DNA from: Candidatus Uhrbacteria bacterium
Lineage (GTDB): Bacteria > Patescibacteriota > Patescibacteriia > JACRJV01
Direction of reading: 5' to 3'
Length of the DNA: 64,000 nucleotides
NCBI GenBank assembly: GCA_016215325.1
Contig: JACRJV010000007.1
Coordinates: 3,728-67,727, forward strand
The position numbers and the translations under genes were made by a program. This document shows, one piece after another, positions 1-64,000 of this stretch. The notes under the pieces are model-generated. The model was not told the origin of the DNA and made no database searches. It saw nothing but the letters and a program-made list of their open reading frames with translations. Within the stretch, counting starts at the first letter, position 1; the number at the start of each line of letters is the position of its first letter.

Positions 1-164
1 TCGCCGTCCACGACGCGCTCGACCACCACCCGCTCTTGTTGGCCGGATGGATTGGCGGGGGGAGCGTCTTTAGGTTGGACAAGCAGAAGTAAGCCGCCAG
101 CGATCACGGCGCCGATCATTCCGCTTACAACCATCGGAAAGATTTTTTCGAACAACATCGGCAT
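1..164 (-). CDS. Partial ORF for a small membrane protein. It runs off the window edge.
   Basis: A minus-strand ATG at 164 reads MPMLFEKIFPMVVSGMIGAVIAGGLLLLVQPKDAPP... The sequence has one hydrophobic helix. The ORF continues past position 1. It starts 5 nt after the stop of the 815-aa gene. Confidence 0.3.
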   Translation of the reverse strand, partial: MPMLFEKIFPMVVSGMIGAVIAGGLLLLVQPKDAPPANPSGQQERVVVERVVDG

Positions 165-168
165 GCCA

Positions 169-2616
169 CTAGGGTGTTACGGGGGGTTCTGGCAGAGGAA
201 TTTTTTCTTTGAGCGTACTGGATCCCGTGGTTCCCCGTCCCCCTTCTGTTGCGAGCTTGGTCACTTCCTCGATTTTCTTCATGAGCTGGGGGTTATTGGC
301 ATTATTCTTGAGGATCTCGTTGAGCTCGCTCAACTCATCGTCATACCGCTTCTGATCTTCGTAGAGCTGGGCCAAATACCACCGCGCATTGGCGTAATCG
401 CTTTTGGCCGCGATCACCGCATTCCATACTTTTTCGGCAAGGTCTTTCTGATTATTCTTGTAATAGAGGGCGCCGAGTTGGATGTGCAGCGGCAAATCTC
501 CCGGTCGCGTTCGCGAAAGCCCTTCCACGCGCTTGATGGCTTCGGAGAGTTTCCCGCGCCGCTCTTCGATGATGGCCATCTGGAAGTGCGCGCTCGCAAA
601 GCCCTCGTCCAGCTGCAATGCTTTCTTCAGGAGATCCTCGGCATCAATCAACGCATCGCTTATTTTCTTCTGGTTAGCCTTCTCTCCAGCCGCCCCTTCA
701 CGGTCCGCGCGCGTTACATAGATTGCGGCCAAGTCGGTCACATGAGTCGGATTATTGGGTTCGAGTTCGCGCAATTTCTCTAAGGATTTGATCGCTTCGT
801 CTTCCGCGCCTTCGACAAATGGGCTTAATTGCTGATAGAGTCCCGCCAATGCTTGCCAATTTGCGGCGCTGACGAGGTTTAACCGCGTCGCCTCACGGCC
901 GGCAACAATGGTATCACGAGCGAGCAACCGCAACTGGGTCATCCGTTCTTCGGAGTCTTTTTTATTCTGGAGCGTGTCCTGGAATTTGGCCAATTGTAAC
1001 GCGCCAACGGTACGGAAATACACATCACTCCAGGGGTACAGATTAATTGCGCGAGCAATCGCCGCACGCCGATCATCCAACCCGGCCCTCTGGTCTCGCG
1101 CGGCCAAGAATGCCCAGTCTGCCGCAATGCGCCGGTACGAAGCCCAGGTTAACAGCGGCGCCGATAAAAAGACAATGCACGCAACACTTAACACGGTCAT
1201 CCGAAGCCGCGGGGAGTCGGCCAAATCCCAAGTCTTAGACGTTGCCGACGGCGCCAATGCCCATAAGAGTCCCGCTGTCAGTAACCCAAACACGAACTCC
1301 AAGAGTATGGTGGTGGGCAACAACGCCAACAGCGCCAGCCCCACGGTCCAGCCAGATCCCAGCGTTATGAGGATCAGCCATCGTCGCTCAGCCGCGTGCC
1401 GGAACACGGCCTTGAGCATCGGGACGATGATCGCAAATAACCAGAATAACAGCCCGAGTACCGTTGCAACGATCCCGAGTTGTGCGAGATGCGTCCACAG
1501 CGACGAGCGGCTCCGATCAAACAGCACGCCAAAACTTTGCCGCAGTGCTTCGGCAGTATGATATTTATTCACATCAATCGAGAACGTCGACGGCCCAGAC
1601 CCAAACACCGGTGAATCCTTGAGAGTCTCTTGCACCACTGTCCGGCTTTCGCTCCAGCTCATAATAAGGATCGGTGGCAATCTTTGGACAAGGCGCGCCG
1701 GTATCATCACAAAAAACGCGGCCACCACAATCACGGCAAACACTACCACCCACCGATGGGTTTTGGTGAGCTCCTGCGCCCGGCCGATGATAATCATGTA
1801 CAGCAGGAGTTCGCTCACGGCCACCACCACCCAAATGAGCTTGATCCCAATCACAGCAATCACGCCCATCGAGGTGACAATGGTCGCAAGCAGCAGTACG
1901 GATACAGCGCTATGCCCTGCCTTTTGGAGGTTTTTAAGCGACCCATGCTCTCCGAGGCCCAAAATAAAAAACTTAGCGCTGGCAAGGATCAACGTGATGG
2001 CCGAAAATACGGCGAGCCCCACAATGTCGCCGGCCGGGGTAAACAGCGCCGTGCGGGTTGCTTCCCAGGGCAGCACAAAGACGCCGGCAATACCCAACAG
2101 GAACAATACTGATGTCACCAACGATGACAAAAGCAGCGCGAACAACGCCCCCAACCATTGCTGTTCATTCAATTCCTGCAGCGCCACCAATCCAATCAAT
2201 GCCACGGCAATCATGGTGGCCAAACTCCCCCATTCCTGTCCGTAGTCGCCCAGGAGGCTCGTGAACGGATGGACGCTCATGACAGTGCTGGCAATCGCCG
2301 CCACAAAAAACGCTACGATCCAACCCCATCCGCGCACCGGTAGCCACTGGAACTTCTGCTCCAATACCATCCGCGCCAACCAGAGCGTTGTCACCAGCAC
2401 CACGCCGACCAGTAATAGGCTTTGTTTGGGTAATTCAAACGCGTCGCTCATGCGGCCGCCGAAGGTCAGCGGCGCAAAAAAAATAATCGCGTACAGGATC
2501 CAGCGATTGACAGCGGCGAGAATCGTGGCGGGTTGAACACGTGGCATACTGCGATAAAGAATCCAGATGTTGTATATCAGATATTCGAGACGTGCTCTCC
2601 AATATCCAATATCCAA
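169..2616 (-). CDS. O-antigen ligase (Wzy_C)-like polytopic membrane protein with C-terminal TPR repeats, 815 aa. The true start is possibly an internal Met.
   Basis: The N-terminal ~450 aa has more than 10 hydrophobic helices. It includes a loop of the form ...SLWTHLAQLGIVATVLGLLF, which resembles the Wzy_C 'aHNxyLqxlaElGiiG' region. The C-terminal ~350 aa is helical and shows TPR-like periodicity (e.g. ...ASAHFQMAIIEERRGKLSEAIKRVEGL..., ...ANARWYLAQLYEDQKRYDDELSELNEIL...). No search was run to confirm. Confidence 0.5.
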   Translation of the reverse strand: MDIGYWRARLEYLIYNIWILYRSMPRVQPATILAAVNRWILYAIIFFAPLTFGGRMSDAFELPKQSLLLVGVVLVTTLWLARMVLEQKFQWLPVRGWGWIVAFFVAAIASTVMSVHPFTSLLGDYGQEWGSLATMIAVALIGLVALQELNEQQWLGALFALLLSSLVTSVLFLLGIAGVFVLPWEATRTALFTPAGDIVGLAVFSAITLILASAKFFILGLGEHGSLKNLQKAGHSAVSVLLLATIVTSMGVIAVIGIKLIWVVVAVSELLLYMIIIGRAQELTKTHRWVVVFAVIVVAAFFVMIPARLVQRLPPILIMSWSESRTVVQETLKDSPVFGSGPSTFSIDVNKYHTAEALRQSFGVLFDRSRSSLWTHLAQLGIVATVLGLLFWLFAIIVPMLKAVFRHAAERRWLILITLGSGWTVGLALLALLPTTILLEFVFGLLTAGLLWALAPSATSKTWDLADSPRLRMTVLSVACIVFLSAPLLTWASYRRIAADWAFLAARDQRAGLDDRRAAIARAINLYPWSDVYFRTVGALQLAKFQDTLQNKKDSEERMTQLRLLARDTIVAGREATRLNLVSAANWQALAGLYQQLSPFVEGAEDEAIKSLEKLRELEPNNPTHVTDLAAIYVTRADREGAAGEKANQKKISDALIDAEDLLKKALQLDEGFASAHFQMAIIEERRGKLSEAIKRVEGLSRTRPGDLPLHIQLGALYYKNNQKDLAEKVWNAVIAAKSDYANARWYLAQLYEDQKRYDDELSELNEILKNNANNPQLMKKIEEVTKLATEGGRGTTGSSTLKEKIPLPEPPVTP

Positions 2617-2656
2617 TCTCTAATATCTCGTTATTGGGGATAATTCCACTATAGTA

Positions 2657-2684
2657 TACCACAAAACGGTCAGTGTTACTGACC
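2657..2684 (-). terminator. Intrinsic-terminator-like hairpin just downstream of the giant gene
   Basis: The minus strand reads GGTCAGT-AAC-ACTGACC followed by GTTTTGTGG. The 7-bp stem sits at 2668..2684. The giant ORF stops at 2691. Confidence 0.45.
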
Positions 2685-2690
2685 TTATAA

Positions 2691-5600
2691 TTACTCCTGC
2701 GCAACTGTCTCGGGTTGTGCCGGTGCTGGGGCAGACTCGGTCGCCGCGGCCTGTTCTACTGCCGCAGGCTCTGACTGGGCAGGTGCGGCTTCTGCGACAG
2801 GTTCGGGAGCGGGTGTCGGCTCTGGGGCTGGTGTTGGAGTAGGTTCAGAAGACGCTGTTGGCGTCTCTGTTATCGGGGGTTCCGGCAGCGCGGGCGTTTC
2901 GGTCACAACCGCTGGCTCTGGAGCGGGTTCGACCTCTGAAGCTTGAGAGGGGGGTTCCTCTATTTTTTTCTCAACCGGTGTTGTGGGGGGATCTTCCTCA
3001 ATTTCTTTGAGTGTAATGATCGGAGCAGGGGCCGACGCGCTCTGCTGCCGTACTTGCTGCTGCGATTGTTCCCGAATTCCCTGGATTTCCGCTCGCAAGA
3101 AGCTCAACTCTTCTTGGCTTGATCGCGTAGTCTCACCGGTTAAGCGATCGAGTCGCTGTTCAAACTGTTCCATGCGCTCGAATAATTTTTCGATCTGTGT
3201 TTGTTGGGCTTTAACGGCCGACAGTGTAAACGTGGCGAGTTTGTAGATGTCAACGCCTTTGCCGTCGATGCTCAATACTTCCAAGGGCGCTTCTTCGGCA
3301 ATGAGTCCCATCCGCAACGGCGCGGTGGCAGATTCTTCTTTATAGTGATACCGCGCGATATTCACATTGGCGAGCTTGGCCAAAATCGTCTTTTGATCCC
3401 CTTCGGTCAAATACTCAATGTCTTTCTTGGCTTCTTTTGTGGAAATATTCACAAAGCTCGTGGCGGCCACGTCGCCCATGACATGCAGCTTGTACTGGGG
3501 GTCTGTTGTGCCAATGCCGATATTGCCGTCATCGTCAAACGCCATTTGGCTTGATTCAATCCGATACTGCGGATTAAACCACACGACGATCTTGTTATCC
3601 GGTGATTGAGCGTTGTAGCTTTCGAGCGCCACGCCAACGGTCCATCCGCTGGTCTTGGCCTTCATGCCAACTCCGGCAATAGATGAAGTTGTAATCCGAT
3701 CACCGGCCGCAATGTCGCCGCCTTCGAGATTGACTTTTACCGGGATGCGCCCAGCTAGCACGATGGGTACTGGGTGTTCTTCTGTCGTGAACACCCCTTC
3801 ACCTAACACTTCTGAAAACGGATTAGTGGAAACGACACCCGTAATTGGAGCGTACACGGCTTGTGACTTTGCAACAGATGCTTTTGAACTTTGGCCGATC
3901 CGTTCTTGGACAAATTCTTGCGCCTCGCCGCTTATGGCCACAATATCGCCTGCTTCGAGCGTGCCGTCGCTCCCGTAGTACTCGGCCATGTCAGATCCGC
4001 CGGCGTTACAATCCCCAATGTTCACGAGCCCGGTTGCGGCATCGGCTCCGCTTTGGCAGACCCGCTGCGTATACGTTGTTGTATCATCAAGGTTGATTTG
4101 GAACGCAGTCAAACTCCCGGTCAAAATCGCGGTTCCTCCACTATCCTTAATGTTCACCGTGCCGTCGGAAGCATTATCAATCGTCTCGGAGTTTTGGAAT
4201 TTAATATCGTTAGTGATCCCAGCCCCACCGGTATTCGCAATCAATAACGCGTCGGTCACAACGGTAGAAGCGGGACCGGTTACGGCTGTATCAGCATTAT
4301 TCAAAACGAGCAATGCGCTCACGAAATTATCCGTAGTATTCGTTGTTGGCTGATTTTCAATCAACATGGCATATTCCACATTGTTGCTGACACTCGGCTG
4401 GTTGGTGAATTTGAAATAGTTTCCCACAATGGAGTTGGCTCCGCTTACTGCAGTGCTCGTTTGATTATTGTTGACGGTGAATACGCTCCCAGTCCACGAA
4501 TTACCGCTCTCTCCAGTGTCATTGCCAAAGGTCGCGGTCACAAGAGCAAGATTTAAATTACCGTTAGCGGCAAGCGACATTGGAGTGTTGTATCCATTAC
4601 CAAACTGATTATAGTCAAACCGAAGTTGGCTACCGCCCCCCTCTTGATTGGCGCTAAAGACCCTCCAATCCTGCGAATACGATGCGAGCCCTGGGCCTGG
4701 GTTCACCCACGAACTTCCATGAAACGTTAACGCGGGAGAATACTGCGCATCGTTTGTCGCCGTCGAAGCGGTGGTATTTTGCAACGTGATCCCCTGCACA
4801 GGTGTCCTATCCACCGAAGTGTCATTGGCGTTATCCGAAAACGCCACATTAACGCTTAAATTGGTATTATTGCCGATCTGGGTCACCATCCGTGTTTCAC
4901 CAGAAACCGTGATGCTGTCTCCAACCACCAACTCGGTAAGGAATGCAGTACCAACCCCAGTTACGTCCGTAGACGCTGTTGGGTCAATGCTTCCGGTTAA
5001 CACCGAAGTGGTAGAGCCGGTAGTAAAGACCCCTGAACCAACGACATCCAGTGCCGCCGTTGGCGTGGTGTCACCAATGCCCACATAGCCTCCGGCAAAA
5101 ATGGCTGTATAATTCGTGTCTGCCCCGGTGGGGGATGCCACATATAATCCGGTCTTCGTGGAGGTCCCGGTGGTGGTACTGGTTCCATCGGCAATATATA
5201 GGCCATAACTATTGATCGTTCCATTGGTTGTGAGGGTGGCGGTATTGGCAATATATTCGCCATACACATTCACCGTACTGCCGGTTGAGGAGGCAGTGGA
5301 TGATGGCGCAAGGTACGAGCCATACACGTTGGCTGTGCCGCCCGAGGATGCTCCAGACGTGGCTGGTTGAGAGCGAAGGCCATACACAGTACGCGTTCCT
5401 GTTGATATTGCGCCGGTGACACTCGTGGCAATATCCAAGGCCGCAATCGTATCGGCTGTGGTGGAGTTAGAAGTGACAGTCTGGTACAGACCATAGCCAT
5501 ACTTAGCGGCATTTCCGGTAAGCGCCAGAGAGCCGTAGTAGCCATAATCGGTGTTGGTATTGGCCGTTGAATCAGTCGCGGTGATGTTGAGGCCGTACCC

Positions 5601-8600
5601 CGTGACACCGCTGCCGGAGAAATCCGGCGCGCCATAGATGAGCGCCGCGCCAGAGCCGATGTCAGACGCCAAATTTACAACATGACTCGTAACACCGGTG
5701 GTGGTGGAGCCGGTAACACGAATGGCGGTGTCCCAGCCGCTGCCAATCTTCACCGCAGTTTCGGTGGCCGCGTTCGCGGTGATATCCCCAATATTCAACG
5801 CATTATATGTCCCCCCTTGAGGACCCGCAGGAACTAAATTAATTAAATTAATGGTGTCCCCGGCAGAACCATCAGAAGAAACGCTCGCGACCCGCAGTCC
5901 ATCCGCATTGATGGTGCCGTCCGTATACGCCGCGTTCCCTCCGCCGACCGAAATGTTCACCCCTCGCGAATTCACGGTGACACCGGCGACATCCGCTGAC
6001 ATTTGATTGGTAACATCGATGCCCGTCAATGTTTTAGTCCCTGAACCAGAGGCTGGTGTCCCAGGGATTGTTAATGACAACCCGGTAATCGCCGATGTGT
6101 TATCAAGAGTAAGATTTGAACTTAAATCCATTGCCATCCCCGTTATTGCTCCGCTTTGCGTGGTCGCAGAACCAAAGTCCGCGTTGATGAGCGAGCCAGT
6201 CGTCCACTCGGTTTCCAAGGCAAAATCGAGGAATGTTCCAGTGGTCGTGGGGCTAATGGTCAGCGCCCCGCTCATCCCCAGCGTCGTCACATCACTCACG
6301 GCCCCTGCGTTAATATCAATCCCATTAATGCTTTCATCCGTGGCTACCGTGAGTTGCCCAGAGGAGTTGATATAATATGAAGATGAGTGGAACTGTATGT
6401 CTCCTTTGGTGGAGTTAGAGGTGGAGATCAACAGAAGGTCATCGCCACTGCCAGAACCACCGACAAGATCTCCTTGGGTGCCATCAGCAAACAGAGCATA
6501 GTTGGTGGTGGCGCCAGAGGCGGAGAAGTAGCCACCGTAATTAGATGAGGTGGTTCCGGTGTTAGCAACGGTGGAATAGACTCCATACGCCGTGTGCGTG
6601 GCATTGCTGTTGGTACCAGAGCGAGTAAGTTTCAAAAGTGCGGTAGAGCCAGACCCACCGCCCACGGTAGAGGTTGATTCGATAAATACTCCGGTGCCCG
6701 TGGTCAGCCCGTCGGCAGAAATCTGAAGCGCGTCAGCCGTTGAAACAGAGTCAGCCGTAATCTGAGCCGCATCCGTGGTGTTGCCGGTGTAGGTTTGGAC
6801 GAAGGTGCCGGTGCCGGAGGCTAGGGCAAAATTCGCATTGGCATCAATAGTCGTACCGCCGAGCGTAACAGTGCTGTCAACGTTCAAAGTAGATGTGGTG
6901 GAAATAGCACCATCGGCAGTGATGGCTCCGATGCCGCTCATGTCCCCGGTGGTGTTGATGTCCCAGTCAGAGGAATCGATCGCAACAGTATCGCCGCTAT
7001 CGCCGAGATCAACTTGCCCATTGGCATCCAACGCTCCGGCAAGAGTGAGTCCCCCAGTGGAAGTAAAATCCGTACCAGCGTTTCCGATGTTTACGAGAAT
7101 GTTGGCACTAAGATCAATGCCGGTATCCCAACCAGAACCGATACTCAAAGCGGTTTCGGTGCCATTGCCAGCAGTGATATTGCCAATATTAATTCCATAC
7201 AATGTTCCCGCGCCCACTCCAGCAGCCGCGAGGTTGATAATATTTTGGGTCCCGGCGGTGGTGATCGTGCCATTGACAAGACGGATGCCGTTGGCCGTCA
7301 CAGTGTCGCCGGTATTCTGGGTAATGTTGGGCATGGTGATGTTGGCGCCTCGCCAGTTGATGATCGCGGCATTGGCTCCATCGGTAACAGACAGAGCGCC
7401 GGCAGCCGAGATATTGTAGCCGGTGTATGTGGTAGTGACGGCGGAGTCTGCGGCAGTCAAGGCATTCATCACAATGTCTGTGCCGGTGATGTCGAGATCT
7501 GCTGCTCCGGTTAAGTTCGTATCAAAATCAAATTTAAGGCCAGTGATATCCCCTCCAGATTGCGTGGTGACATTGGCAAAATCAGCATTAATAAGGGTGC
7601 CTTGGGTCCATTCAGTTTCGAGTTGATAATCCGTAAATGTGCCGGTGGTGGTTGGAGCGATGGTGAGCGCCCCGCTCATGCCCAACGTCGTCACATCACT
7701 CACGGCCCCAGAGCTCACATCGATGCCGTTGAGGGTTTCATCGGTCGCAAACGTCGCTTGTCCCGAAGAGTTGATAATGTAGCTGGACGAATGGAATTGA
7801 ATGTCGCCCTTGGTCGCATTGGAAGTGGAGACCAAGAGGAGATCATCGCCGGAACCTGTGCCGCCGACCAGATCGCCCTCGGTTCCGTTGGCGACGAGCG
7901 CATAATTCACGATCAATCCAGAGGCAGTCGAAGCCGCGAAGTACCCAGCAATGTTGGTACCGCTGGTGGCGTTGACATTAGTAACCGAGGAATAGATTCC
8001 ATAGGCTGTGTGAGCGCTATTGGCGTTAGTGCCAGAACGGGTCAGTGTGACGAGCGCGGTGTCATCTGATCCCGTACCTACTGTGGAAGTTGAAATAATA
8101 TTCAAAGCATTGCCTGTGGTTAAGCCACTGGCCGTGATCTGGAGCGCATCGGCAGTGGTCACAGAGCTCGCAGTAATCTGCGCCGCATCGGTGGTATCGC
8201 CAGTAAAAGTCTGCACAAACGTGCCAGTGCCAGAGGCAAGGGCAAAATTATTGTTCGCCGCTACAGTTGTGGCACCGGTCAAGGAGACGGGTCCGGTAAG
8301 GGTGATCGTTCCGCTGCTGCCGCCAATGCTAAACCGGCTTGAGCTGGTGTTTACATCGTAAATTTCAAACGCGTTGGCAATTGTGATCGATGAACCTGCG
8401 CGCCAATCGCTCGGGTAGCCGGTTTTAAATTCTATCGTCGCCGGATTTCCAATATCCGTCTTATCTAAGATAAGCATGTTATAGGAAGAGCTACGATCTC
8501 CACCCGAGTCTTTGATAACGAGGTTTGTGGTTGGCGTTGTCGTCCCAATACCAACGTATCCGGAACCTGGGCTTAATACCAGATCATCGCCAGAACTCGT

Positions 8601-11600
8601 AACAATTTCAACTGCGGTGTTGGTATCTTCGTCCAGATCAAATGTTAATGTATTCGTGCCATCGGAAAAAGAAAGCTCGGTGTCTGTAGAATTGACGATT
8701 GTCTCGCCATTTCCCAGAGTGAGCGTACCGTCCAATCGTGTGGTCCCCGCATCCACCCACAAGGCATAGGCATTGGTGATGGTGGCAGGCCCAGCGCCCG
8801 CGCCCGTAGGCGCATTGGCAATATAGAGTGATGCCGCATTGGTTACCGTAAGAGTAGAGGCAGCGGAGAGTGTCGATTGAGCAATATTCAGAAGATTAAA
8901 CCCCGTGGCAGTCGTGATATTTGTAGAGCCAGTGATGGTGGCGGTTGCCGCAGAAAGATCGATGCCGTTCCAAGTGGCGCTGGCGCCTGAGGCAATAGTT
9001 TCGTTACCAGAAATCGCAGGATTTGTGATGGTGGCAGTATTGATCGCAGGACTAGTTAATGTTTTGTTTGTAAGAGTATCAGTAGTCGCTCGACCGACAT
9101 AGGTGTCCGTTCCTTGGAAGGTGATTGTTGTGGAATCCGTACCAGCGAGAGTCAAAGAGTTACTCGCCGTCAGCGTCTTACCATCGGCGATCGTGAGTGT
9201 GCCAGTGGATGCTGTTACTGTAAGTCCGTTGATTGTCTTATTCGTCAGCGCCTCTGCACCCGCAAGAGTGGCGAGCGTACCGGTCGTTGGAAGAGTAACG
9301 TTTGTTGCTCCGGTTGTTGTGAGTGTAAGAGAGTTCGCCCCAGAGGTAATGAGTGCTCCGGCAGTGGTGAGGTTCCCAGCCAAGTTAATCGTGCGAGCCG
9401 CATCGTTGGTGGTGATTGTCAGTATTCGGCCAGCTGTAAGATTCTCAGTGTTGGCAAGAGTGAGATCAAACGCGCCGGTGCCGGTGGAACGAATGCCTAA
9501 GGACGTGAGTGCGTCAGCAGTGCCGCCGTTGATATCTGGACTGGTCAGCGTTTTGTTCGTCAATGTATCGGTCGTGGCACGGCCAACTAGCGTATCAGTT
9601 CCGGTGGGAATCGTGATGGTGCCGCTATTAGAGATGGAGGCGATCACTGGGGTTGTGAGGGTTTTGTTGGTGAGCGTATCGGTTGTCGCGCGGCCGACAT
9701 ACGTGTCTGTTCCCTGAAATGTGATGGTTGTCGCATCTGTTCCTGCCAATGTGAGTGAATTGCTCGCGGTTAAGGTCTTCCCATCCGCGATCGTCAACGT
9801 GGCCGAAGTGGTCGGCGCGGTAATGGCGACCTTATTAATGGATGTTGCAGAAGCAACGCCTAAAGTCGGAGTAACGAGGGTCGGAGACGTCGAAAAGACG
9901 AGATTCGTGCTCGTGGTTCCTGTTGTTCCGCCCGCAGAGGAAAGATAGTTCAACTGTGTTCCCGTCGACGTAACCGATGTTGCTCCAAGTGTAAACGGTG
10001 TGGGAATGGTGACCGTGCCGGTGAAGGTGGGGCTTTCTAAAAATGCAAATGTTTTCCGTGCTGCGCCGGTCGTGATGGTGCCGTAATACGCATCGGTCAA
10101 GAATTCCACGGCCCCGGCTTCGGCAGTGGTCATCAGTGACCCAGAGTTAAACTTGAGCGGCGCTGTGGAAGCGCTGGTGGTGCCAGCTTTGAGGTGAAGG
10201 ACAGCAGTGGGGGTTGTGACCCCGATGCCGACATTTCCATCAAAACGCACAGCCCCATCATCCACCCATAACGCATAGGCATTGGTGATGGTGGCTGGCC
10301 CAGCGCCTCCGCCCGTGGGGGCATTGGCAATATATGCTGTTGCGGCATTCGTCACAGTTAATGCTGAAGCTGCCGAGAGTGTTGGTTGGGCAATATTCAA
10401 CAGATTAAACCCAGCGGCTGTCGTGATGTTGGTGGAGCCGGTGATGGTGGCTGTGGCCGCAGAAAGATCGATCCCGTTCCAGGTGGCACTCGCACCAGAG
10501 GCGATCGTTTCGTTGCCAGAGATCGCGGGGTTGGTAATGGTAGCGGTATTAATCGCAGGACTGGTCAATGTCTTGTTCGTGAGCGTATCCGTGGTGGCTC
10601 GACCGACAAGCGTATCTGTTCCGGTGGGGATCGTGATAGTACCGGAGTTGGAAATGGAAGCGATCACGGGAGTTGTGAGTGTTTTGTTGGTGAGCGTATC
10701 CGTCGTCGCCCGGCCAACATACGTGTCTGTTCCTTGAAAGGTGATTGTTGTCGCATCTGTTCCTGCCAATGTGAGTGAATTACTCGCAGTCAACGTTTTC
10801 CCATCGGCGATCGTGAGGGTGGCCGATGTTGCCGGCGCGGTAATCGCCACCTTGTTGATTGAGGTTGCGGATGCAACGCCTAGTACGGGGGTAACAAGCG
10901 TCGGGGTTGTGGCAAATACCAGCGCTCCAGAACCGGTTTCATCGGTGAGTTGTCCTGAAATGCCCGAAGATGCGGTAGTAGCGGTCACGGCACTCGTGCC
11001 ATTGCCGATTAAGATGCCTGAGAGCGTCCCCGCTCCAGTACCTCCTTGAGCAACCGCTAATGCAGTGGTTAATCCCGAAATCGACGTGATGTCCGAATTT
11101 GCTCCCGATGCGGCGGCGCCTAAATTTGCTCGCGCATTCGCGGCGGTTGTTGCGCCAGTGCCGCCGTTAGCCACTGCAATCGTCGTCCCATTCCAGGTCC
11201 CGGCCGTGATCGTCCCAACCGTCGCAATGTCGGTACCCACCAGTTTTGAAGCCGCAATCGAGCCCGTGAGCATGCCATTCGTGACCGATCCGGTATCACC
11301 AGTGGTGACAATAGTACCACTGACATTGGGAATGCTCAGCGTTCGGGTTGCCCCCGCGCTTACACCGGAGATTTGGAATGCGAGTTGCTTGGTTGTGTCG
11401 CTATCGTCTTGGATAACGAAGTTTGTATCTTTCAACGTCGCTGCGTTCGTATTATCAATCGTCTTGTTGGTGAATGTTTCACTACCGGCAAGGGTCGCAA
11501 TAGTGCCGGTGGTCGGCAAGGTGAGGGTCGTCGCCCCCGTTGTTGCGAGCGTTAGGGCATTCGCTCCGGATGTCGTGAATGCCCCCGCAAGCGTGAGATT

Positions 11601-12377
11601 GCCATCGAGATTAATCGTGGTGCCCGCTCCTTGAATTGTTTTGTCCGCGCCCGTCACCGTCAATGTCCGCGATGTGGTGCCCCCGGCAACAGTGAACCCG
11701 TCCGCGGCCGAGGCAAGTGTCAATCCATTGACGGCGCCGCTGGTCACAGTGCCGGTGCCAGAACTTCCCACCGTGAGCGTGCCGGCCACGGTTGCATCAC
11801 CTTCGGCATCCACTTTGAATCGGCTCGTGCCATTCACCGCAATGCCAAAGAGCGTGTAGTTGGCGGTGACGCTCGCGGGGTTTATGTAGACAACACCTTG
11901 ACTCACGCCCGTTCCCGACGGGGTGCCAGTCAACGTAAAATTTCCGGAAGAGCTGGTCACGGGGACAAATGCAGAAAGGCCGCCAATGGCCGATGTTTCT
12001 AATCCATCGAGCCGATCGGTGTTGACGGCGTACCCCGATGCCCCAATCCGGCGTCGTGGCGAGAGCGTTTCGCCATTGACTTGGACCTCGAGATACAATG
12101 TGTCGTTATCGAACAACGTCACCGGGAATGCGTTTTGTGATCCGCCACCGGCAGATGTATCACCTAAGAGCACGCTAAACTCGCCACTGGCCACAGCCAC
12201 ACTCATGGTCGACGACGGACTCGTGCACCCATTCGCTCCCGTGCCTTTCGCAGACCATTGGCAGGTGCCGGACGTTGCGGCGTCGTAAATCACAAATGCC
12301 ATGTTGTAGTTGGCATCGCTTACCGCCGAACCGCTGGAAGTCTTGAGGACCCCCTGGTAACTCATGACATGGGGCAC
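2691..12377 (-). CDS. Giant repeat-rich, tail-fibre-like surface protein, 3228 aa as called from a GTG start. The C-terminus carries an intramolecular-chaperone (peptidase S74-like) domain plus a Pro/Glu/Thr/Ala-rich tail.
   Basis: This is a single uninterrupted 9.7-kb ORF. It is extremely rich in Gly, Thr, Ser, Ala and Asn. Modules of the form ...TDTLTNKTLTTPVIASISNSGTITIPTGTDTLVGRATTDTLTNKTLTSP... are reiterated. Some copies are identical at the DNA level, for example around 9.1-9.7 kb versus 10.4-10.8 kb. Two ~250-aa paralogous blocks begin ANNNFALASGTGTFVQTFTGDTTDAAQITA... and ANANFALASGTGTFVQTYTGNTTDAAQITA... Near the N-terminus there is a motif NGGTGATTAANARANLGAA like those seen in phage tail fibres. 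The C-terminal region reads ...DDDGNIGIGTTDPQYKLHVMGDVAATSFVNISTKEAKKDIEYLTEGDQKTILAKLANVNIARYHYKEE..., which matches the architecture of the 'chaperone of endosialidase' / peptidase S74 domain. A coiled coil and a PAPEPTPAPEP low-complexity tail follow. No signal peptide appears after the called start (see the mini-ORF at 12408..12488). Confidence 0.85.
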   Translation of the reverse strand: MPHVMSYQGVLKTSSGSAVSDANYNMAFVIYDAATSGTCQWSAKGTGANGCTSPSSTMSVAVASGEFSVLLGDTSAGGGSQNAFPVTLFDNDTLYLEVQVNGETLSPRRRIGASGYAVNTDRLDGLETSAIGGLSAFVPVTSSSGNFTLTGTPSGTGVSQGVVYINPASVTANYTLFGIAVNGTSRFKVDAEGDATVAGTLTVGSSGTGTVTSGAVNGLTLASAADGFTVAGGTTSRTLTVTGADKTIQGAGTTINLDGNLTLAGAFTTSGANALTLATTGATTLTLPTTGTIATLAGSETFTNKTIDNTNAATLKDTNFVIQDDSDTTKQLAFQISGVSAGATRTLSIPNVSGTIVTTGDTGSVTNGMLTGSIAASKLVGTDIATVGTITAGTWNGTTIAVANGGTGATTAANARANLGAAASGANSDITSISGLTTALAVAQGGTGAGTLSGILIGNGTSAVTATTASSGISGQLTDETGSGALVFATTPTLVTPVLGVASATSINKVAITAPATSATLTIADGKTLTASNSLTLAGTDATTITFQGTDTYVGRATTDTLTNKTLTTPVIASISNSGTITIPTGTDTLVGRATTDTLTNKTLTSPAINTATITNPAISGNETIASGASATWNGIDLSAATATITGSTNITTAAGFNLLNIAQPTLSAASALTVTNAATAYIANAPTGGGAGPATITNAYALWVDDGAVRFDGNVGIGVTTPTAVLHLKAGTTSASTAPLKFNSGSLMTTAEAGAVEFLTDAYYGTITTGAARKTFAFLESPTFTGTVTIPTPFTLGATSVTSTGTQLNYLSSAGGTTGTTSTNLVFSTSPTLVTPTLGVASATSINKVAITAPTTSATLTIADGKTLTASNSLTLAGTDATTITFQGTDTYVGRATTDTLTNKTLTTPVIASISNSGTITIPTGTDTLVGRATTDTLTNKTLTSPDINGGTADALTSLGIRSTGTGAFDLTLANTENLTAGRILTITTNDAARTINLAGNLTTAGALITSGANSLTLTTTGATNVTLPTTGTLATLAGAEALTNKTINGLTVTASTGTLTIADGKTLTASNSLTLAGTDSTTITFQGTDTYVGRATTDTLTNKTLTSPAINTATITNPAISGNETIASGASATWNGIDLSAATATITGSTNITTATGFNLLNIAQSTLSAASTLTVTNAASLYIANAPTGAGAGPATITNAYALWVDAGTTRLDGTLTLGNGETIVNSTDTELSFSDGTNTLTFDLDEDTNTAVEIVTSSGDDLVLSPGSGYVGIGTTTPTTNLVIKDSGGDRSSSYNMLILDKTDIGNPATIEFKTGYPSDWRAGSSITIANAFEIYDVNTSSSRFSIGGSSGTITLTGPVSLTGATTVAANNNFALASGTGTFVQTFTGDTTDAAQITASSVTTADALQITASGLTTGNALNIISTSTVGTGSDDTALVTLTRSGTNANSAHTAYGIYSSVTNVNATSGTNIAGYFAASTASGLIVNYALVANGTEGDLVGGTGSGDDLLLVSTSNATKGDIQFHSSSYIINSSGQATFATDETLNGIDVSSGAVSDVTTLGMSGALTIAPTTTGTFTDYQLETEWTQGTLINADFANVTTQSGGDITGLKFDFDTNLTGAADLDITGTDIVMNALTAADSAVTTTYTGYNISAAGALSVTDGANAAIINWRGANITMPNITQNTGDTVTANGIRLVNGTITTAGTQNIINLAAAGVGAGTLYGINIGNITAGNGTETALSIGSGWDTGIDLSANILVNIGNAGTDFTSTGGLTLAGALDANGQVDLGDSGDTVAIDSSDWDINTTGDMSGIGAITADGAISTTSTLNVDSTVTLGGTTIDANANFALASGTGTFVQTYTGNTTDAAQITADSVSTADALQISADGLTTGTGVFIESTSTVGGGSGSTALLKLTRSGTNSNATHTAYGVYSTVANTGTTSSNYGGYFSASGATTNYALFADGTQGDLVGGSGSGDDLLLISTSNSTKGDIQFHSSSYYINSSGQLTVATDESINGIDINAGAVSDVTTLGMSGALTISPTTTGTFLDFALETEWTTGSLINADFGSATTQSGAITGMAMDLSSNLTLDNTSAITGLSLTIPGTPASGSGTKTLTGIDVTNQMSADVAGVTVNSRGVNISVGGGNAAYTDGTINADGLRVASVSSDGSAGDTINLINLVPAGPQGGTYNALNIGDITANAATETAVKIGSGWDTAIRVTGSTTTGVTSHVVNLASDIGSGAALIYGAPDFSGSGVTGYGLNITATDSTANTNTDYGYYGSLALTGNAAKYGYGLYQTVTSNSTTADTIAALDIATSVTGAISTGTRTVYGLRSQPATSGASSGGTANVYGSYLAPSSTASSTGSTVNVYGEYIANTATLTTNGTINSYGLYIADGTSTTTGTSTKTGLYVASPTGADTNYTAIFAGGYVGIGDTTPTAALDVVGSGVFTTGSTTSVLTGSIDPTASTDVTGVGTAFLTELVVGDSITVSGETRMVTQIGNNTNLSVNVAFSDNANDTSVDRTPVQGITLQNTTASTATNDAQYSPALTFHGSSWVNPGPGLASYSQDWRVFSANQEGGGSQLRFDYNQFGNGYNTPMSLAANGNLNLALVTATFGNDTGESGNSWTGSVFTVNNNQTSTAVSGANSIVGNYFKFTNQPSVSNNVEYAMLIENQPTTNTTDNFVSALLVLNNADTAVTGPASTVVTDALLIANTGGAGITNDIKFQNSETIDNASDGTVNIKDSGGTAILTGSLTAFQINLDDTTTYTQRVCQSGADAATGLVNIGDCNAGGSDMAEYYGSDGTLEAGDIVAISGEAQEFVQERIGQSSKASVAKSQAVYAPITGVVSTNPFSEVLGEGVFTTEEHPVPIVLAGRIPVKVNLEGGDIAAGDRITTSSIAGVGMKAKTSGWTVGVALESYNAQSPDNKIVVWFNPQYRIESSQMAFDDDGNIGIGTTDPQYKLHVMGDVAATSFVNISTKEAKKDIEYLTEGDQKTILAKLANVNIARYHYKEESATAPLRMGLIAEEAPLEVLSIDGKGVDIYKLATFTLSAVKAQQTQIEKLFERMEQFEQRLDRLTGETTRSSQEELSFLRAEIQGIREQSQQQVRQQSASAPAPIITLKEIEEDPPTTPVEKKIEEPPSQASEVEPAPEPAVVTETPALPEPPITETPTASSEPTPTPAPEPTPAPEPVAEAAPAQSEPAAVEQAAATESAPAPAQPETVAQE

Positions 12378-12407
12378 GCCAACGGCCGCTTGAGTGCGAT
12401 AATTATA

Positions 12408-12488
12408 CTAAAACGCGCCAGCAACCGCTGGGATAACGAGAACCAGGAATAGGAATTTTACCAATTGTGGATGTTTGACCGACGACAT
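12408..12488 (-). other. Orphan signal-peptide mini-ORF (26 aa, MSSVKHPQLVKFLFLVLVIPAVAGAF). It is in the same frame as the giant gene and separated from it by one TAG.
   Basis: ATG at 12488. The N-region has Lys/His, followed by a hydrophobic core and an AGA/AxA-like site. The stop is TAG at 12408..12410. Ten sense codons (YNYRTQAAVG) then lead directly into the GTG at 12377 of the giant ORF. The distance of 111 nt equals 37 codons, so the two are in the same frame. Confidence 0.5.
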
Positions 12489-12541
12489 ATGCTATTGCGT
12501 TTTTGTTTCGGTTTTCTTCGTCTCTTTGAACGGTGCTGGAT

Positions 12542-13150
12542 TTACTGCGCCACTTCCCGCAGTCCACTGATGAACAATTCTGTGTTGACCGTAATCGCAT
12601 AAACAGCCAGATCAATCTGGTCACGAGCTGAACGCCATTCTTCTTGCAAATCTTGCCGCGTTGACGCCACATCCTCGACGGACGATTCCGCCACAGGCAA
12701 TGCTTCGCTCACGGCAACCAACTCTTCAACGATATTCTGCTTGACCGCAGCCGCCGCCTGCCCAGGCTGCCAACTGGTCTTTGCCCAGGCGCGCATCACT
12801 TCAACTTGTTTGCTCGTCTTCTCAAATGTTTGTCGCACCCACTGTTGCACTGTTTGCCAGAACCCTATAACGCCAGACTTGATGCTGCTCCCTGCTTGTC
12901 CGATCGCAACACCGACCGCTTGGACCCTCACAACAATGTGCTGTTGCGTTCGCAACAAGGTATGTTGGATTCTTTGAATGCGCGATGGGCGCTCCGGCTC
13001 ACTGACCTCCTGCGCAGCAGAAGTCTCCGATGGTTGTCCTGTTTTACGTTCAGCGGATTTCTCATTTTCGGATTGATCGGTCTTCTCCGGTGGTATCACG
13101 GGCTTGATTTCTTGCTCAACACGAATACTGCCCGATGATTCAGTTCTCAC
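12542..13150 (-). CDS. Hypothetical protein (202 aa) with a charged N-terminus and no signal peptide
   Basis: The ORF shows a 4-nt ATGA overlap with the upstream gene, which suggests translational coupling. I recognised no motif. Confidence 0.45.
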   Translation of the reverse strand: MRTESSGSIRVEQEIKPVIPPEKTDQSENEKSAERKTGQPSETSAAQEVSEPERPSRIQRIQHTLLRTQQHIVVRVQAVGVAIGQAGSSIKSGVIGFWQTVQQWVRQTFEKTSKQVEVMRAWAKTSWQPGQAAAAVKQNIVEELVAVSEALPVAESSVEDVASTRQDLQEEWRSARDQIDLAVYAITVNTELFISGLREVAQ

Positions 13151-13749
13151 CGCAAGAGGTTTCGGCTCGATCGCAATTTCCGCCCGGGGATGCGCGCCCC
13201 AAAAAGTTGTTTCACGGGTTTTGTGACCGCTTCAATGGCACGTTCAATCACCCCAGAGGTCTCGGGCTGTTGTTGCGCATCCGGGGGAACCGAAGTCCCG
13301 GATGATGCGGGTATCGTTGTAGGCGCGGCTTGTTCTTGCTGCGGTAGGAGGGGCGCGTCCGTTGGTTCTTGTTGCGGTGCGCCGCCGGACGGCGGTGGAG
13401 TCGTCGTGGTTGGTTGTTGTTGTGGGGCGACTCCCGTATCAGCCGGGGGCGCTACTGCCTGCGTCCCTCGCGCTGTGCGCGTCGTGGTGCTGCCCGAACC
13501 TGTTGATGTTGCCAGTGGAGCAGCGGTCTTGAAATTCGTTGAACTCCCCCCCTGTGCTGGGGCAACGCCCCCTCGGGAACCCGATGTTGTGCTGCCAGAA
13601 GCAGAAGACCCGGATGGGCCAAACGAAAAAGAGTCGATGAGAATAAAGCTTGTGGAAGTAGACGTGTCTGCGCGTACGTCAGAAGCTGCTATCCACAAGC
13701 CTGATACCCAAACGACTCCAAGGATAATTATGAAGAATGGGGCCTTCAT
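13147..13749 (-). CDS. Secreted low-complexity Ser/Thr/Pro/Gln-rich protein (200 aa)
   Basis: The N-terminus MKAPFFIIILGVVWVSGLWIAASDVRA looks like a signal peptide. The rest is S/T/G/P/Q-rich low complexity. It is the first gene downstream of a strong promoter. Confidence 0.5.
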   Translation of the reverse strand: MKAPFFIIILGVVWVSGLWIAASDVRADTSTSTSFILIDSFSFGPSGSSASGSTTSGSRGGVAPAQGGSSTNFKTAAPLATSTGSGSTTTRTARGTQAVAPPADTGVAPQQQPTTTTPPPSGGAPQQEPTDAPLLPQQEQAAPTTIPASSGTSVPPDAQQQPETSGVIERAIEAVTKPVKQLFGARIPGRKLRSSRNLLR

Positions 13750-13822
13750 AAAGCTCTTTTTTGTATTTATTTTTCGATTTTTTGCACTTTCCTCTACTGC
13801 AACCGCCGATTTTTATGTATTA

Positions 13823-13851
13823 ATTATAGCATTTTTTAGGTAAACTTTCAA
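13823..13851 (-). promoter_or_regulatory. Sigma70-type promoter driving the secreted-protein / giant-protein gene string
   Basis: The minus strand reads TTGAAA-17 nt-TATAAT, i.e. a perfect -10 with 17-bp spacing, about 70 nt upstream of the ATG at 13749. Confidence 0.55.
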
Positions 13852-13899
13852 TGTTCGGATGTCCACAGGTCGAAATGGATTTTTTCGCTTTTATTGAGG

Positions 13900-14196
13900 T
13901 TAATTTTCTGGGTACACCTTCTTCCCGTCTTTATTATACAAGAATATGGCCAGCGTGGGGCACGATTCTGCCGAAGCTTTGAGCGTTTCGTCGTCCACCG
14001 TGAGCCATTCGGGCTTAATGATCGCTTTGGCGTCGTTGTCCAACTCATACACATCGGGAGCAACGGCTATGCAACTGGCTGCCCCAATACAGAGCTCTCG
14101 ATCGACAACAACACGGGTAAATTGCCGACCGCTGGATGTCGTAATAGTCTCTTTGTTGAGAGTAATATTATTAGAATCAGAGCGAGAGGCATCCAT
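13900..14196 (-). CDS. Ferredoxin, single-cluster CxxAxxC...CP type
   Basis: The sequence ...RELCIGAASCIAVAPDVYELDNDAKAII...ESCPTLAI matches Pyrococcus/Bacillus-type mono-cluster ferredoxins, which have three Cys and a CP motif. Confidence 0.55.
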   Translation of the reverse strand: MDASRSDSNNITLNKETITTSSGRQFTRVVVDRELCIGAASCIAVAPDVYELDNDAKAIIKPEWLTVDDETLKASAESCPTLAIFLYNKDGKKVYPEN

Positions 14197-14269
14197 AAGT
14201 ATTGAGCAAGATAAGCATTACGTCGTAGCTTAATTTACTTATTTTACTTATCTCGCTTATCTTGCTCGC
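14195..14269. repeat. Copy A of a ~40-bp palindromic element (AGCTTAATTTACTTATTTTACTTATCTCGCTTATCTTGCT) with a truncated inverted partner
   Basis: The full unit is at 14227..14269. The partial inverted arm ATAAGTATTGAGCAAGATAAGC is at 14195..14216. The element abuts the fdx start codon. Related copies are at 35871..35947 and 39981..40074. Confidence 0.7.
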
Positions 14270-14273
14270 TGCC

Positions 14274-14861
14274 CTAGAAGGGCAGCGTCAAATTTAGGCT
14301 TACTTGAGCAATTTTTGGCATTTCAGGCAAAAGAATGGCAAACTCTCGGGTCGAACCAACGTCTGGGTACCGGAGCTTTTTGAATTTTTGGGCGTATTCG
14401 TAGATATCCCGAGTGATCCGCACATCATCCAGGCAGTATTGTTTAATTTTCTCGATCTCCCCTTGCTTGTACCATTCCACCGCTTGCAGGCCATGGCTAC
14501 TCTTTGCCGTTCCTAATGTTCCCTTCGCAAGATCATCTAATTTGAGGCGGAATCCTAACCGCTCTTTCACCACTTCCAATAGGTCGAGTTGCGGGAGTTT
14601 CGATAAATCGCCTCTATAGTAATTATTTAGCACGGGAATGTCAAACGCTTTGCTGTTATACCCAATCACTCGATCGGCGTGTTCAAACATAGGCCACATC
14701 TTGGGGAGCTCTTCCTCTGTAAATGTTGAATACCGATCATATTCATATTCGTAAACCCCCACAACGGATACTTTGAGCCCCCGATGGCCTAATGCGCCGA
14801 CGTCATTGAATGTGTTTTGAGTTTCGATATCAAAGACAATCTCTTTACTCATAGGATTCAT
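14274..14861 (-). CDS. DnaQ-like (DEDD) 3'-5' exonuclease. The ORF is open to 15026, but the likely start is MNPMSKEIVFDIETQ.
   Basis: An Exo I-like FDIETQ motif and an Exo II-like IGYNSKAFDIPVL motif are present. The upstream 55 codons of the ORF look non-protein-like. Confidence 0.55.
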   Translation of the reverse strand: MNPMSKEIVFDIETQNTFNDVGALGHRGLKVSVVGVYEYEYDRYSTFTEEELPKMWPMFEHADRVIGYNSKAFDIPVLNNYYRGDLSKLPQLDLLEVVKERLGFRLKLDDLAKGTLGTAKSSHGLQAVEWYKQGEIEKIKQYCLDDVRITRDIYEYAQKFKKLRYPDVGSTREFAILLPEMPKIAQVSLNLTLPF

Positions 14862-15293
14862 CGGCACTACGAAGTAAGAATGTATACGAATATACGAATC
14901 GTCTCCCCAACGATCGATCGTCAACGCTGCGGTTCGTATAATTCGTAATGCATCGTACTTCGAAGGGGTATGCAATACGCTGCAGTATATCAAACTCTCA
15001 CACAAACAAACAGCCCCGACTGACATCGGGGCTGTTTGTGGAAAAGTGCTGGGTGAAACGGAACCGATCGCGATTATTCGCGGACAGCGACCCAGACGAC
15101 TTCACGGCGCATCATCCAAAGTTGGATGAAGTGGTGGAGCATAGCTAGAGTGTTAATGAACATTTGTTTTTGTTTTCCTGGGGCTTATGGTCGCGCCCAG
15201 GAGCGACCTTTCAAAAGCTGGATGTCCCCCCTCCGGGACATGAATTTACTCTATCAGTATAGCACATTTTTTGGGGGTTGTCGATGGGGTTCG

Positions 15294-15368
15294 TGGTGCG
15301 CGTGCCTGGGATCGAACCAGGGACCTTCTCATTATCAGTGAGACGCTCCACCACTGAGCTACACGCGC
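15294..15368 (-). tRNA. tRNA-Ile (anticodon GAT), with CCA encoded
   Basis: The sequence is GCGCGTG-TA-GCTC-AGTGGTG-GAGC-G-TCTCA-CTGATAA-TGAGA-AGGTC-CCTGG-TTCGATC-CCAGG-CACGCGC-A-CCA. The arms form a clean cloverleaf. Confidence 0.9.
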
Positions 15369-16051
15369 GCAATCGCTTCTTGATAACAATCAGTCATTGC
15401 TTTCATTGCCATCATTATTTTTCTTTTCAGTCCAGTGCTTGGGACATATACCGCACAGGTGCCGTGACCATGACTGTATGAGTAAGAAAAACTCGATGGA
15501 CGCAACGTTCTGATTTGGTGTTTATAAAACTGACTCTCATCAATTCCTGCCACATTCTCCCAAAACTTAACCTCTTTGGAAATGTCCATCGATTCATAAA
15601 GGTGGAGCTGCAAACGAATCTGCCGTCGACTGATACCATAGAACTTCCCTATCCAAGCGATAAAGAATCGGATTACACCGGGGTCGGTATTAGCAAGGTG
15701 AACTCGAAAAGGATTCCGTTTTTCGCCTTCGCCTAAATATAATACAAGCCCTGCGACAAAGCAAGACTCTGTTGAGAGGTGTTTGAATTGATCAACATAT
15801 TCCAAATACACGTTCTGGTCAGCCTGTCTCTTCTTTTCACGCATGGCATTTCTATATCGCTCTCGGCTGGCCTCACCGCTGAGCCAATTTTTCCTTCGTA
15901 ACTCTAGTATTTTTTCTTCGGTAAGCGGGAATTCTCTCAACCAGTAGCTCAGGGTACTTTTTGGTACGCTCAATTTTTTCATTATTGCAGTGTAACTCAT
16001 CTCTTCTTCTACTCGCAGTCGCACTGCTTGATTGCGAAGTTCAGCGTTCAT
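15359..16051 (-). CDS. HTH plus LAGLIDADG-type homing-endonuclease-like protein (230 aa), encoded in the 16S-tRNA-Ile spacer
   Basis: There is an N-terminal HTH (...SYTAIMKKLSVPKSTLSYWLREF...) followed by FVAGLVLYLGEGEKR, a LAGLIDADG-like motif. The stop codon overlaps the first 10 nt of tRNA-Ile. Confidence 0.5.
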   Translation of the reverse strand: MNAELRNQAVRLRVEEEMSYTAIMKKLSVPKSTLSYWLREFPLTEEKILELRRKNWLSGEASRERYRNAMREKKRQADQNVYLEYVDQFKHLSTESCFVAGLVLYLGEGEKRNPFRVHLANTDPGVIRFFIAWIGKFYGISRRQIRLQLHLYESMDISKEVKFWENVAGIDESQFYKHQIRTLRPSSFSYSYSHGHGTCAVYVPSTGLKRKIMMAMKAMTDCYQEAIARV

Positions 16052-16504
16052 AAAGATACGATGATCAATGAACCATTGTCATTATATATTAGCATAACCT
16101 TTTCTAGAGTACAACTTTTTTACCGATTTACTAAACTTCGTATGGTGAAGAGTTGTCGATACAAAAAGCCGCCCTTGTGAGGCGGCTTTCGCTTGCCCCG
16201 CAGCGATTGCTCAGGGCGAAGTTGACTCAAGAAACGTGATAGCAATGACGTCACCCGATCATTTGATCGGGTCATTCGTTGGTGGAGTACTGCCGCCCTC
16301 AATGCGCGCTGAAAGAGTACAGCAGTATTCCACCAACAAATGTCGACTTGGACTTTCGTCCAAATTACTCCCTAGAAAGGAGGTGATCCATCCACAGCTT
16401 CCGCTACGGATGCCTTGTTACGACTTCGTCCCTGTCACCAATCCTACCTTCTGACGGTTGTCCGCCATTCGGGTATTATCGGCTCCCTTGACGTGACGGG
16501 CGGT

Positions 16505-17239
16505 ATTACGATCACAACAATCTTATGATTGTTGTGTCACTGATCACCACTGGGCAAACGGCTTTCCCGTACCCTAGCGGTTCCCAAATATCGTTATTGT
16601 TTTCTTCCCGTTCCTCCGCGCCATCTCGCGCAACGCCAGAATTTTTGAATATCCGGTGTCGCTCAGATGTTCTTTCTTCGCGATGATTTCCACCACGCGT
16701 CGAAAGATGTTGAAGGATTGCTGTTTTTTCGACTGAAGAGGGTGTTGTGCCTTCTCCGTCAACAAAACCCACAACATAGTGTGGCGGTAACGGTCGGAAA
16801 TGATAATTTGGTTTCACTCCTTCCCCAGAAAAACTTCTGAGTACTATGAGATCTGCTGACTTCTTGTACTTCATAAGAATGCTTGTTTCCAAACACTCCG
16901 CCATCACCTCGTGATTAATTCATCACGATGTAGTATACCACAATTTGATGATGGAAGGTACAAGATCTCCCTGGGTCACGAACAAGAATAATTGTCTCTA
17001 TCGGGATCCTAATCACATACAGCATTTTGTGTTCGAATAATTTCCCCCTGTACGCGCGGGGTCATCCAAACTGTATGCCACCATTGATTCACGCTAAAGA
17101 CTGCGTCCGAACTCTCGTCAGAGCCCTCGCGGGCACTGGCGTGTTCTTTGCTTCAAGTCTTTCGAACGAGACTTGGTCGGATTTCCTGCCTGCCGACAGG
17201 CAGGTCACCAACATTCGTTGTCCGCTACCAGGCGGTCCG
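16505..17239 (-). mobile_element. Intron/IVS inside the 16S rRNA gene, inserted between the GUACAC and ACCGCCCGUC segments near E. coli position ~1397
   Basis: The boundaries are unambiguous by alignment to the universal 16S sequence. The intron begins GGACCGCCUGG and ends ...CGUAAU, so it shows neither the group I terminal G nor the group II GUGYG. Its class cannot be determined by eye. Confidence 0.8.
16512..16907 (-). pseudogene. Degenerate LAGLIDADG homing-endonuclease ORF inside the 16S intron, probably frameshifted
   Basis: The 131-aa ORF contains ...HYVVGFVDGEG, a LAGLIDADG motif, but then turns low-complexity. An overlapping ORF in a second frame (16574..16777) carries the endonuclease-like continuation ...SFNIFRRVVEIIAKKEHLSDTGYSKILALRE... 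Confidence 0.5.
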
Positions 17240-17550
17240 TGTACAAAACCCGAGAACGTATTCACCGCGGCGAGGCTGATCCGCGATTACTAGCGATTCC
17301 TGCTTCATGAGGGCGAGTTGCAGCCCTCAATCTGAACTGGGGGGTGATTTGATGGGATTAGCTCCAGCTTGCGCTTTGGCGGCCCATTGTAGCACCCCAT
17401 TGTAGCACGTGTGTCGCCCAGGACGTAAGAGCCATGCTGATTTGACGTCATCCCCACCTTCCTCCCCCTTGAGGGGGGCAGTCTCGCCAGACACTTGTAA
17501 CTGGCAATAGGGGTTGCGCTCGTTTCCAGACTTAACTGTACACCTTACGG

Positions 17551-17583
<33 letters not shown>

Positions 17584-17695
17584 TGCACCCTCGAAGGTCA
17601 CACGTTTCCGTGCGCTTGCAGCATCATGTCAAGCCCTGGTAAGGTTCCTCGCTTATTGTCGAATTGAACCACATGCTCCACCGCTTGTGCGGGTT

Positions 17696-17744
<49 letters not shown>

Positions 17745-19037
17745 GATACTTAAGGGGTTACCTTTGATAAACGACACTGGGAGGGTCGATACTCCCAATG
17801 TCTAGTATCCATCGTTTACGGCGTGGATTACGCGGGTATCTAATCCGCTTCACTCCCCACGCTTTCGTCTCTCAGCGTCAGATCCGTCCTAGTATGCTGC
17901 TTTCGCCTTTGGTGTTCCTGCCGATATTAACGCATTTTACTACTACACCGACAGTTCCGCATACCTCTTCCGGCCTCAATCCTGACCATCTCTCCCGCAG
18001 CGCCGAAGTTAAGCTTCAGCATTTAACAGAAGATGCATCAGGACGCCTACAGACGCTTTACGCCCAATAAATCCGGATAACGCTTGAACCACTCGTATTA
18101 CCGCGGCTGCTGGCACGAGTTTAGCAGGTCCTTATTCCCACCATACCGTCAGAAATCGGGGATCGGATATCGGAAATCGAAACGGAGGAATCCGACTTCT
18201 GATCTCTGAACCCCGACCTCTTCTTCTGGTGGAAAAGCAGTTTACACTCCGAAGAGCTTCATCCTGCACGCGGCGTCGCTCCCTCAGACTTTCGTCCATT
18301 GGGGAAGATTCTTGACTGCAGCCTCCCGTAGGAGTCGGGCCAGTATTTCAGTGCCCGTGAGGCGGGTCGTGCTCTCACACCCGCTACCCGTCGTCGCCTT
18401 GGTGGGCTTTTACCCCGCCAACTAGCTGATAGGCCATAGGCCCCTCTCCGAGCGGATTGCTCCGTTACTCCAAAACTCTTGCGAGAATGGAGACCATTGG
18501 GAATTAGCGTCTCTTTCGAAACGTTATGCCCATCTCGAAGGTAGGTTACCAATGTGTTACTCACCCGTTTGCCACTCTGCGCGCTCCGCGCTGAAATATC
18601 GATATATCGAAATATCGAAATGTCAGTGCGAAGCACGCAGCGTTCGACTTGCATGCCTTAGACACGCCGCCAGCGTTCATCCTGAACCAGGATCAAATTC
18701 TCAAGAAGATTGAATGTTGATTGCTCAACGGTTCAATATACTGTTCCTAAGAACAGATTTGGTTGCTTAGTTATTTTGTTGAATTGACGTATTGCTATCA
18801 CGTTTCTTGTTTCAACCTTACATTGTTGTCTACCCAATTTTCAATGTACGATCCCTTGAGAGAGAAAAAAATACACCCGCCCATGTGCTTCCAGCGCATC
18901 CGTAAATCCACACATAGACTGGCTGTAGAATGTTTCCGTATTGTTGGCCGTTTGGGCCATCCCCAAGGGGCAACGGGTAGTATGACGGAAACAAAAGCCG
19001 GTGTCAAGAGCAAGTCTGAGATGCAAATACATCTCCG

Positions 19038-19316
19038 TTACCGATACAATTGACTATGCGTTCCGAGAAATAAAAATACGAATGCATCGTCGCTTAATAC
19101 TTTGTAGATCGCTCTCCAATCTCCAGTGACGTCGATACTACGATATCCCAAATACATTCCTTGGAGCGCGTGATTACTCAGACGTGAATCAAACGGGTCG
19201 CGTTGGAACGAACCAAGGCGCTCATACAACGCTGCTTGAATCTTTGTTGGGGCTGTTTGAAGCTGCTTCTTAAATCGAGTATGGAAGTGAATCGTCATAA
19301 CTACAGCCGGAATCAC
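19038..19316 (-). CDS. relE: Type II toxin of the RelE/ParE (YafQ-like) family
   Basis: The sequence ...ALQGMYLGYRSIDVTGDWRAIYKV... matches the family signature. There is a 4-nt overlap with the upstream antitoxin gene. Confidence 0.75.
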   Translation of the reverse strand: MIPAVVMTIHFHTRFKKQLQTAPTKIQAALYERLGSFQRDPFDSRLSNHALQGMYLGYRSIDVTGDWRAIYKVLSDDAFVFLFLGTHSQLYR

Positions 19317-19594
19317 TTCTGTTTCAGGTACTCGATCATTTTGTTGACATCCGTAAACCCTTTGGACATATTGCGTCCTTTCTTGATGTCACGATCGATA
19401 GGACCGAGCGCCCGCTCCAGCTCCTCGGACATCGTGAACGGCTCGCCCAGCGTCAACCGCTTCTCTCGCACGAATTGTTTGAGTTGAGCGTTCACGATGA
19501 TACTGAGCGGGACACCAACATCATGCGCCAATCGTTGGGCCTTGGTCTTGAGGACTTTATCAATTTTTACATTAAGGACGGTTTTAGTCTCCAT
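19313..19594 (-). CDS. relB: RelB/DinJ-family antitoxin
   Basis: This 93-aa gene sits upstream of the toxin and is translationally coupled to it. The sequence ...LNVKIDKVLKTKAQRLAHDVGVPLSIIVNAQLKQFV... is a ribbon-helix-helix-like N-terminus. Confidence 0.65.
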   Translation of the reverse strand: METKTVLNVKIDKVLKTKAQRLAHDVGVPLSIIVNAQLKQFVREKRLTLGEPFTMSEELERALGPIDRDIKKGRNMSKGFTDVNKMIEYLKQK

Positions 19595-19625
19595 ATAATA
19601 AGTGATAGTGAATACCCATAACTAA

Positions 19626-19654
19626 AGTATACACAACGGTTATAATTTTGTCAA
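19626..19654 (-). promoter_or_regulatory. Sigma70-type promoter for relBE
   Basis: The minus strand reads TTGACA-17 nt-TATACT. It ends about 30 nt upstream of the relB ATG. Confidence 0.55.
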
Positions 19655-19710
19655 TGGACTGGCAAATACTGCAGCGGGGGGCGGGGAGGCCGCTATCGCT
19701 ATAATAGACA

Positions 19711-19746
19711 AGCCCCTGGACGCACACGGTGGTGTACATCCAGGGG
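19711..19746 (-). terminator. GC-rich stem-loop downstream of the Cys-peptide ORF
   Basis: The 9-bp stem GCCCCTGGA...TCCAGGGGC encloses an 18-nt loop. On the minus strand it is followed by TTGTCTATTATAG. Confidence 0.35.
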
Positions 19747-19798
19747 CTGCGCGAGTCCGGGGCAATGCGCGCTGTGCGCCATCGCCCCGGGGTCACAG

Positions 19799-19897
19799 TC
19801 AGTGACAGCGCCCGCTGCAACGCGGGCACCAGTACGTTCTGCACCAACCGCACCAGTAGTAACTGCATCCACACCAACAGTCCCCTGCCCAGGACAT
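19799..19897 (-). CDS. Small 32-aa peptide rich in Cys and Trp, MSWAGDCWCGCSYYWCGWCRTYWCPRCSGRCH. An alternative start at 19912 gives MEELG...
   Basis: A perfect GGAGGAG Shine-Dalgarno sequence lies 6 nt upstream of the ATG. The peptide has 9 Cys, 5 Trp and 3 Tyr in 32 residues. It lies in a GC-rich island. Confidence 0.45.
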   Translation of the reverse strand: MSWAGDCWCGCSYYWCGWCRTYWCPRCSGRCH

Positions 19898-19938
19898 TCC
19901 AAGCTCCTCCATACCCCTCGCTTTCCGGGCGAGGTTCG

Positions 19939-20166
19939 TTACACGGACGGAGAAAATGTTCCAATCGACCCGCCACAGGTGTGGTGGCGGATTTCCCCAT
20001 TCGAGGTTGCCACGATCACGAACCGTCCTCGATGACGCTCGCCGATATGATCTGGCGGGCATCCACACGGGATGGCTCTGATCGCACGAGGCGTATCCAT
20101 GGCCTGGGGGAGATTTCGCCATCGTCGTGAGCGCATCTCAACCCAGTAACGAAAGTTCATTTTCAT
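19939..20166 (-). CDS. Hypothetical 75-aa protein, first ORF of the mini-operon
   Basis: GGAGGAG sits 4 nt upstream of the ATG. The sequence is MKMNFRYWVEMRSRRWRNLPQAMDTPRAIRAIPCGCPPDHIGERHRGRFVIVATSNGEIRHHTCGGSIGTFSPSV. I recognised no family. Confidence 0.35.
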   Translation of the reverse strand: MKMNFRYWVEMRSRRWRNLPQAMDTPRAIRAIPCGCPPDHIGERHRGRFVIVATSNGEIRHHTCGGSIGTFSPSV

Positions 20167-20746
20167 GCTGCTCCTCCGTTAGTTTGATTACGAAACTCCT
20201 CTACCGGAACTTGGCCCTGCAGTAGAAGCAAAAAAAATACTTGCAGAATATGCAATAATAAGTCCTCCCACTACATATTTCGCACGCCCAGGCGGTCTCT
20301 AAACTCCATGCCGCGGCGCACCAAATACAATGATATCTCATCTTTCCTTTCTCAATCTCGCTTTCCGGGCGAGACGATCGTCACCACCAGTTGTCAATGT
20401 CCAATTCCCCCTCCTCTGGCGCCCCGAGCATGATTCCGGATGCCGGAGGAGAATACAAAACAAAGCCACCGCCGGATAAGGGCGGTGGCCGTTTTTGCGT
20501 TTAAGAAGGATTGTTCTTATGCAAACTTAGCCAGCCCTTACCGGGGTAAGGAGGCTAAGAAGCAAACTCTTTTGTACAACAGAAATAATCATAATAAAGC
20601 CATGATAGGCGTTTACTGGGGTGTTGTCAAGCAACAAGATGTAAGAGCAGAATCTGCTATTCGTCTGCTGGATGTGAGGAGCATTCCAAACTCCTTGCCG
20701 TTCCGAAAGGGTCGAAAACGGCAACATTATATCATTAATAATAACG

Positions 20747-22174
20747 ATGCCACGTATGAACTTCATCCCTCTTACCCTTGCCGGTGCCTTGATCGTCACT
20801 TCGTTCTCGTTCAAACTCCCTTGGAACTGGAACGTGAACACAGACGCACAAGGCCAGCAGACCGCCACCGTCACGGTTGCAGCCAACGCAAATACAAATG
20901 ACAAAAAGGGAAATGGAAACGGGAACGCAAATGGACAACAGAAACCCATGCCGTGGGGGATCTTCAAAAAGTTGCTCACCGCAGCCAATGATGTGACCGC
21001 GCCCATCTTACGCGACATTCGCGTCAAGGCGGAATCAGAGGGCAGCGCAAAAATAGAATGGAAAACCAACGAAAAAACTTCGGGTGAAGTCCGGTATGGA
21101 TTAACCGCAAATTACGGGCTCATGAACACAGACAACGGGAAGATGAAGAAAAGCCATTCGGTCAAACTCTCAAACTTGTCAGCCAATACCACCTACCACA
21201 TCCAAGTCGTCAGTAAAGACGCAGCCGGCAATGTGGCCACTTCGGCCGATATGACGGTCACCACAAAACCGGCAGAACCCCGTGAGGACGATGATGAAGA
21301 AGATGAGGACCGCGATACCATCGCCCCGTTGCTGTTCAACCTCTCGGTCAATGGCGAAACACGCGACTCTGCGGTTGTCCGCTGGGCGACCAATGAAAAA
21401 ACTACAAGCCAAGTGCACTATGGCCTTACAGCAAGTTATGGGCAATCCACCAGCGTGGATACAGATCTAACCACCAATCACGAAGTCCGATTGATCGGGC
21501 TTACCGCCAATACGACGTACCACTTCAAGGTTGAATCCAAAGATGCCGCCGGTAATGTCTCAGCCAGCGGTGATGTGACGCTCACGACCCGGGCAGCTCC
21601 GGATATAACGGCTCCGATTATCTCCGACGTAAATGTATCCGCTACGACGGATCACTCGGCAACGATCCAATGGACCAGTAACGAAGGGGCAACGTCTCAA
21701 GTGCTCTATGGCACAACCGCAAGTTATGGGTCTTCCACAACAATCGACTCGTCTCTGACAACGAGTCATTCGGTAGCCCTCTCCGGCCTTGCCGCCAACA
21801 CCACCTACCACTACCAAGTGAAGTCGGTGGATGGATCCGGCAACATCTCAACCTCTGCGGATGCAACATTCACAACCGCTGGGGATGCCACGGCTCCAAC
21901 AATCTCCAATCTAGTCGTGACCAATGTCGCGCGGACAACGGCAATCGTGCGATGGACGACCAGCGAACCGGCGACATCGAAGGTATCTTACAGTGCGGGA
22001 TCGAGCTTTAACGCCGACACCGCCTTCAGCCTGAGTAGCTCTGCGCTTCTGGGCAATCACAGCATGTTGATTGTGGGGCTCTCCGCCAATACCACGTATA
22101 CACTCAAGGTGGATTCTGTGGACGCCTCTGGCAATGCCGCCGCCTCGGCACAACTGACGTTCACAACGCGCTAG
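20747..22174 (+). CDS. Secreted protein with four tandem fibronectin-III-like repeats
   Basis: There is a signal peptide. A ~95-aa unit ending ...LSGLxANTTYHxxVxSxDAAGNxS...TxTT is repeated four times, joined by an acidic linker. Confidence 0.65.
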   Translation: MPRMNFIPLTLAGALIVTSFSFKLPWNWNVNTDAQGQQTATVTVAANANTNDKKGNGNGNANGQQKPMPWGIFKKLLTAANDVTAPILRDIRVKAESEGSAKIEWKTNEKTSGEVRYGLTANYGLMNTDNGKMKKSHSVKLSNLSANTTYHIQVVSKDAAGNVATSADMTVTTKPAEPREDDDEEDEDRDTIAPLLFNLSVNGETRDSAVVRWATNEKTTSQVHYGLTASYGQSTSVDTDLTTNHEVRLIGLTANTTYHFKVESKDAAGNVSASGDVTLTTRAAPDITAPIISDVNVSATTDHSATIQWTSNEGATSQVLYGTTASYGSSTTIDSSLTTSHSVALSGLAANTTYHYQVKSVDGSGNISTSADATFTTAGDATAPTISNLVVTNVARTTAIVRWTTSEPATSKVSYSAGSSFNADTAFSLSSSALLGNHSMLIVGLSANTTYTLKVDSVDASGNAAASAQLTFTTR

Positions 22175-22185
22175 GGAACAACACA

Positions 22186-22218
22186 AGAAATAACCCCGCA
22201 TTGCGGGGTTATTTTTTA
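22186..22218. terminator. Bidirectional intrinsic terminator between the convergent FN3-protein gene and trmD
   Basis: The hairpin reads AAATAACCCCGCA-TTG-CGGGGTTATTTTTT and is flanked on both sides by A/T runs. Confidence 0.75.
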
Positions 22219-22962
22219 CTTATGGCGCGCATACTTCTTGCGCCACTGCTCTATTTTTTTGTGATCGCCGCTTAACAAAACGTTGGGAACGGTCAACGTC
22301 CGAGGGTTGAGTTTCTTCTTGCCCCTATACCCCATACCCTGAACCCTGATCGCTTCCGGCCGTGTATACTGTGGGTACTCCACATACCCTTCCGTGGAAT
22401 GCGTTTCATTCACAATCGATTCTGGGTCCCCTACCACCCCGGGGATCATGCGGCTCACGGCATCGATCACAACAAGTGCGGGCAGCTCCCCACCCAGTAA
22501 CACATAGGGGCCGATGGAAATCTTCTCATCCGCAAATTTATACACGCGCTCATCAAAGCCCTCATAGCGACCACAGAGCAGAACGAGCTGGTCGTATGTT
22601 GTCAACCGTTTGGCCATTGCCTGAGTGAGTTGCTTGCCGGCGGGGTCGAGAGCGATGACACGAGTACGAGTTCGAGAGTTACGAGTGACGAGTGACGAGT
22701 GTGGCGACGTTTTTTTCGTAACCCGTAACCCGTAACCCGTAACCGTCTCCAAACACCGTATCATAATATCCGCCCGGAGGATCATTCCCGGCCCCCCGCC
22801 ATAGGGCCGATCATCCACCACATGGTGTTTGCCCGGCGCATAATCGCGCAAGTTATGGACCCGGAAATCCAAAAGTCCCTTCTTTTGAGCATGCTTCAAC
22901 AAGCTCTCATTCAGATACGGCGGGAACAATTCCGGGAAGATGGTGATGATGTCGAATACCAT
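22216..22962 (-). CDS. trmD: tRNA (guanine37-N1)-methyltransferase TrmD, carrying two in-frame repeat-derived insertions
   Basis: The sequence ...VDDRPYGGGPGMIL...LLCGRYEGFDERV...GGELPALVVIDAVSRMIPGVVG... identifies TrmD. The ORF is open from 22983, but the likely start is MVFDIITIFPE. Confidence 0.9.
   Translation of the reverse strand: MVFDIITIFPELFPPYLNESLLKHAQKKGLLDFRVHNLRDYAPGKHHVVDDRPYGGGPGMILRADIMIRCLETVTGYGLRVTKKTSPHSSLVTRNSRTRTRVIALDPAGKQLTQAMAKRLTTYDQLVLLCGRYEGFDERVYKFADEKISIGPYVLLGGELPALVVIDAVSRMIPGVVGDPESIVNETHSTEGYVEYPQYTRPEAIRVQGMGYRGKKKLNPRTLTVPNVLLSGDHKKIEQWRKKYARHK
22659..22745. repeat. Heptamer repeat block ((ACGAGTG)n ... TTTTTTT ... (CGTAACC)n) inserted in-frame inside trmD
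   Basis: The nucleotide sequence ACGAGTACGAGTTCGAGAGTTACGAGTGACGAGTGACGAGTG-TGGCGACGTTTTTTT-CGTAACCCGTAACCCGTAACCCGTAACC is translated as GLRVTKKTSPHSSLVTRNSRTRTRV, which is absent from E. coli TrmD. A second in-frame motif CCCCTATACCCCATACCCTGAACCCTG lies at 22323..22348. Confidence 0.7.
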
Positions 22963-22985
22963 AGCATGGGAACCATAATGCAAAT

Positions 22986-23053
22986 ATACAAATCAATTCG
23001 AATGCTACAAATATTCGTTGTATTTGCATCCATTCGCATATTCGCATTATGTT
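22986..23053 (-). promoter_or_regulatory. Conserved ~70-bp leader/promoter element. A second copy is at 45830..45897 upstream of yraN.
   Basis: On the minus strand it reads CATAATGCGAATATGCGAATGGATGCAAATACAACGAATATTTGTAGCATTCGAATTGATTTGTATATTTGCATTATGG. The two copies are about 80% identical and each ends 14-20 nt before the likely start codon. They contain a GCGAAT direct repeat and a possible TTGTAG-16-TATATT promoter. Confidence 0.5.
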
Positions 23054-23070
23054 TTTCATTATGTTCCTCA

Positions 23071-23099
23071 TTGACCAAATCGTCAAACTCTGCTATACT
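23071..23099 (+). promoter_or_regulatory. Sigma70-type promoter for the KH-protein gene
   Basis: The sequence reads TTGACC-17 nt-TATACT, about 70 nt upstream of the ATG at 23168. Confidence 0.5.
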
Positions 23100-23167
23100 G
23101 ATAGTCAAAGCTGCACTGTCGTCGAACAGGAACGCTTCTTTACAATCTGTTTATCATTATTGATGAT

Positions 23168-23521
23168 ATGGCTGAGCAACACAGCGATCAGCAATTCGTC
23201 GAGTACGTCGTAAAAGCAATCGTCAACCACCCGGAAGACGTTTCCACCGACCGCACTGTCGACGAGATGGGGGTTTTAATCACCCTCAAAGTCAACCCCG
23301 AGGACATGGGGTATGTGATTGGCCGCAGCGGTCAAACGGCCCGGAGCCTGCGCACACTCTTGAAAATTGTAGGTGCCAAGAACAACGCCCGCGTGAACCT
23401 TAAGATCTTCGAACCGGAAGGTTCTCGCCGCCCGCCCCGCCGCGAATATGCAGACGCCGCTCCATCGATGTCCTCCCACGAGGATGTGAGTACCGAGATG
23501 GTGGATGACTTGAAGATTTAA
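23168..23521 (+). CDS. KH-domain RNA-binding protein (YlqC/UPF0109-like)
   Basis: The sequence ...MGYVIGRSGQTARSLRTLLKIVGAKNNARVNLKI... carries a KH GxxG loop. Confidence 0.7.
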   Translation: MAEQHSDQQFVEYVVKAIVNHPEDVSTDRTVDEMGVLITLKVNPEDMGYVIGRSGQTARSLRTLLKIVGAKNNARVNLKIFEPEGSRRPPRREYADAAPSMSSHEDVSTEMVDDLKI

Positions 23522-23534
23522 ACTTCGATACGAG

Positions 23535-23562
23535 AAAACCCCGGATAACTCCGGGGTTTTAT
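23535..23562. terminator. Intrinsic terminator
   Basis: The hairpin reads AAAACCCCGGA-TAAC-TCCGGGGTTTTAT. Confidence 0.8.
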
Positions 23563-23609
23563 ATTCTTCGACCAAGGTCCCTACCAAAGCAGCGCCCGCA
23601 TGGAGAAGT

Positions 23610-24611
23610 TTATTTTATCGGATTCAAGGGAGGCTTGCCGGACAGCACGGCAATAATATTTTTCGCGGCAATCTCCCCCATCTGTCCCCGCGCCTCTATG
23701 GCGGCCGACGCGGTATGAGGGGTGAGGATCACGTTGTCCATGAGTCGTAGCTCAAGATGATCATTCGGATCTGTATCGATCTTTGGCTCACACTCATACA
23801 CATCCAATGCCGCCCCCGCGATCCTTCCTGTCTTGAGCGCACGAAGAAGCGCCTTCTCACAAACCACGGGGCCCCGCGCCGTGTTGATGACAAACGCCGT
23901 TTTTTTCATCATCGCAAATTCTGCGGTGTCAATAAGATGCCGCGTGGAGGGGAGGAGTGGAACGTGCAAACTCACGACATCCGCTTCCTGGAGGAGCTCT
24001 TCCTTCGAACAATACCGAGCATGTAACTCCTTCTCCATTTCTGGCGCCCGCTTGGTATCGCTATACACGACGTGCATTCCAAGCGCATGTGCCCGCCGAG
24101 CCGTTGCAATGCCAATTCGACCGGTGCCAATGATCCCAAACACCTTGCCGACAAGAAGGGTCCCGGTGAACAATGCGGGATCCCATCCACAATACGCACC
24201 CTTACGGACAAATTTATCACTCTCAACAATCCGGTGGGCGAGCCCCAACGCCATCGCAATCGCATGTTCAGCAACATTTTCACAAATAAGTTCACTGGGC
24301 GCATTCGTCACAACAACCCCACGCTGCTTGGCATCACTCAAATTAATATTGTCAAACCCAACAGCATAATTGGCAACAATTTTTAACTGTTTGCCTGCGG
24401 CATCCATGACCGTTCCATCAACCGGATCTGTTAATAATGCGAGGATCGCGTCCGCGCCCTTCACGAACTTTTTGAGCTCTGCCGCGGTCAATGGACGATT
24501 CAATGTGCTGACCGTTACCGCAAAATCCTTTTGCGCCCGAAGAAGCGGTATCCCCCCGCCAGGAATTTGACGAGTGACAACGACGGTAAACCGAGAGTTC
24601 TGTTTTCTCAT
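23610..24611 (-). CDS. D-isomer-specific 2-hydroxyacid dehydrogenase (glycerate dehydrogenase / hydroxypyruvate reductase-like)
   Basis: An NAD-binding GxGxxG motif (...GIIGTGRIGIATARRAHALGMHVVYSD...) and catalytic R/E/H residues are present. Confidence 0.75.
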   Translation of the reverse strand: MRKQNSRFTVVVTRQIPGGGIPLLRAQKDFAVTVSTLNRPLTAAELKKFVKGADAILALLTDPVDGTVMDAAGKQLKIVANYAVGFDNINLSDAKQRGVVVTNAPSELICENVAEHAIAMALGLAHRIVESDKFVRKGAYCGWDPALFTGTLLVGKVFGIIGTGRIGIATARRAHALGMHVVYSDTKRAPEMEKELHARYCSKEELLQEADVVSLHVPLLPSTRHLIDTAEFAMMKKTAFVINTARGPVVCEKALLRALKTGRIAGAALDVYECEPKIDTDPNDHLELRLMDNVILTPHTASAAIEARGQMGEIAAKNIIAVLSGKPPLNPIK

Positions 24612-24618
24612 AGTCCAC

Positions 24619-25608
24619 TTATTCTTTAATAATCTTAATTCTTTTGAGCGTGTTCAGCCCGGGCATTCTCTTCATAATCCCATGCTTGGGACCCATTTCC
24701 ATGATAACCAGACCGCTGTTATAGGACGCTAACCGCAATGATACCGGGATGTCTCCTTTAAATTTAATATAGCCTGCAAGAAACGCACTGCCAAATGCGT
24801 CACCGGCACCCGTGGTATTAATCGGCTTTTCCGCACTGCGCGCCTCTACAACATAGCGGCCGCCCTGTTCTGCCCAAGCAAACGCGCCGTGCTTCCCATC
24901 CGTGACAAGGATAACCCCAAACCGTGATCGATGCAACGTGTTGTAAATGCCTTGGATATTGTCAGGGAGTTTTTTGGTCAGCTGCGCCGCTTCTTCGCGA
25001 TTGACCATCAAAATATGGACCCCCGAATCAAAGGACTCGATCGCCTCCCAGCCCCATTCCAGCTCCCCCACCCCGGGATTCCACATGACCTTCACATTAT
25101 AGAATGTTGCCCAATCGACCAGATGCCGGAAAAATTCTCTGTTGCCGGCCAACGAGGTCACATAGAGCCACTTCGTCTTGAGTTGGTGGATCGGGAAATC
25201 GTCCCAGACAAAATGATGGGACGCCCCGCGATAGACGAGCACCGTGCGCTCGCCTTCGGGGGTGAGTAAGATGCTCGAATAGGCCGTACCATGTTCATGG
25301 TCAATATGAAGGTATCGGCAATCAACGCGCTCGTGTTTGAGCACGCGCAGCACTTCCTGCCCGGCCGGATCATTGCCGGCGCGCGAGACAATGCCGGTTT
25401 TGAATCCTGATCTGCGCAATGTGACCGCAGCATTCGTGGCTCCGCCGCCCGTATCAAACACAACCGAATCGAGCTCCACCTTAGCCCCTAATGCAAAACA
25501 TTCGCCCCTGCCGGTTGCGAATTTTTTAGAAGAAACAATCTGAACATCTTTCTGGATCAAAAAAACATCTTGCGTGGAGCTGCCGATGGTGACAATATCG
25601 AATGTCAT
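24619..25608 (-). CDS. PfkB-family carbohydrate kinase (ribokinase-like)
   Basis: There is an N-terminal GG motif and a C-terminal ...NTTGAGDAFGSAFLAGY... DxxGAGD motif. Confidence 0.75.
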   Translation of the reverse strand: MTFDIVTIGSSTQDVFLIQKDVQIVSSKKFATGRGECFALGAKVELDSVVFDTGGGATNAAVTLRRSGFKTGIVSRAGNDPAGQEVLRVLKHERVDCRYLHIDHEHGTAYSSILLTPEGERTVLVYRGASHHFVWDDFPIHQLKTKWLYVTSLAGNREFFRHLVDWATFYNVKVMWNPGVGELEWGWEAIESFDSGVHILMVNREEAAQLTKKLPDNIQGIYNTLHRSRFGVILVTDGKHGAFAWAEQGGRYVVEARSAEKPINTTGAGDAFGSAFLAGYIKFKGDIPVSLRLASYNSGLVIMEMGPKHGIMKRMPGLNTLKRIKIIKE

Positions 25609-25611
25609 AAT

Positions 25612-26016
25612 TTAGTTTTTGAGTGACGAGTTGCGAGTGACGAGTTTTTGTCGCTTTTGCTCTTCAAGATATGAAATGAGTGCGCCCACTCTCTTGGCTA
25701 AGAGTTCCAACGTATTATTGGTGCCATCAAACTCGGATTGAGAAATATGCCCCACTGAAAGGGCAATGTGCAGTTGATTGCGGACCTCACCAATTGAACC
25801 TCTGGCACTCCTTAAGAAACGGCAAAACTCATTATTATTTCTTTTCTCAAACCCTTCAACAATGTTAGAACTGATGGAAATTACCGCTCGCCGTATTTGG
25901 TCTCGCAATCCGAAATCTTTAGAAAATTTTTCTTTTGCTGATAAATCATAGATAACTTTGGTGTTTTCTAAGCTCATTTGCCATATCTCTAAATCTTCGA
26001 ATCGCGTAATATTCAT
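25612..26016 (-). CDS. Four-helix-bundle protein (TIGR02436 / '23S rRNA intervening-sequence protein' family)
   Basis: The sequence ...KFSKDFGLRDQIRRAVISISSNIVEGFEKR...FLRSARGSIGEVRNQL... is characteristic of this family. Confidence 0.75.
   Translation of the reverse strand: MNITRFEDLEIWQMSLENTKVIYDLSAKEKFSKDFGLRDQIRRAVISISSNIVEGFEKRNNNEFCRFLRSARGSIGEVRNQLHIALSVGHISQSEFDGTNNTLELLAKRVGALISYLEEQKRQKLVTRNSSLKN
25613..25650. repeat. Left inverted-repeat arm flanking the four-helix-bundle gene (GAGTGACGAGTTGCGAGTGACGAGTTTTTGTCGC)
   Basis: It is about 80% complementary to the arm at 26020..26062. It belongs to the same family as the trmD insert. Confidence 0.65.
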
Positions 26017-26019
26017 AAC

Positions 26020-26062
26020 TCATCACCCGTAACTCGTAACCCGTAACTCGTAACCCCTATAC
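26020..26062. repeat. Right inverted-repeat arm (CACCCGTAACTCGTAACCCGTAACTCGTAACCCCTATACCCTAAACCCTATTT)
   Basis: GTAAC(C/T)C heptamers are followed by a CCCTATACCCTAAACCC block, which resembles the in-frame inserts in nfo and at the trmD C-terminus. Confidence 0.65.
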
Positions 26063-26114
26063 CCTAAACCCTATTTATCAACATGCCCGACGCCTGCGCT
26101 TATTATACACCAAA

Positions 26115-26420
26115 ATGCATGATGGCTCATTGACGGCAGAGGCCCCAACTGATACCATAACCAAGTTACAATTATTTGTCATTGCTGAGTACGGGCGACA
26201 ATACACTCAACAACGCGCTGTGGACGGCCGTTTGAGCAACATTGCGAAACCTTACGGCCACAATGGCACACACTTCGGTATGATGCACGATGACACAACG
26301 ACCGCCACACCCGCCGCCGCTCCAGCTGGGGACACTTGCAGCGCTTGCCACAACTCGCCCTGCACCTGTCCCTCGAAGGATTCTAGCGCACCAACTCCAG
26401 CCGCACCCGCTGCGGTGTAA
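26115..26420 (+). CDS. Hypothetical small protein (101 aa) with a C-terminal CSACHNSPCTCP Cys cluster
   Basis: An ORF followed by a strong terminator. I recognised no family. Confidence 0.35.
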   Translation: MHDGSLTAEAPTDTITKLQLFVIAEYGRQYTQQRAVDGRLSNIAKPYGHNGTHFGMMHDDTTTATPAAAPAGDTCSACHNSPCTCPSKDSSAPTPAAPAAV

Positions 26421-26437
26421 TGGGATCGATTCGAATT

Positions 26438-26470
26438 AAAAACATCCCGATGTTCATCGGGATGTTTTTA
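26438..26470. terminator. Bidirectional intrinsic terminator
   Basis: The hairpin reads AAAAACATCCCGATG-TTC-ATCGGGATGTTTTTA. Confidence 0.8.
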
Positions 26471-26579
26471 ATCATGATCACATCGCTCTCAGCCGTTTGA
26501 CTCGCTCTTCGAATGGCGATTTGTTTCATTTCTGTTTTGCCGATAGATCATATAAGTAACCTTGATGGGCGGGAATGCA

Positions 26580-27410
26580 CTATGCTGCCTCCAATGCTTC
26601 GGATTCGATAGGTGTGGGCGCCGGCCGTTTGGGAGGGCGTCCAAACAACGCCGCAGGGCTGCCCATGTCCAATCGCGGCCACCATACACCGATGATGTTA
26701 GAAATCGGATCCGGGTGGATCAATGTCTGCTTTGCTTTTTCCAGCGGTGCACCCTCTTTGGTTGCGGCGAGCGCGCTGAGTCCAGCGGTCATCCGTTTGT
26801 GGCATTGCCCAATACGATCGATAAGGGGGAAGAGTTGCTTTTGCATCGCGATCACCCACCCCTCTCCCAACTGCCAAGCGTGTCCGCGCTGCTTCTGAAG
26901 AATGGAGTTATACTGCTCAAGAAAACTGGGGTCTCTGCCTTGCTTGTACCAAATCGGGCCGATCCCCCGATCAATTGCTTGCCATTGATCCGGACTCAAT
27001 TCCAAGGCAAAATTCTTTTGGAGATACTGCCGCATGGATCTCTTCATCACCAGCAATCCTACGTCGTACCATATGCCGAACAAATCCCCGGTGGTTCGCG
27101 CTTGTTCAACGGCCACGTCATGCTGCGCTTTGGCGGTCATTACTTCATTAATACTGCGCACCAGTGCCACATACCCCTTGGACTGTTGCTCGATGTCGCC
27201 CTCACGAGAAAAATCCACGTTCAATACATCGGGGTGTTCTTGCACAAGTTGTTGGTACAATTCCATCGCCACGTCGTATCGACGCTGGAGATGATCGAAT
27301 GCCGCCGCGTCCATCGAACGGTACGGCTCCAATGCCGCCGGAATTGCCGAGGTCTCTCGTGTCACCCGTTCCATGGTGTTGCTCATACCAATAGCAATAA
27401 TTAATGTCAT
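26580..27410 (-). CDS. Hypothetical protein (276 aa)
   Basis: The ORF looks protein-like and helical. The overlapping plus-strand ORF 26562..27404 is Cys/Arg-rich and was judged to be an antisense artefact. Confidence 0.45.
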   Translation of the reverse strand: MTLIIAIGMSNTMERVTRETSAIPAALEPYRSMDAAAFDHLQRRYDVAMELYQQLVQEHPDVLNVDFSREGDIEQQSKGYVALVRSINEVMTAKAQHDVAVEQARTTGDLFGIWYDVGLLVMKRSMRQYLQKNFALELSPDQWQAIDRGIGPIWYKQGRDPSFLEQYNSILQKQRGHAWQLGEGWVIAMQKQLFPLIDRIGQCHKRMTAGLSALAATKEGAPLEKAKQTLIHPDPISNIIGVWWPRLDMGSPAALFGRPPKRPAPTPIESEALEAA

Positions 27411-27460
27411 TCTTTTATCTTCTGCGATGAGAAGTTGCTAAACTCTATTGTAGGGCCAGA

Positions 27461-28369
27461 CTAGTTTGTTTTTTCTACCTTCTCAAAACAATCGTCCCGC
27501 AATGTTTTATCTTGACGTAGCGTTTTTGTTTCCGGTTGAATTAATGCACAAATCTGGAACGCATGCTGATCAAGGGCGATCCCGTAATAACAGTTATCTT
27601 TACCCGCCTGACTGCTGATGTCATTACAAAGATCGGGCGCGCCTTTCTTCCGCGCTATCGTCCGATAGCAGCTATTGCGCGTTGTCTCTTTTTGAATGAG
27701 TGCGCAGGAATTTGGATCTTGTTTTTCCATGGCAATGATTCCAAACAAACACTCATCTTTCAATGGTATCGTGGGGAGCAAGTTGCAGTACTCCACACTC
27801 TGTTGTTGGTCAGCCACTGCTTGGATACAGATATATTTTATTGCGGACGGAATTTGCGTTTTACATGTTTCTATATTGATGGGTTCTCCCGAGCTGAAAA
27901 GTTTTTTATCATAATTTTTTTCATCTGTTCCTGCCTCTGTAATGCTGCTGCTAAAACACTGCTCTTTTATCTCCGCGTGTGATATTCGTTGGCACAAATC
28001 AGCGTCTTGTTTCTCTATAGCACGATTAATAATGCACTCAATTCGTTTTACTTCAGTGCCACCGCCATAAAAGAACCCGCTCAATGGGGCAAGCGCTTTA
28101 CACGCAGAAAGTGTGGACAGAATCAAAGAAACAGCCCAAGAAAACAGGACGAACCCCCCAATTATCAGACCGATAACACGCCATTTCCTTTTCTTGCCTC
28201 CAGTTAAGGCGGCGTTCGTTGTGTCTTTATCGTTGGATGCCTTTTCTTGCAAGCTTTGTTGAATAGCACTTTCTTCCCAGCCCGCTTCATGAAGAGCGCG
28301 GGCGATTTCTTGATCGCTCATGCCGGATTGACGTGCTTGATGGAAATACTCTTCTAATTGTTGATCCAT
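27461..28369 (-). CDS. Single-pass membrane protein with a periodic Cys-repeat ectodomain
   Basis: The N-terminal cytoplasmic segment ...GMSDQEIARALHEAGWEESAIQQSL... precedes one TM helix. About eight repeats of the form xxx(D/N)xC(x)2-3(I/V) then follow, spaced 12-25 aa apart. The N-terminal motif is shared with the 619-aa membrane protein at 55638..57497. Confidence 0.5.
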   Translation of the reverse strand: MDQQLEEYFHQARQSGMSDQEIARALHEAGWEESAIQQSLQEKASNDKDTTNAALTGGKKRKWRVIGLIIGGFVLFSWAVSLILSTLSACKALAPLSGFFYGGGTEVKRIECIINRAIEKQDADLCQRISHAEIKEQCFSSSITEAGTDEKNYDKKLFSSGEPINIETCKTQIPSAIKYICIQAVADQQQSVEYCNLLPTIPLKDECLFGIIAMEKQDPNSCALIQKETTRNSCYRTIARKKGAPDLCNDISSQAGKDNCYYGIALDQHAFQICALIQPETKTLRQDKTLRDDCFEKVEKTN

Positions 28370-28565
28370 AGAAAGGGCAACTTATTAACACTGCTCTGAT
28401 AGTATACTCTATTTTCTCCGCTTTTGTTCTATGTATCAACGTATTAATACGTGAGTACATACCCAATGCCGTTCTCTACTAAAATATTGCTCGGTCTACT
28501 CTTTCGGACTCCGTGGTGATTCAGTGTGAGGGAATTCCATAGAACGTTCCATAGAACGAATGCCG

Positions 28566-28799
28566 TTAAAGTAGCTCCAAAAATTCTTCGATCGAAATCC
28601 CCATATCGTCAATGATGCTCCTGAGCAATGGTTTTTTAATCGTTCGGCCTCCATGCATTGGAATAACTGTTCTTCGGTGACGGGATGGATGAATATAAAC
28701 TGCATGGCTTCCACTTTGTCGATCAAACAAAAAACCAGCGCGTTCCAATGCTCGAGTCACTTCTCGAGCATTGAGTGCCGGCAACTGGGATAACCCCAT
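28566..28799 (-). CDS. hicA: HicA-family toxin, an mRNA interferase. The ORF is open to 28916.
   Basis: The sequence ...LNAREVTRALERAGFLFDRQSGSHAVYIHPSRHRRTVIPMHGGRTIKKPLLRSII... matches the family signature. Confidence 0.75.
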   Translation of the reverse strand: MGLSQLPALNAREVTRALERAGFLFDRQSGSHAVYIHPSRHRRTVIPMHGGRTIKKPLLRSIIDDMGISIEEFLELL

Positions 28800-28803
28800 A
28801 GTG

Positions 28804-29034
28804 TTATGCCGCGAACTCAACCTCCACCGTCCCCTGAAACACTTTTTGCTCTTGCGGCACTGGCTCATGATGCGCTTGGAGACTCTCAATGTACAGCGCG
28901 ATAGCATCTTTAACATTTGCCTCGGCTTCTTCTAGTGTTTCCCCTTGTGTATGACAACCCGGCAATGTGGGCACAAAAGCCGTAACACCTCCTTCAAGAT
29001 CGTACTGATAGATAACCGAATATCGATAACTCAT
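28804..29034 (-). CDS. hicB: HicB-family antitoxin
   Basis: The sequence ...TAFVPTLPGCHTQGETLEEAEANVKDAIALYIESL... matches HicB and the gene sits upstream of hicA. Confidence 0.7.
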   Translation of the reverse strand: MSYRYSVIYQYDLEGGVTAFVPTLPGCHTQGETLEEAEANVKDAIALYIESLQAHHEPVPQEQKVFQGTVEVEFAA

Positions 29035-29071
29035 ATACTTTTAGCGTATCACAACGAACGATGTCGTCAAC

Positions 29072-29962
29072 TTACATTGCTCGCAGACGCTTTATCCGCT
29101 CTTCAAGAGGTGGATGCGTGGAAAACAAATTCGTCAATTTCTTTGCCGAAAATGGGCTGGAGAAAAAGAGATGCGCCGTCGCATTGTTAGCGCTGGCCAT
29201 CGGCCGATTTTGCGCCCCGATTTTTTCCAAAGCCCGCGCAAGACCCTCAGGGTAGCGAGTGAGCAACGCTCCGCTGGCATCCGCCAAAAACTCCCGCTTG
29301 CGACTGACCGCGAGTTTAATGAGTTCTGCAATAATGGGCGAGAGGATCAGAAGCGCTATTCCAATAATCATGAGTGCAGGGTTGCCGCCTCGACTATCAC
29401 GATCCCGACCGCGGCCGCCAAACCAAAACTGGCTGCGGATGAACCAATCCGACAAAATCGAAATAATGCCGACCATGATAATGACAATGGTCATTACGCG
29501 GATATCATAATTGCCGACGTGGCTCAACTCGTGTGCAAGTACTCCTTCGAGTTCTTCGTTTTCGAGCCGCTCGATGGCTCCGGTGGTAACGGCAACCGAT
29601 GCATGGCTCGGGTCGCGGCCGGTGGCAAACGCGTTGATCGCCGGATCTTGGATCACATAGACTTTTGGTTGAGGAAGTCCCGCGGTAATCGCCAAATTCT
29701 CAACCATATTCACAATGTATGGATTGTCGGACTTTGTCACCGGATGGGCGCCACTCACAGCCAACGCCACTTTGTCGCCGGTATAGTAACTCACCATTGC
29801 CATCAAAATCGAAAACGCGCTAGCCATCACCACGAATTCGATGCCATATCCGTAGATGGTCCGCAAAAAATAGACCACCCCGGTGATAAAAGCGATATAG
29901 ACCGCAATGAGCATTGCGGTCTTGCGTTTATTCGAAGCGATGTGGGTATAAAGAGTTGCCAT
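29072..29962 (-). CDS. htpX: Membrane zinc metalloprotease HtpX (M48 family)
   Basis: TM helices are present, together with the HELSHV zinc-binding motif and a C-terminal ...STHPPLEERIKRL... segment. Confidence 0.85.
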   Translation of the reverse strand: MATLYTHIASNKRKTAMLIAVYIAFITGVVYFLRTIYGYGIEFVVMASAFSILMAMVSYYTGDKVALAVSGAHPVTKSDNPYIVNMVENLAITAGLPQPKVYVIQDPAINAFATGRDPSHASVAVTTGAIERLENEELEGVLAHELSHVGNYDIRVMTIVIIMVGIISILSDWFIRSQFWFGGRGRDRDSRGGNPALMIIGIALLILSPIIAELIKLAVSRKREFLADASGALLTRYPEGLARALEKIGAQNRPMASANNATAHLFFSSPFSAKKLTNLFSTHPPLEERIKRLRAM

Positions 29963-29972
29963 GGTAAGAGTG

Positions 29973-30359
29973 TTATGCTGCTTTGAGGAGGTCCACAGGG
30001 ACCCCTTCTTCCGCTAATCGTTCTTTTGCAAATTCGACCATTTCCCGATCAGCTCTTGCAAAAAATTCTGTATTTGGGTCATCGACGCCGCGGGCAGTGA
30101 GTGTTCTTGGATCATCCTCCGAAGAGTAGGCGGGAGAACTCTTCTTGGCCCGTCGATCCTGGGCCGTTACGCCTTCGAGGAGAGCAATAAATCGCTCAGG
30201 AGTATATTCTTGATGAGATTCCTTCGATATGATCACAACATTCCCTCTGCGCCGCTCAATCTGATACTGATGGTTGAAACGATCTCGTACTGTCTGTCGC
30301 AAGGCGCTTTCACTCTCTGTCGCTTTTGGCTGTTGATAAAGCCCGCGATGTTCTCCCAT
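29973..30359 (-). CDS. Hypothetical protein (128 aa)
   Basis: An ORF between htpX and lemA with no recognised motif. Confidence 0.4.
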   Translation of the reverse strand: MGEHRGLYQQPKATESESALRQTVRDRFNHQYQIERRRGNVVIISKESHQEYTPERFIALLEGVTAQDRRAKKSSPAYSSEDDPRTLTARGVDDPNTEFFARADREMVEFAKERLAEEGVPVDLLKAA

Positions 30360-30380
30360 ATGATTACTGTTTAAATGTCA

Positions 30381-30998
30381 TTAAAATTTCACTTTTACAT
30401 TCTCTCGCTGCTTGGCATCCTCAATCTCGAAAAACTTTTCTTCGCTAAAACCGAACATGCCGGCCATCGTATTGGTCGGGAACGTTTGGATGGCGGTGTT
30501 GTAATCGCGGACATTACCGTTGTAGAACCGTCGAGCGGCTTGAATTTTATTTTCAGTATCAGAGAGTTCATCTTGGAGCTTCAAAAAGTTCGTATTAGCC
30601 TTGAGATCTGGGTAGGCCTCCGACAGTGCAAAGATGGACTTGAGTGCTCCGGTGAGCATATTCTCGCTCTGTGCCATGTCCTCGGGCGTTGCTCCTTTTT
30701 TATCGTGCACCTGCATAGCGCTGTTGCGCGCTTGAATCACGCGCTCCAATGTTTCTTTTTCATGAGCGGCATACCCCTTCACCGTTTCAACGAGATTCGG
30801 GATAAGATCGTACCGGCGTTTGAGCTGCACATCAATATCGCTCCATGCTTCTTTCACCTGCATGCGGGCTCGCACAAGGCCGTTATACATCCCCACCATC
30901 CAAACACCGATAAGAATAAGTACGATAATAAAAATCCAAAAACCACTCATAAGGTTATTCCTTAATAGAGACAAATAGATGCCTATTCTAAAAAACAT
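30381..30998 (-). CDS. lemA: LemA-family membrane protein. The start is possibly the internal MSGFW...
   Basis: There is an N-terminal TM helix and a C-terminal ...ARRFYNGNVRDYNTAIQTFPTNTMA... segment typical of LemA. Confidence 0.75.
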   Translation of the reverse strand: MFFRIGIYLSLLRNNLMSGFWIFIIVLILIGVWMVGMYNGLVRARMQVKEAWSDIDVQLKRRYDLIPNLVETVKGYAAHEKETLERVIQARNSAMQVHDKKGATPEDMAQSENMLTGALKSIFALSEAYPDLKANTNFLKLQDELSDTENKIQAARRFYNGNVRDYNTAIQTFPTNTMAGMFGFSEEKFFEIEDAKQRENVKVKF

Positions 30999-31088
30999 CT
31001 CCCTCTATCCTATCACCATTGCCTGGGACTTTTCAATAGTGAGTGACAACGTGTGGGGGCAACGGTGTGCTGGAGGAGTGTGGCGTAC

Positions 31089-32480
31089 TTACGGCAGGAG
31101 TAATGGAGGGAGGACGGCATCAATAACACGAATGGACGTTTCGTCACTGCCATACCCCACAACCGATCCTGTAATACGATGGTCTCCGCTGCCCTCTGGC
31201 GTAGCGACACGGAATACCCACGTGCGAGAAGTGTTGGCATCAATCGTGATCAGGGTGATTTCGTCCGGGCAAACAAGGGCGGGCGGGACTTGATTATCAA
31301 TCATCATCGTCGCAGGGCACCCGGATGGGATATTGAGTTTAACAGAATGGTCAGATTGATTGGCCGCGCTCACTGTCACGATCATCTGCTGCCCGGCGGT
31401 ATATTGCGGGCGATCGGTTATGACTTTTACTCGGACGAATGTCGAAACATCTGCGGACTCGATGGAGGAAGAACCTTTGGGGGCAGCGACGCTGGATAAT
31501 TTGTTCTGGGCATTGATGAGTTCTTCCGCCTCCAACGCAGATCGTTGTGCATCGCGCAATGAAGTAATCGCCCGACGATCGTCTTGTTCATCGAACTTCT
31601 GTACCCCCGCACTCAGTTGATCTTTTGCGCGTTCAACGCGTTCGATGACCTTCTCGCGCACAGGAGAAGGGCCCGATTGTTTGAGCAATGCTTCTGCCTT
31701 GGAAACAGTGTTTTGAGCGATCGTTTGGCGACGGACAATATTCTCTCGTTGTTGTTTTTTATCGCTGCGAATCTCGCCTTCGATATCCTTGGACGCAGAT
31801 GCAACGGCTTTGGATTGATCCTCAAGAGAGATGCGCAGCGGTGAGAGGAGAGCACTCGTTGGCCCAGCCCCGAGTGTCTCTAATATCACAGTATGCGCCC
31901 GCAGAGTTGCCTCAAATTGCGTGCTCAAGTCGTCAGCAATATCCACATCCTGTTGGTCTTTTAACGTCGCCAACGTCACCTGGACGGCCTGTGTATGTTT
32001 GAGAAAACGCTGCTGAAGATCGGCTTGCGTGTCGGTATCTAATCTCTTTTGTGCGGCCAACTGTTCCGCTTCCTCCAAGCGGGCCCGAGCGCGATCTTTT
32101 TGCCATTGCCCCTTTGCCGACAGCGATACTCGCGTCGCGCCTTTGATGGGCTCCACAATATTCACTTTGAGTGGATACAATCGATCCCCTGGCAATGCCC
32201 GCTCTGCCGCAAGCACCCCTTGGCGGCCAATACCAATCACCACAACCAACGCTAGCGCGAATGCCGCTATGGGCTTACGTGACCACAGCGTCCAGGGCGA
32301 GGCGGGAGACACGAGAACATCCTGTGGCGGATGCTGTCCAATAAATTCAGTAATCACCATTCGGGTTTGTTCTTGTTCAGAATTCGTTAACCGCAACCTC
32401 CGAGCATCCCGAACAAGATCATCCATCCCCGGGATAGAGTTTGTCCGCCGCCGAAATAGTGATTGTATCCATTGAATCAT
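31089..32480 (-). CDS. Anti-sigma-factor-like membrane protein (DUF5667-like)
   Basis: The gene follows the ECF sigma gene. A cytoplasmic N-terminus, one TM helix and a ...GDRLYPLKVNIVEPIKG... segment precede a long coiled-coil and beta-rich ectodomain. Confidence 0.5.
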   Translation of the reverse strand: MIQWIQSLFRRRTNSIPGMDDLVRDARRLRLTNSEQEQTRMVITEFIGQHPPQDVLVSPASPWTLWSRKPIAAFALALVVVIGIGRQGVLAAERALPGDRLYPLKVNIVEPIKGATRVSLSAKGQWQKDRARARLEEAEQLAAQKRLDTDTQADLQQRFLKHTQAVQVTLATLKDQQDVDIADDLSTQFEATLRAHTVILETLGAGPTSALLSPLRISLEDQSKAVASASKDIEGEIRSDKKQQRENIVRRQTIAQNTVSKAEALLKQSGPSPVREKVIERVERAKDQLSAGVQKFDEQDDRRAITSLRDAQRSALEAEELINAQNKLSSVAAPKGSSSIESADVSTFVRVKVITDRPQYTAGQQMIVTVSAANQSDHSVKLNIPSGCPATMMIDNQVPPALVCPDEITLITIDANTSRTWVFRVATPEGSGDHRITGSVVGYGSDETSIRVIDAVLPPLLLP

Positions 32481-32498
32481 ATAAGAAATTTTATTTGT

Positions 32499-33047
32499 TT
32501 ATTGATTTACTTGTTGCAACAGAACTTTTCGCAGTTGGGCAATCGCGCGATGGATGCGGACCGAAACCACATTCGGAGTTTCATCAACAATCTTGGCGAT
32601 TTCTCTCGGGCTCAAGCCATCCACGAATCGCATGATAATCACTTCTTTGTACGGCCCGTCCAACTGCTCGACAGCTTCTAACGCTTGCTTGCCATCGATG
32701 TGGTCCATGAGCGTTGTTCGATGATCGACACCGGGCTCATACACGAGCTGTTCTGATGGAGGAGCATAGGGATCGGCGCTGCTGCCCATGGCATGCTGCT
32801 CAAGCGAAACATCTTTCTTTTTTCGATATTCATCAATCACTAAGTTATTCACCACGCGATACAGAAACGTCTTGACGCTGCGGATTTCCTTCCCATCAAT
32901 ATTGTACTTCCATGCCCGCAAGAATGCTTCCTGCATCAACTCCCGCGCTCGTTCGCGATTGCTGATGCGATAATAACAATGCCGAAACAATGGGTCGGCG
33001 AGCATTTCGTAGGCTTCCATGAATTGTCGCTGGGTAAGCATAGGCAT
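32499..33047 (-). CDS. ECF-type RNA polymerase sigma-70 family factor
   Basis: A region-2 segment ...LMQEAFLRAWKYN... and a region-4 segment ...LSPREIAKIVDETPNVVSVRIHRAIAQLR... are present. Confidence 0.8.
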   Translation of the reverse strand: MPMLTQRQFMEAYEMLADPLFRHCYYRISNRERARELMQEAFLRAWKYNIDGKEIRSVKTFLYRVVNNLVIDEYRKKKDVSLEQHAMGSSADPYAPPSEQLVYEPGVDHRTTLMDHIDGKQALEAVEQLDGPYKEVIIMRFVDGLSPREIAKIVDETPNVVSVRIHRAIAQLRKVLLQQVNQ

Positions 33048-33177
33048 GGGATTCAGTGATCCTCATCCTTTTAGGATACGCCGCCCCTTATCCTCCACGC
33101 AAGAGGCCCTGGATCCAACAATTCCTCTGCCGCGTGGGCAGGGGAATTGTGCATCACCGCTCTTGTGACGTCGTGTG

Positions 33178-33606
33178 CTATGGCAGCACGCGGACAGTTA
33201 CGGTTGCGTTCCCATATCCATTGACCCATCCGGTCAGGCTATGCCACCCTGGCCCGATCCCTTTGTCAAAGTACATCACCCAATTCACTGTTTGCCCAGG
33301 CGCAATGGTCAGCGACCCTATATTCGGATCGCAATGCCACAATAACTGTTGCCAATCCAGGCTTAACCCCGCATCACATCCCATCGGGTGGCTCACGACA
33401 ACAGTGCTGTCCGAAATGTTGGTGAGCGATATGGTCACTCGGGGGGCATCCCCCACGAAGTACACATCGGAATCGGTCGTGACGCTAATAGTGAGCGTTC
33501 GGCGCATCTCAGGACGAGTCGCCGGGTTCACAGCAGCACTCACCGGCAGGACAATCAGGGCAAAGGCGGCTGTTGTGATGATTGCAATGATTCGTTTCAT
33601 AGGCAC
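33178..33606 (-). CDS. Secreted hypothetical protein (142 aa)
   Basis: The sequence begins with a signal peptide, MPMKRIIAIITTAAFALIVLPVSAA. Confidence 0.45.
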   Translation of the reverse strand: MPMKRIIAIITTAAFALIVLPVSAAVNPATRPEMRRTLTISVTTDSDVYFVGDAPRVTISLTNISDSTVVVSHPMGCDAGLSLDWQQLLWHCDPNIGSLTIAPGQTVNWVMYFDKGIGPGWHSLTGWVNGYGNATVTVRVLP

Positions 33607-33748
33607 TCTTGGCGCTCAAGGAGTAGTAATCTCAAATTCATGGAACAGTGTCATCGACCTTTGCCCCTCCTCGATCGACCGTTCACAAATACAAACGACG
33701 GCTGTCTGCCGTCGTTCTTACAAACGCCGCTCATCGTTACTGTGCATG

Positions 33749-34672
33749 TTACTCAATGTTTGTTTTGTACTGAAAACACTGTCGGCCGGATGGATGCTGC
33801 TCTAGTGGACCAAAATCTAACGGAGGCGCTTTCTCGATTATGGGAGCAAGCCGGGGCTGTTTGGGCATAGTTCGGTATTCTGCATCCAATGCAAATGTTG
33901 CGCAAAGCTCGAATTTCACATCGCTCAACCGACGATATTCATACGATTGGTTTGTTTGAGGATCGTCAAGCGGCAGGTAGGAAAAGTTTTGCTCAAATTG
34001 CGCTTGATCGTTGGGCAACGTCCGCTTTTGCTGCGGGTCCGAAACGCGATAGACAATGTCTTGCGCGATGGTGCGCAGGCTCTCTACCCGTTGGCTGTCC
34101 CACGCCAACAGCCGTCGTGTTTTCGGCGAGCCAACAACCCAAAATCCTGCGATAACCGTAGCCAGCACCACGCCAATTGTTGCCCCCAACACCGTGCGAG
34201 TAATCGATGAGCTTACGGGTCGTTCCCGACGAATGTCCCACAGATAAAAACTGAAAATAGACCCGGCAATAATCAAAATGGAAAGCGCTTTCAAAAAAAA
34301 TCGCAGGGTAAAATCGCCATTGAGGTACACTTGCAAAACGGCAATGAGGTCAACGATGCCGACGATGGCGGTCAAAAAAATAGTGAAGTATATCAGCCAC
34401 TTCCGCAGCGCTCGCCCAGGATCCATGGTTTGATTGGTAAACGATCGACGAATCCACCAGGAGAGGCCCAGATACACCGGGGCGGCCACGACGAGTGCCG
34501 ACAATCCCCCGGTGATCGCCTGCGGGTAGAACACTTCCCCCACTCCCGCCGGCGATGCGGTCCACCGGTTAATGAGGGCAAACCAAACATTGCCGAGCGC
34601 CGTGGAAGCGATCGCCAATACCACAAATTGCAGCAGGTAGAGAAATGTATCGCGAGAAGTATGGCTTTGCAT
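33749..34672 (-). CDS. Polytopic membrane protein, hypothetical
   Basis: There are about six hydrophobic helices and no recognised motif. Confidence 0.45.
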   Translation of the reverse strand: MQSHTSRDTFLYLLQFVVLAIASTALGNVWFALINRWTASPAGVGEVFYPQAITGGLSALVVAAPVYLGLSWWIRRSFTNQTMDPGRALRKWLIYFTIFLTAIVGIVDLIAVLQVYLNGDFTLRFFLKALSILIIAGSIFSFYLWDIRRERPVSSSITRTVLGATIGVVLATVIAGFWVVGSPKTRRLLAWDSQRVESLRTIAQDIVYRVSDPQQKRTLPNDQAQFEQNFSYLPLDDPQTNQSYEYRRLSDVKFELCATFALDAEYRTMPKQPRLAPIIEKAPPLDFGPLEQHPSGRQCFQYKTNIE

Positions 34673-34675
34673 AAT

Positions 34676-35344
34676 TTACTGGTTAACGGCGGCGGCGAAC
34701 GCATCATACACCGCCTGCGGGTCGCGGGCATCACGGATCTTGGAACCAACGACGAGTGATTCGGCGCCGGATTTTGCCAGCTTTTGAGCACGTTCATCTT
34801 CGAGACTGACGGCCCCGTCGACCGTAATACTTAATTGCGGAAACTTCCGGTGCAATTCTGCCACGCGATCAAATGTACTTGCTTCGAAGGGATTCCCTTG
34901 TGCGCCCGGCACAACCCCCATAACCATCACTCCGTCAACCTGGCCGATGTACTCATCAACAACATCGACGGCAGTATCAGGATTTATTGCAACAATAACG
35001 GATTTATTGTTCGATCGAACCATTTCGGCAAAGGAAAGTACTTCTGCTGAGCCAATTTCATGATGAATGATCATGGCGCTCACCGTATCGCAATCGAGCA
35101 GCGGGGGGATCCACTGCCGCAACTCATCGGGTGTGAGCATAAAATGCACCTGATATTGCAAGCCCAATATATCATTAGAAAGAACTTCTTCCAGGGCGCC
35201 GGCGTCAAACGTGACTGCTTCTCCATCCACCAGCGCACCGGTAACGTCAATGTGTAAAAACGGCGAAATCATGCTCATCCGTTCAATTTCCGATTCGAGC
35301 GTTTCTTTATTGAGTTGCAAGACGGCGGGAATGATGGTGACCAT
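34676..35344 (-). CDS. rpe: Ribulose-phosphate 3-epimerase
   Basis: The sequence ...FLHIDVTGALVDGEAVTFDAG...MVMGVVPGAQGNPF...VDGAV... identifies the enzyme. Confidence 0.7.
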   Translation of the reverse strand: MVTIIPAVLQLNKETLESEIERMSMISPFLHIDVTGALVDGEAVTFDAGALEEVLSNDILGLQYQVHFMLTPDELRQWIPPLLDCDTVSAMIIHHEIGSAEVLSFAEMVRSNNKSVIVAINPDTAVDVVDEYIGQVDGVMVMGVVPGAQGNPFEASTFDRVAELHRKFPQLSITVDGAVSLEDERAQKLAKSGAESLVVGSKIRDARDPQAVYDAFAAAVNQ

Positions 35345-35361
35345 AGGCGAGGTTCTCGATT

Positions 35362-35859
35362 CTAGGAAACTTTTTCGATCTTTCGTATTCTGCGCTCATG
35401 TCGCTTCTGTTTGAGGTATACTGTTTTAAGCCAGATCATAATGGCTTTCTCTGCTTGGTTATTGGTGACAAAACGCGCCCCGATCGATAAAACATTAGCA
35501 TTGTTATGCTGGCGCGACAAACGGAGGATTTCATAGGGGTCGGCGCTGCGTCGCCCTGATACATCAACAGCACTCACTGCGGGACGCCCCCCGTAAAACA
35601 CTGCCGCCCGAACAGAAGGGAATCGATTGGCGACGATCGCTTCGCCTTGACCAGAACCGCCAATAACAATTGCCATGGAACTGTTCGGATGCTTCGAAAC
35701 CGCCAAAGCCGCTTTGGCAATGTAATCCGGGTAGTCATCATCTTTATCATACACAGAATTACCAACGTCAACAACAGTATATTTCCGTTTCTCCAACACG
35801 CGGGACAAATGCTTTTTCAATGCGAACCCACCATGGTCGGCGGCGATGAATATCTTCAT
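35362..35859 (-). CDS. rpiB: Ribose-5-phosphate isomerase B (RpiB/LacAB family)
   Basis: The sequence MKIFIAADHGGFALK...IVIGGSGQGEAIVANR... matches the family. Confidence 0.8.
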   Translation of the reverse strand: MKIFIAADHGGFALKKHLSRVLEKRKYTVVDVGNSVYDKDDDYPDYIAKAALAVSKHPNSSMAIVIGGSGQGEAIVANRFPSVRAAVFYGGRPAVSAVDVSGRRSADPYEILRLSRQHNNANVLSIGARFVTNNQAEKAIMIWLKTVYLKQKRHERRIRKIEKVS

Positions 35860-35870
35860 ACGAGCACGAT

Positions 35871-35947
35871 AAGTGAATTAAGCAAGATAAGCCCGGCCGT
35901 CGCCACAGCTTAATTTACTTATTTTACTTATCTCGCTTATCTTGCTT
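35871..35947. repeat. Copy B of the 40-bp palindromic element
   Basis: AAGTGAATTAAGCAAGATAAGC, a 14-nt spacer, then AGCTTAATTTACTTATTTTACTTATCTCGCTTATCTTGCTT. It lies 12 nt upstream of the rpiB ATG. Confidence 0.7.
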
Positions 35948-36563
35948 AACCAGATCCATTTTTCCGTCTATACTTCTGCGCGTCCTTTATTTCCACCTTT
36001 TCTTTTTTGATCATCTCAATCACTTTGGCCACCAACCGTTTCGGGTTACTATCATAAACAACCTTCCCGTTGCCCTTGTGAGCACGCTCAACAATATCCT
36101 TGATCATGTCTGCCATGCCACCAGTCCCCGTAAGGATCCCTTGCGGCTTGTTGTCTTCAAACGCAATCGTAAATTCGTTGAGCGTTCCGATCCGACCGCA
36201 CACAGTGATCACCGCATCCGATGCTCTGGTTAAAATGAGGTTACGGCCCGAGTAATCAAAACCAGTGTAAATGATCATGTCAAAGTAATCCGTCGGGAGC
36301 CGGTAGCTTTTGACATGCGCTAATTCTGTTGCCGCTGGCGAGATGCCAATAGAAATTCCACCTTCCTGCTTGGCTCCTATTGCTGCCCAATACGGCGCGC
36401 CGGTCGTGGCCCCGCTCACGAGGATCCCGCCTTGGCGCACAATTTCCCGTCCCACCTCGACGGTTTTTTCATAGGCACCGGGGGCCGCTGAAGTAGTGTC
36501 CGCAGAACCGGAAACGCAAATTTTGTATTTGAGATAGGATTGAGGGATCGAATCTTGACTCAT
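35946..36563 (-). CDS. TIGR00725/LOG-like Rossmann-fold nucleotide-binding protein
   Basis: The sequence ...ICVSGSADTT...GGILVSGATTGAPYWAAIGAKQEGGISIGISP... matches the family. Confidence 0.5.
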   Translation of the reverse strand: MSQDSIPQSYLKYKICVSGSADTTSAAPGAYEKTVEVGREIVRQGGILVSGATTGAPYWAAIGAKQEGGISIGISPAATELAHVKSYRLPTDYFDMIIYTGFDYSGRNLILTRASDAVITVCGRIGTLNEFTIAFEDNKPQGILTGTGGMADMIKDIVERAHKGNGKVVYDSNPKRLVAKVIEMIKKEKVEIKDAQKYRRKNGSG

Positions 36564-36677
36564 AATCGAATTTTCAATTTACAATTTCCAATGAATTTTC
36601 ATTGATTCAATTATCGAAACTGAACCGACATTGAAAATTGGATCATTGATAATTGAATGAAAATTTAAAATTGAAAA

Positions 36678-38024
36678 TTATAATTCAACAACCTCTCCAA
36701 TCTTCGGCACACTGGCATTAATGCCGAATTCGTCTTGAATGTTTGTTGCTAAGACATGCGCCGCCTCGTCATCTCCTTGCACTGTAAAAATGTGTTGGAT
36801 CGGCCGCTGGATATCCTGCACAAAGGCCATGAGCTGATCATGATCCGCATGTCCCGAATACGCAAGTGCTTGTAATATTGTTGCTCGTACCGGAACATCT
36901 TTCTCTCCAATGCGAATATGTGTTGCCCCCTCCTGGAGTTGGCGTCCATTCGTACCATTAACTTGATAGGAGACGAGCAAGAGAATATTTTGTGAGTCTG
37001 GCAAATACAATTGCTCGTGATAAATAATGCGGCCGCCCGTGCTCATCCCGTTGCCCGCAATAATGACCTTTGGTGCGGGCGCAGAATTAATCGCTTTCGA
37101 TTCCTCGCGTGTTCGCGTGATCTTGAGCCCGGGGAATTCAAAAATATTGTCGCCCAAACGGATCTGATTTTGTCCTTCCGCGCTCAAATAGGAGTGGTGC
37201 CGTTGGTAGATTTCGGTTGCCGCTGCGGCCATGGGGCTATCGATATAGACGGCGATGCGCGGCACACGAGCATCTTCGACGAGGGTGTCTAAATCGTAGA
37301 GAATCTCTTGGGTTCGTTCAACCGCCAGCGACGGAATAATCAATGCACCGCGATGCTTCACGACATGCTCAATCGCGCGCTCAAGTTGTTCTTTTCGGTC
37401 CTTGACCGGCTCATGCACGCGATCACCATATGCCGACTCGATGATCACATAGTCAGCGCGATCGATGACATCGGCCGGAGGCAGCAACGGGGATAATTCA
37501 TTGCCCAAATCACCCGTAAACAAGAGCTTCTTGCCCTCTGCCCACACTTCAACCATGGACGACCCCAGAATGTGTCCGGCATTGCGCAATTGGAACTGGA
37601 CATCGCCCACACTCTGGCGCTGCTTGTATTCAATCAGCCTCCATAAGCGCCCAACACCGGCTACGTCCGCATGGCTATAGAGCGCCGCTGATCCTCCTTC
37701 CTGCGCTCGCGTGGTCATGATCTCTTCGCTATCCTCCACGACCAGTTGGGCGAGCTCTGCCGTGGGCGGCGTGGCATAGATCGGCCCACGGTACCCTTGT
37801 TTGTATAACAGCGGCAATCGCCCACCATGGTCCAAATGCGCGTGCGTCAAGATGACCGCGTCGATCGTCTTGGGGTCATACAGGAATGGTTTTTGATTCC
37901 AACCCTTGTTTTCTGCCCCACCTTGAAACATCCCGCAGTCCACGAGAATCTTCGTCGTGCCAGTTTCCAAAAGATAATTAGCGCCGGTCACAATCCCGGC
38001 CCCGCCGCAAAAGGTGAGTTTCAT
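36678..38024 (-). CDS. MBL-fold beta-CASP ribonuclease (RNase J / CPSF-like)
   Basis: The sequence ...VDCGMFQG...ILTHAHLDHGGRLP... carries the HxHxDH metallo-beta-lactamase motif and beta-CASP segments. Confidence 0.75.
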   Translation of the reverse strand: MKLTFCGGAGIVTGANYLLETGTTKILVDCGMFQGGAENKGWNQKPFLYDPKTIDAVILTHAHLDHGGRLPLLYKQGYRGPIYATPPTAELAQLVVEDSEEIMTTRAQEGGSAALYSHADVAGVGRLWRLIEYKQRQSVGDVQFQLRNAGHILGSSMVEVWAEGKKLLFTGDLGNELSPLLPPADVIDRADYVIIESAYGDRVHEPVKDRKEQLERAIEHVVKHRGALIIPSLAVERTQEILYDLDTLVEDARVPRIAVYIDSPMAAAATEIYQRHHSYLSAEGQNQIRLGDNIFEFPGLKITRTREESKAINSAPAPKVIIAGNGMSTGGRIIYHEQLYLPDSQNILLLVSYQVNGTNGRQLQEGATHIRIGEKDVPVRATILQALAYSGHADHDQLMAFVQDIQRPIQHIFTVQGDDEAAHVLATNIQDEFGINASVPKIGEVVEL

Positions 38025-38107
38025 AATGGAGGATACTGCAAGTACCGCGAATGCGGCACGACGACTATAGTATCAGACCCCTCTTATGATTCCTAGTGGA
38101 TAATAGG

Positions 38108-39067
38108 TTATCCGCGGACAATCAACACAGTGATGTAGAGGACATACGCCGTCAAAAACCCCGTTCCCTGCCATCGTTCAATGATATGACGCTTCCCCAC
38201 AAACAGAAAAATAAATAGCAGAAGGGTAGCGAGCACGGCAACGCCGATGTCCATATTACTGCGCGATTGGAATGGCAATGGCCGTATGATGCTGCTCATT
38301 CCTAAAATCCAAAAGATGTTAAAAATGTTGGAACCAACGACGTTGCCGACCGCAATATCGACGTTCCTCTTATACGCCGCCACAGCCGAAGTAGCGAGCT
38401 CCGGTAACGAAGTACCGACCGCAACTACCGTCAGCCCAATCAACGACTCGCTGACCCCAAGATTCGAGGCAATCTCTACCGCAGAATCCACCACCCATTT
38501 CCCGCCGACCACAAGGACCATCAATCCCCCTGCCACCATTGAAACGGATCGGAGCAATCCGAAGCGGCGCACTGGAAGCCCTTGCTCTGATGGTGGCCCG
38601 CCAAACGCCAACTCGTACGTGTAGAACAAAAAGATCGCGAAAAATCCGATTAGAGCGATACCATCCGTGCGCGTAAGCGCAGAAAATTCTAGGCCGTCAA
38701 TCCACTGATCATTGGCCATCACCGCAATCATCAACACCGCCAAAAGACTAAAGGGGATTTCCTTCCAGACCGTCCCTTTCGTAACCCGCAGTGGATAGAT
38801 CACCGCGGCAATGCCCAAAATGAGGAGGATGTTGGCAATGTTCGAACCTAGAATATTGCCAATGGCGATTTCGGTGTTCCCGGAAATGCTCGCGACGGTG
38901 TTAACAATGAGCTCCGGTGCTGATGTGCCAAACGCAACAATCGTGAGACCAACAGCTAAGTCGGAAATGCCAAACCGTTTGGCAATGGAAGATGCTCCAT
39001 CAACGAGCCAACCCGCTCCTTTGATAAGCAATGCAAACCCTACGACGAGAAAAAAGAGAGTTGTCAT
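38108..39067 (-). CDS. CaCA-family cation/Ca2+ antiporter (YrbG-like)
   Basis: Two alpha-repeats are present: ...GTSAPELIVNTVA...GNILGSNIANILLILG... and ...GTSLPELATSAVA...GNVVGSNIFNIFWILG... Confidence 0.8.
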   Translation of the reverse strand: MTTLFFLVVGFALLIKGAGWLVDGASSIAKRFGISDLAVGLTIVAFGTSAPELIVNTVASISGNTEIAIGNILGSNIANILLILGIAAVIYPLRVTKGTVWKEIPFSLLAVLMIAVMANDQWIDGLEFSALTRTDGIALIGFFAIFLFYTYELAFGGPPSEQGLPVRRFGLLRSVSMVAGGLMVLVVGGKWVVDSAVEIASNLGVSESLIGLTVVAVGTSLPELATSAVAAYKRNVDIAVGNVVGSNIFNIFWILGMSSIIRPLPFQSRSNMDIGVAVLATLLLFIFLFVGKRHIIERWQGTGFLTAYVLYITVLIVRG

Positions 39068-39972
39068 ATTGATGGCTTACGAAATTTTTTGAGGACCACA
39101 ATATCCCGAGGTCGCTTCTCTTCTGTCGGTGTTTCTAAAATTAAATCGCAATGCTGGAGTTTTTTGTTTTTGACGATCGCTTCAAAAGCCGGTAGACCGA
39201 TATAACCATCACCTAAGTCCGCGTGGCGGTCCACGTGGGAGCCGAATTCCACCTTGGAGTCGTTGCAATGGAAGACGACCAGGCGATCAAGGCCGATGTT
39301 CTTCTCAAACTCATCAAACACTTTTTTCTGGGTTTCTTTTGTGCGCATATCGTAGCCCGACGCAAAGGCGTGTTGGATGTCGAAGCACACGCCCAGACGA
39401 GGGTTTAGGGTAGAGGGTTTAGGGTTCAGTTTCTTTGATGTCCCCGCCTCCACGCCGGTGATGATTGCGGCAATTTCGTCGAAGGTGTCGCCCATTATCA
39501 ATCCTGCTCCGGCGGAGATTTCTAACAACAGTTGGCAGGACCCCGTATAGCCGTCCAAAATGTTCTTCACCCCTTCGATCACCATTTGCATTCCTCGCTG
39601 TTGCGCCGCTTCGGCAGAAAGCCCACTTTTGAGGAGATCGTTGGCGCTGCCAAGATGCGTCATGAGTGCTTTAACGCCGAGTACACTCCCGCGTTCTAGT
39701 TCTTCACGGACCACGGCGATGGTTCCGTACCGCGTCCGATTATTGCTCGAAGCAAAATTTACATAGTAGGGCGCATGGATGTACGCCGCCTTCTGGCGGT
39801 GTTGTTCCATCGCTTCGCGAAACAGCCGAATCGCCTCGTCGTCGAGTGTGCGAGCCGGCCCGCCTTGCGGAGGCCGCGAGAAAAACTGAAACGCTTCTCC
39901 GCCAATCTTGGCGGAATTTTCTGGAGCATTGTGCAAGCCCCCGGCAGCGGAGATGTGAGCGCCGAAGAACAT
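39064..39972 (-). CDS. nfo: Endonuclease IV (Nfo) with an in-frame repeat insertion
   Basis: The sequences FGAHISAAGGL, LLEISAGAG, GVCFDIQHAFASGYD, FHCNDSKVEFGSHVDRHADLGDGYIG and LILETP match E. coli Nfo. Confidence 0.85.
   Translation of the reverse strand: MFFGAHISAAGGLHNAPENSAKIGGEAFQFFSRPPQGGPARTLDDEAIRLFREAMEQHRQKAAYIHAPYYVNFASSNNRTRYGTIAVVREELERGSVLGVKALMTHLGSANDLLKSGLSAEAAQQRGMQMVIEGVKNILDGYTGSCQLLLEISAGAGLIMGDTFDEIAAIITGVEAGTSKKLNPKPSTLNPRLGVCFDIQHAFASGYDMRTKETQKKVFDEFEKNIGLDRLVVFHCNDSKVEFGSHVDRHADLGDGYIGLPAFEAIVKNKKLQHCDLILETPTEEKRPRDIVVLKKFRKPSI
39401..39429. repeat. GGGTTTAGGGTAGAGGGTTTAGGGTTCAG heptamer repeat inserted in-frame in nfo
   Basis: The repeat is translated as ...SKKLNPKPSTLNPRL... 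and replaces the short DKSRV loop of E. coli Nfo. It shares KKLNP...NPR with the trmD C-terminal insert. Confidence 0.65.
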
Positions 39973-39980
39973 ATTTGCGG

Positions 39981-40074
39981 AGCAAGATAAGCGAGAAAAG
40001 TAAGATAAGTAAATTAAGCTTGCTGGCGATCGGGCTTATCTTGCTTATGTTACTTATCTTGCTTATCTCGCTCG
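39981..40074. repeat. Copy C of the 40-bp element, present as a complete inverted pair
   Basis: AGCAAGATAAGCGAGAAAAGTAAGATAAGTAAATTAAGCT, a 13-nt spacer, then GCTTATCTTGCTTATGTTACTTATCTTGCTTATCTCGCTCG. It lies 8 nt upstream of the nfo ATG. Confidence 0.75.
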
Positions 40075-40162
40075 TATACAGTATACCCAAACCTCTCCAA
40101 AATCAAAACACCCTGTCGACCGGATGTTTCACCGGTAAACAGGGTGCGTAGTGTAGAACCTA

Positions 40163-40591
40163 TTATGCTGCTTGAGGGAGAGGTTCTTGGCTCGAAGACT
40201 GCTGGGGCGGGACCTTTTTAATATAGAGTTCCATCCCGTCAACTACATTGCCCAGTTCAACTTCATCGACCCTCATCATCGGATCGCCACTGGCTTGTTT
40301 CTTCAATTGCTCATGCCACTTTTCCAATCCATCGTGCAAAACCTGGATAGCCGGAGTATATTCCTTGGCATGATTGCGATATCCTGCTCTCAATTGCTCA
40401 ATGAATTCATGAACTCTTTTCATCTTACTCGTAAACGTTCCACTCCCATTCACGAGGGTAACGACCGCCTGTGCGGCTTCTACAGAGACGTCGGATCGCA
40501 CTGCATCTGCCGCAAATGCTCGCTCCTGGGCAGCGCGCTCTTTTGGATCGACGGGATTACCCGCTGCTGGCTGTTCTCTAAATCTTGGCAT
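40163..40591 (-). CDS. Hypothetical protein (142 aa)
   Basis: An ORF with no recognised motif. Confidence 0.4.
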   Translation of the reverse strand: MPRFREQPAAGNPVDPKERAAQERAFAADAVRSDVSVEAAQAVVTLVNGSGTFTSKMKRVHEFIEQLRAGYRNHAKEYTPAIQVLHDGLEKWHEQLKKQASGDPMMRVDEVELGNVVDGMELYIKKVPPQQSSSQEPLPQAA

Positions 40592-40674
40592 ATGAGTTTA
40601 ATTTTAATTACAAAGACAAATACGAAAAACTCATTATCAACATTATACCACATTATATAGAAAAAAACAAGCCC

Positions 40675-41964
40675 CTATATTGGGGCTTGTTTTACGTTCT
40701 GTTTGATCCAACCGATCGCTTTGCGGTTACGCAGCATCACCCTGGCGTGTTCCCGCATTTCGGCAGAGTGTATCTTCTTTTGCACTTCGGCGTCATTGCG
40801 ATATTCCTGTTGCGCTTTTTTTACGGATTCATCAATTTCTGCATCGGTCGCCGAAATATCATGCTCCAGAGCAATCGCGCGCAACAATAATGCGCCCTTG
40901 ACCCGTTCTAGGGCCTGCGGCGCAAAATCAAGATACACTTGATCGTGTGTCTTATTTATCGATGCAAGATACTCATTAAATTCTCCTCCTTGTTTGCTCA
41001 CATTCTGTTCGAGTTCTTCCATCATGCGATTGGCTTCTTGCGTCACCAAGTCTTCGGGGATATCGGTAAATTTTGATTTCTTAATCATTTGTTCGATGAT
41101 TTCTCGCTCCTGGCGGTCATCTTCTTTTTTCTGCCGATCCGTCGTGAGGTTGCCTTTGAGCAGCGTCCGTAACGCAGACAAATCTTTTTGACCTACCTTC
41201 TGTGCAAACGCATCATCAACGTCGGGTTTTGCCCGTTCAAATACTTGCTTGATCGTTACGCTAAAATCCACATTCTTGCCGGCAAGATTCTTTTGATAAT
41301 GCTGCTCGGGGAACGGTAATGTAAATGTTTTGGTTTCGCCGGCTGATGCGCCGACAAGCTCCTTGGTGAGGCCGGGGATGTAATGTTCTTTGTCAAGAAA
41401 CACTTTATGGTCTTTGACCGCCCCACCATCGACGGCAACTCCGCCTTGCGTCATCGAAAGGTCAACAATGACGAGATCGCTTACGGTCGCCGGCCGGCTT
41501 ACTGCGGCCTCGGTCGCGAGCATCTCTCGCAAGTCTTCGACCACGCGATCGATGTCCGATTCGCTCACTTCAACCGCGGGGGACGAGACAGTAACAGTGG
41601 CGGGATCCACGATTGTCACCTCCGGCAACAATGGAACGGTCGCTGTGTACACGAAGGGGTTCCCGGGGGCCAACATCTCCACTTGTATGCGGGGGACGCC
41701 CACCACTTCAAATTTTTCTTGCTCAATTGCCTTCGAGTATGTGCTGCTCACCATCGCCTCTGCCGCCTGCTCCAAAATCGCTTGAGCTCCCACGCGCCCG
41801 ACCAACACATCATACGGGACGTTCCCGGGGCGAAAGCCAGGGACCGGATGGTGCTGGGATATTTCTTTGGCGGCTGAGTCAAGGTACGATCGATGATCTT
41901 CGGCGGGTACCTCGATGGTAATGCTCAAAACGCCTTTTTCGACTTCTGATGACCTCACCTTCAT
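40675..41964 (-). CDS. tig: Trigger factor
   Basis: The sequence ...[18 protein letters not shown]... is present, with PPIase-like middle and C-terminal arm regions. There is a 4-nt overlap with hppA. Confidence 0.85.
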
Positions 41965-43952
41965 ATCAATAATCCGACAATCAGTAATGCAACAATGTTG
42001 ACGATCTTGATCATGGGGTTGATCGCAGGGCCCGCGGTGTCCTTGTACGGGTCGCCGACCGTATCGCCGATCACCGCCGCTTGATGCGCTGGAGATTTTT
42101 TGCCGCCATGGTTGCCTGCTTCAATATATTTCTTGGCGTTATCCCATGCGGCTCCGCCGGTTGTCATCGAAATCGCGACAAAGACACCGGTGATAATTGT
42201 TCCAACGAGTAGCCCCCCCAGTGCTTGCACGCCCAACAGTGCGCCCACCAAAATCGGAGCCACCACGGGCAATAACGAGGGGACGATCATTTCTTTCAAC
42301 GCCGCGGCGGTCACAATGCTCACCGTCTGGGCATAGTCGGGCTTTTGCGTGCGGTCCATAATGCCGGGGAACTGTTTAAACTGGTCGCGAACCGCCGAAA
42401 CAACAACTCCGGCGGCGCGTCCGACGGATTCCATCGCATAGGAGGCAAACAGGTATGGTAGCAACCCTCCGATAAATAATCCCGCCAGCACACGAGCAGA
42501 ACTAAGATCAAACGTCATCTGCGATCCGCGGCTCGCGATTTCGTTGGTGAACGAGGCAAACAACACAAGAGAGGCTAACACGGCCGACCCGATGGCGTAC
42601 CCTTTGGTCACTGCTTTTGTTGTATTGCCCACCGCATCCAACGGGTCGGTGATCGCCCGGACTTCATCGCTCATATTCGCCATTTCCGCAATACCGCCCG
42701 CATTATCGGTAATGGGGCCATACGCATCAATCGCAACGACGACACCGGTAAGGGAGAGCATCGCCACCGCCGCGAGCGCAACGCCATATAATCCGGCCAT
42801 GGCTTGGGCAATTAAAATGCCCGCCACTAACACGACAACAGGCAATCCCGTTGACCGCATGGACAGAGCGAGCCCGGCAATAAGGTTGGTGCCAGCACCT
42901 GTCTCGCTCGCCTTGGCAATCTTATGCACGGGAGAAAATTTTGTCGAAGTATAGTAATCGGTGAGCAGGAACAACAGCGCAGTGACCACAATGCCCACGA
43001 GCAATGCGCCATACGCCCGGGAGAGCCCCTCAACGCCGCCTAACAAACGCACAGTAAGTGGGTATAAGGCAACGACCGCGATAGCGGCTGTACCATACAG
43101 CCCGCGATACAGCGTGCGCATAATTGTTTCTTTTTTTGCAGAGCGCATGAGCTGCGTACCAATCATGGAGGCAATCAATGATACTCCGCCCACCAACAGC
43201 GGGAACTCTTGCGTGATCGCAGCAAACGGGAATAAAAGTTTCCCCAGTACCATTGCCGCGACAACAGTAACGACATAGGTCTCAAACAAATCAGCAGCCA
43301 TGCCAGCGCAATCGCCCACATTGTCGCCGACATTGTCGGCAATCACCGCGGGGTTACGCGGGTCGTCTTCGGGAATACCGGCCTCAACCTTTCCGACGAG
43401 ATCAGCGCCCACGTCAGCAGCTTTCGTAAAAATTCCGCCGCCTAATCGACTAAAGACCGAGACAAGACTCCCTCCAAACCCCAAGCCAATCAATGCGTCA
43501 AATTCATTCGGGGACATCCAGCGCATCGCCACTACTCCAAGCAGCCCCAACCCCGCCACCAAGAGTCCTGTCGCCGCTCCCCCTTTCGTTGCCAGGCTTA
43601 ATGCTGGATTTAATCCTTTCTTGGCCGCCTCGGCAGTCCGCACATTTGCTCGCACGGCAATAGACATGCCCAGGATTCCGGCGAGAGCCGATAATGCCGC
43701 GCCCACCAAAAAGCCAAGTGCTGTGGACCATTCTAAAAAGAGACCGAGGAGCAGTGCGAGGACAATCGCAATCATGGCAACACTCTTATATTGCCGCGTC
43801 ATGTACCCCCGTGCGCCAGCTTGGATGGCGCTGGCAATCTCTTGCATTGCCTTGTCGCCCTTGGGTTGAGAGAGGACTTGCTTAAAGAGAATCCCGCTCA
43901 TGACAATGCTCGCGACCGAACTCAACAGAGCAAACGTGAGGATGGACATCAT
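41961..43952 (-). CDS. hppA: Membrane-bound proton/sodium-translocating pyrophosphatase
   Basis: Sixteen TM helices are predicted, together with the motifs [21 protein letters not shown] and [22 protein letters not shown]. Confidence 0.9.
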
Positions 43953-44035
43953 AGAATGATGTATTAGTTAAGTGATTTACTAATTTATTGCCGCAACAAT
44001 AAACCAATAAACAAACTAACTACATCAATAAAAAA

Positions 44036-45349
44036 TTAAGAGGCTTCTTCTGGAGTTTCGGTCTTGGTGGCTTCTGCTTCTCCGGTTTTCGGGGTTGATG
44101 CTTCTTCAATATTCGTGGTATTCGCCCCTGCCTGATCGGTAGGCAGGTCGCTGTTGGCGGTGTTCATGTTCTCTTGCGAATTTTCGTTTTTACGGATATC
44201 CACATTCCAGCCGGTAAGTTTTGATGCGAGGCGGACGTTTTGGCCGTTGCGGCCGATGGCTAACGAAAGTTGATCCTCCGGCACCTGGACCGTCGCTGTC
44301 TTGGATTCTTCATGGAGTTGGATGTCCGCTACCTTTGCCGGTGACAATGCGGCCTGGAGATACGCAACAGGGTCTTCTTTCCATTCGATAATATCGATTT
44401 TCTCGCCCTTGAGCTCTGCAATGATTGCTTGTACACGCGCGCCGCGCTGCCCCACGCAAGAGCCCACCGGATCGATGTTGCTTTCCAACGATCGCACCGC
44501 GACCTTCACGCGCGACCCGGCCTCGCGGGCAATACCCATAATTTCGATATGCTGGTGTTGGATCTCGGGGATTTCAACGGTAAACAGGTACCGAACAAGT
44601 TCCGGAGAGGTCCGGCTCACAACCACCTCGGGCCCGCGCGCTTTGAGCTCCACCGATTCGACATACACTTTTACGCGGTCGCCGATATGGTATTGCTCGT
44701 GCGGTGCCTGCCCCTCGGGTACCATGATCCCAACGATGCGCCCGAAATCTACCAGCACTAAACGTCCCTCGCGTCGTTGGATCAACCCGGTGACAACAGT
44801 ATGTTCTTTGTCTTTAAAGTCTTGATAGAGGACGTTGCGTTCTGCTTCGCGCAACTTTTGCATAATCACCTGCTTGGCCGTTTGCGCAGCCATACGACCA
44901 AAGCTCGAAGGCACCTCAAGTTCAGTGCGGATTTCATCGCCGAGTTGGGCATCCGACTTGACCGCTTGCGCCTCTTCGAGCGTGAGGTTCAGACGCGGAT
45001 GGAACCGTGGCTTCTCTTCAATAAGTTCTGTCGTTGCATCAGAACCCCCTTCCAAAACCGTACCAGAAGGCGCGCTCATCACGCCGACATCGTTCGGGCT
45101 CGATTTACTTAATTCACTCTCTGCCATCTCTTCCTCCGGCGGCTTTTCCATAACGGTCTTTACATCGAACACGCGCATTTCACCAGTCTCGGGATGGAAC
45201 TCCACCTTAATGTTTTGATTCGGCTGACCGTAATCTTTACGGTACGCCGCGGCAAGGGCCGCTTCCAGCGTCTGCAGCACCACTTCTTTTGAAATCTTTT
45301 TTTCCTCGCAGACGGTATCAATCGCCTGCAGTAATGGATTGAGGGCCAT
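44036..45349 (-). CDS. nusA: Transcription termination/antitermination factor NusA. The ORF is open to 45403.
   Basis: An S1 domain and two KH domains are present (...DPVGSCVGQRGARVQAIIAELKGEKIDII... and ...AIGRNGQNVRLASKLTGWNVDI...). There is a ~40-aa acidic insertion near the N-terminus and an acidic C-terminal tail. Confidence 0.85.
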   Translation of the reverse strand: MALNPLLQAIDTVCEEKKISKEVVLQTLEAALAAAYRKDYGQPNQNIKVEFHPETGEMRVFDVKTVMEKPPEEEMAESELSKSSPNDVGVMSAPSGTVLEGGSDATTELIEEKPRFHPRLNLTLEEAQAVKSDAQLGDEIRTELEVPSSFGRMAAQTAKQVIMQKLREAERNVLYQDFKDKEHTVVTGLIQRREGRLVLVDFGRIVGIMVPEGQAPHEQYHIGDRVKVYVESVELKARGPEVVVSRTSPELVRYLFTVEIPEIQHQHIEIMGIAREAGSRVKVAVRSLESNIDPVGSCVGQRGARVQAIIAELKGEKIDIIEWKEDPVAYLQAALSPAKVADIQLHEESKTATVQVPEDQLSLAIGRNGQNVRLASKLTGWNVDIRKNENSQENMNTANSDLPTDQAGANTTNIEEASTPKTGEAEATKTETPEEAS

Positions 45350-45453
45350 AAGTATGTCATGTACTTTTATCAAACAAAAAAGACAGATTCTTATGGAATC
45401 CATCTATCATAATCCAAGACTAGCAAACCTCAGATTCTCTGTCAACCACAAAT

Positions 45454-45810
45454 TTATACAGCGTTCGGGATGTGTTCTATGTGGGACTCTCCGCTGGGCT
45501 CCACCAATATGGCGATCACGTCTATGCGGACCGTGCGATATTGCGGATGGACATTCCAGTACCATTGCGCGAGCTGACGGAGTTTGTGTTGCTTATGGGC
45601 GGTCACGGCTTCTTCGGGGTACCCATAGTGAGTGGAATTGCGAGTCTTCACTTCAACGATGACTAACTCTGATTCAAGCGCACAAACAACATCGATCTCC
45701 CCGAAGGGAGATCGAATATTGCTGCCCAAAATGGTGTACCCCTTTGTTTCTAAATATCCGCGTGCAACGCCTTCGCCCCAATCGCCGCGCTTCTGACGCG
45801 CATTACGCAT
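45454..45810 (-). CDS. yraN: YraN/UPF0102-family putative endonuclease. The ORF is open to 45825.
   Basis: The sequence ...GEGVARGYLETKGYTILGSNIRSPFGEIDVVCALESELVIVEVKTR... matches the family. Confidence 0.7.
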   Translation of the reverse strand: MRNARQKRGDWGEGVARGYLETKGYTILGSNIRSPFGEIDVVCALESELVIVEVKTRNSTHYGYPEEAVTAHKQHKLRQLAQWYWNVHPQYRTVRIDVIAILVEPSGESHIEHIPNAV

Positions 45811-45829
45811 AAAACATAATGCCAATTTA

Positions 45830-45897
45830 CAAATTCATTCGAATACTACGAATACCAAATTTGCTGTATTGGCATTCATTCGCATATTCGCATTATG
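45830..45897 (-). promoter_or_regulatory. Second copy of the trmD-type leader/promoter element
   Basis: On the minus strand it reads CATAATGCGAATATGCGAATGAATGCCAATACAGCAAATTTGGTATTCGTAGTATTCGAATGAATTTGTAAATTGGCATTATG... It directly abuts the yraN start. Confidence 0.5.
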
Positions 45898-46284
45898 CTA
45901 TCTGCCGGGTATGTACTTCAGCTGCTGGAGCCGGCGGTACTCATCCTTCTCTTTTGCACCCCAATGTTTATACCGTCCCCAAAGGGTGTATGCGCGCCAT
46001 ACCACAAGAAGTGCCAACAACACGTACCATGCGCGTGCGCCAAGGACGACAACGCGCTGCCCCGAAAGCCACGTGAGCAACAGTCCGGCAACACCGACAG
46101 AAAATGCATTCATGCGCACTTCGCTTGCCCATTCCATCATCCACCGGCTGCTGCGGCGTTTGACGATCGGGGGGAGGAACAAGCCGATCGCAACCAACAG
46201 GACAGCGACCGCCATGGCGGTACGGATGACCGGGGACTCCGTCGCGGGTTGAATAAAGTTAAGCCACTGGAGGAGTGTAGACAT
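45898..46284 (-). CDS. Small membrane protein, hypothetical
   Basis: There are three hydrophobic helices. Confidence 0.4.
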   Translation of the reverse strand: MSTLLQWLNFIQPATESPVIRTAMAVAVLLVAIGLFLPPIVKRRSSRWMMEWASEVRMNAFSVGVAGLLLTWLSGQRVVVLGARAWYVLLALLVVWRAYTLWGRYKHWGAKEKDEYRRLQQLKYIPGR

Positions 46285-46290
46285 AGAATG

Positions 46291-46902
46291 TTATTGTCTG
46301 CTAAACAACGCGCCAAAATGCCAAACGCTGGCCGAAAATTCACTTTCAAAATGCAGCCCAATGGTTGAAGCCACGGCCTTTAATTGTTCGAGGTTCACGC
46401 GGCGAGCGAGGGGCGGACCCACCGGCCCGGTTTCTTGCCTCCAGTCCACAACCAATAATTTCCCACTGACCTTGAGCAACCGCTGTGCTTCTTTAAAAAT
46501 ATGATCGTGGTGAATGTTCTGAAAAAGGATATTGACACACAACACGCGATCAATCGACTCTTCCGGGATCGCAGCGGCCCCAATCACTTCGAGATTGGAA
46601 TGGATCACTTGGATCTGGGGGAGATTTTCGACTCGAGCGCGTCGGCGGAGGCTTTCGAGCACGTCAGGGACAACGTCTACGGCATACACCATTCCACCCC
46701 GACCGACACGGCGAGCGAGCGGAAAGGTAAAATGGCCGCCACCGCCGCATCCAAACTCGCCAATATGCTGGTCTACTTCAACATCGAGCTGGGCAAGGAT
46801 AAATTCGGGGTCAAGCAGGCGCGTTCCGCCGGCGGTCTCGTACAAGGCGCTGAGCATAGGGAGTAATGGGAGTTGGTAATCAGTAGTAATAGCGCGACGC
46901 AT
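46291..46902 (-). CDS. Class I SAM-dependent methyltransferase
   Basis: The sequence ...VGEFGCGGGGHFTFPLAR...VYAVDV... carries motif I. Confidence 0.65.
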   Translation of the reverse strand: MRRAITTDYQLPLLPMLSALYETAGGTRLLDPEFILAQLDVEVDQHIGEFGCGGGGHFTFPLARRVGRGGMVYAVDVVPDVLESLRRRARVENLPQIQVIHSNLEVIGAAAIPEESIDRVLCVNILFQNIHHDHIFKEAQRLLKVSGKLLVVDWRQETGPVGPPLARRVNLEQLKAVASTIGLHFESEFSASVWHFGALFSRQ

Positions 46903-46924
46903 CGTTATACCTACTCACTACAAC

Positions 46925-47590
46925 CTACTCACTAGTATACAACTTCCGGATGGGTTCGAACAACCTCCGATGATGCACAGAAGGTCCATATTCTTCCAAT
47001 TTCTGCTGATGCAGCTGTGTACCATACCCCTTGTGCAGATCAAATCGATACCGGCTTTCTTGTTCGTGCAGCTCCAGCATCATTTGGTCGCGCGCCACCT
47101 TGGCAATGATGGAAGCGGCGGCGATGGAGTAGATCTTCTGATCGCCGTCGATAACGGAAAACCACTCGGGGTGAGTTTTGATTGGGAGACCGTCAATCAT
47201 TACTGTCATTCTGGCTTGCCGGCCCCGTCTTGGCGGTGGGCCAGAATCCGGCGATCGATCGGATCTTGCCGGCCCCGTCTTGGCGGTGGGCCGTGGCCAG
47301 GATGACGACACAGTGAGGGCCGCAATTGCCCGCTCAAATACCATTGCCTGTGCTTTCGTCATGCCGAACAAATCGAGTTCTTCCACGCTCACGATCCCGA
47401 TACCGTGCTGATGCATCTTTCGGAGGGTTCCACTGAGTTCTTCCCGCTGTCTTGGCGACAGCAATTTTGAATCCCGTACACCCTTCACTCGGAACTCCTC
47501 ACGCGTCACTTGCAAGGCACATGCGACAAAGGGGCCGGCCCAGGCGCCCCGGCCGACTTCGTCGATGCCGATGCCGGGGGAAAATCGCAT
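46925..47590 (-). CDS. rnhB: Ribonuclease HII with an in-frame GC-rich tandem-repeat insertion
   Basis: The sequences GIDEVGRGAWAGPFVACAL, ...DSKLLSPRQRE... and ...DGDQKIYSIAAASIIAKVARDQ... identify RNase HII. There is a ~35-aa P/R/S-rich insert, SSSWPRPTAKTGPARSDRSPDSGPPPRRGRQARMTV. Confidence 0.85.
   Translation of the reverse strand: MRFSPGIGIDEVGRGAWAGPFVACALQVTREEFRVKGVRDSKLLSPRQREELSGTLRKMHQHGIGIVSVEELDLFGMTKAQAMVFERAIAALTVSSSWPRPTAKTGPARSDRSPDSGPPPRRGRQARMTVMIDGLPIKTHPEWFSVIDGDQKIYSIAAASIIAKVARDQMMLELHEQESRYRFDLHKGYGTQLHQQKLEEYGPSVHHRRLFEPIRKLYTSE
47209..47291. repeat. Two copies of CTTGCCGGCCCCGTCTTGGCGGTGGGCC (at 47214..47241 and 47264..47291) inside rnhB
   Basis: The first copy is bracketed by ATTCTGGC and GCCAGAAT inverted flanks. 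The repeat is translated in-frame. Confidence 0.7.
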
Positions 47591-47593
47591 AGT

Positions 47594-49114
47594 CTACGCT
47601 TCCTCTCTGATCGCTTGCTGGAGCCGCGCGATGTTCTTGAGTTTCCATTCCTTCTTTCGCTTGCGCATCGCTCGCTCTTCCTCTCCCTTCTCCGGCGTTA
47701 CCGTCGCTGGTACAGCATCGACAGTAAATTTGTTCGACCAATATTGCTGCTCGTCATCTAACAGCACGCTGTGCTCCTCGACAAATTGTTGGCAGTACTG
47801 CCGGGCGAACAACCCCTCTGCCTTACGGTTCAGCTTTTCTTTTGTCGCCTGCGCGTACTCTTTCGCTTGCGATAATAAATAGACATATGCTGCAGGGATC
47901 TCTTTTCGACCAGCAGGGGTTGAATAATCGCCATTATTAATCGTGTTGATGGCATTCTTGATTTCGGCCGCATGGGGGTGATCGTTGAGCTGCCGGCTCT
48001 CAATATTCGAAGTATACAGTCGAAACCACTCGCGATAGGCCTCCGCTTCCGCCAACGCCTCCTTGCCAAAGTGTTCCCGCGTGACCGCGTGCGGGGCCTT
48101 GAAGAAATTATTTGCGCTCGTCTCAAAACATGTTTGCACTGCCGCCTGCAGACGCGTCCATCCGCGATCATTCATTGTCTCGGTATCTTCGTCAACAATA
48201 CTGGGATTGTTGACGTGCTGCTCCAAATACTTTGAGTAACTGCCGGTGCCCACTCCCACAATCATGTCAGCGGCATGGAACATATTATCTTCTATGCTTT
48301 TTTGGTTCTGGAGCTCTGCTCGACTTCGGACAAACAGCGTGCCAAATACATTATACACGTCATAGTTCTTCCGACGCTCTACAAACCTCCCCTTGATCAG
48401 AGCAAACTCATCGGGGAACTCATCGTCAGAATGGGTGAGGATCCCCTTGCCCACAGAGAGGGCCTCGACGGTGGGAGAGGCGGGGTAAAATTCCCGAAGC
48501 GCCCGGACCGCCTCCAAGGCGCTGTGGGCGTTATGCCCCCAAAGATCAGGGTTGTTCTTTGGAATGTTCTTTTCTTTCTTTGCTGGATCATCACTCAACA
48601 CGATTTCCACGGCGCCCGTGCTCTGGTTCTTTTTCATCATGGGGCAAAGTTTTCCGCAGTCATGCAGGAGCGCCCTGCGTTGAACGCCCTTAAGGTCGAC
48701 AGGCGATGTTTCCATCTTCGCTGCCGCTGTGACAATCTGATACACATCATCCAGGTGCTGCCGTTGTTCCTGCTTGGCAACCTCCGACGCATCCGCCTGG
48801 TTCATGCGCGCCACAGAGATTGCGATGAGCAGGTCATGCTCATATTCGCTGACACCTTCTTTTGAACGCCCCTCCTCCGGATTCTCGGGGGCTTCGGCGA
48901 TTTCATCGAGTGTTACAAGATATGCTTCTTGGTCCAGCGAAAGTTCAAGATACGAACCGGTGAGTGTAAGGTCTTCAACGAATTCGTTTGCTGTGGCGGC
49001 AATCTCTGCGTCACGCCGACGGCGCGCATCGTCCAAAGAAATCGGCGGTCCCATAGGCGCAACGCCTGTTTTTGAGGTTAACTCTTCCTCTGGCAAACGG
49101 TCCGGTTGTCCCAT
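47594..49114 (-). CDS. HD-domain-containing protein. The ORF is open to 49303, which would overlap proS.
   Basis: The sequence ...RALLHDCGKLCP... is HD-like. The likely start is MGQPDRLPEE at 49114. Confidence 0.4.
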   Translation of the reverse strand: MGQPDRLPEEELTSKTGVAPMGPPISLDDARRRRDAEIAATANEFVEDLTLTGSYLELSLDQEAYLVTLDEIAEAPENPEEGRSKEGVSEYEHDLLIAISVARMNQADASEVAKQEQRQHLDDVYQIVTAAAKMETSPVDLKGVQRRALLHDCGKLCPMMKKNQSTGAVEIVLSDDPAKKEKNIPKNNPDLWGHNAHSALEAVRALREFYPASPTVEALSVGKGILTHSDDEFPDEFALIKGRFVERRKNYDVYNVFGTLFVRSRAELQNQKSIEDNMFHAADMIVGVGTGSYSKYLEQHVNNPSIVDEDTETMNDRGWTRLQAAVQTCFETSANNFFKAPHAVTREHFGKEALAEAEAYREWFRLYTSNIESRQLNDHPHAAEIKNAINTINNGDYSTPAGRKEIPAAYVYLLSQAKEYAQATKEKLNRKAEGLFARQYCQQFVEEHSVLLDDEQQYWSNKFTVDAVPATVTPEKGEEERAMRKRKKEWKLKNIARLQQAIREEA

Positions 49115-49130
49115 AGATACGTTATGACTA

Positions 49131-50579
49131 TTAGTACGCAACAGCGAATGTCCATCGCTTTTCTGCTTTCTGCCCGCAGTGGATGCATCCCCCTTGTTCA
49201 GGGAGTGCATCATTCTGTAAACATCGTGTTGTCGCTTTTGTTTTTTCTTTAATGTGCGCTTCGCATTGCGCTCGCTCACACCATCGGGCTCGAACAAACC
49301 CACGCCCCCCTTCCATCATCGTAACGAATTCTTCCCAATTATCCGCTGTATGCGTGTTGTCTTGCAAAAATCTTTCTGCTTGCCCAAAAAGGGATGCCTG
49401 GACCTCATCGAGGAGTTTCAAAATGGCAACAGCAAGATCGTCAACGGCGATAGTATTCTTAGCCCCCGTATCCCGTCGGGCATACATAACATTTTTTCCT
49501 TCTCTTTCTCTTTTCCCAATCTCAAGTCGTACCGGCACCCCCTTCAACTCCCATTTATTAATCTTAAATCCCATGGTCTCGCTGTCCCGATCATCCAGCT
49601 TGGTTCTGACCCCGGCCTTCTGCAGCGTCGCAACCACCTCGCGCGCATAGTCGAGTAGCTCTGGCTCCGGTCGCACCGGAATCACCACCACTTGGATCGG
49701 CGCGAGTCTCGGGGGCAATCGGAGCCCCTGATCATCACCATGAGCCATAATGAGCCCGCCGATCGAACGCGTCGAAAGCCCCCAGCTCGTTTGCCACACA
49801 AATTCCGCCTGTCCGTCTTTGTTCTGAAAATTGATGTTGAACGGCTTGGAAAAATTCTGGCCAAGATCATGGCTGGTGCAACTTTGCAACGCCTTGCCTT
49901 CTGGCATCAAGGTTTCGTAGGTAAGGGTCATGTCAGCGCCGGCAAATTTTTCGCTTTCAGACTTACGGCCGATGTAACCAGGCAGTGCAAAAAGTTCGCG
50001 ATAAATTTTTTGATACATATTCATGGCCCAGTGCACGGTCTCGAGCGCTTCTTCGTGCGTAGCGTGCGCGGTATGCCCTTCTTGCCACAAAAATTCCGTG
50101 GTGCGCAAAAACAGGTACGTGCGCTTTTCCCACCGCACCACGTTGTTCCATTGGTTAATCAACATCGGCAGATCCCGCCAAGAATGTACCCACCGGCTGT
50201 ACGCATCGTACATGATGGTTTCGCTGGTGGGCCGTACCACGAGTTTTTCCTTGAGCTCCTCCCCGCCGCCAATGGTAACCACGGCGAGTTCGGGCGAAAA
50301 TCCTTCTACGTGCTCTTGTTCTTTGTGCAAGAGTCCTTCGGGAATGAACATCGGGAAATACGCATTCTCCACGCCGCGATCTTTTATCATGGCATCCATT
50401 TCCTTTTGCACCAACTCCCAGATAGCATAGCCATAGGGTCGAAAAATCATCGTGCCTTTCGCTGGGCCGTAATCCGCCAGCTCCGACGAGAGCACTATCT
50501 TGTTGTACCATTCCGAAAGGCTGTCAGATTTCTTCGGGAGGTCTTTTTTTTCGTAGGCCATATAAAATCTTTTACACAT
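49131..50579 (-). CDS. proS: Prolyl-tRNA synthetase (archaeal/eukaryotic-like class II)
   Basis: The sequence ...FRPYGYAIWE...VVRPTSETIMYDAYSRWVHSWRDLP...RTTEFLWQEGHTAH... matches the enzyme. Confidence 0.85.
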   Translation of the reverse strand: MCKRFYMAYEKKDLPKKSDSLSEWYNKIVLSSELADYGPAKGTMIFRPYGYAIWELVQKEMDAMIKDRGVENAYFPMFIPEGLLHKEQEHVEGFSPELAVVTIGGGEELKEKLVVRPTSETIMYDAYSRWVHSWRDLPMLINQWNNVVRWEKRTYLFLRTTEFLWQEGHTAHATHEEALETVHWAMNMYQKIYRELFALPGYIGRKSESEKFAGADMTLTYETLMPEGKALQSCTSHDLGQNFSKPFNINFQNKDGQAEFVWQTSWGLSTRSIGGLIMAHGDDQGLRLPPRLAPIQVVVIPVRPEPELLDYAREVVATLQKAGVRTKLDDRDSETMGFKINKWELKGVPVRLEIGKREREGKNVMYARRDTGAKNTIAVDDLAVAILKLLDEVQASLFGQAERFLQDNTHTADNWEEFVTMMEGGRGFVRARWCERAQCEAHIKEKTKATTRCLQNDALPEQGGCIHCGQKAEKRWTFAVAY

Positions 50580-51832
50580 TACTCTCTTATCTGCCCATTG
50601 CCAAGCACCACGTACTTTCGCACCGTGAGCGCCTCTACTCCCATAGGCCCACGGTCGTAGGTGCGGTCGGTGCTAATACCCACTTCCGCTCCCAAACCAA
50701 ATACACCGCCATCAACCAGCCGGGTCGAGGCATTCACAAGGACTGCCGCGCTATCCACCTCTCGCACAAACCGTTCGGCATGCTCCGCATTATTCGTGAC
50801 AATCGCATCCGAGTGATGGGTGGAATATTTGGCAATATGCGCAATCGCTTGATCAATACTATCCACGACTTTCACCGAGACGATGAGGTCGAGATATTCG
50901 GTAGACCAATCCTCTTCCGCCGCTGGGATTGTTCCGTGTGGAACAATCTTGCAAGTTTGTCCGCACCCGCGCACTTCCACATGTTTTTCGTCTAGTTGCT
51001 GGATCAACGGTGGAAGCAACCTCGGCGCTACCGATGCCGCAATCAAAAATGTTTCTGCCGAGTTGCATACGCTCGGATTCTGCGCTTTAGCATTCACCAA
51101 AATCTTGAGCGCCATGTCCAAATCCGCGCCATCATCCACATACACATGGCAAATCCCCTTGTTATGGGAGAGTACCGGCATCTTGGCAGCAGCGCGCACT
51201 GCTTCGATCAACGTAGTCCCGCCGCGCGGGATCATCAATTGCACGTGATCACGGTCTTCGCATAATACCTTCACCGCATCGTGATCAGTAATATCGATAA
51301 ACTGGAGATACACCAGCGGCACCTTGGTGGATTGGAGCGCCCCCTGGAGCACGGCAACAATCGCCTTATTGGTTTCGAGCGCTTCTTTCCCACCCCGGAG
51401 CACGCAGGCGTTCCCGCTTTTCAAAATCAACCCCGCAATTTCTACCACGACATTTGGCCGCGACTCAAAGATCGCGCCAATCACCCCAATCGGCACTCGC
51501 ATGCGTTGCAACTCAAACCCCAGTGGACGCTTCCCGAGCGACTCGATCGAACCTACTGGATCGGGAAGTGCAGCAATATCGCGAAGCGACTGGGCGATCG
51601 ATTTCACGTTGGCATCGTTTAATGCCAACCGCCTGCGCAGCGCAGCGGTGGCATCGGGATGCATCGCCAGGTCCTTTTGGTTCGCTTGGAGAATCGACGC
51701 ACAACCAGCATCCAGCGCATCGGCCATTGCCATCAACGTCTTATTTTTTACGTCCGTCGACAAGGCGGCCATCACCGGGAGGGTGGCTTGAGCGGCGGCT
51801 GTTTTCTCGAGAATATATTGACGGAGATCCAT
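50579..51832 (-). CDS. proA: Gamma-glutamyl phosphate reductase. The ORF is open to 51901.
   Basis: The sequence ...IPRGGTTLIEAV...VNASTRLVDGGVFGLGAEVGIST... matches the enzyme. Confidence 0.85.
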   Translation of the reverse strand: MDLRQYILEKTAAAQATLPVMAALSTDVKNKTLMAMADALDAGCASILQANQKDLAMHPDATAALRRRLALNDANVKSIAQSLRDIAALPDPVGSIESLGKRPLGFELQRMRVPIGVIGAIFESRPNVVVEIAGLILKSGNACVLRGGKEALETNKAIVAVLQGALQSTKVPLVYLQFIDITDHDAVKVLCEDRDHVQLMIPRGGTTLIEAVRAAAKMPVLSHNKGICHVYVDDGADLDMALKILVNAKAQNPSVCNSAETFLIAASVAPRLLPPLIQQLDEKHVEVRGCGQTCKIVPHGTIPAAEEDWSTEYLDLIVSVKVVDSIDQAIAHIAKYSTHHSDAIVTNNAEHAERFVREVDSAAVLVNASTRLVDGGVFGLGAEVGISTDRTYDRGPMGVEALTVRKYVVLGNGQIRE

Positions 51833-51968
51833 AGGATCAAAAATTTCCGATTTCTCCGCCCAAGGCGGATCCGCCTCTGGCGGACAATCCCAAATTTCCA
51901 ATGAAACGTCAATGAAATACTCAGTATTTGAACATTGGGTATTTTTTTAGAAATTGGATATTAGAAAT

Positions 51969-52763
51969 TTATCGTTGACTCAACTCCTGTGCCCTCTTAT
52001 ACGCCGCCTGTGTTGCTGCCTTCCACAATTCTACAAATTTTTCGACTCCTAACGATTCCATAGCGGCGTTGGTGGTCCCTCCTGGTGATGTAACGCGACG
52101 ACGAAGTTCTTGGGGTGCCACTTGACGCTGATCGTAATAGAGAGCGCTGCTGCCCCGTAACGTTTCCGTGACGAGCAACCGTGCGGTCTCGCGATCAAAC
52201 CCAAGAGCGATCGCCGACTCCTCCAGCGCTTGCGCGAGCAAAAACACATACGCCGGGCCGCTGCCGCTAATTGCAGTCGCGGCATTGACCATATCTTCAT
52301 TCTTAAGCTCAAGGTGTTTCCCAAATGCCGAAAGGATTTGCTCGGTCTCAAGTTTATCCTGCGGCGTGACACCACCCGATGCGATCCACACCGTAAGCCC
52401 CTGACCAATCTGCGCTGGGGTATTCGGCATTGTTCGTACAACGCGAGAAGTATCGAGCTGTTCTTCGAGTTGATCAAGGCTGATGCCAGCCATGATCGAT
52501 ATAACGAGATGGTGGCCGATATGACCGTTCATCTCTGAAGCGAGGACATGATATTGTTGCGGTTTGACCGCAAGGACCAAAATTTCCACCTTTGGCAACA
52601 TTGCGGCAATACTGCCAATGACCGTTACAGAGCTCTCCTGTGCACACGCGCATCGGGTTGGATCCACGTCAAACACAACCACTACTTCGCACCCATGCTG
52701 TCGCACTAATGCTGATGCAATTGCTTCGCCCATCACGCCGTAACCGATGATGCCGATGTTCAT
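51969..52763 (-). CDS. proC: Pyrroline-5-carboxylate reductase. The ORF is open to 52817.
   Basis: The sequence begins MNIGIIGYGVMGEAIASAL and carries a C-terminal ...TSPGGTTNAAMESL... segment. Confidence 0.85.
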   Translation of the reverse strand: MNIGIIGYGVMGEAIASALVRQHGCEVVVVFDVDPTRCACAQESSVTVIGSIAAMLPKVEILVLAVKPQQYHVLASEMNGHIGHHLVISIMAGISLDQLEEQLDTSRVVRTMPNTPAQIGQGLTVWIASGGVTPQDKLETEQILSAFGKHLELKNEDMVNAATAISGSGPAYVFLLAQALEESAIALGFDRETARLLVTETLRGSSALYYDQRQVAPQELRRRVTSPGGTTNAAMESLGVEKFVELWKAATQAAYKRAQELSQR

Positions 52764-52877
52764 ACATCCGAAATTCGAATATCGAAATCCGAAACAATAT
52801 CGAATACCAAAGCTCAAAACGCTCTAAAATTTTGTAGATTTGAATTTGTTTCGGATTTCGTGCTTCGGATTTTGTAT

Positions 52878-53939
52878 TTAATACGTAATAAGGTGGTCCC
52901 GATGGATCACGTCCACGTCATTGGTCGACCCCTGGTCGAGCTTAAGCTCCAGGTCCCGAGAATCCATAGTGACAATACCGCAGCCAATGCCATGCCTATC
53001 GCTATCGACAATCTCCACGATTTCTCCGTGTTCAAATTCGCCCAGCACCTTGCGCACACCAACCGCCAACAGCGTATTGCCTTTTTTGATCGCTTCAATC
53101 GCGCCGTCATCTACCACGATCACACCGCTCTTTTCTTTGCACGATAGCATCCATCGTTCATGCGTAGTAATTTTATCCGCCTCGCGCTTTGCATAAAACC
53201 GAGTGGCCGGCACACGGCAACTCAAGAGATCATCGATCTCCACGCACATCTTCCCATTGGCAATGAACGTTTCCACGCCTCCGGCGATGGCGAGCTGCGC
53301 TCCCTTCAATTTTGTCAGCATGCCTCCCATGCTATTTGCCGACACGGTGTGCGAGCAATATTCAAAAAACTCTTTTGCCACGTCGGTCGTGTCGCACACT
53401 AAATGCCGGCGGCCGTTTTTCTCGCGTGGGTCTTGGGTGTACAGCCCAAATTGATCGGTAAGGTAAATAAGATATTGGGCCCTGACAACAATCGAGACAA
53501 CTGCGGCCAACATGTCATTCTCACCAAACGCTTCCGGCTCCCCATTCGTAAGAGCGTCGTTCTCATTAATAATCGGGATAATTCCCGCCTCTGTGAGTTC
53601 AGTAAGCGATCGTTGGAAGGCATCAAAGAGTCCTCGTCGATGGAGGTCGGGCCGTGAAACAATTAACTGCGCCACGTCCAGCCCCTCATCGACGAAGGCC
53701 TTCCGATACGCCTCCATCAGTCGGACCTGCCCAACGGCAGCGAACGTTTTTTTATCGGTGAGTTTGAGCCCCGCCGTCCGCCCAATCGTGACCGCGCCAG
53801 AGCTTACAAAAAGCGGAGCATACCCTGCTCCGAGCAATTGTTTGGATTGACGCGCGTAACAATTAATCACGTCTTGACTTAATTGATCCTTTGAATCCAT
53901 CAACACGTTCGTCCCTACCTTAATGACGATAATCGACAT
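52878..53939 (-). CDS. proB: Glutamate 5-kinase with a PUA domain
   Basis: The sequence begins MSIIVIKVGTNVL and has an amino-acid-kinase fold plus a C-terminal PUA domain. Confidence 0.85.
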   Translation of the reverse strand: MSIIVIKVGTNVLMDSKDQLSQDVINCYARQSKQLLGAGYAPLFVSSGAVTIGRTAGLKLTDKKTFAAVGQVRLMEAYRKAFVDEGLDVAQLIVSRPDLHRRGLFDAFQRSLTELTEAGIIPIINENDALTNGEPEAFGENDMLAAVVSIVVRAQYLIYLTDQFGLYTQDPREKNGRRHLVCDTTDVAKEFFEYCSHTVSANSMGGMLTKLKGAQLAIAGGVETFIANGKMCVEIDDLLSCRVPATRFYAKREADKITTHERWMLSCKEKSGVIVVDDGAIEAIKKGNTLLAVGVRKVLGEFEHGEIVEIVDSDRHGIGCGIVTMDSRDLELKLDQGSTNDVDVIHRDHLITY

Positions 53940-53945
53940 ACAGCA

Positions 53946-54260
53946 TTATGCGGTCAGCGCTTGGATCAGCGTCTCTTTTGATTGAACGCCCCGCCATTGA
54001 GCAGTAACAGCGCCCTCTTTAAAAACAAACATGGTCGGTATGCTCATCACGCGATATCGCCCAGCGATTTTCTGCTCTTGGTCCACATCGATCTTGACGA
54101 CCTTGGCTTTGCCCGCCACCGCTTGCGCGATTTCGTCCAACACGGGCGCCATGATTTTGCACGGGCCGCACCAGGTGGCGTAGAATTCTACGAGAACGGG
54201 TATCGGGGAATTGAGCACCTCCTGTTGGAATTGTGCGCTCGTTATTGAAGAAATTGCCAT
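53946..54260 (-). CDS. trxA: Thioredoxin
   Basis: The WCGPCK active site is present. Confidence 0.9.
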   Translation of the reverse strand: MAISSITSAQFQQEVLNSPIPVLVEFYATWCGPCKIMAPVLDEIAQAVAGKAKVVKIDVDQEQKIAGRYRVMSIPTMFVFKEGAVTAQWRGVQSKETLIQALTA

Positions 54261-54426
54261 AATAATTCCAGCGTTTATCCGCGTTTATGCCCGCGACATT
54301 CCGCTTCTAAAAATAAAGTGCTCTCCCAGTGTACAAGAAACAAGGCGGGAGATCAATTGGCCATTGTGCCGTACAGATGATGGAACAATGCTCATTATTT
54401 TGCTAGTCTATGGATAGCATTTCCCT

Positions 54427-55575
54427 ATGTCTCAAGCACGCGAAAACCGTTGGCCAGCCGCTGGAGAATCGGGGCCAAAAGCAGAACAGCACGAACGAAT
54501 ACCTGCGCCACAATGGATGCAGGAATTGCTGTTGAACAAATCCCTGATCCCCTATTATGACTTTGGTACAGATCAAGAACAAACACTGCCGGCCGGTGTC
54601 TGTGCCCATCAGCTGATCGAAAAACAACGAGAGGTCCTTATCACTATTATCGGCAGTATCTTAGAGTGCTCCCGGACATTGGATCGGCAGACGGCAGCGC
54701 GCGCCGGCAATATTCTCCGGATTAATCGCATCGAGGACCTCAAAGATGTCTCCGTGACGATTGATGACGTGGTTGCTCTGCAGACAACGGATGCCCCGTG
54801 GCAGCAGCAAGCTCCGATCATCGCCCAACAGCTCCTGTCCCAGTGGTATCAGCGTTGTAATGCACAGCAGGGCGACATCACAGCATACATAGACTTTTTA
54901 ACAAACCTTCACACGCATCTGGAGGGGTCGCTGGCAAAATTGCGGAAAACACTGCCCAAACCGATACGCACGGACGCTACAAGAATAGAACAGCCAGAAT
55001 GGGAAACGCGGAAAAAATTTTTTGATGGCCTTCTTCCAGGAACCGAAATTAACATCGCTGGCGATCCGCCACTATACATGATCTACTCCGGCGTAGATGA
55101 TCCCCAACATCCAACGACGATTGTTGGGACGTATTGGCCAGAGGAAACAGTGTCGCTTAAAGAGGGGGGCTGGGTCACATCAAAAATCCCCGACCATGTC
55201 CGTGATCCCGGAAAATTTATTTCAACCGCCTTTCAAACCCCGGCGCCAGAAGACTTCTCCACCATCCAACGGGAGCAGTGGAGCAGCCATTGGTTCGACA
55301 CAACGGTGAACAACATTCGCATCCGGCTTGTGCGCACGATCGATGGGTATGCCATGCTTATTACCGACGCTACTGTCCCGGCCAAAAATCAAAAAGAAAC
55401 AAAGGATTTCCTGAAACTGTTTCCGCAGGCGTACGAGAGTAAAAAAATCCTGGAAGATTTTGAGTTCCTTGTTGACATGGCGCACCAAGGCAGTGACATC
55501 CAGGGGATGCGAGAAGCGCTCGAAGACTGCATAACATACGCGGCAGAAGAAACGCGCATCCAAAAACTGAACTAG
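54427..55575 (+). CDS. Hypothetical protein (382 aa)
   Basis: A long ORF followed by a strong terminator. I recognised no family. Confidence 0.5.
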   Translation: MSQARENRWPAAGESGPKAEQHERIPAPQWMQELLLNKSLIPYYDFGTDQEQTLPAGVCAHQLIEKQREVLITIIGSILECSRTLDRQTAARAGNILRINRIEDLKDVSVTIDDVVALQTTDAPWQQQAPIIAQQLLSQWYQRCNAQQGDITAYIDFLTNLHTHLEGSLAKLRKTLPKPIRTDATRIEQPEWETRKKFFDGLLPGTEINIAGDPPLYMIYSGVDDPQHPTTIVGTYWPEETVSLKEGGWVTSKIPDHVRDPGKFISTAFQTPAPEDFSTIQREQWSSHWFDTTVNNIRIRLVRTIDGYAMLITDATVPAKNQKETKDFLKLFPQAYESKKILEDFEFLVDMAHQGSDIQGMREALEDCITYAAEETRIQKLN

Positions 55576-55582
55576 CGGCACC

Positions 55583-55618
55583 AAAAAGCATCTGCGTCCA
55601 GCACGCAAGATGCTTTTT
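55583..55618. terminator. Bidirectional intrinsic terminator
   Basis: The hairpin reads AAAAAGCATCT-GCGTCCAGCACGCA-AGATGCTTTTT. Confidence 0.75.
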
Positions 55619-55637
55619 GATTTGATGATACTGGACT

Positions 55638-57497
55638 CTATCGTGGCATCGGCGAACGATCAGAAGCCTCTAAGAACCCAAGGACGTGGGAACGATATTT
55701 ATTGTAGAAGAATGCGGCCAGCAGCAAGATCACTCCAAGGCTTAAAAACGATGCGATCCGATATCCTTGGCTTAGTGAAAATGCGTCAAACAAGAACACT
55801 TTGAAGATTGCAATCGCAAAAAATGCGCTTGCCAAGATCCGAAGGTTCCGTTTTTTAAGAGCAATCCCGGGCACCACCAGCGCGATACCATAGAGGATGA
55901 ACAAAAGCGACTTGAGGTAATCACGCGCGCTCCAAAGAGATCGTTCGCTCCCACGATCCACAGATCGCAACGTAAAGTAATTATCCACTTGCCGCAGGAA
56001 GAACCAAAGCAACGTACAATGGCTCACCACTTCCAGTGCGTCGGACGCGCTATTCTCCCAATCCAAGCGCGGGCCTTGGAATTTTTTATAGAGCCACGCG
56101 GACGCGCTCGTCGAAGCAACAGTCAACAGCGCCACCAACGTAAGTTCATTAAAGAAGAACTGCGTTGTTTCAAACCCGAAGATATCAATAAACAGTAACC
56201 GGAACACGCTCATCGTAAGCAATCCCAGCCCCCACATCCGCACACCAGTCATTTGTTGCATCAGCCCAACCGAGAGCACATACGTCCCCACAATCGCCCA
56301 GCTCATCGTTACCCAGTGCTGGTCAAATTGGACCGGGATCGCGATCGCGACAAAAAAGAGTGCTAGATGTTGGAGCGCCCGAACAACCAAACTGGCAACG
56401 GCGGCGGATGAGTGGGCAACGATCGCGGCCACCGCAAACACAGCGGAAAGTGCAAATGTCCAGGCGCCCGTCGCGGCAGGGTATACTTCTTCGATCATGG
56501 CATAACTCGCCGCGTAGTAGAGGAGTGCGCTGATGGCGATACTCAATGCCATTGCGCCATCAGCTTGCTTATCGTCGTGTGGCTGGAATGATTTGTAGGT
56601 AATCGCACTGGCAACCACCGTGATGGCATAGAGCGCAATGGTGACCATAGTCGGCCAAAACAAGGCAGTAGTATAGCGATCAAGCCAGGAGCCAATGAGC
56701 AATAAAGATCCAACGGTGGTCACGACAATCAATTCTTTCCAGCCATATCGCAGCATGACAAGATGCAGCCCCCACAGTACGGCTAACCCATAGAATAACG
56801 GGAAGTACAATAGATCCCCGCCGCTTAACAGCAGCGGGCTCAAATACGCGCCAACGCTGCCGATAATGGCGACCGCAATAGCGCGATGGATTGCCGAAAG
56901 CCCGAGCGTGATCGCTACGCAGGCGGAAAGCAGGATATACGCAATTTCAAGGCCGACAAGATGATAAAACCCATACGCCGCATAAAACGTGAGGTACAGG
57001 AGCGCACTGCCTCCGCCAATGAGGGCCTGGCCGTAATTCTTGTAGCGCGCAGACCAGTGCGAGCCCATTGCCATAAGGCAGAACGACCCCACCGCGCCCA
57101 ATCCGACGCGCGCTACCGGCGGCACCCAGTTGTTATCAAAAGCGAATTTGAGAAATAGTCCTGCGCCAATCAACAACGCAACTAGCCCGATGTATACCAA
57201 TCCCTTCACGCTAAACAACTCCTCCCACCAATTCCAGGAAGAAGCATGCTCTGGAGCCGCAGAAGCGGGAGGAATCGGCGGGGGTTCATTCCGCTCTTGT
57301 GGGTGGTGTGCGGGGGCATTCTGTGGGCGCGGGATCGGGATGGGAATGGCTGGCGTTGGCGTCGACGCTGCTGCCAGCGCTTCTTGGATCTGATCGAATT
57401 TCCATCCAGCGCCGAGTAACTCAGAGACGATTGTCTCTGTACTCACTTGAGTACGCATTCGTTCTTGAATGTATCGACGAAGCTCGGATGGGGTCAT
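55638..57497 (-). CDS. Large polytopic membrane protein (DUF2339-like)
   Basis: The N-terminal cytoplasmic segment is ...TETIVSELLGAGWKFDQIQEAL... A Pro-rich linker and about 18 TM helices follow. Confidence 0.5.
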   Translation of the reverse strand: MTPSELRRYIQERMRTQVSTETIVSELLGAGWKFDQIQEALAAASTPTPAIPIPIPRPQNAPAHHPQERNEPPPIPPASAAPEHASSWNWWEELFSVKGLVYIGLVALLIGAGLFLKFAFDNNWVPPVARVGLGAVGSFCLMAMGSHWSARYKNYGQALIGGGSALLYLTFYAAYGFYHLVGLEIAYILLSACVAITLGLSAIHRAIAVAIIGSVGAYLSPLLLSGGDLLYFPLFYGLAVLWGLHLVMLRYGWKELIVVTTVGSLLLIGSWLDRYTTALFWPTMVTIALYAITVVASAITYKSFQPHDDKQADGAMALSIAISALLYYAASYAMIEEVYPAATGAWTFALSAVFAVAAIVAHSSAAVASLVVRALQHLALFFVAIAIPVQFDQHWVTMSWAIVGTYVLSVGLMQQMTGVRMWGLGLLTMSVFRLLFIDIFGFETTQFFFNELTLVALLTVASTSASAWLYKKFQGPRLDWENSASDALEVVSHCTLLWFFLRQVDNYFTLRSVDRGSERSLWSARDYLKSLLFILYGIALVVPGIALKKRNLRILASAFFAIAIFKVFLFDAFSLSQGYRIASFLSLGVILLLAAFFYNKYRSHVLGFLEASDRSPMPR

Positions 57498-57513
57498 ATA
57501 TTGGGGGATAAAT

Positions 57514-57543
57514 AAACCGTCCCGATGGTCATCGGGACGGTTT
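57514..57543. terminator. Bidirectional intrinsic terminator
   Basis: The hairpin reads AAACCGTCCCGATG-GTC-ATCGGGACGGTTT. Confidence 0.8.
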
Positions 57544-57550
57544 CGTATTG

Positions 57551-57730
57551 TTACACTTTGTCTGAACCTTGTTCAGGACCTTTTTGGTGAAGCATTGGAG
57601 CTGGCGTAAACTCGTCCTTCCATTCTTTTTCCTTTTCGCCCTTTGCCTCTGGAGGTTTCTCAGAACCTTTCTGCTCCATAAACTTCGCGGGTTCCACCGA
57701 CTCCGCCCACGGTTTTGGCCCTTCTGGCAT
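57551..57730 (-). CDS. Possible small Lys/Glu-rich protein (59 aa)
   Basis: The sequence is MPEGPKPWAESVEPAKFMEQKGSEKPPEAKGEKEKEWKDEFTPAPMLHQKGPEQGSDKV. Its stop lies 8 nt upstream of a perfect terminator. Confidence 0.3.
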   Translation of the reverse strand: MPEGPKPWAESVEPAKFMEQKGSEKPPEAKGEKEKEWKDEFTPAPMLHQKGPEQGSDKV

Positions 57731-57858
57731 AGAAATAAAACATTAATAATAATTTGTTTTTGTTTTTTAATTACTCTCATTATAGCATAAATTTTTCCAA
57801 AAAGCAAGCCGCCCGGATTTCTCCGAGCGGTGTTGTTCACTGTTTCTTATTCACTGAC

Positions 57859-60825
57859 CTACGAGCACCCGCTGGTGCTGCCGCATTCCATGCACTTGTA
57901 GCACGCGCCGTTTCTCACCATCATACTGCCGCATTCTGCGCAGAGCTCTGCGTCGCGCTGGTTCTGGAAGGTGAATATGAGCCCATTGCCGACCTTGACC
58001 GGCGCTTGCGTGGGTTGAGCGGTGGACGCCACCGGCGCAACCTCGGCCGAGGCGCTCACCATTGGCATAGGCGCGGCGGCAGACGGGTTCACTTCGCTGG
58101 GGGTTGGCAGCGTCTGCTGTTCATTTTTCTGCGCAATCATCGCATGCACATGCGCGGCCTCTTCGGGGCTTAAAAATTTTACCGCAAGCCACCGGAAGAT
58201 GTAATCCATGATCGATTTAACCATGGGGATTTGCTTATTGCCAGTAAACCCACTTGGCTCAAACCGCATGTACGTGAATTTGTCTACCAACACTTGGAGC
58301 GGTACGCCATATTGCAGGTTCAAACTCACGCTCGTTGCAAACGCATCCATGATTCCCGAAATCGTTGATCCTTCTTTGCTCATCGTAATGAAGAGTTCCC
58401 CCGGCCGGCCGTCTTCGTAGAGCCCGACCGTGATGTACCCTTCATGCCCACTGATCGTGAACTTGTGTGTGAGCGCTTGGCGTTCATCCGGGAGTTTCTT
58501 GCGCTGCGGTTGGAACACCACCCATTGCTCTGCTTGTTTTGCGCCCTCTTTTTTACTGCCATCTTCTTTGCCGGTATTTAAGGGCTGCGTCCGCTTGCTA
58601 CCATCGCGGTAGATCGCGAGTGCCTTAAGGCCCGCTTTCCAGCCTTGGATATAAGCATCCATGATCTCTTCAATGGTGGAATGCTCTGGCATGTTCACGG
58701 TCTTAGAAATTGCGCCGCTAATAAACGGCTGGGCAGCCGCCATCATGCGGATGTGCCCCAGGTGGTGAATGCTGCGGCTCCCATTCTTGGGCTTAAAGGC
58801 GCAATCAAAGACGGACAAATGTTCGGGCTTAAGCTCTGGCGCACCTTCAATCGTATCGTTATGATCGATGAATTCAATAATCGATCGGACTTGTTCTGGC
58901 GTGTAGCCAAGGTGCTTGAGCGCGTTGGGGACCGTACGGTTGACAATCTTCATGTATCCGCCGCCCACGAGTTTTTTGTATTTGACCAGCGCAATATCCG
59001 GCTCAATGCCGGTGGTATCGCAATCCATCATAAACGCGATCGTCCCAGTAGGCGCAATCACCGTGACTTGCCCGTTGCGCGAACCCCACCGCTCGGTAAA
59101 GTCAATCACATCATCCCACGCGCGCACGCTCTCGCGGCTCAAGTCTGATGGAATCAACGCATGATTGATCGCGTCTACTGCCTTGCGGTGCTGTCGCATG
59201 ACGCGCATGTATGGTTCTTTATTCGCGGCGTATCCTTCAAATGTTCCCACATGTTTGGCCATCAATGCGGATTGACGGTTGGCAATGCCGGTCATGATCG
59301 CGGTCAGTGCCCCGCACCACGCGCGGCCCTCATCAGAATCATACGCAACTCCGCGTTCCATGAGCAACGCCCCGAGATTGGCGTACCCTAACCCCAATGG
59401 CCGGAATTTGTAGGAATTTTCCGCGATCTTTGGCGTGGGGTAGCTGGCATTGTCAACAATAATCTCTTGAGCGGTAATGAGAATCTCAATCGCATGCTTA
59501 TAGAGCTCGGCGTCGAATGATCCGTCTCCGCGTTTGAACTTGAGCAAATTAATCGACGCAAGGTTGCAGGCGCTGTCATTCAGGTACATGTATTCCGAGC
59601 AAGGATTGGATGCATGGATTCGGTCGGTGTTAATGCTCGTGTGCCAATTGTTGATCGTGGTGTCATATTGCATGCCGGGATCCCCGCAAATATAGGTGGA
59701 CTCGGCGATTTTCCATAACACTTCGCGCGCTTGGAATGTTTCCATCGCTGCCCCGCCCTTCACGGCTTTGGTCGACCATGTGCCATTTTGCTCCACGGCA
59801 TTCATAAACTCGTCTGTGACGCGCACGCTATGATTGGCGTTCTGGAAGAACACAGAAGTATACGCCTCGCCGTCGATGGCTCCGTTATATCCCGAATCAA
59901 TCAGTGACCATGCCTTCTTTTCTTCTTTGGATTTTGACTGAATAAAGTCCATGATGTCCGGGTGCCCGACATCCAAGATCACCATCTTTGCCGCGCGCCG
60001 TGTTTTGCCTCCGGATTTGATAACGCCGGCAAACGCATCAAATCCTTTCATAAAACTCACCGGCCCCGATGCCGTCCCGCCGCCGCTTAACTTTTCTTTG
60101 CTCGATCGAATCGTTGAAAAATTTGTTCCGGTCCCAGATCCGAATTTAAACAACATCCCTTCCGTCTTGGCCAAACTCAAAATCGAATCCATGGTGTCAT
60201 CCACCGAGTTGATAAAGCAGGCAGAACACTGTGGGCGGGAATAGTCGTCTTCCGACATCTTTACCATCTGCTCTTGTTGGCTCCAATAATATCGCCCGGC
60301 GCCGGAGCCTGTATCATAACGATGCACGCCGCAGTTAAACCATACCGGCGAGTTGAAGCTCGCGTATTGGTTGATAAGGATCGAAGTTAATTCTGCATAA
60401 AACGTTTCCCCATCGTCATCGCTGGCAAAGTAGCGCGATCGCTTGCCCCAATCGGTAATCGTTCGACTCACGCGGTCAATAAGTTGTTTTGCCGATGTTT
60501 CCCGTTTGTTTTTCTCCAAATCCCCATAAAAATATTTACTGGCCACAATGTTAGTGGCATTCTGGCTCCAAAACGAGGGGACTTCCACATCATGCTGTTC
60601 AAAAATCGTTTTTCCGCTCATGTCGGTGATCGAAGCGGTACGCTTCTCCCAGGCAATAGAATCAAACGGGTGTTGGCCCAGACGAGTCAATACACGCTGG
60701 AATTGGAGCCCTGCAGGCAGCGATTCCGACACAAGCACTGCTTGCAAATCGTTAAACTCGGACGATGGTTTTGCGGCCATTGCCTCCTTTTGTTTGAGGC
60801 CAACGGAAGGGGAAGAAGGGGTCAT
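57859..60825 (-). CDS. nrdJ: Adenosylcobalamin-dependent (class II) ribonucleotide reductase
   Basis: This 988-aa protein carries ...NPCSEYMYLNDSACNLASINL... and a C-terminal zinc-ribbon CAECGSMMVRNGACYKCMECGSTSGCS. Confidence 0.9.
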   Translation of the reverse strand: MTPSSPSVGLKQKEAMAAKPSSEFNDLQAVLVSESLPAGLQFQRVLTRLGQHPFDSIAWEKRTASITDMSGKTIFEQHDVEVPSFWSQNATNIVASKYFYGDLEKNKRETSAKQLIDRVSRTITDWGKRSRYFASDDDGETFYAELTSILINQYASFNSPVWFNCGVHRYDTGSGAGRYYWSQQEQMVKMSEDDYSRPQCSACFINSVDDTMDSILSLAKTEGMLFKFGSGTGTNFSTIRSSKEKLSGGGTASGPVSFMKGFDAFAGVIKSGGKTRRAAKMVILDVGHPDIMDFIQSKSKEEKKAWSLIDSGYNGAIDGEAYTSVFFQNANHSVRVTDEFMNAVEQNGTWSTKAVKGGAAMETFQAREVLWKIAESTYICGDPGMQYDTTINNWHTSINTDRIHASNPCSEYMYLNDSACNLASINLLKFKRGDGSFDAELYKHAIEILITAQEIIVDNASYPTPKIAENSYKFRPLGLGYANLGALLMERGVAYDSDEGRAWCGALTAIMTGIANRQSALMAKHVGTFEGYAANKEPYMRVMRQHRKAVDAINHALIPSDLSRESVRAWDDVIDFTERWGSRNGQVTVIAPTGTIAFMMDCDTTGIEPDIALVKYKKLVGGGYMKIVNRTVPNALKHLGYTPEQVRSIIEFIDHNDTIEGAPELKPEHLSVFDCAFKPKNGSRSIHHLGHIRMMAAAQPFISGAISKTVNMPEHSTIEEIMDAYIQGWKAGLKALAIYRDGSKRTQPLNTGKEDGSKKEGAKQAEQWVVFQPQRKKLPDERQALTHKFTISGHEGYITVGLYEDGRPGELFITMSKEGSTISGIMDAFATSVSLNLQYGVPLQVLVDKFTYMRFEPSGFTGNKQIPMVKSIMDYIFRWLAVKFLSPEEAAHVHAMIAQKNEQQTLPTPSEVNPSAAAPMPMVSASAEVAPVASTAQPTQAPVKVGNGLIFTFQNQRDAELCAECGSMMVRNGACYKCMECGSTSGCS

Positions 60826-60895
60826 AAAATAAGGTAAGTAGGGATTAGCTTGTGGCTTGTAGGCATCCTACCAGCTACAAGCTAATGCCTATTTC

Positions 60896-61399
60896 CTAAC
60901 GAGCAGCCACTTTCTGTTTTTTCCCTATATTAAGCTCTAATAATGCCTTTTGGAACGCTCCTAAGTCCTGGAATGACTGGTAGACAGAAGCAAATCTCAG
61001 ATACGCAACCGCATCAAAGCGTTTGAGCGCTTTCATGACAATTTCCCCGATAATTCTCGATTCTATTTCGCGCCGTGGGGGGGCGTCCTCTCGGGAAACG
61101 ACTTTCGCTTTCACCGCAATATCGCGCTCGATGCGATGAATGAGACCGTTTACTTTTGCTGGCGTAGTTGGAAGTTTTTCGAGCGACCGCAGGATCCCGC
61201 CTTCCAATTTTTCTCGAGAATATTCTTCTTCGTGCCCATCGCGCTTCTTCACAATAATGTCCAGGAGTTCCATTTCTTCGTAGGTGCTAAAACGGAACAT
61301 GCATCGCCGGCAATTTCGTCGCCGACGAATTGCCCGCCCGTCGTGGATTTCACGAGAGTCTAGCACGCGGGTATCAGCAGCAGCGCAGACAGGACACTT
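60896..61399 (-). CDS. nrdR: Transcriptional repressor NrdR. The ORF is open to 61459.
   Basis: The sequence begins MKCPVCAAADTRVLDSR...CRRCMFRF (a zinc ribbon) and is followed by an ATP-cone. Confidence 0.9.
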   Translation of the reverse strand, partial: KCPVCAAADTRVLDSREIHDGRAIRRRRNCRRCMFRFSTYEEMELLDIIVKKRDGHEEEYSREKLEGGILRSLEKLPTTPAKVNGLIHRIERDIAVKAKVVSREDAPPRREIESRIIGEIVMKALKRFDAVAYLRFASVYQSFQDLGAFQKALLELNIGKKQKVAAR

Positions 61400-61526
61400 C
61401 ATACGGTATGAGTACGAATCGATCCGAATCACGCCCAAATAAATCCTAATGACATTCACGCGAGATTTGGTTCTATTCGATGTTCAGATTCGGATCAGTT
61501 TGTACTACTCTCACTTATGCACACTA

Positions 61527-61560
61527 CACTATATATAGTAGTGACAAATATTATTATACC
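61527..61560 (-). promoter_or_regulatory. NrdR-box-like palindrome plus an extended -10 upstream of nrdR-nrdJ
   Basis: TACACTATATATAGTAGTG has a 12-bp perfect palindromic core, ACTATATATAGT. Immediately downstream on the minus strand is TGGTATAAT, an extended -10. Confidence 0.5.
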
Positions 61561-61793
61561 ACCACATAGAGAATGAGAAAATACTTTGTCAAGAGGTGCT
61601 TGTGGTGATATTTATTTGGTAATTCCACGTTCGGACATTCTGATTGAGAATTGAGCAATGGAGATGAGTGGATAGGCGCCACACCAAGAGACTCTTCGGG
61701 TCAACATTTCAGAATGACGATCAATCGTCGGTGTGCGTTGTAATTTTTTTTTTCTTGACAGCGCATCCCATCGACGGTGTATGTTTACCATAG

Positions 61794-62120
61794 GTGAACT
61801 CATTTATTTTTTACTCCATTTCTATGACAGAGGGGATGAATAATCTCGAAGCAGTGCCAACGGAAAAATTGAAGCAGGATCTCCAGCGAGTATTGGAAAA
61901 ATTGGAGAGCTTTGCAAAAAGTTCGGTTCTAACGCAAATTACCCATTTTGATGAAGGACATGCTCTTTTGGAAAAGAGGGTCGAGTTAGTGGACAAGATG
62001 ATTGAAGTAGAGAGCGACCCGGCTATTCGTGAGGGGTTGCTCACCCAAAAACGCATGCTTAATAATACGTTGAGTTGGAGCGTTATTGCTCAAAAAATTA
62101 AAGATGTGCTTTTCGAGTAA
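61794..62120 (+). CDS. Hypothetical helical protein. The start is possibly the internal MNNLEAVP preceded by AGAGGGG.
   Basis: An ORF with no recognised family. Confidence 0.45.
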   Translation: MNSFIFYSISMTEGMNNLEAVPTEKLKQDLQRVLEKLESFAKSSVLTQITHFDEGHALLEKRVELVDKMIEVESDPAIREGLLTQKRMLNNTLSWSVIAQKIKDVLFE

Positions 62121-62319
62121 TAAAACACCGCTTTCCGAGCTTTGAATTACGGAACTCCATTTTTGCCATCCTCGGGTCACTCCGCCCGCGGGCGGTGGCC
62201 AATCAGAGCCTGCCCCGCACATGATACGGGGTCGGGAATGACAAATGGTGGGTTTCGTAAATCACCGATGCGTTTGCAATATTTATTGGGATTTCTTCAT
62301 TTCTTCTGTTCAAAAACCG

Positions 62320-62352
62320 CCCCGATGCACATCGGGGCGGTTTTACAATCTT
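62320..62352. terminator. Intrinsic terminator immediately 3' of tRNA-Ala(GGC)
   Basis: The hairpin reads AAAAACCGCCCCGATG-CAC-ATCGGGGCGGTTTTAC. Confidence 0.8.
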
Positions 62353-62354
62353 TT

Positions 62355-62430
62355 TGGTGGACCCTACCGGGATCGAACCGGTTACCTCTTCCATGCCATG
62401 GAAGCGCTCTACCAAATGAGCTAAGGGCCC
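62355..62430 (-). tRNA. tRNA-Ala (anticodon GGC), with CCA encoded
   Basis: The sequence is GGGCCCT-TA-GCTC-ATTTGGT-AGAGC-G-CTTCC-ATGGCAT-GGAAG-AGGTA-ACCGG-TTCGATC-CCGGT-AGGGTCC-A-CCA. The G3:U70 Ala identity pair is present. Confidence 0.85.
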
Positions 62431-62450
62431 CTTTTTCTAATAACTTCGAT

Positions 62451-62474
62451 AAATTGTTCCACGTGGAACAATTT
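62451..62474. repeat. Copy 1 of the 22-bp perfect palindrome AATTGTTCCACGTGGAACAATT
   Basis: It lies 21 nt upstream of the tRNA-Ala(GGC) 5' end and 17 nt downstream of the stop of the 82-aa gene. Confidence 0.8.
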
Positions 62475-62490
62475 GACGAGTTGTATGCTC

Positions 62491-62739
62491 TTATTTGATC
62501 AATTTTTGGACTGCTTGTTGCCATTTTTTGAACGCCTCTGTAGTCGCTGCACTCGCCGCCGTGATCCGCTGCTCGTATTCATTAAATGCAGCCCTGTGGG
62601 CTTCTGTAGTATCACATTGTTCAAACCGATCTTCAAACTCCTTCAAAATAGCTCGCTCCTTATCTGACACACCAAGGTAATCATCCCAGAGTTGCCTTAT
62701 TTCGTCTTCTGGTGTGGGCATCTTGGGTTCAAAATCCAT
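62491..62739 (-). CDS. Small acidic helical protein (82 aa), hypothetical
   Basis: The sequence is MDFEPKMPTPEDEIRQLWDDYLGVSDKERAILKEFEDRFEQ... It is flanked by palindrome copies 1 and 2. Confidence 0.45.
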   Translation of the reverse strand: MDFEPKMPTPEDEIRQLWDDYLGVSDKERAILKEFEDRFEQCDTTEAHRAAFNEYEQRITAASAATTEAFKKWQQAVQKLIK

Positions 62740-62756
62740 AGACTATGAATTTCTAC

Positions 62757-62804
62757 AAATTGTTCCACATGCCTGCCTGCCTGCCGGTAGGCAGGGAACA
62801 ATTT
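62757..62804. repeat. Copy 2 of the palindrome, with a 27-bp nested hairpin inserted at its centre
   Basis: AAATTGTTCCAC-ATGCCTGCCTGCCTGCCGGTAGGCAGG-GAACAATTT. It lies 18 nt upstream of the 82-aa gene's ATG. Confidence 0.75.
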
Positions 62805-62974
62805 GCTGCGGGGTAGAAACAATTCCAAGATCATTTCGACTTCTTAAACATTTTTCTATGATTACTCACTATTCCCTACCCATCCCTCTAAGTGTTCTTG
62901 CCCAAAAGTCAACAAATCCGCTAACCGACAATGGGGGATATAGGTGGATAAGCTGTGGACTAACAATGGATAAC

Positions 62975-63058
62975 CTTCCTACCTTCGCCATTGGACCTAG
63001 GCAGAATCTCCGCCAGAGGCGGATCAGCCCTTGGCTGAGAACCCTCTGATCAAGGCCT
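62975..63058 (-). other. tRNA-Ala 3'-end fragment. The 18-bp direct repeat TTGGACCTAGGCAGAATC is shared with the intact gene.
   Basis: It contains the tRNA-Ala(CGC) T-arm/acceptor 3' sequence but has no matching 5' half. Confidence 0.4.
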
Positions 63059-63129
63059 TGGACCTAGGCAGAATCGAACTGCCGCCTCCGCAATGCGAAT
63101 GCGGCGTACTACCACTGTACTATAGGCCC
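63059..63129 (-). tRNA. tRNA-Ala (anticodon CGC)
   Basis: The sequence is GGGCCTA-TA-GTAC-AGTGGTA-GTAC-G-CCGCA-TTCGCAT-TGCGG-AGGC-GGCAG-TTCGATT-CTGCC-TAGGTCC-A. G3:U70 is present. CCA is not encoded. Confidence 0.8.
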
Positions 63130-63142
63130 AAGGCCTTGACCT

Positions 63143-63192
63143 GAATAATGCTCAATGCGAATGCGATGTTCTACCACTGGACCATAGGCCCG
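63143..63192 (-). pseudogene. Degenerate 5' half of a tRNA-Ala copy
   Basis: GGGCCTATGGTCCAGTGGTAGAACATCGCATTCGCATTGAGC matches the first ~42 nt of the neighbouring tRNA-Ala. After that it diverges and no T-arm is present. Confidence 0.45.
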
Positions 63193-63218
63193 AAGGCCAA
63201 AGCTGGCAGGCGCGCTTT

Positions 63219-63243
63219 AAATTGTTCCACGTGGAACAATTTT
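63219..63243. repeat. Copy 3 of the 22-bp palindrome
   Basis: AAATTGTTCCACGTGGAACAATTT is followed by a T-run. Confidence 0.8.
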
Positions 63244-63324
63244 TCATCCGATTTTGTAATCAATACGCATTTATAACACTTTTTATCTAAATTTGTCAAT
63301 TTCATGTTATAATATATTATTTTC

Positions 63325-63396
63325 TGCCCTCACCAGGAGTTGAACCCAGATTTGTCCCTTAGGACGGGACCGTTCTATCCATTGAACTATGAGGGC
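63325..63396 (-). tRNA. tRNA-Arg (anticodon CCT)
   Basis: The sequence is GCCCTCA-TA-GTTC-AATGGATA-GAAC-G-GTCCC-GTCCTAA-GGGAC-AAAT-CTGGG-TTCAACT-CCTGG-TGAGGGC-A. The T-stem has two G-U pairs. Confidence 0.75.
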
Positions 63397-63548
63397 TCTG
63401 CTACTGACTCGGGGAAAATTCTCTACAAGCAGTGATGCCAGGATATCATGATTACGATTGAATGAAAAGGGTTTTTGACAGACCGGGGTGTCATGGGTAC
63501 AATGCTTGTGCTCTATCATTGGTTATTTTCATTCAAATCCTCTCTCCT

Positions 63549-63992
63549 ATGGCCATTTTCCAGAAGAACGGGACGCCAATACCAGTCGGTTCAACGGATA
63601 GTATCGAGACGATCATTGCCCCAGGAGTACGCGTGGAGGGGGAGGTGGGGTCTCGGGGTAATATTACCGTTGAGGGCGAAGTATACGGGAGCATCAAAAC
63701 AGATCAACACTTGCGGATCGGCTCCGGAGCAAAAATTTTTGCCAATGTAAAAGCGCAGTCCGCATTTGTGAGCGGAACGATCTCGGGCAACCTCAAGATT
63801 AAGGACCGCTTAGAACTCACGCAAAGCGCCACCATTGTCGGGGACGTTGAAACCAAAACAATTATTATTGCGGAAGGCGGCATGGTCCATGGAAAAGTAG
63901 AGATGTTGAGCGATGCAAAGGCGAAGGAGTTGCGCTCTCCATCAAAATCAGAAATGAAAAGCTCAAAAGAGGATGAGGAAGAAACGGCTTAA
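63549..63992 (+). CDS. Bactofilin. The ORF is open from 63462.
   Basis: There is a beta-helical DUF583-like core (...ETIIAPGVRVEGEVGSRGNITVEGEVYGSIKTDQHLRIGSGAKIFANVKAQSAFVSGTISGNLKIKDRLEL...) and a charged C-terminal tail. Confidence 0.7.
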   Translation: MAIFQKNGTPIPVGSTDSIETIIAPGVRVEGEVGSRGNITVEGEVYGSIKTDQHLRIGSGAKIFANVKAQSAFVSGTISGNLKIKDRLELTQSATIVGDVETKTIIIAEGGMVHGKVEMLSDAKAKELRSPSKSEMKSSKEDEEETA

Positions 63993-64000
63993 CAATTGGC

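Follow-up and report, generated by a model that had tools for sequence, protein, structure and literature searches.

A probable cell-surface fibre locus with a ligase-like membrane partner in Candidatus Uhrbacteria

The locus described here lies in a window of 64 kb, i.e. the whole stretch of DNA that was analysed, from the chromosome of a Candidatus Uhrbacteria bacterium, and the promoters, genes and hairpin that make up the locus are on the minus strand. Its most conspicuous element is a giant ORF of 3228 codons (2691..12377, counted from the first GTG past an in-frame TAG), the Thr/Ser-rich nature of which, already pointed out in the first-pass annotation, was confirmed (Ser and Thr account for 27% of its residues). 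Two short ORFs precede it, while a gene encoding a polytopic membrane protein with tetratricopeptide repeats (TPR) follows it.

The promoter that serves the upstream ORFs and the giant gene is of the sigma-70 type (TTGAAA-17-TGcTATAAT, 13823..13851) and is as close to consensus as had been reported: with its TG extension it scores 11/12, the top match across the 16.5 kb of positions 1..16500. In two relatives (L085 and L086), its -10 and -35 elements align with TATACT and TTGTTT, respectively, and the position of the -10 element is conserved. The two ORFs downstream of this promoter had been interpreted as a secreted Ser/Thr/Pro-rich protein and a coupled 202-aa protein with an ATGA overlap. 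The former (13749..13147) indeed comprises 200 aa, in which a signal peptide is combined with a linker rich in Ser, Thr, Pro, Gly, Ala and Gln, which make up 66% of its body, but it is the N-terminal part of a larger product rather than a separate protein. The latter is open from 13231, is annotated at 13150..12542 (202 aa), encodes the helical C-terminal half of that product and overlaps the former through GTGA, not ATGA. Because a relative, P0079, encodes both as a single ORF of 414 aa, the two are frames of a single frameshifted gene (12542..13749). Frame +3 matches residues 1-179 of P0079 and frame +2 matches residues 195-372, the homology switching frame just past KQLFG, and the site of the frameshift (about 13190..13205) is in or beside the homopolymer runs CTTTTTGGGGCGCGC (T5G4). 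The two 'hypothetical proteins' annotated by NCBI (MBI5134816.1 and MBI5134815.1) are accordingly halves of one gene, which is a first lesson for annotation. P0079 was the sole relative found among 1.84 billion representative proteins, and the split gene, whose association with the giant gene is seen in a single relative, is a lineage-specific addition outside the conserved core.

The giant gene is interrupted as well. Its true 5' end is at 12408..12488, where an ATG (12488) is followed by a signal peptide, MSSVKHPQLVKFLFLVLVIPAVAGAF, and by the in-frame TAG (12410..12408). The ATG-to-TAG segment shares the reading frame of the 3228-codon ORF, so that the full gene counted from this ATG has ~3265 codons and its real start sits upstream of an in-frame stop, a second lesson for annotation. 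Codon 27, which is TAG here, is TGG in a relative that reads ...LGALWFNYQTQ, and this TGG-to-TAG change separates the signal peptide from the remainder of the fibre in this genome. The TAG acts as an ordinary stop in this genome and no hydrophobic segment was found after it in the giant ORF; therefore, a product restarting at a GTG or ATG would remain cytoplasmic. Given both the TAG and the frameshift, an exported fibre may not be made at all from this copy. Two independent disabling lesions in adjoining genes, as judged against an intact relative, would be consistent with both genes, the upstream one and that of the fibre, being pseudogenes here and the apparent operon being a decaying remnant with no present function, a reading that has to be taken seriously although we put it at somewhat less than an even chance. 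However, 3228 codons are still open after the TAG, and the internal repeat modules of the fibre display dN/dS values of 0.04-0.07 (dS about 1), which indicates strong purifying selection, and hence any inactivation would be very recent. Moreover, both lesions are single-base changes (one substitution and one indel in or beside the T5/G4 runs) in a metagenome-assembled genome and could be consensus errors or minority alleles. The module was probably inactivated recently in this genome, or its assembly contains two errors, but this bears on the state of this copy and not on the nature of the module.

On the strength of its domains, the giant protein is best described as a phage-type fibre that is encoded by the cell. 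Its parts are, in order, a signal peptide, an N-domain, a Thr-rich shaft, a Peptidase_G2-type domain, a Peptidase_S74 domain, a coiled coil and a Pro/Glu/Ala tail. The N-domain (aa 1-200, 11778..12377) is conserved, being 82.5% identical to the L085 giant protein and 35-48% identical to the N-termini of the fibre genes found upstream of membrane/TPR homologues; in L014 and L022 it comes straight after the signal anchor. The modular shaft (5721..10922) contains repeats at aa 486-720, 826-953 and 1049-1222, as well as at aa 1340-1754, which match aa 1805-2219. This central part of the fibre gave no match by BLAST to the L085 giant at E 1e-10, and the shaft is without detectable phage homology.

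The two putative intramolecular chaperones of the fibre come next. The G2-type domain (aa 2796-2945, 3543..3992) was identified with a profile of 51 homologues, which matches the C-terminal domain of phi29 gp12 (3gqh, 5.7e-4; 6qz9, 9.5e-4; also 3suc) and the D4 chaperone of Dpo31 (1.4e-4). PF11962 is matched by 19 of the 51 aligned homologues (best E 2.5e-8), the copy in the window having no PF11962 match by itself. The predicted cleavage site is S2795|D2796-M-A-E (GGS|DMAEYY in the window), in which D, A and E are conserved in at least 90% of the 51 sequences, and this S|D-x-A-E motif aligns with residue 1 of the fragment released from phi29 gp12, which starts with DFAEYF (3gqh). The Peptidase_S74 domain (3156..3527) matches PF13884 over aa 2981-3030 (E 1.5e-5, 25.7 bits versus a cut-off of 22) and has a lead-in, GNIGIGTTDPQYKLHV, a S2979-TKEA-K2984 motif with identical spacing in P0021, P0040, L003 and L014, and a coiled coil after it. 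The same Ser-x4-Lys motif, GIGTxxP lead-in and following coiled coil are found in K1F endosialidase and T5 pb1 (PMC4690869), a study in which the chaperone mechanism of phage tail-spike domains is described. In contrast to K1F, T5 pb1 and phi29 gp12, however, both chaperone types are combined in tandem here, within a single protein of >3200 aa that is cellular and Sec-exported, and the fibre ends in a long low-complexity tail rich in Pro, Glu, Ala and Thr (aa 3110-3228, 2694..3050). A C-terminal stretch rich in Pro and acidic residues is also frequent in the ORF just upstream of membrane/TPR homologues, and direct inspection of the fibres of L001, L003, L014 and L022 showed it. Two copies of the G2-type domain are present in many relatives, at least two of which (L014 and L022) have the S74 motif mid-protein.

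Since S74 and G2-type domains are hallmark features of the tail spikes and tail fibres of phages, the giant gene might be a tail-fibre gene in a prophage or phage remnant rather than encode a cellular surface structure. In accord with this, the S74 domain also matches a PHROG tail protein and is 31-38% identical to Bacillus phage tail fibres, and NCBI labels the fibre homologues 'tail fiber domain-containing protein'. Nevertheless, the matches to phage proteins are limited to the S74 part, i.e. ~110 aa of 3228, and a Sec signal peptide or anchor was found in the fibre of every relative inspected. Furthermore, no other phage gene (structural or packaging) was found in the neighbourhood, which is flanked by 16S rRNA, tRNA-Ile, ferredoxin, RNase-H-like exonuclease and housekeeping genes, the ferredoxin and exonuclease keeping their upstream position in a relative, and the chromosomal pairing with the membrane/TPR gene is kept in dozens of Patescibacterial species. 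A tail-fibre gene of a prophage or phage remnant is thus very improbable, and we retain a cell-encoded fibre.

The stop codon of the giant gene is followed by a hairpin, GGTCAGTAACACTGACC (2668..2684), with a stem of 7 bp and a fold z of -3.1. It is terminator-like, as the first-pass annotation had proposed, although its U-tract (GUUUUGUGGU) is weak. Just past this hairpin is an extended -10 promoter, TGTGGTATACT (2653..2663), which serves the downstream gene and corresponds to a pattern found five times in the window versus 0.36 expected. A single simple operon therefore does not describe the string, and the hairpin, together with the separate promoter, speaks against obligate co-transcription at this locus. 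The four-gene operon envisaged at the outset is not a conserved unit, since its first two ORFs are one lineage-specific gene and its last gene has a promoter of its own.

The downstream gene had been credited with an 815-aa, Wzy_C-like polytopic product with C-terminal TPR. This length is counted from a TTG, whereas translation really begins at the ATG at 2547, which gives 792 aa, as NCBI annotates. The protein is 100% identical to P0001, which is annotated as coming from Candidatus Uhrbacteria. The membrane domain (aa 1-485, 1093..2547) has 13 predicted helices and a large loop (aa 285-348) carrying GSGPxTF and FDRxRS motifs. In the AlphaFold model, nine helices are followed by this loop (low confidence) and four more helices, which amounts to a 12-helix core, with helices 9 and 10 connected by the big loop, plus a 13th helix, and the positive-inside charges of the loops fit the modelled topology. 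The TPR domain (aa 486-792 plus the stop codon, 169..1092) matches TPR_19, TPR_16 and other Pfam TPR models, and has Foldseek and PDB matches to OGT, SPY and CTPR proteins. While the polytopic topology and the TPR were thus borne out, the membrane part (aa 1-516) matches no Pfam family at E ≤ 10, including Wzy_C, PMT and PMT_2, and the close homologues P0001-P0009 and P0011 are annotated with TPR families and not with Wzy_C (PF04932). The kinship with Wzy_C proteins was upheld only remotely, by profile-profile comparison: hhalign aligned the whole protein with Wzy_C-passing targets (probability 100%, E 3.8e-56) and the membrane-domain profile with that of P0012-14 (99.9%, E 1e-36, 451 columns), these targets passing Pfam Wzy_C at 33.6-63.9 bits (cut-off 31.7).

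A key difference concerns the loop-motif His that is essential in E. coli WaaL (H338) and PglL (H349) (PMC3643930). In the corresponding column, His is found in 0/84 family members, which have A, T, S, L, V or K instead, and the adjoining Asn is replaced by Ser in 76/84; AHNEFL in P0013, for example, aligns with SRSSLW in the protein of the window. WaaL also has essential loop arginines (R215 and R288). In the present family, R345 does not vary within the close subfamily, and a column occupied by R or K in 69/84 is found three residues earlier. For this comparison, sequence searches of the PDB were empty, hence there is no alignment to WaaL or PglL, and Foldseek of the membrane-domain model found no WaaL-like structure (best E 0.012, TM-score about 0.15). 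Judging from the profile alignments, the downstream protein is a divergent, His-less, distant relative of Wzy_C proteins (O-antigen ligases and O-oligosaccharyltransferases), and a third lesson for annotation is that a 'tetratricopeptide repeat protein' is in fact a ligase-like membrane protein. The family may point to a Wzy_C-superfamily branch in which the chemistry is altered or the role is not enzymatic.

What is new here is the synteny between the fibre gene and the membrane/TPR gene. A fibre-domain gene is found at most 4 kb upstream of a membrane/TPR homologue, on the same strand, in 39/74 Patescibacterial species, while it is downstream in only 2/76 (Fisher p = 4e-13), and the proportion with an upstream fibre gene is 28/37 among the closer homologues. 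The gap between the two genes is often -4 to +140 nt, their stop and start codons often overlapping. About half of the homologue loci have no adjoining fibre gene, and L004, a close relative (81% identity), has an ATPase gene upstream instead. By these counts, a fibre gene followed by a membrane/TPR gene is a conserved pair across Patescibacteria, which supports a functional link between the two. The suggestion that this is a cell-surface appendage locus was borne out, and the synteny predicted for its genes holds for this pair but does not extend to the upstream split gene beyond one relative.

Several features of this pair recall known O-oligosaccharyltransferases. WsfB (Paenibacillus alvei), WsaB (Geobacillus stearothermophilus), PglL and PilO/TfpO have a polytopic Wzy_C-superfamily membrane domain, and WsfB and PglL also have C-terminal TPR (PMC2943079). 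Genes for Wzy_C-family enzymes usually adjoin those of their surface targets, pilins or S-layer proteins (21/31; PMC3643930), which is reminiscent of the pairing with a fibre gene, and the probable targets in the present case would be Ser/Thr-rich proteins at the surface of a monoderm-type envelope. However, the protein of the window differs from this group in failing Pfam Wzy_C and belonging to a family without the catalytic His, in having a much longer TPR domain (about 300 aa), in being paired with a phage-type fibre rather than a pilin or S-layer protein, and in having no glycan locus nearby, since the 64-kb window contains no glycosyltransferase, flippase or initiating-transferase genes. 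In eukaryotes, TMTC1-4 and PMT-type GT-C O-mannosyltransferases with TPR combine a multi-pass membrane domain with TPR on its far side and modify Ser/Thr residues of large adhesion proteins. Their outline is like that of the downstream protein, but with no sequence similarity detected this can be no more than an analogy.

The whole is best explained, with a probability of roughly 0.55, as a chromosomal cell-surface fibre locus of Candidatus Uhrbacteria with a ligase-like partner. The upstream promoter drives a lineage-specific secreted protein of ~400 aa and then the fibre. In this scenario, the fibre would be exported by Sec and would form trimers through its C-terminal chaperone domains, which, like those of phage tail spikes, would then self-cleave and be released. 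What remained would be a long fibre at the surface, serving for attachment. Both the TPR domain and the large loop of the membrane protein would face outwards and act on the exported fibre. Most likely, this action would be O-glycosylation, in which a lipid-linked glycan is transferred en bloc to the Ser/Thr-rich surface of the fibre, as for WsfB, PglL and PilO. O-glycosylation of the fibre is plausible; that of the upstream protein is an inference. Within the fibre, the Pro/Glu/Ala tail is the sequence most like a PglL acceptor; however, being downstream of the two predicted self-cleavage sites, it would be lost on maturation.

A non-catalytic docking or assembly role of the membrane/TPR protein is nearly as likely as O-glycosylation. 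The outward TPR would bind the fibre, e.g. its acidic Pro-rich tail or its chaperone domains, and position or retain it at the membrane during trimerisation and cleavage. Loss of the catalytic His throughout the family and of the adjoining Asn in most of it, the lack of a Pfam Wzy_C match and the tight gene pairing are all in accord with such a factor, as are the acid/Pro-rich ends of many upstream ORFs, of a type bound by TPR clamps, and the resemblance of the TPR part to the substrate-binding TPR of OGT and SPY. However, several polar or Gly residues in predicted outward loops (K41, G316 and G318 in 84/84, Q42 in 76/84 and E38 in 66/84) are conserved in a manner typical of an active or ligand-binding site, and a 12-helix Wzy_C-like core has been kept over a wide divergence, although it would be needless for a pure TPR anchor. 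A purely non-enzymatic partner is therefore a tentative reading, and we favour a ligase-like partner acting on the fibre.

Patescibacteria (CPR) are mostly uncultured and tiny, and attachment to host cells is the presumed lifestyle of many of them. Apart from type IV pili, little is known of how they recognise and hold these hosts. The conserved pair, a huge self-cleaving fibre and a His-less ligase-related membrane partner, thus offers concrete and testable candidates for the Patescibacteria-host interface. A bolder and rather doubtful generalization is that of a phylum-wide two-gene module, in which a domesticated, Sec-exported phage receptor-binding fibre with tandem self-cleaving chaperones would be modified or mounted, by a mechanism other than that of WaaL or PglL, by a His-less offshoot of O-antigen ligases fused to TPR. 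If so, swappable central modules of the fibre would set the host cell to which the episymbiont attaches, and the presence of knock-out alleles, such as the two found here, would be a sign of continuing selection on host interaction. Both of these inactivating lesions, as well as the chaperone domains, had been overlooked in an earlier reading of the locus.

Genes A (13749..13147, 200 aa), B (13150..12542, 202 aa), the giant fibre gene C (12377..2691, 3228 aa from a GTG at 12377) and D, the gene for a membrane protein with TPR repeats (2547..169), all lie on the minus strand of an 84-kb contig from a Candidatus Uhrbacteria bacterium (Patescibacteria/CPR). The first-pass annotation took these four genes for an operon-like surface module. 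When a D profile was searched against one genome per GTDB species, 80 loci were retrieved, most of them in records with Patescibacterial titles (Uhrbacteria, Falkowbacteria, Yanofskybacteria, Parcubacteria and others), while the remaining titles read only 'bacterium', or Gammaproteobacteria, Saccharibacteria or, in one case, Vicinamibacterales. The Gammaproteobacteria labels ('uncultured Gammaproteobacteria bacterium' at L007-L009, L015, L017, L026, L027, L029, L035, L036 and L041) look doubtful, most matches being Patescibacteria. Among loci with enough flank, a fibre-domain match (N-domain, G2-type or S74) within 4 kb and on the same strand was found upstream of the D homologue in 39 of 74 cases, but downstream in only 2 of 76 (Fisher p = 4e-13), and upstream in 28/37 of the closer D homologues. 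Since no homologues of A or B could be detected in 84 loci, it is the fibre gene followed by D, and not the string of four, that constitutes the conserved unit. The genes upstream of D homologues range from ~700 to >3200 codons, often end 4 nt before the D start or overlap it, and in the complete fibre copies inspected encode a signal anchor with the same N-domain after it. The pairing has exceptions, as one close relative of D (81% identity) is preceded by an ATPase gene rather than a fibre gene, and many distant loci of the family have no fibre gene.

In at least two relatives (L022 50-5848 and L014 99-5618), the fibre gene is directly preceded by another very large gene (~1840-1930 aa), which suggests clusters of giant surface genes; the L022 product is rich in cysteine and combines repeated modules with hydrophobic segments at its C-terminus. 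Many contigs among L001-L043 start or stop inside the fibre gene adjacent to the D homologue; repetitive fibre genes of this kind seem to break metagenome assemblies, which would lead to an underestimate of their size and frequency.

The C protein consists of a conserved N-terminal domain (aa 1-200), a Thr-rich shaft of repeated modules (aa 486-1222 and 1340-2219), two successive chaperone domains, a coiled coil after about aa 3040 and a Pro/Glu/Ala/Thr tail (aa 3110-3228). The first chaperone domain is of Peptidase_G2 type (aa 2796-2945, by a profile of 51 homologues, 19 of which match PF11962). This profile matches the autochaperone released from the C-terminus of the phi29 pre-neck appendage protein (3gqh, 6qz9, 3suc) as well as the D4 chaperone of tailspike Dpo31. 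The domain starts at a S|D-x-A-E motif (GGS|DMAEYY in the window) that aligns with residue 1 of the released phi29 fragment, and in which D, A and E show at least 90% conservation. The second (~aa 2951-3074) contains a Pfam Peptidase_S74 match (aa 2981-3030; 25.7 bits, above the cut-off of 22), preceded by GNIGIGTTDPQYKLHV and with S2979-x4-K2984 present. Such S74/G2-type domains promote trimer folding and then self-cleave (PMC4690869), and by analogy we infer that the mature product would be a trimeric fibre with chains of roughly 2800 residues. Resemblance of C to phage proteins is limited to ~110 residues around the S74 match (one PHROG tail family, and Bacillus phage tail fibres at 31-38% identity). 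The locus is unlikely to derive from a prophage, as its flanks are housekeeping genes (on the upstream side those for a ferredoxin, an RNase-H-like exonuclease, tRNA-Ile and 16S rRNA), the giant gene carries a Sec signal and the locus is conserved in chromosomes. In the closest relative both ends of C are conserved and the central modules are not, a pattern typical of receptor-binding proteins.

Domain content varies among related fibre genes. Many, lying upstream of a D homologue, encode two tandem G2-type domains (L010, L015, L016, L018, L025-L029, L033, L035, L037, L038, L041 and L079), and at L014 and L022 an S74-like motif (SSQRFKENI) sits mid-protein with several domains after it, an order different from that of the window fibre. 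A diversity-generating retroelement aimed at the fibre was considered and rejected, as no reverse transcriptase was found and a direct-repeat scan (window 1-26000) returned only the internal repeats of the fibre. Far from it, a 134-aa ORF (25612..26016, minus strand) shares 35% identity with a 23S_rRNA_IVP/bAvd-like four-helix-bundle protein at L086, with neither a reverse transcriptase nor a template/variable repeat pair seen nearby.

The window copy of the giant gene is interrupted at its very start. An ATG at 12488, 37 codons upstream of the GTG and in frame with C, encodes the signal peptide MSSVKHPQLVKFLFLVLVIPAVAGAF, which an in-frame TAG (12410..12408) cuts off from the rest of the protein. 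In the closest relative (L085/L086), where the gene order is exonuclease, ferredoxin, a fused A-B gene and the giant gene, the latter is uninterrupted and reads MSLLQKPQFVKSLLLLLVLPAVLGALWFNYQTQ..., with TGG aligned to the TAG of the window. Reassignment of this stop codon is ruled out, since TAG terminates many ordinary genes of the window, including D. A metagenome pattern scan for further alleles of the codon returned only the relative already known. The 3228 codons after the TAG remain open, and the internal repeat modules (8712-10922), which share 88-96% identity in protein and 78-81% in DNA, show strong purifying selection (dN/dS 0.04-0.07, dS about 1), which argues that the giant gene has long been functional. 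There are no tandem DNA repeats in the gene; its duplicated modules have been kept nearly identical in protein and are either old or selected to diverge at silent sites.

A second lesion accounts for the division between A and B. B had been described as a separate 202-aa protein coupled to A by an ATGA overlap, but the overlap is GTGA and the two ORFs are halves of one gene. When 1.84 billion representative proteins were searched exhaustively, B matched only itself and one relative (P0079), a single ORF of 414 aa whose first half matches A, sharing its signal peptide and TSFILIDSFSFG motif, and whose second half matches B. The tblastn alignment of P0079 to the window uses frame +3 for residues 1-179 and frame +2 for residues 195-372, with the change just past KQLFG, at the CTTTTTGGGGCGCGC stretch (~13205..13190). 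B therefore represents the C-terminal half, read in another frame, of a lineage-specific secreted protein of low complexity, both halves of which are hypothetical proteins in the NCBI annotation. As no canonical slippery heptamer was seen by eye at the switch, a simple indel at homopolymer runs is the more likely cause of the split, rather than a programmed frameshift. Given the fused and unbroken genes of the relative, two adjacent genes in this assembly carry single-base disabling lesions, which either arose very recently or are consensus errors of the assembly, and which weaken the significance of the window copy.

D is 100% identical to a 'tetratricopeptide repeat protein' of Candidatus Uhrbacteria at NCBI. 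An ORF of the 815 aa given by the first-pass annotation does exist, but it counts from an upstream TTG, whereas the ATG also used by NCBI gives 792 aa. In D, proposed to be Wzy_C-like, Pfam and NCBIfam find only TPRs, and the membrane part has no Pfam match even at E <= 10. However, three weaker relatives (P0012-14) exceed the Pfam Wzy_C gathering score, and the D family aligns with them both over the whole protein (hhalign probability 100%) and over the membrane domain alone (99.9%, E 1e-36, 451 columns), which makes D a divergent relative of Wzy_C+TPR proteins. Across 84 members of the D family, K41, G316, G318 and G358 are invariant (84/84) and Q42 is found in 76/84. Searches of PDB sequences with the D family profile and with the membrane domain of a canonical relative gave no matches; Foldseek found only TPR matches for the full-length D model and no significant PDB match for a separate model of aa 1-485. 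The AlphaFold model (pLDDT 77) has nine helices, a loop (aa 285-348), four helices and then the TPR superhelix. Since the loop charges obey the positive-inside rule, this modelled topology would put both the loop and the TPR domain on the extracellular side.

Among known systems, D most resembles the Wzy_C O-oligosaccharyltransferases. Two of these, WsfB and PglL, likewise have TPRs at the C-terminus (PMC2943079), and genes of this kind usually adjoin that of their target (21/31; PMC3643930). For these reasons our first choice, to which we give a probability of about one in three, is that D O-glycosylates the Thr/Ser-rich fibre. The fibre would be exported, trimerise and self-cleave into a surface fibre, on which D might act through its outward loop and TPR domain. 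A serious rival, only somewhat less probable, is that D is a non-catalytic docking or assembly factor. The AHNE motif of canonical relatives, whose His is equivalent to WaaL H338 and PglL H349 (PMC3643930), is SRSS in D, and the catalytic His is missing at this column in all 84 members of the D family. A docking role would also fit with the 64-kb window containing no glycan-synthesis genes, its remainder being housekeeping genes, and with the fact that the Pro/Glu/Ala tail, which most closely resembles a PglL acceptor sequence, lies past both predicted cleavage sites. Each component is of a known kind; what is new is the tandem of G2 and S74 chaperones in one cellular protein, the His-less ligase-like family and its conserved pairing with a fibre gene. 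No literature was found that links Patescibacteria with S74 or G2/intramolecular-chaperone fibres, or with O-antigen-ligase/TPR proteins.

The promoter proposed upstream of A is a real sequence feature (TTGAAA-17-TATAAT with a TG extension, 13851..13823). Scoring 11/12, it ranks first among 19 promoter-like sites in 16.5 kb (13.4 expected by chance), and at the corresponding position the relative has TATACT aligned to the -10 and TTGTTT to the -35. The hairpin described after C, GGTCAGTAACACTGACC (2684..2668), exists and folds better than shuffled sequences (z = -3.1), but its U-tract is weak. Directly past it lies an extended -10, TGTGGTATACT (2663..2653), a motif that with at most one mismatch occurs five times in the window (2653-2663, 15256-15266, 16932-16942 and 40642-40652, minus strand; 35412-35422, plus strand) against 0.36 expected, so that D very likely has its own promoter. 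The motif looks like the usual promoter form of this organism, and it also drives the fused upstream gene of L085. In the leader of A (window 13750-13822; L085 4930-5002), the window shows no difference in its alignment with L085/L086 over the ~15 nt that precede the ATG, AAAAGAGCTTT, and a GGAAAGTGCAAAAA(A)TC stretch is present, by eye, in all three leaders. This identity contrasts with the 39-48% identity of the encoded proteins, and the conserved segment may be a regulatory or ribosome-binding element.

Further upstream, the 16S rRNA gene (18708..17225, minus strand) is separated by ~1.85 kb from tRNA-Ile (15368..15294). Within this spacer, the group II intron D1-D4 RNA family is matched at 16900..16817 (57.5 bits), and there are a 131-aa ORF and a 230-aa HTH ORF. 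The rRNA genes look unlinked, since 23S rRNA is absent from the window. Beyond them, surrounded by minus-strand genes, a plus-strand gene (20747-22174) encodes a 475-aa protein with four fibronectin-III/purple-acid-phosphatase-N-type repeats, likely another surface protein.

Follow-up and report, generated by a model that had tools for sequence, protein, structure and literature searches.

A giant gene of Candidatus Uhrbacteria probably encodes a secreted, tail-fibre-like surface fibre

Results

The locus and its genomic setting

We analysed a stretch of 64,000 nucleotides from a Candidatus Uhrbacteria genome (hereafter the window), in which one very long open reading frame lies behind two small genes and ahead of a gene for a membrane protein:

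13823..13851 (-), promoter-like site before the three-gene unit (TTGAAA-17-TATAAT, TG-extended, 11/12; consensus match only)
13147..13749 (-), upstream gene 1, 200 aa, low-complexity and rich in Ser/Thr/Pro/Gln behind its signal peptide (no family match)
12542..13150 (-), upstream gene 2, a 202-aa acidic or helical protein (no family match)
2691..12377 (-), giant ORF, 3228 codons plus TAA, 323 kDa, pI 4.1, no internal stop
2668..2684 (-), terminator-like hairpin, 7 nt past the stop codon (consensus match only)
169..2616 (-), downstream gene, 815 aa, for a polytopic membrane protein that carries TPR repeats at its C-terminus

The first-pass annotation had described a single 9.7-kb ORF of 3228 aa, occupying about 15% of the window and rich in Gly, Thr, Ser and Asn. 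The ORF indeed takes up 15.1% of the window, and the residue counts agree (T 17.8, A 12.2, G 11.5, S 9.5 and N 6.4%). Upstream genes 1 and 2 share 4 nt, and a gap of 53 nt separates the end of gene 2 from ATG 12488, the start of a signal peptide described below. No record of the upstream 200-aa protein was found. An O-antigen-ligase-type identity was considered for the downstream TPR membrane protein and rejected (no Pfam support). Homology searches of the giant protein used its C-terminal 499 aa, its N-terminal 497 aa and a profile of its N-domain as queries. The protein matched no NCBIfam family, and a PDB sequence search with aa 1251-2739 returned no match.

The proposed cellular setting of the gene is supported by the rest of the window, which carries a 16S rRNA, tRNAs, trmD, nusA, proS, an H+-PPase and a class II RNR. 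One could also imagine the tail fibre of an integrated prophage, a tailocin or a contractile injection system, given the phage homologs of the tail-fibre module, the S74 domain and the gp12-like domain (see below) and the match to PHROG 17524 ('tail protein'). Yet Pfam and PHROG scans of the neighbours found no phage structural genes flanking the giant gene: within 10 kb there is no capsid, portal, terminase, sheath, tube or baseplate gene, and the sole PHROG tail matches of the neighbours are of the Ig/fn3 type and fall in another protein, of the fn3 kind, encoded at a distance of 8 kb. Around it lie the gene for the TPR membrane protein, genes for small secreted proteins, and rRNA and tRNA genes. 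The N-terminal layout, as the aligned homologs show it, is a signal peptide plus a cellular-type N-domain, the GC content of the gene is close to that of its flanks, and no close relatives of the C-terminal module were found in IMG/VR viral contigs. We thus consider a phage-derived particle a very improbable source of this gene.

The fibre body

Between its two ends the protein carries a phage-type module, repeats and four short loop motifs:

11013..11183 (-), phage tail-fibre module, aa 399-455, ...GGTGATTAANARANLGAAASGANSDITSISGLTTALAVAQGGTGA... (matches to PDB 7z47 and 8vbx)
10539..10922 (-), repeat copy 1a, aa 486-613
10221..10577 (-), repeat copy 2a, aa 601-719
10197..10238 (-), capping-loop motif 1, GNVGIGVTTPTAVL, aa 714-727 (motif likeness to MAT/MyRF capping loops)
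9519..9902 (-), repeat copy 1b, aa 826-953 (94.5% aa and 79.9% nt identity to 1a)
8712..9068 (-), repeat copy 2b, aa 1104-1222 (88% aa and 78% nt identity to 2a)
8520..8561 (-), capping-loop motif 2, GYVGIGTTTPTTNL, aa 1273-1286
7017..8393 (-), tandem paralogous block A, aa 1329-1787
5613..6998 (-), tandem paralogous block B, aa 1794-2255 (56% aa and 57% nt identity to block A)
5049..5090 (-), capping-loop motif 3, GYVGIGDTTPTAAL, aa 2430-2443
3486..3527 (-), capping-loop motif 4, GNIGIGTTDPQYKL, aa 2951-2964 (directly precedes S74)

An N-terminal motif had been associated with phage tail fibres, and rightly so: GGTGATTAANARANLG, at aa 405-420, belongs to a module that matches solved phage fibres, namely PDB 7z47 ('putative tail fiber', E 8.7e-6) and 8vbx gp47. 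The module has hundreds of metagenomic matches, one of them named 'uncultured Caudovirales phage'.

The unit ITAPATSATLTIADGKTL...TNKTLT recurs as previously noted (aa 486-613 and 826-953), with a third, more divergent occurrence near 1049-1120. Its copies had been described as nearly identical at the nucleotide level and taken as a sign of recent or ongoing recombinational expansion. Neither statement survives a comparison of the copies. The best pair is 94.5% identical in protein and 79.9% in DNA, uses different codons at 49% of the identical residues and shares no identical nucleotide run longer than 35 nt. With dS at 1.12 and dN at 0.05 in this pair, synonymous sites between copies are near saturation (dS about 1.1), and the dN/dS of the repeat copies (0.05-0.07) indicates strong purifying selection. 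A search with TRF found no tandem DNA array. Judged by these sequence comparisons, the repeats are old and constrained internal duplications. The two paralogous blocks, first given as ~250 aa, are each about 460 aa long (1329-1787 and 1794-2255), lie in tandem and share 56% protein identity.

These figures also bear on the suspicion that the repeat architecture, or the ORF as a whole, is an assembly artefact. The genome was assembled from a metagenome, and for the same run Logan has fragmentary contigs. However, the copies differ at ~20% of their nucleotides and share no stretch of more than 35 identical bases, and therefore short reads can place them uniquely. The frame is intact over all junctions, a tandem DNA array is absent, and proteins of 2,700-3,500 aa sharing the N-domain occur elsewhere. 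An artefact is accordingly hard to credit.

The four capping-loop motifs resemble those of the myelin regulatory factor (MyRF) and of mosaic adhesive trimers (MATs), e.g., NVGIGATSPSAKLQ and AVGIGTTNPSGILH (Suppl. Fig. 18 of PMC10769870). MATs are defined by their layout of signal peptide, N-domain and fibre (Caulton et al. 2024, PMC10769870). Using phmmer we obtained direct matches to the Bd3182, Bd2133 and Bd2439 chains via the capping-loop motif (E 6e-4).

The S74 domain and the C-terminal tail

3135..3443 (-), S74 / intramolecular chaperone auto-processing domain, aa 2979-3081
3441..3443 (-), Ser2979 codon, predicted nucleophile and cleavage site (Ser in 47/52 homologs)
3426..3428 (-), Lys2984 codon, predicted general base at S-x4-K spacing (Lys in 46/47)
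3036..3113 (-), additional helix, probable coiled coil, aa 3089-3114 (AF2 helix, H350-375 of the model; packing inferred)
2694..3035 (-), acidic Pro/Ala/Glu/Thr-rich low-complexity tail, aa 3115-3228, pI 4.05

The S74 domain proposed from the first reading of the sequence is matched by Pfam Peptidase_S74 (PF13884) at aa 2981-3030 with 25.7 bits (cutoff 22), and a 391-aa C-terminal fragment reaches 29.2 bits against the same profile and cutoff. Among the 52 homologs, 37 match PF13884 (best E 5e-25). The AF2 monomer model agrees in fold with the MyRF ICA, which is the best structural match of the module, and with endoNF, T5 pb1 and GA-1; the region is 31-38% identical to the C-termini of Bacillus phage tail fibres. 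The dyad lies in the context 'STKEAK', where the residue at +1 is Thr instead of the Asp of the SDxxxK consensus (Leu in phage Stills). Autoproteolysis by Ser2979-Lys2984 in the trimer is predicted from the sequence to release a fragment of 27.0 kDa.

The domain does not form the extreme C-terminus, as had been observed: Ser2979 and everything behind it amount to 250 residues, of which 148 lie past the S74 match. The coiled coil and Pro/Glu tail described there correspond to AF2 helices at aa 3044-3081 and 3089-3114, followed by the 114-aa tail (P 24.6, A 19.3, E 18.4%). Such an extension was called unusual. This is correct in comparison with phages and Bdellovibrio, but not for CPR, in which ~45 homologs have 100-450 residues after S74, among them a 'GITLYD..PYC' module and PF16403 Ig-like domains. 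The family of the C-terminal module comes almost entirely from Patescibacteria MAGs.

A phi29 gp12-type domain upstream of S74

3561..3992 (-), phi29 gp12-type (Peptidase G2-like, beta-tulip) autochaperone-like domain, aa 2796-2939, starting GGS|DMAEYY

This domain of the giant protein has the fold of the C-terminal fragment of gp12. Pfam PF11962 does not match the giant protein itself at E <= 1, and is matched by 3 of 52 homologs (best E 9e-6). The junction S2795|D2796-M-A-E2799 corresponds to S691|D692-F-A-E695 of gp12, of which D692 and E695 are, we assume, the catalytic residues. A profile of the family aligns the junction to gp12 691-695, with a marginal profile-to-gp12 E of 0.0097. The D, A and E of the junction are invariant in 11 homologs, and are found in 23/30, 19/27 and 17/26 sequences of a wider alignment. 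By this correspondence, gp12-type autocleavage would possibly release 46.3 kDa, or 19.3 kDa if S74 also cuts. Cleavage of gp12 requires ATP, a requirement not easily satisfied in the extracellular space. If the part beyond S2795 or I2978 is discarded, the folded Ig-like domains that CPR relatives keep there are puzzling.

The N-terminus and the in-frame stop codon

12408..12488 (-), mini-ORF MSSVKHPQLVKFLFLVLVIPAVAGAF plus TAG, 26 codons, a canonical Sec-type signal peptide in frame with the giant ORF
12408..12410 (-), in-frame TAG between signal peptide and mature protein
12000..12377 (-), conserved N-terminal beta-sandwich domain, aa 1-126, 'VP..I.YQG.L ... NAD.LDG'

The start codon first given for the ORF, GTG 12377, is merely the first one past an in-frame TAG. 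The ATG of the signal peptide (12488) lies 111 nt upstream in the same frame. Nearly all genes of this organism have ATG starts and A/T-rich leaders, a pattern that ATG 12488 fits and GTG 12377 does not; Shine-Dalgarno evidence is uninformative for the choice because the genes of this organism lack SD motifs. Signal peptide and N-domain are fused in all 13 aligned homologs and in two further CPR loci, and in most of 150 representatives the N-domain begins at residue 20-60. Since the TAG cuts the signal peptide off the 3228-aa ORF, the product as assembled would not be Sec-exported. Annotators should be aware that the ORF as called lacks an export signal, owing to this stop between signal peptide and fibre. 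A Logan contig is identical to the window over 12497-13933, including the 202-aa gene, and stops 9 nt short of ATG 12488, so that no second assembly reaches the TAG.

The gene as sequenced is therefore either a very recent null allele or one that needs readthrough, unless the TAG stems from an error in the sequencing or the consensus. Reassignment of TAG was ruled out, as 18 of the 48 ORFs of the window end in TAG as an ordinary stop. The same count would suit a freshly inactivated pseudogene, in which the TAG is real and a fixed nonsense mutation, the fibre stays unexported and the gene is decaying. The stop sits exactly between signal peptide and N-domain, the four tRNAs found in the window do not include a suppressor, and the gene-call collection has no product matching an ORF from GTG 12377 or ATG 12365. 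On the other hand, the 9,687 nt downstream are free of stops and frameshifts, and the internal repeats have a dN/dS of ~0.05, which leaves room for a very recent inactivation only. The TAG is explained equally well by an error of one base in the consensus or by a minority allele in the MAG. Inactivation is possible, and we do not adopt it as our preferred reading, which is that of a gene for an exported fibre.

The N-domain measures ~115-126 aa in the proposed ancestral layout. We found no close fold for it in the PDB, and the MAT paper likewise states that its N-domain has none (PMC10769870). The search of the indexed database with the N-domain profile returned short fragments alone, none of them named Bdellovibrio, and scans of genome and metagenome contigs identified distant relatives only, with at most about 40% identity in the N-domain. 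The N-domain is probably the cell-proximal end of the fibre.

The opposite polarity deserves consideration. As in MyRF, the coiled coil and Pro-rich tail after S74 might anchor the protein in the wall, with cleavage freeing the fibre; alternatively, the protein might be a structural envelope or spacer fibre (S-layer-associated, or spacing cells from one another) lacking a specific host receptor. Folded modules after S74, as seen in the CPR homologs, are odd for a disposable chaperone, and the best-matching MyRF ICA is internal and frees the N-terminal part from its anchor. Tails rich in Pro, Glu and Thr are reminiscent of the wall-spanning segments found in surface proteins of Gram-positive bacteria. 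Yet the protein has neither a transmembrane segment nor a C-terminal sorting signal, its LPxTG-like strings being internal only (aa 287 and 1029). The N-domain is the conserved end of the family and the C-terminal parts vary, an arrangement that the MAT paper reads as N-terminal retention (PMC10769870). These alternatives seem to us improbable.

Discussion

A candidate host-attachment fibre

We conclude that the gene, on the chromosome of a Candidatus Uhrbacteria (Patescibacteria/CPR), probably encodes a giant, secreted and trimeric tail-fibre-like surface fibre of the MAT type. By analogy with the MAT fibres of Bdellovibrio (PMC10769870), a role in host attachment is plausible. The first-pass annotation is thus partly confirmed in what it observed and partly supported in how it interpreted it; the in-frame stop, the conserved N-domain and the gp12-type second domain were all overlooked there.

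The ancestral protein would have started with a Sec signal peptide and the N-domain, followed by ~2,650 aa of Thr/Ala/Gly/Ser-rich modules with four capping loops, built partly through old internal duplications. Its C-terminal part would have comprised the gp12-type domain, a short capped beta-helix, the S74/ICA domain, the extra helix and the acidic, Pro-rich, disordered tail. After export, the C-terminal chaperone modules may nucleate the trimer and set the register of the three chains. The Ser2979-Lys2984 dyad would then cleave before Ser2979, freeing a 27-kDa piece made of S74, helix and tail. A second cut might also be made at the gp12-like S2795|D2796, with 46 kDa freed in all. The bared tip could finally bind surface structures of the host cell of the episymbiont. 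Roughly extrapolated from the 550 A of the 922-aa Bd3182, the fibre would be about 0.2 um long.

A more specific version of this proposal remains tentative, and we would rather doubt than endorse it. It holds that these proteins form a CPR-specific branch of MAT/tail fibres, with two unrelated phage-type autoproteolytic chaperones in tandem (gp12/G2, then S74), an internal S74 as in MyRF, a two-step cleavage cascade, and a freed C-terminal piece with a function of its own. If true, the freed piece (Ig-like in relatives, coiled coil and acidic Pro-rich tail here) could serve, e.g., as a transient wall tether or secreted factor, and the fibres would constitute a programmable host-recognition organelle in episymbiotic ultra-small bacteria. 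In the literature we searched, Peptidase_G2 was not mentioned jointly with Peptidase_S74, nor were MAT fibres with Patescibacteria.

As to how Patescibacteria (CPR) find and hold their hosts, the literature that could be searched points mainly to type IV pili (PMC12206443). The locus described here and its ~50 CPR relatives would add fibres of the kind that Bdellovibrio uses for prey recognition, and are candidate determinants of host specificity. Two different self-cleaving modules in tandem, together with an internal S74, are also relevant to the folding and maturation of very long trimeric fibres outside phages.

Comparison with known systems

The S74 chaperones of phages (K1F endoNF 3gw6, T5 pb1 4uw8 and the fibre of Bacillus phage Stills) share family, fold and Ser/Lys dyad with the giant protein. 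The Stills protein ends 10 codons past its S74 match, whereas the giant protein continues for 148 residues and is encoded by a non-phage gene. In phi29 gp12 (MEROPS G2, PF11962; 3gqh, 3suc, 6qz9) the domain is the extreme C-terminus and the sole chaperone; here, S74 follows it. The MyRF ICA (PDB 7dc3) is part of a membrane-bound transcription factor of eukaryotes, in which a transmembrane helix comes after the ICA; the giant protein has no such helix.

The closest parallel is with the S74 MATs of Bdellovibrio bacteriovorus (Bd3182; PDB 8ojn/8onb/8onc), for which surface display, S74 self-cleavage (Bd3182) and glycan binding have been shown (PMC10769870). Their N-terminal retention and C-terminal display were inferred from the conserved N-end, and C-terminal tags are surface-exposed (PMC10769870). 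The taxa in Table S3 of that paper do not include CPR (PMC10769870). The giant protein differs from these MATs in its length (3228 aa, 2-4 times the 760-1660 aa of the HD100 S74 MATs), in the internal position of S74 with a helix and Pro/Glu tail behind it, in the extra gp12-type domain before S74, and in the Thr instead of Asp at +1. It shares with them the 'xVGIGTTxPxxxLH' capping loops, the long fibre and the S-x4-K dyad of S74 near the C-terminus. In those MATs the signal peptide leads straight into a beta-rich, conserved N-domain of ~130 aa. The homologs of the giant protein have a comparable junction, which the TAG splits in the window, and the N-domain here may correspond to that of Bdellovibrio. 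Finally, both kinds of gene are chromosomal and belong to bacteria that live on other bacteria.

Genomic context of the fibre gene

The window is cellular chromosome. It encodes a 16S rRNA, four tRNAs, trmD, nusA, proS, a membrane pyrophosphatase, a class II ribonucleotide reductase and a DUF5667 protein, and we found no phage structural genes near the giant gene. Four of its proteins are identical to NCBI entries of "Candidatus Uhrbacteria bacterium" (MBI5134827, MBI5134828, MBI5134845 and MBI5134850), and segments of it are identical to Logan contigs of run SRR12113407. The giant gene, which is the last in a row of three co-oriented genes, has the following surroundings.

Features around the fibre gene
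169-2616, minus strand: first gene downstream of the fibre gene; encodes an 815-aa polytopic membrane protein, with many membrane-spanning segments and TPR repeats at its C-terminus
3' of the giant gene's stop: hairpin (consensus match)
2691-12377, minus strand: giant tail-fibre-like gene
Within 12542-13749, minus strand: 200-aa secreted Ser/Thr/Pro/Gln-rich low-complexity protein, no family match (upstream gene 1)
Within 12542-13749, minus strand: 202-aa acidic helical protein, no family match (upstream gene 2)
13851-13823, minus strand: strong promoter-like site ahead of the three-gene row
14274-15026, minus strand: RNase-H-fold 3'-5' exonuclease, after the 16S rRNA gene
15294-15368, minus strand: tRNA-Ile(GAT), after the 16S rRNA gene
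15359-16051, minus strand: HTH/transposase-like ORF, after the 16S rRNA gene

The two small upstream genes are possible accessory or anchor components of the fibre; a role of the TPR membrane protein in modifying or assembling it is speculation. An O-antigen-ligase/Wzy_C-type identity was looked for in the latter protein and not found. Further along, a 475-aa protein (20747-22174, plus strand) with four fn3 / purple-acid-phosphatase-N-like repeats is probably another surface protein; its matches to PHROG "major tail protein" are Ig-like matches.

The 16S rRNA gene (16385-18708, minus strand) seems to be split: the Rfam match covers 17225-18708, and the universal 3' end (CCGCCCGTCAC...GTCGTAACAAGG...GGATCACCTCCTTTCT) is found at about 16512-16385 on the same strand. 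The intervening ~720 nt, with a group-II-D1D4-1 match (16817-16900, 57.5 bits) and a 131-aa ORF (16512-16907), look like an rRNA insertion in the style of Patescibacteria (CPR). The rRNA genes seem to be unlinked, since neither tRNA-Ala nor 23S adjoins the 16S in the region 14274-16051.

A phage-type C-terminus with an internal S74 domain

The giant ORF is a real feature: it runs uninterrupted through 3228 codons to a TAA stop, fills 15% of the window, and encodes a protein of 323 kDa (pI 4.1) rich in Thr (17.8%), Ala (12.2%), Gly (11.5%), Ser (9.5%) and Asn (6.4%), with only four Cys. The elements picked out by the first-pass annotation are all present, i.e., the repeat unit ITAPATSATLTIADGKTL...TNKTLT, the GGTGATTAANARANLG motif (aa 405-420, counting from GTG 12377), the C-terminal region GIGTTDPQYKLHVMGDV...SFVNISTKEAKKDIEYL, and a helical stretch followed by a 114-aa tail rich in Pro (24.6%), Ala (19.3%) and Glu (18.4%). 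Its reading of a tail-fibre ancestry and a C-terminal Peptidase S74 domain was a good one. The module at aa 399-455 matches the solved phage tail fibres 7z47 and 8vbx, and the search for a significant S74 match gave a Pfam hit above the gathering score. The S74 assignment stands because this match is joined by conserved catalytic-type residues, a confident model and similarity to phage fibres. Of the 52 aligned homologs, 47 keep Ser2979, and 46 of 47 keep Lys2984 at the S-x4-K distance known from SDxxxK; the residue following the serine is Thr in the subfamily of the giant protein and Leu in a Bacillus phage homolog. The AF2 model of aa 2740-3130 has a mean pLDDT of 79, rising to about 90 in the S74 region, and the C-termini of Bacillus/Geobacillus phage tail fibres are 31-38% identical (tblastn). 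PHROG 17524 ("tail protein") spans aa 2968-3084.

The sequence beyond S74, initially described as unusual, is so relative to phages and Bdellovibrio fibres, not among CPR homologs. The tail fibre of phage Stills ends 10 codons past the S74 match, whereas the giant protein continues for 148 residues; of some 45 proteins homologous to the C-terminal module, nearly all have 100-450 residues after the Ser. Almost all organism-named matches of this module are proteins of Patescibacteria MAGs, labelled by NCBI as "tail fiber domain-containing" or "immunoglobulin-like domain-containing". Their usual post-S74 parts are a helix, a conserved module, a PF16403 Ig-like domain (25/52) and a low-complexity tail. 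The conserved module (LTVGSxxKPSGITLYDxxTGxPYCxKxxNGxxxxxxGxC) precedes the PF16403 domains in many CPR homologs and has itself no Pfam match at E ≤ 0.001. The giant protein has neither this module nor PF16403, and its helix plus tail is the shortest post-S74 version. Two homologs, P0026 and P0046 (508 and 403 aa), carry an N-terminal Hint/intein-splicing domain (PF14890) in place of the fibre before S74, and would combine two self-processing domains within one protein.

A second, autochaperone-like module upstream of S74

A well-modelled domain of the phi29 gp12 type (aa 2796-2939) lies just upstream of S74. Pfam matches neither PF11962 (Peptidase_G2, IMC autoproteolytic cleavage domain) nor Phage_cement_2 on the giant protein itself; among the 52 homologs, PF11962 matches three and Phage_cement_2 one. 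The domain opens with D-x-A-E, a motif that does not vary across 11 homologs; the wider alignment keeps D in 23 of 30, A in 19 of 27 and E in 17 of 26. In a profile of these homologs the motif aligns with S691|D692-F-A-E695 of gp12 (E 0.0097), the mature form of which, gp12*, comprises residues 1-691 (PMC6542822); the PDB chain 3gqh starts exactly at DFAEYF. From the modelled domain, the motif and the profile alignment, the giant protein is predicted to carry, in tandem, two phage-type autochaperone modules of different kinds, GGS|DMAEYY... followed by ...VNI|STKEAK. The same tandem occurs in at least 11 further CPR homologs, and at least 13 others whose upstream sequence is long enough have S74 only. 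In the literature searched, we found no paper mentioning Peptidase_G2 and Peptidase_S74 together.

Old internal repeats

Protein self-comparison pairs aa 486-613 with 826-953 and aa 601-719 with 1104-1222, with a weaker third copy near aa 1049-1120. Two paralogous blocks are also present, as had been noted; they are tandem and 56% identical, and measure ~460 aa (1329-1787 and 1794-2255) rather than ~250 aa. The repeats had been taken as nearly identical in DNA and as a sign of recent or ongoing recombinational expansion, which does not hold. The best pair is 94.5% identical in protein and only 79.9% in DNA, the second 88% and 78%; dS is 1.12-1.15, dN 0.05-0.08 and dN/dS 0.05-0.07 (Nei-Gojobori); the longest nucleotide run common to the copies is 35 nt; and Tandem Repeats Finder detected no tandem DNA array. 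These values indicate old duplications in a protein under strong purifying selection. Short-read assembly would not easily collapse or inflate such repeats.

The N-terminus and an in-frame stop

The initial account of the gene ends was incomplete, as an ATG at 12488, 111 nt upstream of GTG 12377 and in the same frame, opens a 26-codon ORF. Its product, MSSVKHPQLVKFLFLVLVIPAVAGAF, is a canonical signal peptide (basic n-region, hydrophobic core, A-G-A site). This ORF terminates at a TAG (12410-12408), with ten sense codons between the TAG and the GTG. The first ~126 residues of the giant ORF form a conserved domain (VP..I.YQG.L...NAD.LDG; hereafter N-domain), modelled by AF2 as a beta-sandwich (residues 1-112, pLDDT about 85-95). 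Of 13 aligned homologs, 12 have a signal peptide immediately ahead of the N-domain within an unbroken ORF (the 13th begins at the N-domain), and two further CPR loci have the same arrangement. Its profile has 73,939 matches among 1.84 billion cluster representatives (36,935 at E ≤ 1e-10), in which it nearly always starts at residue 20-60; the best-scoring 150 representatives reach 3501 aa. Window genes almost always start with ATG behind an A/T-rich leader, with no Shine-Dalgarno motif, a pattern that fits ATG 12488 and disagrees with GTG 12377.

We conclude that the ancestral start is 12488 and that, in the assembly, a stop codon breaks the frame where the signal peptide meets the mature protein. 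TAG terminates 18 of the 48 window ORFs and is therefore not reassigned. The stop may come from an error in the consensus, from a minority allele or from a nonsense mutation of very recent date, and the allele as sequenced may be defective; a pseudogene of long standing is disfavoured by the intact 9.7-kb frame. No independent contig was found over the TAG. A Logan contig (SRR12113407) matching 12497-13933 exactly ends 9 nt short of the signal-peptide ATG; a branch in the assembly graph or a fall in coverage close to the fibre gene's start may be the reason.

Proposed mechanism and relation to Bdellovibrio fibres

The domain order, the conservation of both junction motifs, the folds (as monomer models) and the cellular context are shown; the working model that follows is a proposal. 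If the stop is not real, the fibre would be exported by Sec and held at the cell surface by its N-domain, and the C-terminal modules would nucleate trimerisation. A cut before S2979 would free 27.0 kDa, and a possible further cut before D2796 would bring the total to 46.3 kDa; the mature fibre would then end just after C2774/C2790, the only C-terminal Cys pair. The exposed tip would bind a host cell, a function that we only infer. Folded domains kept downstream of S74 in relatives leave room for the released piece to have a function of its own, or for a reversed polarity, in which the coiled coil and Pro-rich tail anchor the fibre to the wall and cleavage frees it, as in the Myelin regulatory factor (MyRF). 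The latter has a known internal S74, which is also the best structural match of that of the giant protein.

A PDB sequence search matched the Bdellovibrio fibres Bd3182, Bd2133 and Bd2439 through GN(I/V)GIGTTxPxxKLHV. These mosaic adhesive trimer (MAT) fibres are long, intertwined trimeric beta-helices with capping loops (Caulton et al. 2024, PMC10769870); their layout runs from a signal peptide through a beta-rich, conserved N-domain of ~130 aa and the capped fibre to a variable tip. They are displayed at the surface, and one binds prey glycans; of the 21 members that strain HD100 has, 13 terminate in S74 with SDxxxK, Bd3182 cleaves itself at S782, and members from other predators, including Omnitrophica, have 417-1915 aa (PMC10769870). 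By rough extrapolation from Bd3182 (922 aa, 550 Å; PMC10769870), the giant fibre might be roughly 0.2 µm long. Some Patescibacteria contigs carry a pair of N-domain fibre genes separated by about 10 kb (JAHJHG010000001.1, L005/L008; Ga0180008_1000024, L023/L024), a hint of fibre paralog families as in Bdellovibrio.

Four capping-loop motifs of the giant protein closely resemble those in Supplementary Fig. 18 of PMC10769870; S74 and, apart from the TAG at the signal-peptide junction, the N-domain layout likewise recall MAT fibres. On these sequence features and the phage tail-fibre module we class it as probably working like a MAT-type fibre; membership of the superfamily itself is likely, the N-domains being compared by layout. 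The MAT superfamily is large and already described, and the giant protein would be a giant CPR version of such fibres, with the internal S74 and the tandem gp12-type module as its apparently new variant features.

Follow-up and report, generated by a model that had tools for sequence, protein, structure and literature searches.

A single in-frame TAG codon in the signal peptide of a giant tail-fibre-like gene, probably a recent and unprogrammed lesion

The gene for a giant tail-fibre-like protein is interrupted by a single in-frame TAG at a position where the syntenic metagenome ortholog L025 has TGG. We favour, with a probability of about 0.55, the explanation that a surface-protein operon carries a loss-of-function allele of recent and unprogrammed origin, caused by a TGG to TAG change in the signal peptide of the giant gene. 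Either an ordinary knockout mutation or an error in base calling accounts for the TAG, which is not a signal for programmed recoding. The features of the locus are compiled in Table 1, and all coordinates refer to the window, i.e. the whole stretch of 64,000 nucleotides that was analysed.

Table 1. Features of the giant-gene locus in window coordinates.
Feature	Position	Strand	Remark
TPR-repeat gene, downstream, 815 aa, intact	169..2616	-	Pfam TPR matches
Giant ORF	2691..12377	-	3228 aa as called; 3265 aa from ATG 12488 with TAG decoded
Predicted C-terminal intramolecular-chaperone domain (Pfam Peptidase_S74, 'chaperone of endosialidase')	3288..3437	-	PF13884
ATG, internal Met of the conserved VMSYQG motif, possible re-initiation codon	12363..12365	-	Internal Met in L025, L027 and L028
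GTG, mechanical opener of the 3228-aa ORF	12375..12377	-	ATC (Ile) in L025
YNYRTQA, seven codons, probable signal-peptide cleavage region	12387..12407	-	Conserved with L025 FNYQTQA
In-frame TAG, codon 27	12408..12410	-	Orthologous codon TGG (Trp) in L025, codon-by-codon alignment
26-codon mini-ORF, MSSVKHPQLVKFLFLVLVIPAVAGAF	12411..12488	-	Basic N-region and hydrophobic core of signal peptide
Native ATG start of the giant gene	12486..12488	-	Aligns with ATG of the intact ortholog L025
Upstream gene, same operon, split into 13749..13147 (200 aa) and 13150..12542 (202 aa)	12542..13749	-	One 414-aa secreted protein in L025
T5G4 run, best-fitting site of 1-nt deletion	13196..13205	-	One additional G gives KQLFGG, as in L025 (KQLFGG)
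Promoter-like site (TTGAAA, 17 nt, TATAAT with TG)	13823..13851	-	11/12 consensus matches, consensus match only

Homology across the TAG codon

On the minus strand, ATG 12488..12486 opens a run of 26 sense codons (12488..12411) that ends at TAG 12410..12408. Ten further sense codons (YNYRTQAAVG), GTG 12377 and ATG 12365 follow in one frame with the giant ORF, which extends over ~9.7 kb to TAA 2693..2691 and has no in-frame stop besides this TAG. The alignment with L025, which is 86% identical over the first 170 residues, starts at the same ATG and is gapless on both sides of the TAG position, where the two sequences differ by one G-to-A transition (12409, coding strand). From this ATG the ortholog has a single uninterrupted ORF that runs for 2197 codons to the edge of the locus without reaching a stop. 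The mini-ORF shares 14 of its 26 residues with the L025 equivalent MSLLQKPQFVKSLLLLLVLPAVLGAL without gaps, and the replacements at the other signal-peptide positions are mostly hydrophobic-for-hydrophobic. The ten codons behind the TAG (12407 onward) are likewise gapless with seven identities and conserved as protein, though they lie outside any start-codon ORF in the window.

The same architecture is found throughout the family. All of the 13 further relatives whose DNA was inspected (listed as L001, L002, L009, L016, L021 and L026-L032) have a continuous ORF with a hydrophobic N-terminus before the conserved x-[YF]-Q-G motif, and all motif-bearing database homologs exhibit a contiguous N-terminal hydrophobic segment with a small-x-small site 6-9 residues before YQG. 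The first-pass annotation had proposed that a signal peptide is encoded in frame upstream of the giant ORF and parted from it by a single TAG, which the reading frame and the gapless homology with L025 confirm. Judged from these alignments, the mini-ORF is not a chance feature. Its short length (26 codons) alone could suggest that intergenic DNA without any relation to the giant gene happens to read as a hydrophobic peptide, but this idea is refuted by the shared ATG, the gapless match to the L025 N-terminus and the family-wide architecture.

L025 is the only close ortholog, and the ancestral state is accordingly deduced from one sequence together with the family architecture. No record was retrieved by exact-sequence look-ups of the 200-aa neighbour or of the giant protein read from either candidate start, and a protein search with the 178-aa read-through N-terminus gave no match at E <= 1e-5. 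The best match of the N-terminus in the genome collection was 40% identical.

Signal peptide and start codons

The N-terminal part shows the hallmarks of a Sec-type signal peptide, i.e. a positively charged N-region (K5, H6 and K11 in MSSVKHPQLVK) and the hydrophobic core FLFLVLVIPAVAGAF in the usual range of ~10-20 residues. The maximum 9-residue Kyte-Doolittle mean of the conceptual read-through N-terminus is 3.1, reached in this core. The called N-terminus (VPHVMSYQGVLK...) is devoid of a hydrophobic segment, and its maximum of 1.6 agrees with the earlier observation that the called protein has no signal peptide of its own. As encoded, small residues at -3/-1 that are contiguous with the mature protein are missing, because the core and the T-Q-A↓A cleavage site fall on different ORFs that are joined only by conceptual read-through.

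Signal peptidase I would probably cleave at TQA↓A (12387/12386), seven codons past the TAG. This site was deduced from the family alignment A1, in which every member has a small-x-small site at this column, 6-9 residues before the [YF]-Q-G motif. This location places the TAG inside the signal peptide, most likely at the boundary of hydrophobic core and cleavage region. The AxA-like site before the TAG (AGA↓F) that was suggested in the first-pass annotation is therefore probably not real. Read-through and cleavage would likely result in the mature N-terminus AVGVPHVMSYQGVLK.

The candidate starts were ranked by the A+T richness of the upstream 25 nt, because most genes of the window lack Shine-Dalgarno motifs. 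The region upstream of ATG 12488 has 64% A+T, close to the window mean of 63% (23 genes), whereas the values for GTG 12377 (40%) and ATG 12365 (28%) are below those of all 23 other starts. Given its GC-rich upstream context and the ATC codon in L025, GTG 12377 is, on comparative grounds, not the native or ancestral start, and the giant protein as called from this codon without a signal peptide is an ORF-calling artefact. Annotation should begin at ATG 12488, yielding either a pseudogene with an internal stop or, if TGG proves true, an intact secreted protein. As a side aspect, Shine-Dalgarno motifs are missing from most genes of the window, yet the 16S rRNA retains CCUCC.

Bacterial ribosomes can re-initiate at distances such as 31 and 43 nt past a stop codon, which is exactly where GTG 12377 and ATG 12365 stand relative to the TAG. 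Together with the intact giant ORF, this could point to a functional split, with the 26-aa hydrophobic peptide as one genuine product and a giant protein that lacks the signal as the other. The latter would be re-initiated at one of these codons and act in the cytoplasm or be exported independently of Sec. We regard such a split as very unlikely. All relatives use an N-terminal signal peptide, GTG 12377 is not conserved, both starts have an atypical GC-rich context and the ten codons ahead of the GTG are conserved as protein; moreover, the split would cut the signal peptide before its cleavage site.

TAG is a regular stop codon

In the window, TAG is a normal stop. It terminates 16 of the 41 long ORFs. 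Among these 16 are rpiB, nrdR and the gene for the class II ribonucleotide reductase, with products whose Pfam matches run essentially to the C-terminus just before the TAG; in RpiB, the profile is covered from 1 to 138 of 138 and ends 4 residues ahead of it. More than 25 conserved genes in the other ~50 kb have near full-length Pfam coverage and no internal stop. Genome-wide reassignment of TAG, already considered unlikely at first pass, was rejected on the number of TAG terminators and the intact conserved genes. The giant gene itself contains one TAG in 3265 codons, and its 18 Trp codons are TGG. A second same-frame ORF pair split by TAG (47594) turned out to be two genes, with the ATG of RNase HII directly after the stop.

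Amber suppression, pyrrolysine incorporation, TAG-recoded phages and alternative genetic codes likewise involve long ORFs with an in-frame TAG whose decoding makes biological sense. The current case differs from these stop-codon recoding systems by its solitary TAG, the 16 of 41 ORFs that end with TAG, the TGG in L025 and the absence of a CUA-anticodon tRNA among the four tRNAs of the window (Ile-GAT, Ala-GGC, Ala-CGC and Arg-CCT). A search of the viral collection revealed no relatives, and thus nothing ties the locus to a TAG-recoded phage. The stop is not conserved in the ortholog, as would be expected for programmed read-through, and folding of 12520..12330 provided no sign of a stimulatory mRNA structure (-48.9 versus -46.7 +/- 4.0 kcal/mol for shuffled sequences, z = -0.55). 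Amber read-through or a suppressor tRNA, the second explanation offered at first pass, consequently finds no backing in TAG usage, tRNA content or RNA folding.

At the boundary between hydrophobic core and cleavage region, signal peptides accept most substitutions. Based on this tolerance and the intact giant ORF, one could assume that the TAG is real and tolerated or even selected, the expression being leaky or conditional. Low-level near-cognate read-through, or a suppressor tRNA encoded outside the window, would then supply a little full-length pre-protein with a functional signal peptide, or the population would contain a TAG/TGG on/off polymorphism. According to Belinky et al. (2021, PMC7918605), in-frame stops under purifying selection are widespread among bacterial genes and have been suggested to reduce expression, which also speaks for this idea. 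Nevertheless, we consider it unlikely. The stop is absent from the sole ortholog, TAG is an efficient and commonly used stop in this genome, neither a CUA tRNA in the window nor a stimulatory RNA structure was found, a repeat tract or invertible element for frequent switching is missing, and decay explains the frameshift in the neighbouring gene better than regulation does. It is quite unlikely, too, that the TAG is maintained as a translational attenuator or for bet-hedging, with termination of most ribosomes behind the hydrophobic leader peptide and rare near-cognate read-through dosing an extremely costly 3265-aa surface fibre, or that TAG and TGG alleles coexist. Coexisting alleles would leave a part of the population without a structure that is recognised by phages or hosts, and an attenuator would represent a functional in-frame stop (Belinky et al. 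2021, PMC7918605) inside the signal peptide of an episymbiotic CPR bacterium.

The TAG and the next two codons form TAGTATAAT, which contains a perfect -10 hexamer. An internal promoter was dismissed and the hexamer treated as a chance occurrence; the best -35 hexamer at 16-18 nt spacing had 1/6 matches by eye, and the promoter scan made no call there.

Absence of a phase-variable switch

The phase variation of opa genes in Neisseria, which is mediated by pentamer repeats within the coding region of the signal peptide, resembles the current case in that an on/off lesion falls within the part of a surface-protein gene that codes for the leader peptide. In contrast to opa, the TAG is not associated with a repeat tract, homopolymer or invertible segment, and a TGG/TAG change would revert at the basal mutation rate only. 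No tandem repeats were detected between 12200 and 12700 and no relevant direct or inverted repeats between 11900 and 13200. A phase-variable contingency locus, named at first pass as an example of the third explanation (a population-level polymorphism), was hence rejected, as neither a simple-sequence repeat nor an invertible segment is present at the TAG.

A second lesion in the operon

The gene upstream of the giant gene carries a lesion as well. A tblastn search with the 414-aa protein of L025 gives matches in two frames, and a one-base insertion restores a 402-aa ORF that is collinear with the ortholog. The exact site of the deletion is deduced, because any insertion between ~13147 and 13233 restores the frame; the best-fitting T5G4 run is located ~800 bp upstream of the TAG. 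Programmed -1 frameshifting at this run was discarded since the run does not conform to the slippery pattern X XXY YYZ. The promoter-like site ahead of the upstream gene is the probable promoter of the operon.

Loss of function or assembly artefact

According to the favoured loss-of-function explanation, the giant gene would natively be translated from ATG 12488 with a Sec-type signal peptide of ~34 residues (MSSVKHPQLVK, FLFLVLVIPAVAGAF-W-Y, NYRTQA↓A). Behind the signal peptide would come an N-terminal beta-sandwich domain, tail-fibre-like repeats encoded over kilobases and, at the C-terminus, an intramolecular chaperone. The Trp codon that closes the hydrophobic core would have mutated from TGG to TAG. 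Ribosomes starting at ATG 12488 should thus terminate after 26 codons and release a short hydrophobic peptide instead of the giant protein, of which at most a trace might arise by near-cognate read-through; alternatively, a signal-less cytoplasmic form could be made by re-initiation at GTG 12377 or ATG 12365. The 1-nt deletion in the upstream gene would be a second young lesion of the operon.

The remaining 3238 codons of the giant ORF contain no other stop, although a stop would result from 2.6% of all substitutions. With ~252 stops expected per unit of neutral divergence, i.e. one after ~0.4% divergence, this integrity is indicative of a recent mutation. As in a young pseudogene, there is a disabling lesion relative to an intact ortholog (TGG to TAG) and a further one in a linked gene, namely the frameshifted upstream gene, with none elsewhere in the giant ORF. 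The more than 25 intact conserved genes and the second lesion within the operon suggest decay of the operon rather than a generally error-ridden assembly. Of the initial explanations, the first (a nonsense mutation of recent date or an error of sequencing) is the one that agrees with the TGG in L025, the non-conserved stop, the intact downstream ORF and the second lesion upstream.

Premature stops in genes for bacterial surface proteins and the in-frame stops in otherwise conserved prokaryotic genes described by Belinky et al. (2021, PMC7918605) likewise involve single nonsense substitutions relative to intact orthologs with flanks that are still coding-like, and share with the giant gene the alternative of a young pseudogene or a low-expression allele. 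The authors stress stops that are conserved across species, whereas TAG 12408 is not shared with L025. It also differs from these cases by its position inside the signal peptide, so that export would be removed in addition to the shortening of the product.

A consensus or base-calling artefact is a possible explanation to which we give less credence. In that case the giant gene of the organism would carry TGG and encode a normal signal peptide within a continuous ORF of 3265 codons, and the upstream gene would have G5. Both defects could stem from errors in sequencing or polishing, or from a mixed-strain consensus at a variable surface-protein locus. The TGG in L025 is compatible with this explanation, and two defects within 800 bp might reflect a locally poor assembly. 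The T5G4 homopolymer run is a classic context for indel errors, and the giant ORF is fully intact past the TAG, as is also expected of a functional gene with an erroneous or leaky TAG; both observations count against loss of function. On the other hand, a G-to-A substitution outside a homopolymer is atypical of systematic errors, and the TAG lies outside the internal repeats of the giant gene (70-83% identical at the DNA level), which begin more than 1.5 kb away. The other ~50 kb harbor no broken conserved gene, which argues for a low overall error rate.

Architecture and significance of the giant protein

The giant protein is rich in Thr, Ala, Gly and Ser, and its composition and domain matches suggest a tail-fibre-like surface protein of a Patescibacteria-type bacterium. 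It matches the PHROG tail-fibre family phrog_18983 (E = 4e-17), and the predicted domain near its C-terminus matches PF13884 with 28.6 bits (gathering cut-off 22; E = 1.8e-6). A C-terminal chaperone domain and matches to phage tail-fibre families are features that it shares with Peptidase_S74 tail-fibre-like proteins. The N-terminal domain is homologous to proteins of Patescibacteria (CPR), whose secreted representatives have an N-terminal x-[YF]-Q-G-x-L beta-sandwich domain in common with the giant protein (31-39% identity across alignment A2). Most of the database relatives found comprise 350-700 aa compared with ~3260 aa here, and none of them is functionally characterised. The AlphaFold2 model of the N-terminal domain is a beta-sandwich (pLDDT 69); a structure search of the PDB with this model gave no significant match (best E = 0.12), and the PDB sequence search with the domain found nothing meaningful.

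If the lesion is real, a very large tail-fibre-like surface structure and the partner gene upstream of it were both recently turned off in this population, with a bearing on host attachment or phage escape of a Patescibacteria-type cell. The TAG lesion reveals no new mechanism, and its main value is practical. Wider interest would arise only if the stop were conserved or read through, and no finding of the current study suggests either. The intact TPR-repeat gene downstream possibly shares a transcription unit with the giant gene.

Gene model at the 5' end of the giant gene

The features of the locus are listed in the table. On the minus strand, the upstream ATG opens a run of 26 sense codons (MSSVKHPQLVKFLFLVLVIPAVAGAF) that ends at the TAG; 10 further sense codons (YNYRTQAAVG) lead to the GTG start of the called gene and then to another ATG. 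All three starts share the frame of the giant ORF, which encodes 3228 aa from the GTG. The first-pass annotation had described this arrangement exactly to the base, and it was also right that the called protein has no signal peptide of its own: its N-terminus (VPHVMSYQGVLK...) lacks a hydrophobic segment, and its maximal 9-residue Kyte-Doolittle mean is 1.6, compared with 3.1 for the conceptual translation across the TAG.

Coordinates of the features discussed in the text (window positions)
Feature	Position	Strand	Remarks
Upstream ATG	12488..12486	-	64% A+T in the 25 nt upstream, typical of 23 genes
In-frame TAG	12410..12408	-	TGG in the ortholog
TAGTATAAT	12402-12410	-	TAG and next two codons; perfect -10 hexamer
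Predicted cleavage site TQA↓A	12395..12387 / 12386	-	past the TAG
Called GTG start	12377	-	40% A+T in the 25 nt upstream, below all 23 genes; ATC (Ile) in the ortholog
Internal ATG	12365	-	28% A+T in the 25 nt upstream, below all 23 genes
TAA of giant ORF	2693..2691	-
Internal direct repeats	8728-10848	-	three families
Promoter-like site	13851..13823		strong; ahead of upstream gene
Upstream gene, first frame	13749..13147	-	200 aa
Upstream gene, second frame	13150..12542	-	202 aa; GTGA overlap with first frame
T5G4 run	13205..13196		probable site of frame change
Second TAG-split ORF pair	47590-47596	-	569 aa and 221 aa
tRNA-Ile	15294-15368
16S rRNA gene	~16376-18708	-
16S insertion	~17238		near E. 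coli position 1400
Group II intron D1-D4 match (Rfam)	16817-16900		within 16S insertion
16S 3' part	~16500-16376		contains AAGTCGTAACAAGGCA and anti-Shine-Dalgarno CACCTCCTT
Region upstream of 16S	18709-20700		~2 kb

Comparison with the ortholog

A metagenome contig, OBOI01000442.1 (locus L025), shows synteny with the window (~70-82% DNA identity) and carries the sole ortholog of the giant protein (86% identity over the first 170 residues). There the gene is one ORF whose ATG aligns exactly to the upstream ATG of the window and which is still unclosed after 2197 codons, where the fetched locus ends. The protein alignment runs without gaps from residue 1 to past residue 230 (window, MSSVKHPQLVKFLFLVLVIPAVAGAF and, after the TAG, YNYRTQAAVGVPHVMSYQG; L025, MSLLQKPQFVKSLLLLLVLPAVLGALWFNYQTQAATGIPRVMSYQG), and codon 27 is TGG in L025 versus TAG in the window. 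The 10 codons that separate the TAG from the GTG lie outside any start-codon ORF in the window, yet seven of them are identical to L025. The internal ATG encodes the Met of a conserved VMSYQG motif that is also present in L027 and L028. On this alignment, the mini-ORF is the severed 5' end of the giant gene, and a chance origin is excluded. Past residue 41, synonymous divergence has reached saturation (pS 0.78) at a pN of only 0.13, which is indicative of strong and long-standing purifying selection on the giant protein.

An uninterrupted N-terminal hydrophobic segment is found in all 13 other relatives seen at the DNA level (among them L001, L002, L009, L016, L021 and L026-L032) and in every database homolog bearing the x-[YF]-Q-G-x-L motif (including P0003, P0013, P0017, P0020, P0021, P0024, P0025, P0030, P0034, P0037, P0060, P0079, P0102, P0110 and P0112). 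In most of them the motif begins ~26-50 residues past the start codon; the exception is L031, where segment and motif lie ~390 residues into the open frame. Each sequence of the N-terminal family alignment has a small-x-small site (ASA, AEA, THA, TQA and similar) 6-9 residues ahead of the motif. Judged by this column, the giant protein would be cleaved at TQA↓A, giving AVGVPHVMSYQGVLK as the putative mature N-terminus, and the AGA↓F site ahead of the TAG that had been proposed is probably not used. The TAG therefore truncates the signal peptide where its hydrophobic core ends and does not fall between a complete signal peptide and the mature protein.

Recoding, read-through and phase variation

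TAG is a genuine stop in the window, as had been assumed: it terminates 16 of the 41 longest non-overlapping ORFs, including NrdR, ribonucleotide reductase and RpiB, whose Pfam profile is covered from 1 to 138 of 138 and ends four residues ahead of the TAG. A second same-frame ORF pair split by one TAG represents two separate genes, the ATG of RNase HII directly following the stop of the preceding gene. Amber read-through or a suppressor tRNA had been proposed for the giant gene, and read-through has a precedent (Belinky et al. 2021, PMC7918605), but the locus itself offers nothing specific for it. None of the four tRNAs in the window has a CUA anticodon, the mRNA fold around the TAG is no better than that of shuffled sequence (z = -0.55), the TAG is not kept in L025, and TGG occurs 18 times in the giant ORF, which has no other TAG. 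Programmed recoding is thus without support. The suggested phase-variable switch fares no better, since tandem repeats, homopolymer tracts and inverted repeats are all absent from the TAG site, which removes the usual mechanisms. Taken together, leaky read-through, a suppressor tRNA or an on/off polymorphism is improbable.

Native start, operon and the upstream gene

The mean A+T content in the 25 nt ahead of starts is 63% for 23 genes of the window. The upstream ATG conforms to this pattern, and the GTG and the internal ATG fall below every one of these genes; a functional split with re-initiation at a downstream start is very unlikely. The A+T content of the window as a whole is 49%. A recognisable Shine-Dalgarno motif is missing from most of the ~25 starts checked (e.g. 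13749, 24611, 32480, 43952), though the 16S rRNA keeps CACCUCCUU (CCUCC). The promoter-like site precedes the upstream gene, and the giant gene starts 53 nt past the stop of this neighbor, which suggests that both form one operon. The sequence TAGTATAAT is, relative to L025, the product of the G-to-A change plus TTT-to-TAT (Phe-to-Tyr); the match is probably due to chance, because neither a matching -35 hexamer nor a TG extension was found for it.

In L025, the gene directly upstream is a continuous ORF (414 aa from the ATG) whose product combines a conserved C-terminal domain with a signal peptide and a linker rich in Ser, Thr and Pro. Its counterpart in the window is distributed over two frames, and the frame changes directly past a conserved KQLFG, at the T5G4 run. 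Insertion of a single base there recreates KQLFGG and a 402-aa ORF collinear with L025. This frameshift is also young, because the ancestral frame past it meets no stop before the normal one.

Age and nature of the lesion

A stop would result from 2.6% of all possible single-base substitutions in the giant ORF, so that ~252 nonsense changes are expected per unit of neutral divergence, indels left out. The absence of any further stop from 3238 codons limits unselected drift to at most a few tenths of a percent divergence. The TAG is either very recent, or not real, or not fully disabling. With 800 bp between them and a shared operon, the two defects are indicative of operon decay or of a locally poor consensus, and not of an assembly with errors throughout; more than 25 conserved genes over the other ~50 kb are unbroken and match their profiles over nearly the full length. 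That the TAG and the missing upstream G are both consensus or sequencing artefacts is plausible but less likely. The most likely explanation is a real and recent TGG-to-TAG nonsense mutation producing a null or near-null allele (probability about 0.55). Ribosomes starting at the upstream ATG would then halt after 26 codons, and the giant protein would be absent or made in traces by near-cognate read-through; re-initiation might alternatively leave a signal-less cytoplasmic form. The partner gene upstream would be frameshifted as well. A nonsense codon in a gene, real or artefactual, is already known and common, and the useful outcome is the corrected model of the giant gene.

The giant protein and its genomic setting

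Composition (rich in Thr, Ala, Gly and Ser) and domains suggest that the giant protein is exported by the Sec route and forms a fibre-like protein on the surface of a CPR bacterium. Its N-terminal domain is modeled as a beta-sandwich (pLDDT 69) without a significant match among solved structures; relatives of this domain stem almost all from Patescibacteria (CPR) metagenome bins, the best match in the genome collection has 40% identity, and exact-sequence protein look-ups gave no match. The direct repeats (182-300 nt) share a DNA identity of only 70-83%, and their protein segments are nearly identical in the translation read by eye (e.g. GVASATSINKVAITAP...TDTLTNKTLT, residues ~500-605 and 840-945), thus suggesting that selection keeps the protein sequence. 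Near the C-terminus lies a Peptidase_S74 intramolecular-chaperone domain (PF13884, 28.6 bits versus a cut-off of 22), a region that also matches phage tail-fibre families. It is followed in the translation by a charged stretch rich in Gln and Glu, apparently coiled-coil-like, and by a tail rich in proline.

Besides four tRNAs and a bacterial 16S rRNA gene, the window encodes common housekeeping functions (TrmD, RpiB, Rpe, trigger factor, NusA, a proton-pumping pyrophosphatase, ProRS, a ProB/ProA-like/ProC cluster, class II ribonucleotide reductase with NrdR, RNase HII and bactofilin); a 23S rRNA gene is absent from it. Neither a long ORF nor an Rfam match (E <= 0.01) is present in the region upstream of the 16S rRNA gene. 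The 16S rRNA gene itself appears to be interrupted by an insertion of ~700-750 nt, after which its 3' part resumes, and past the gene a 230-aa HTH-domain ORF is followed by tRNA-Ile.
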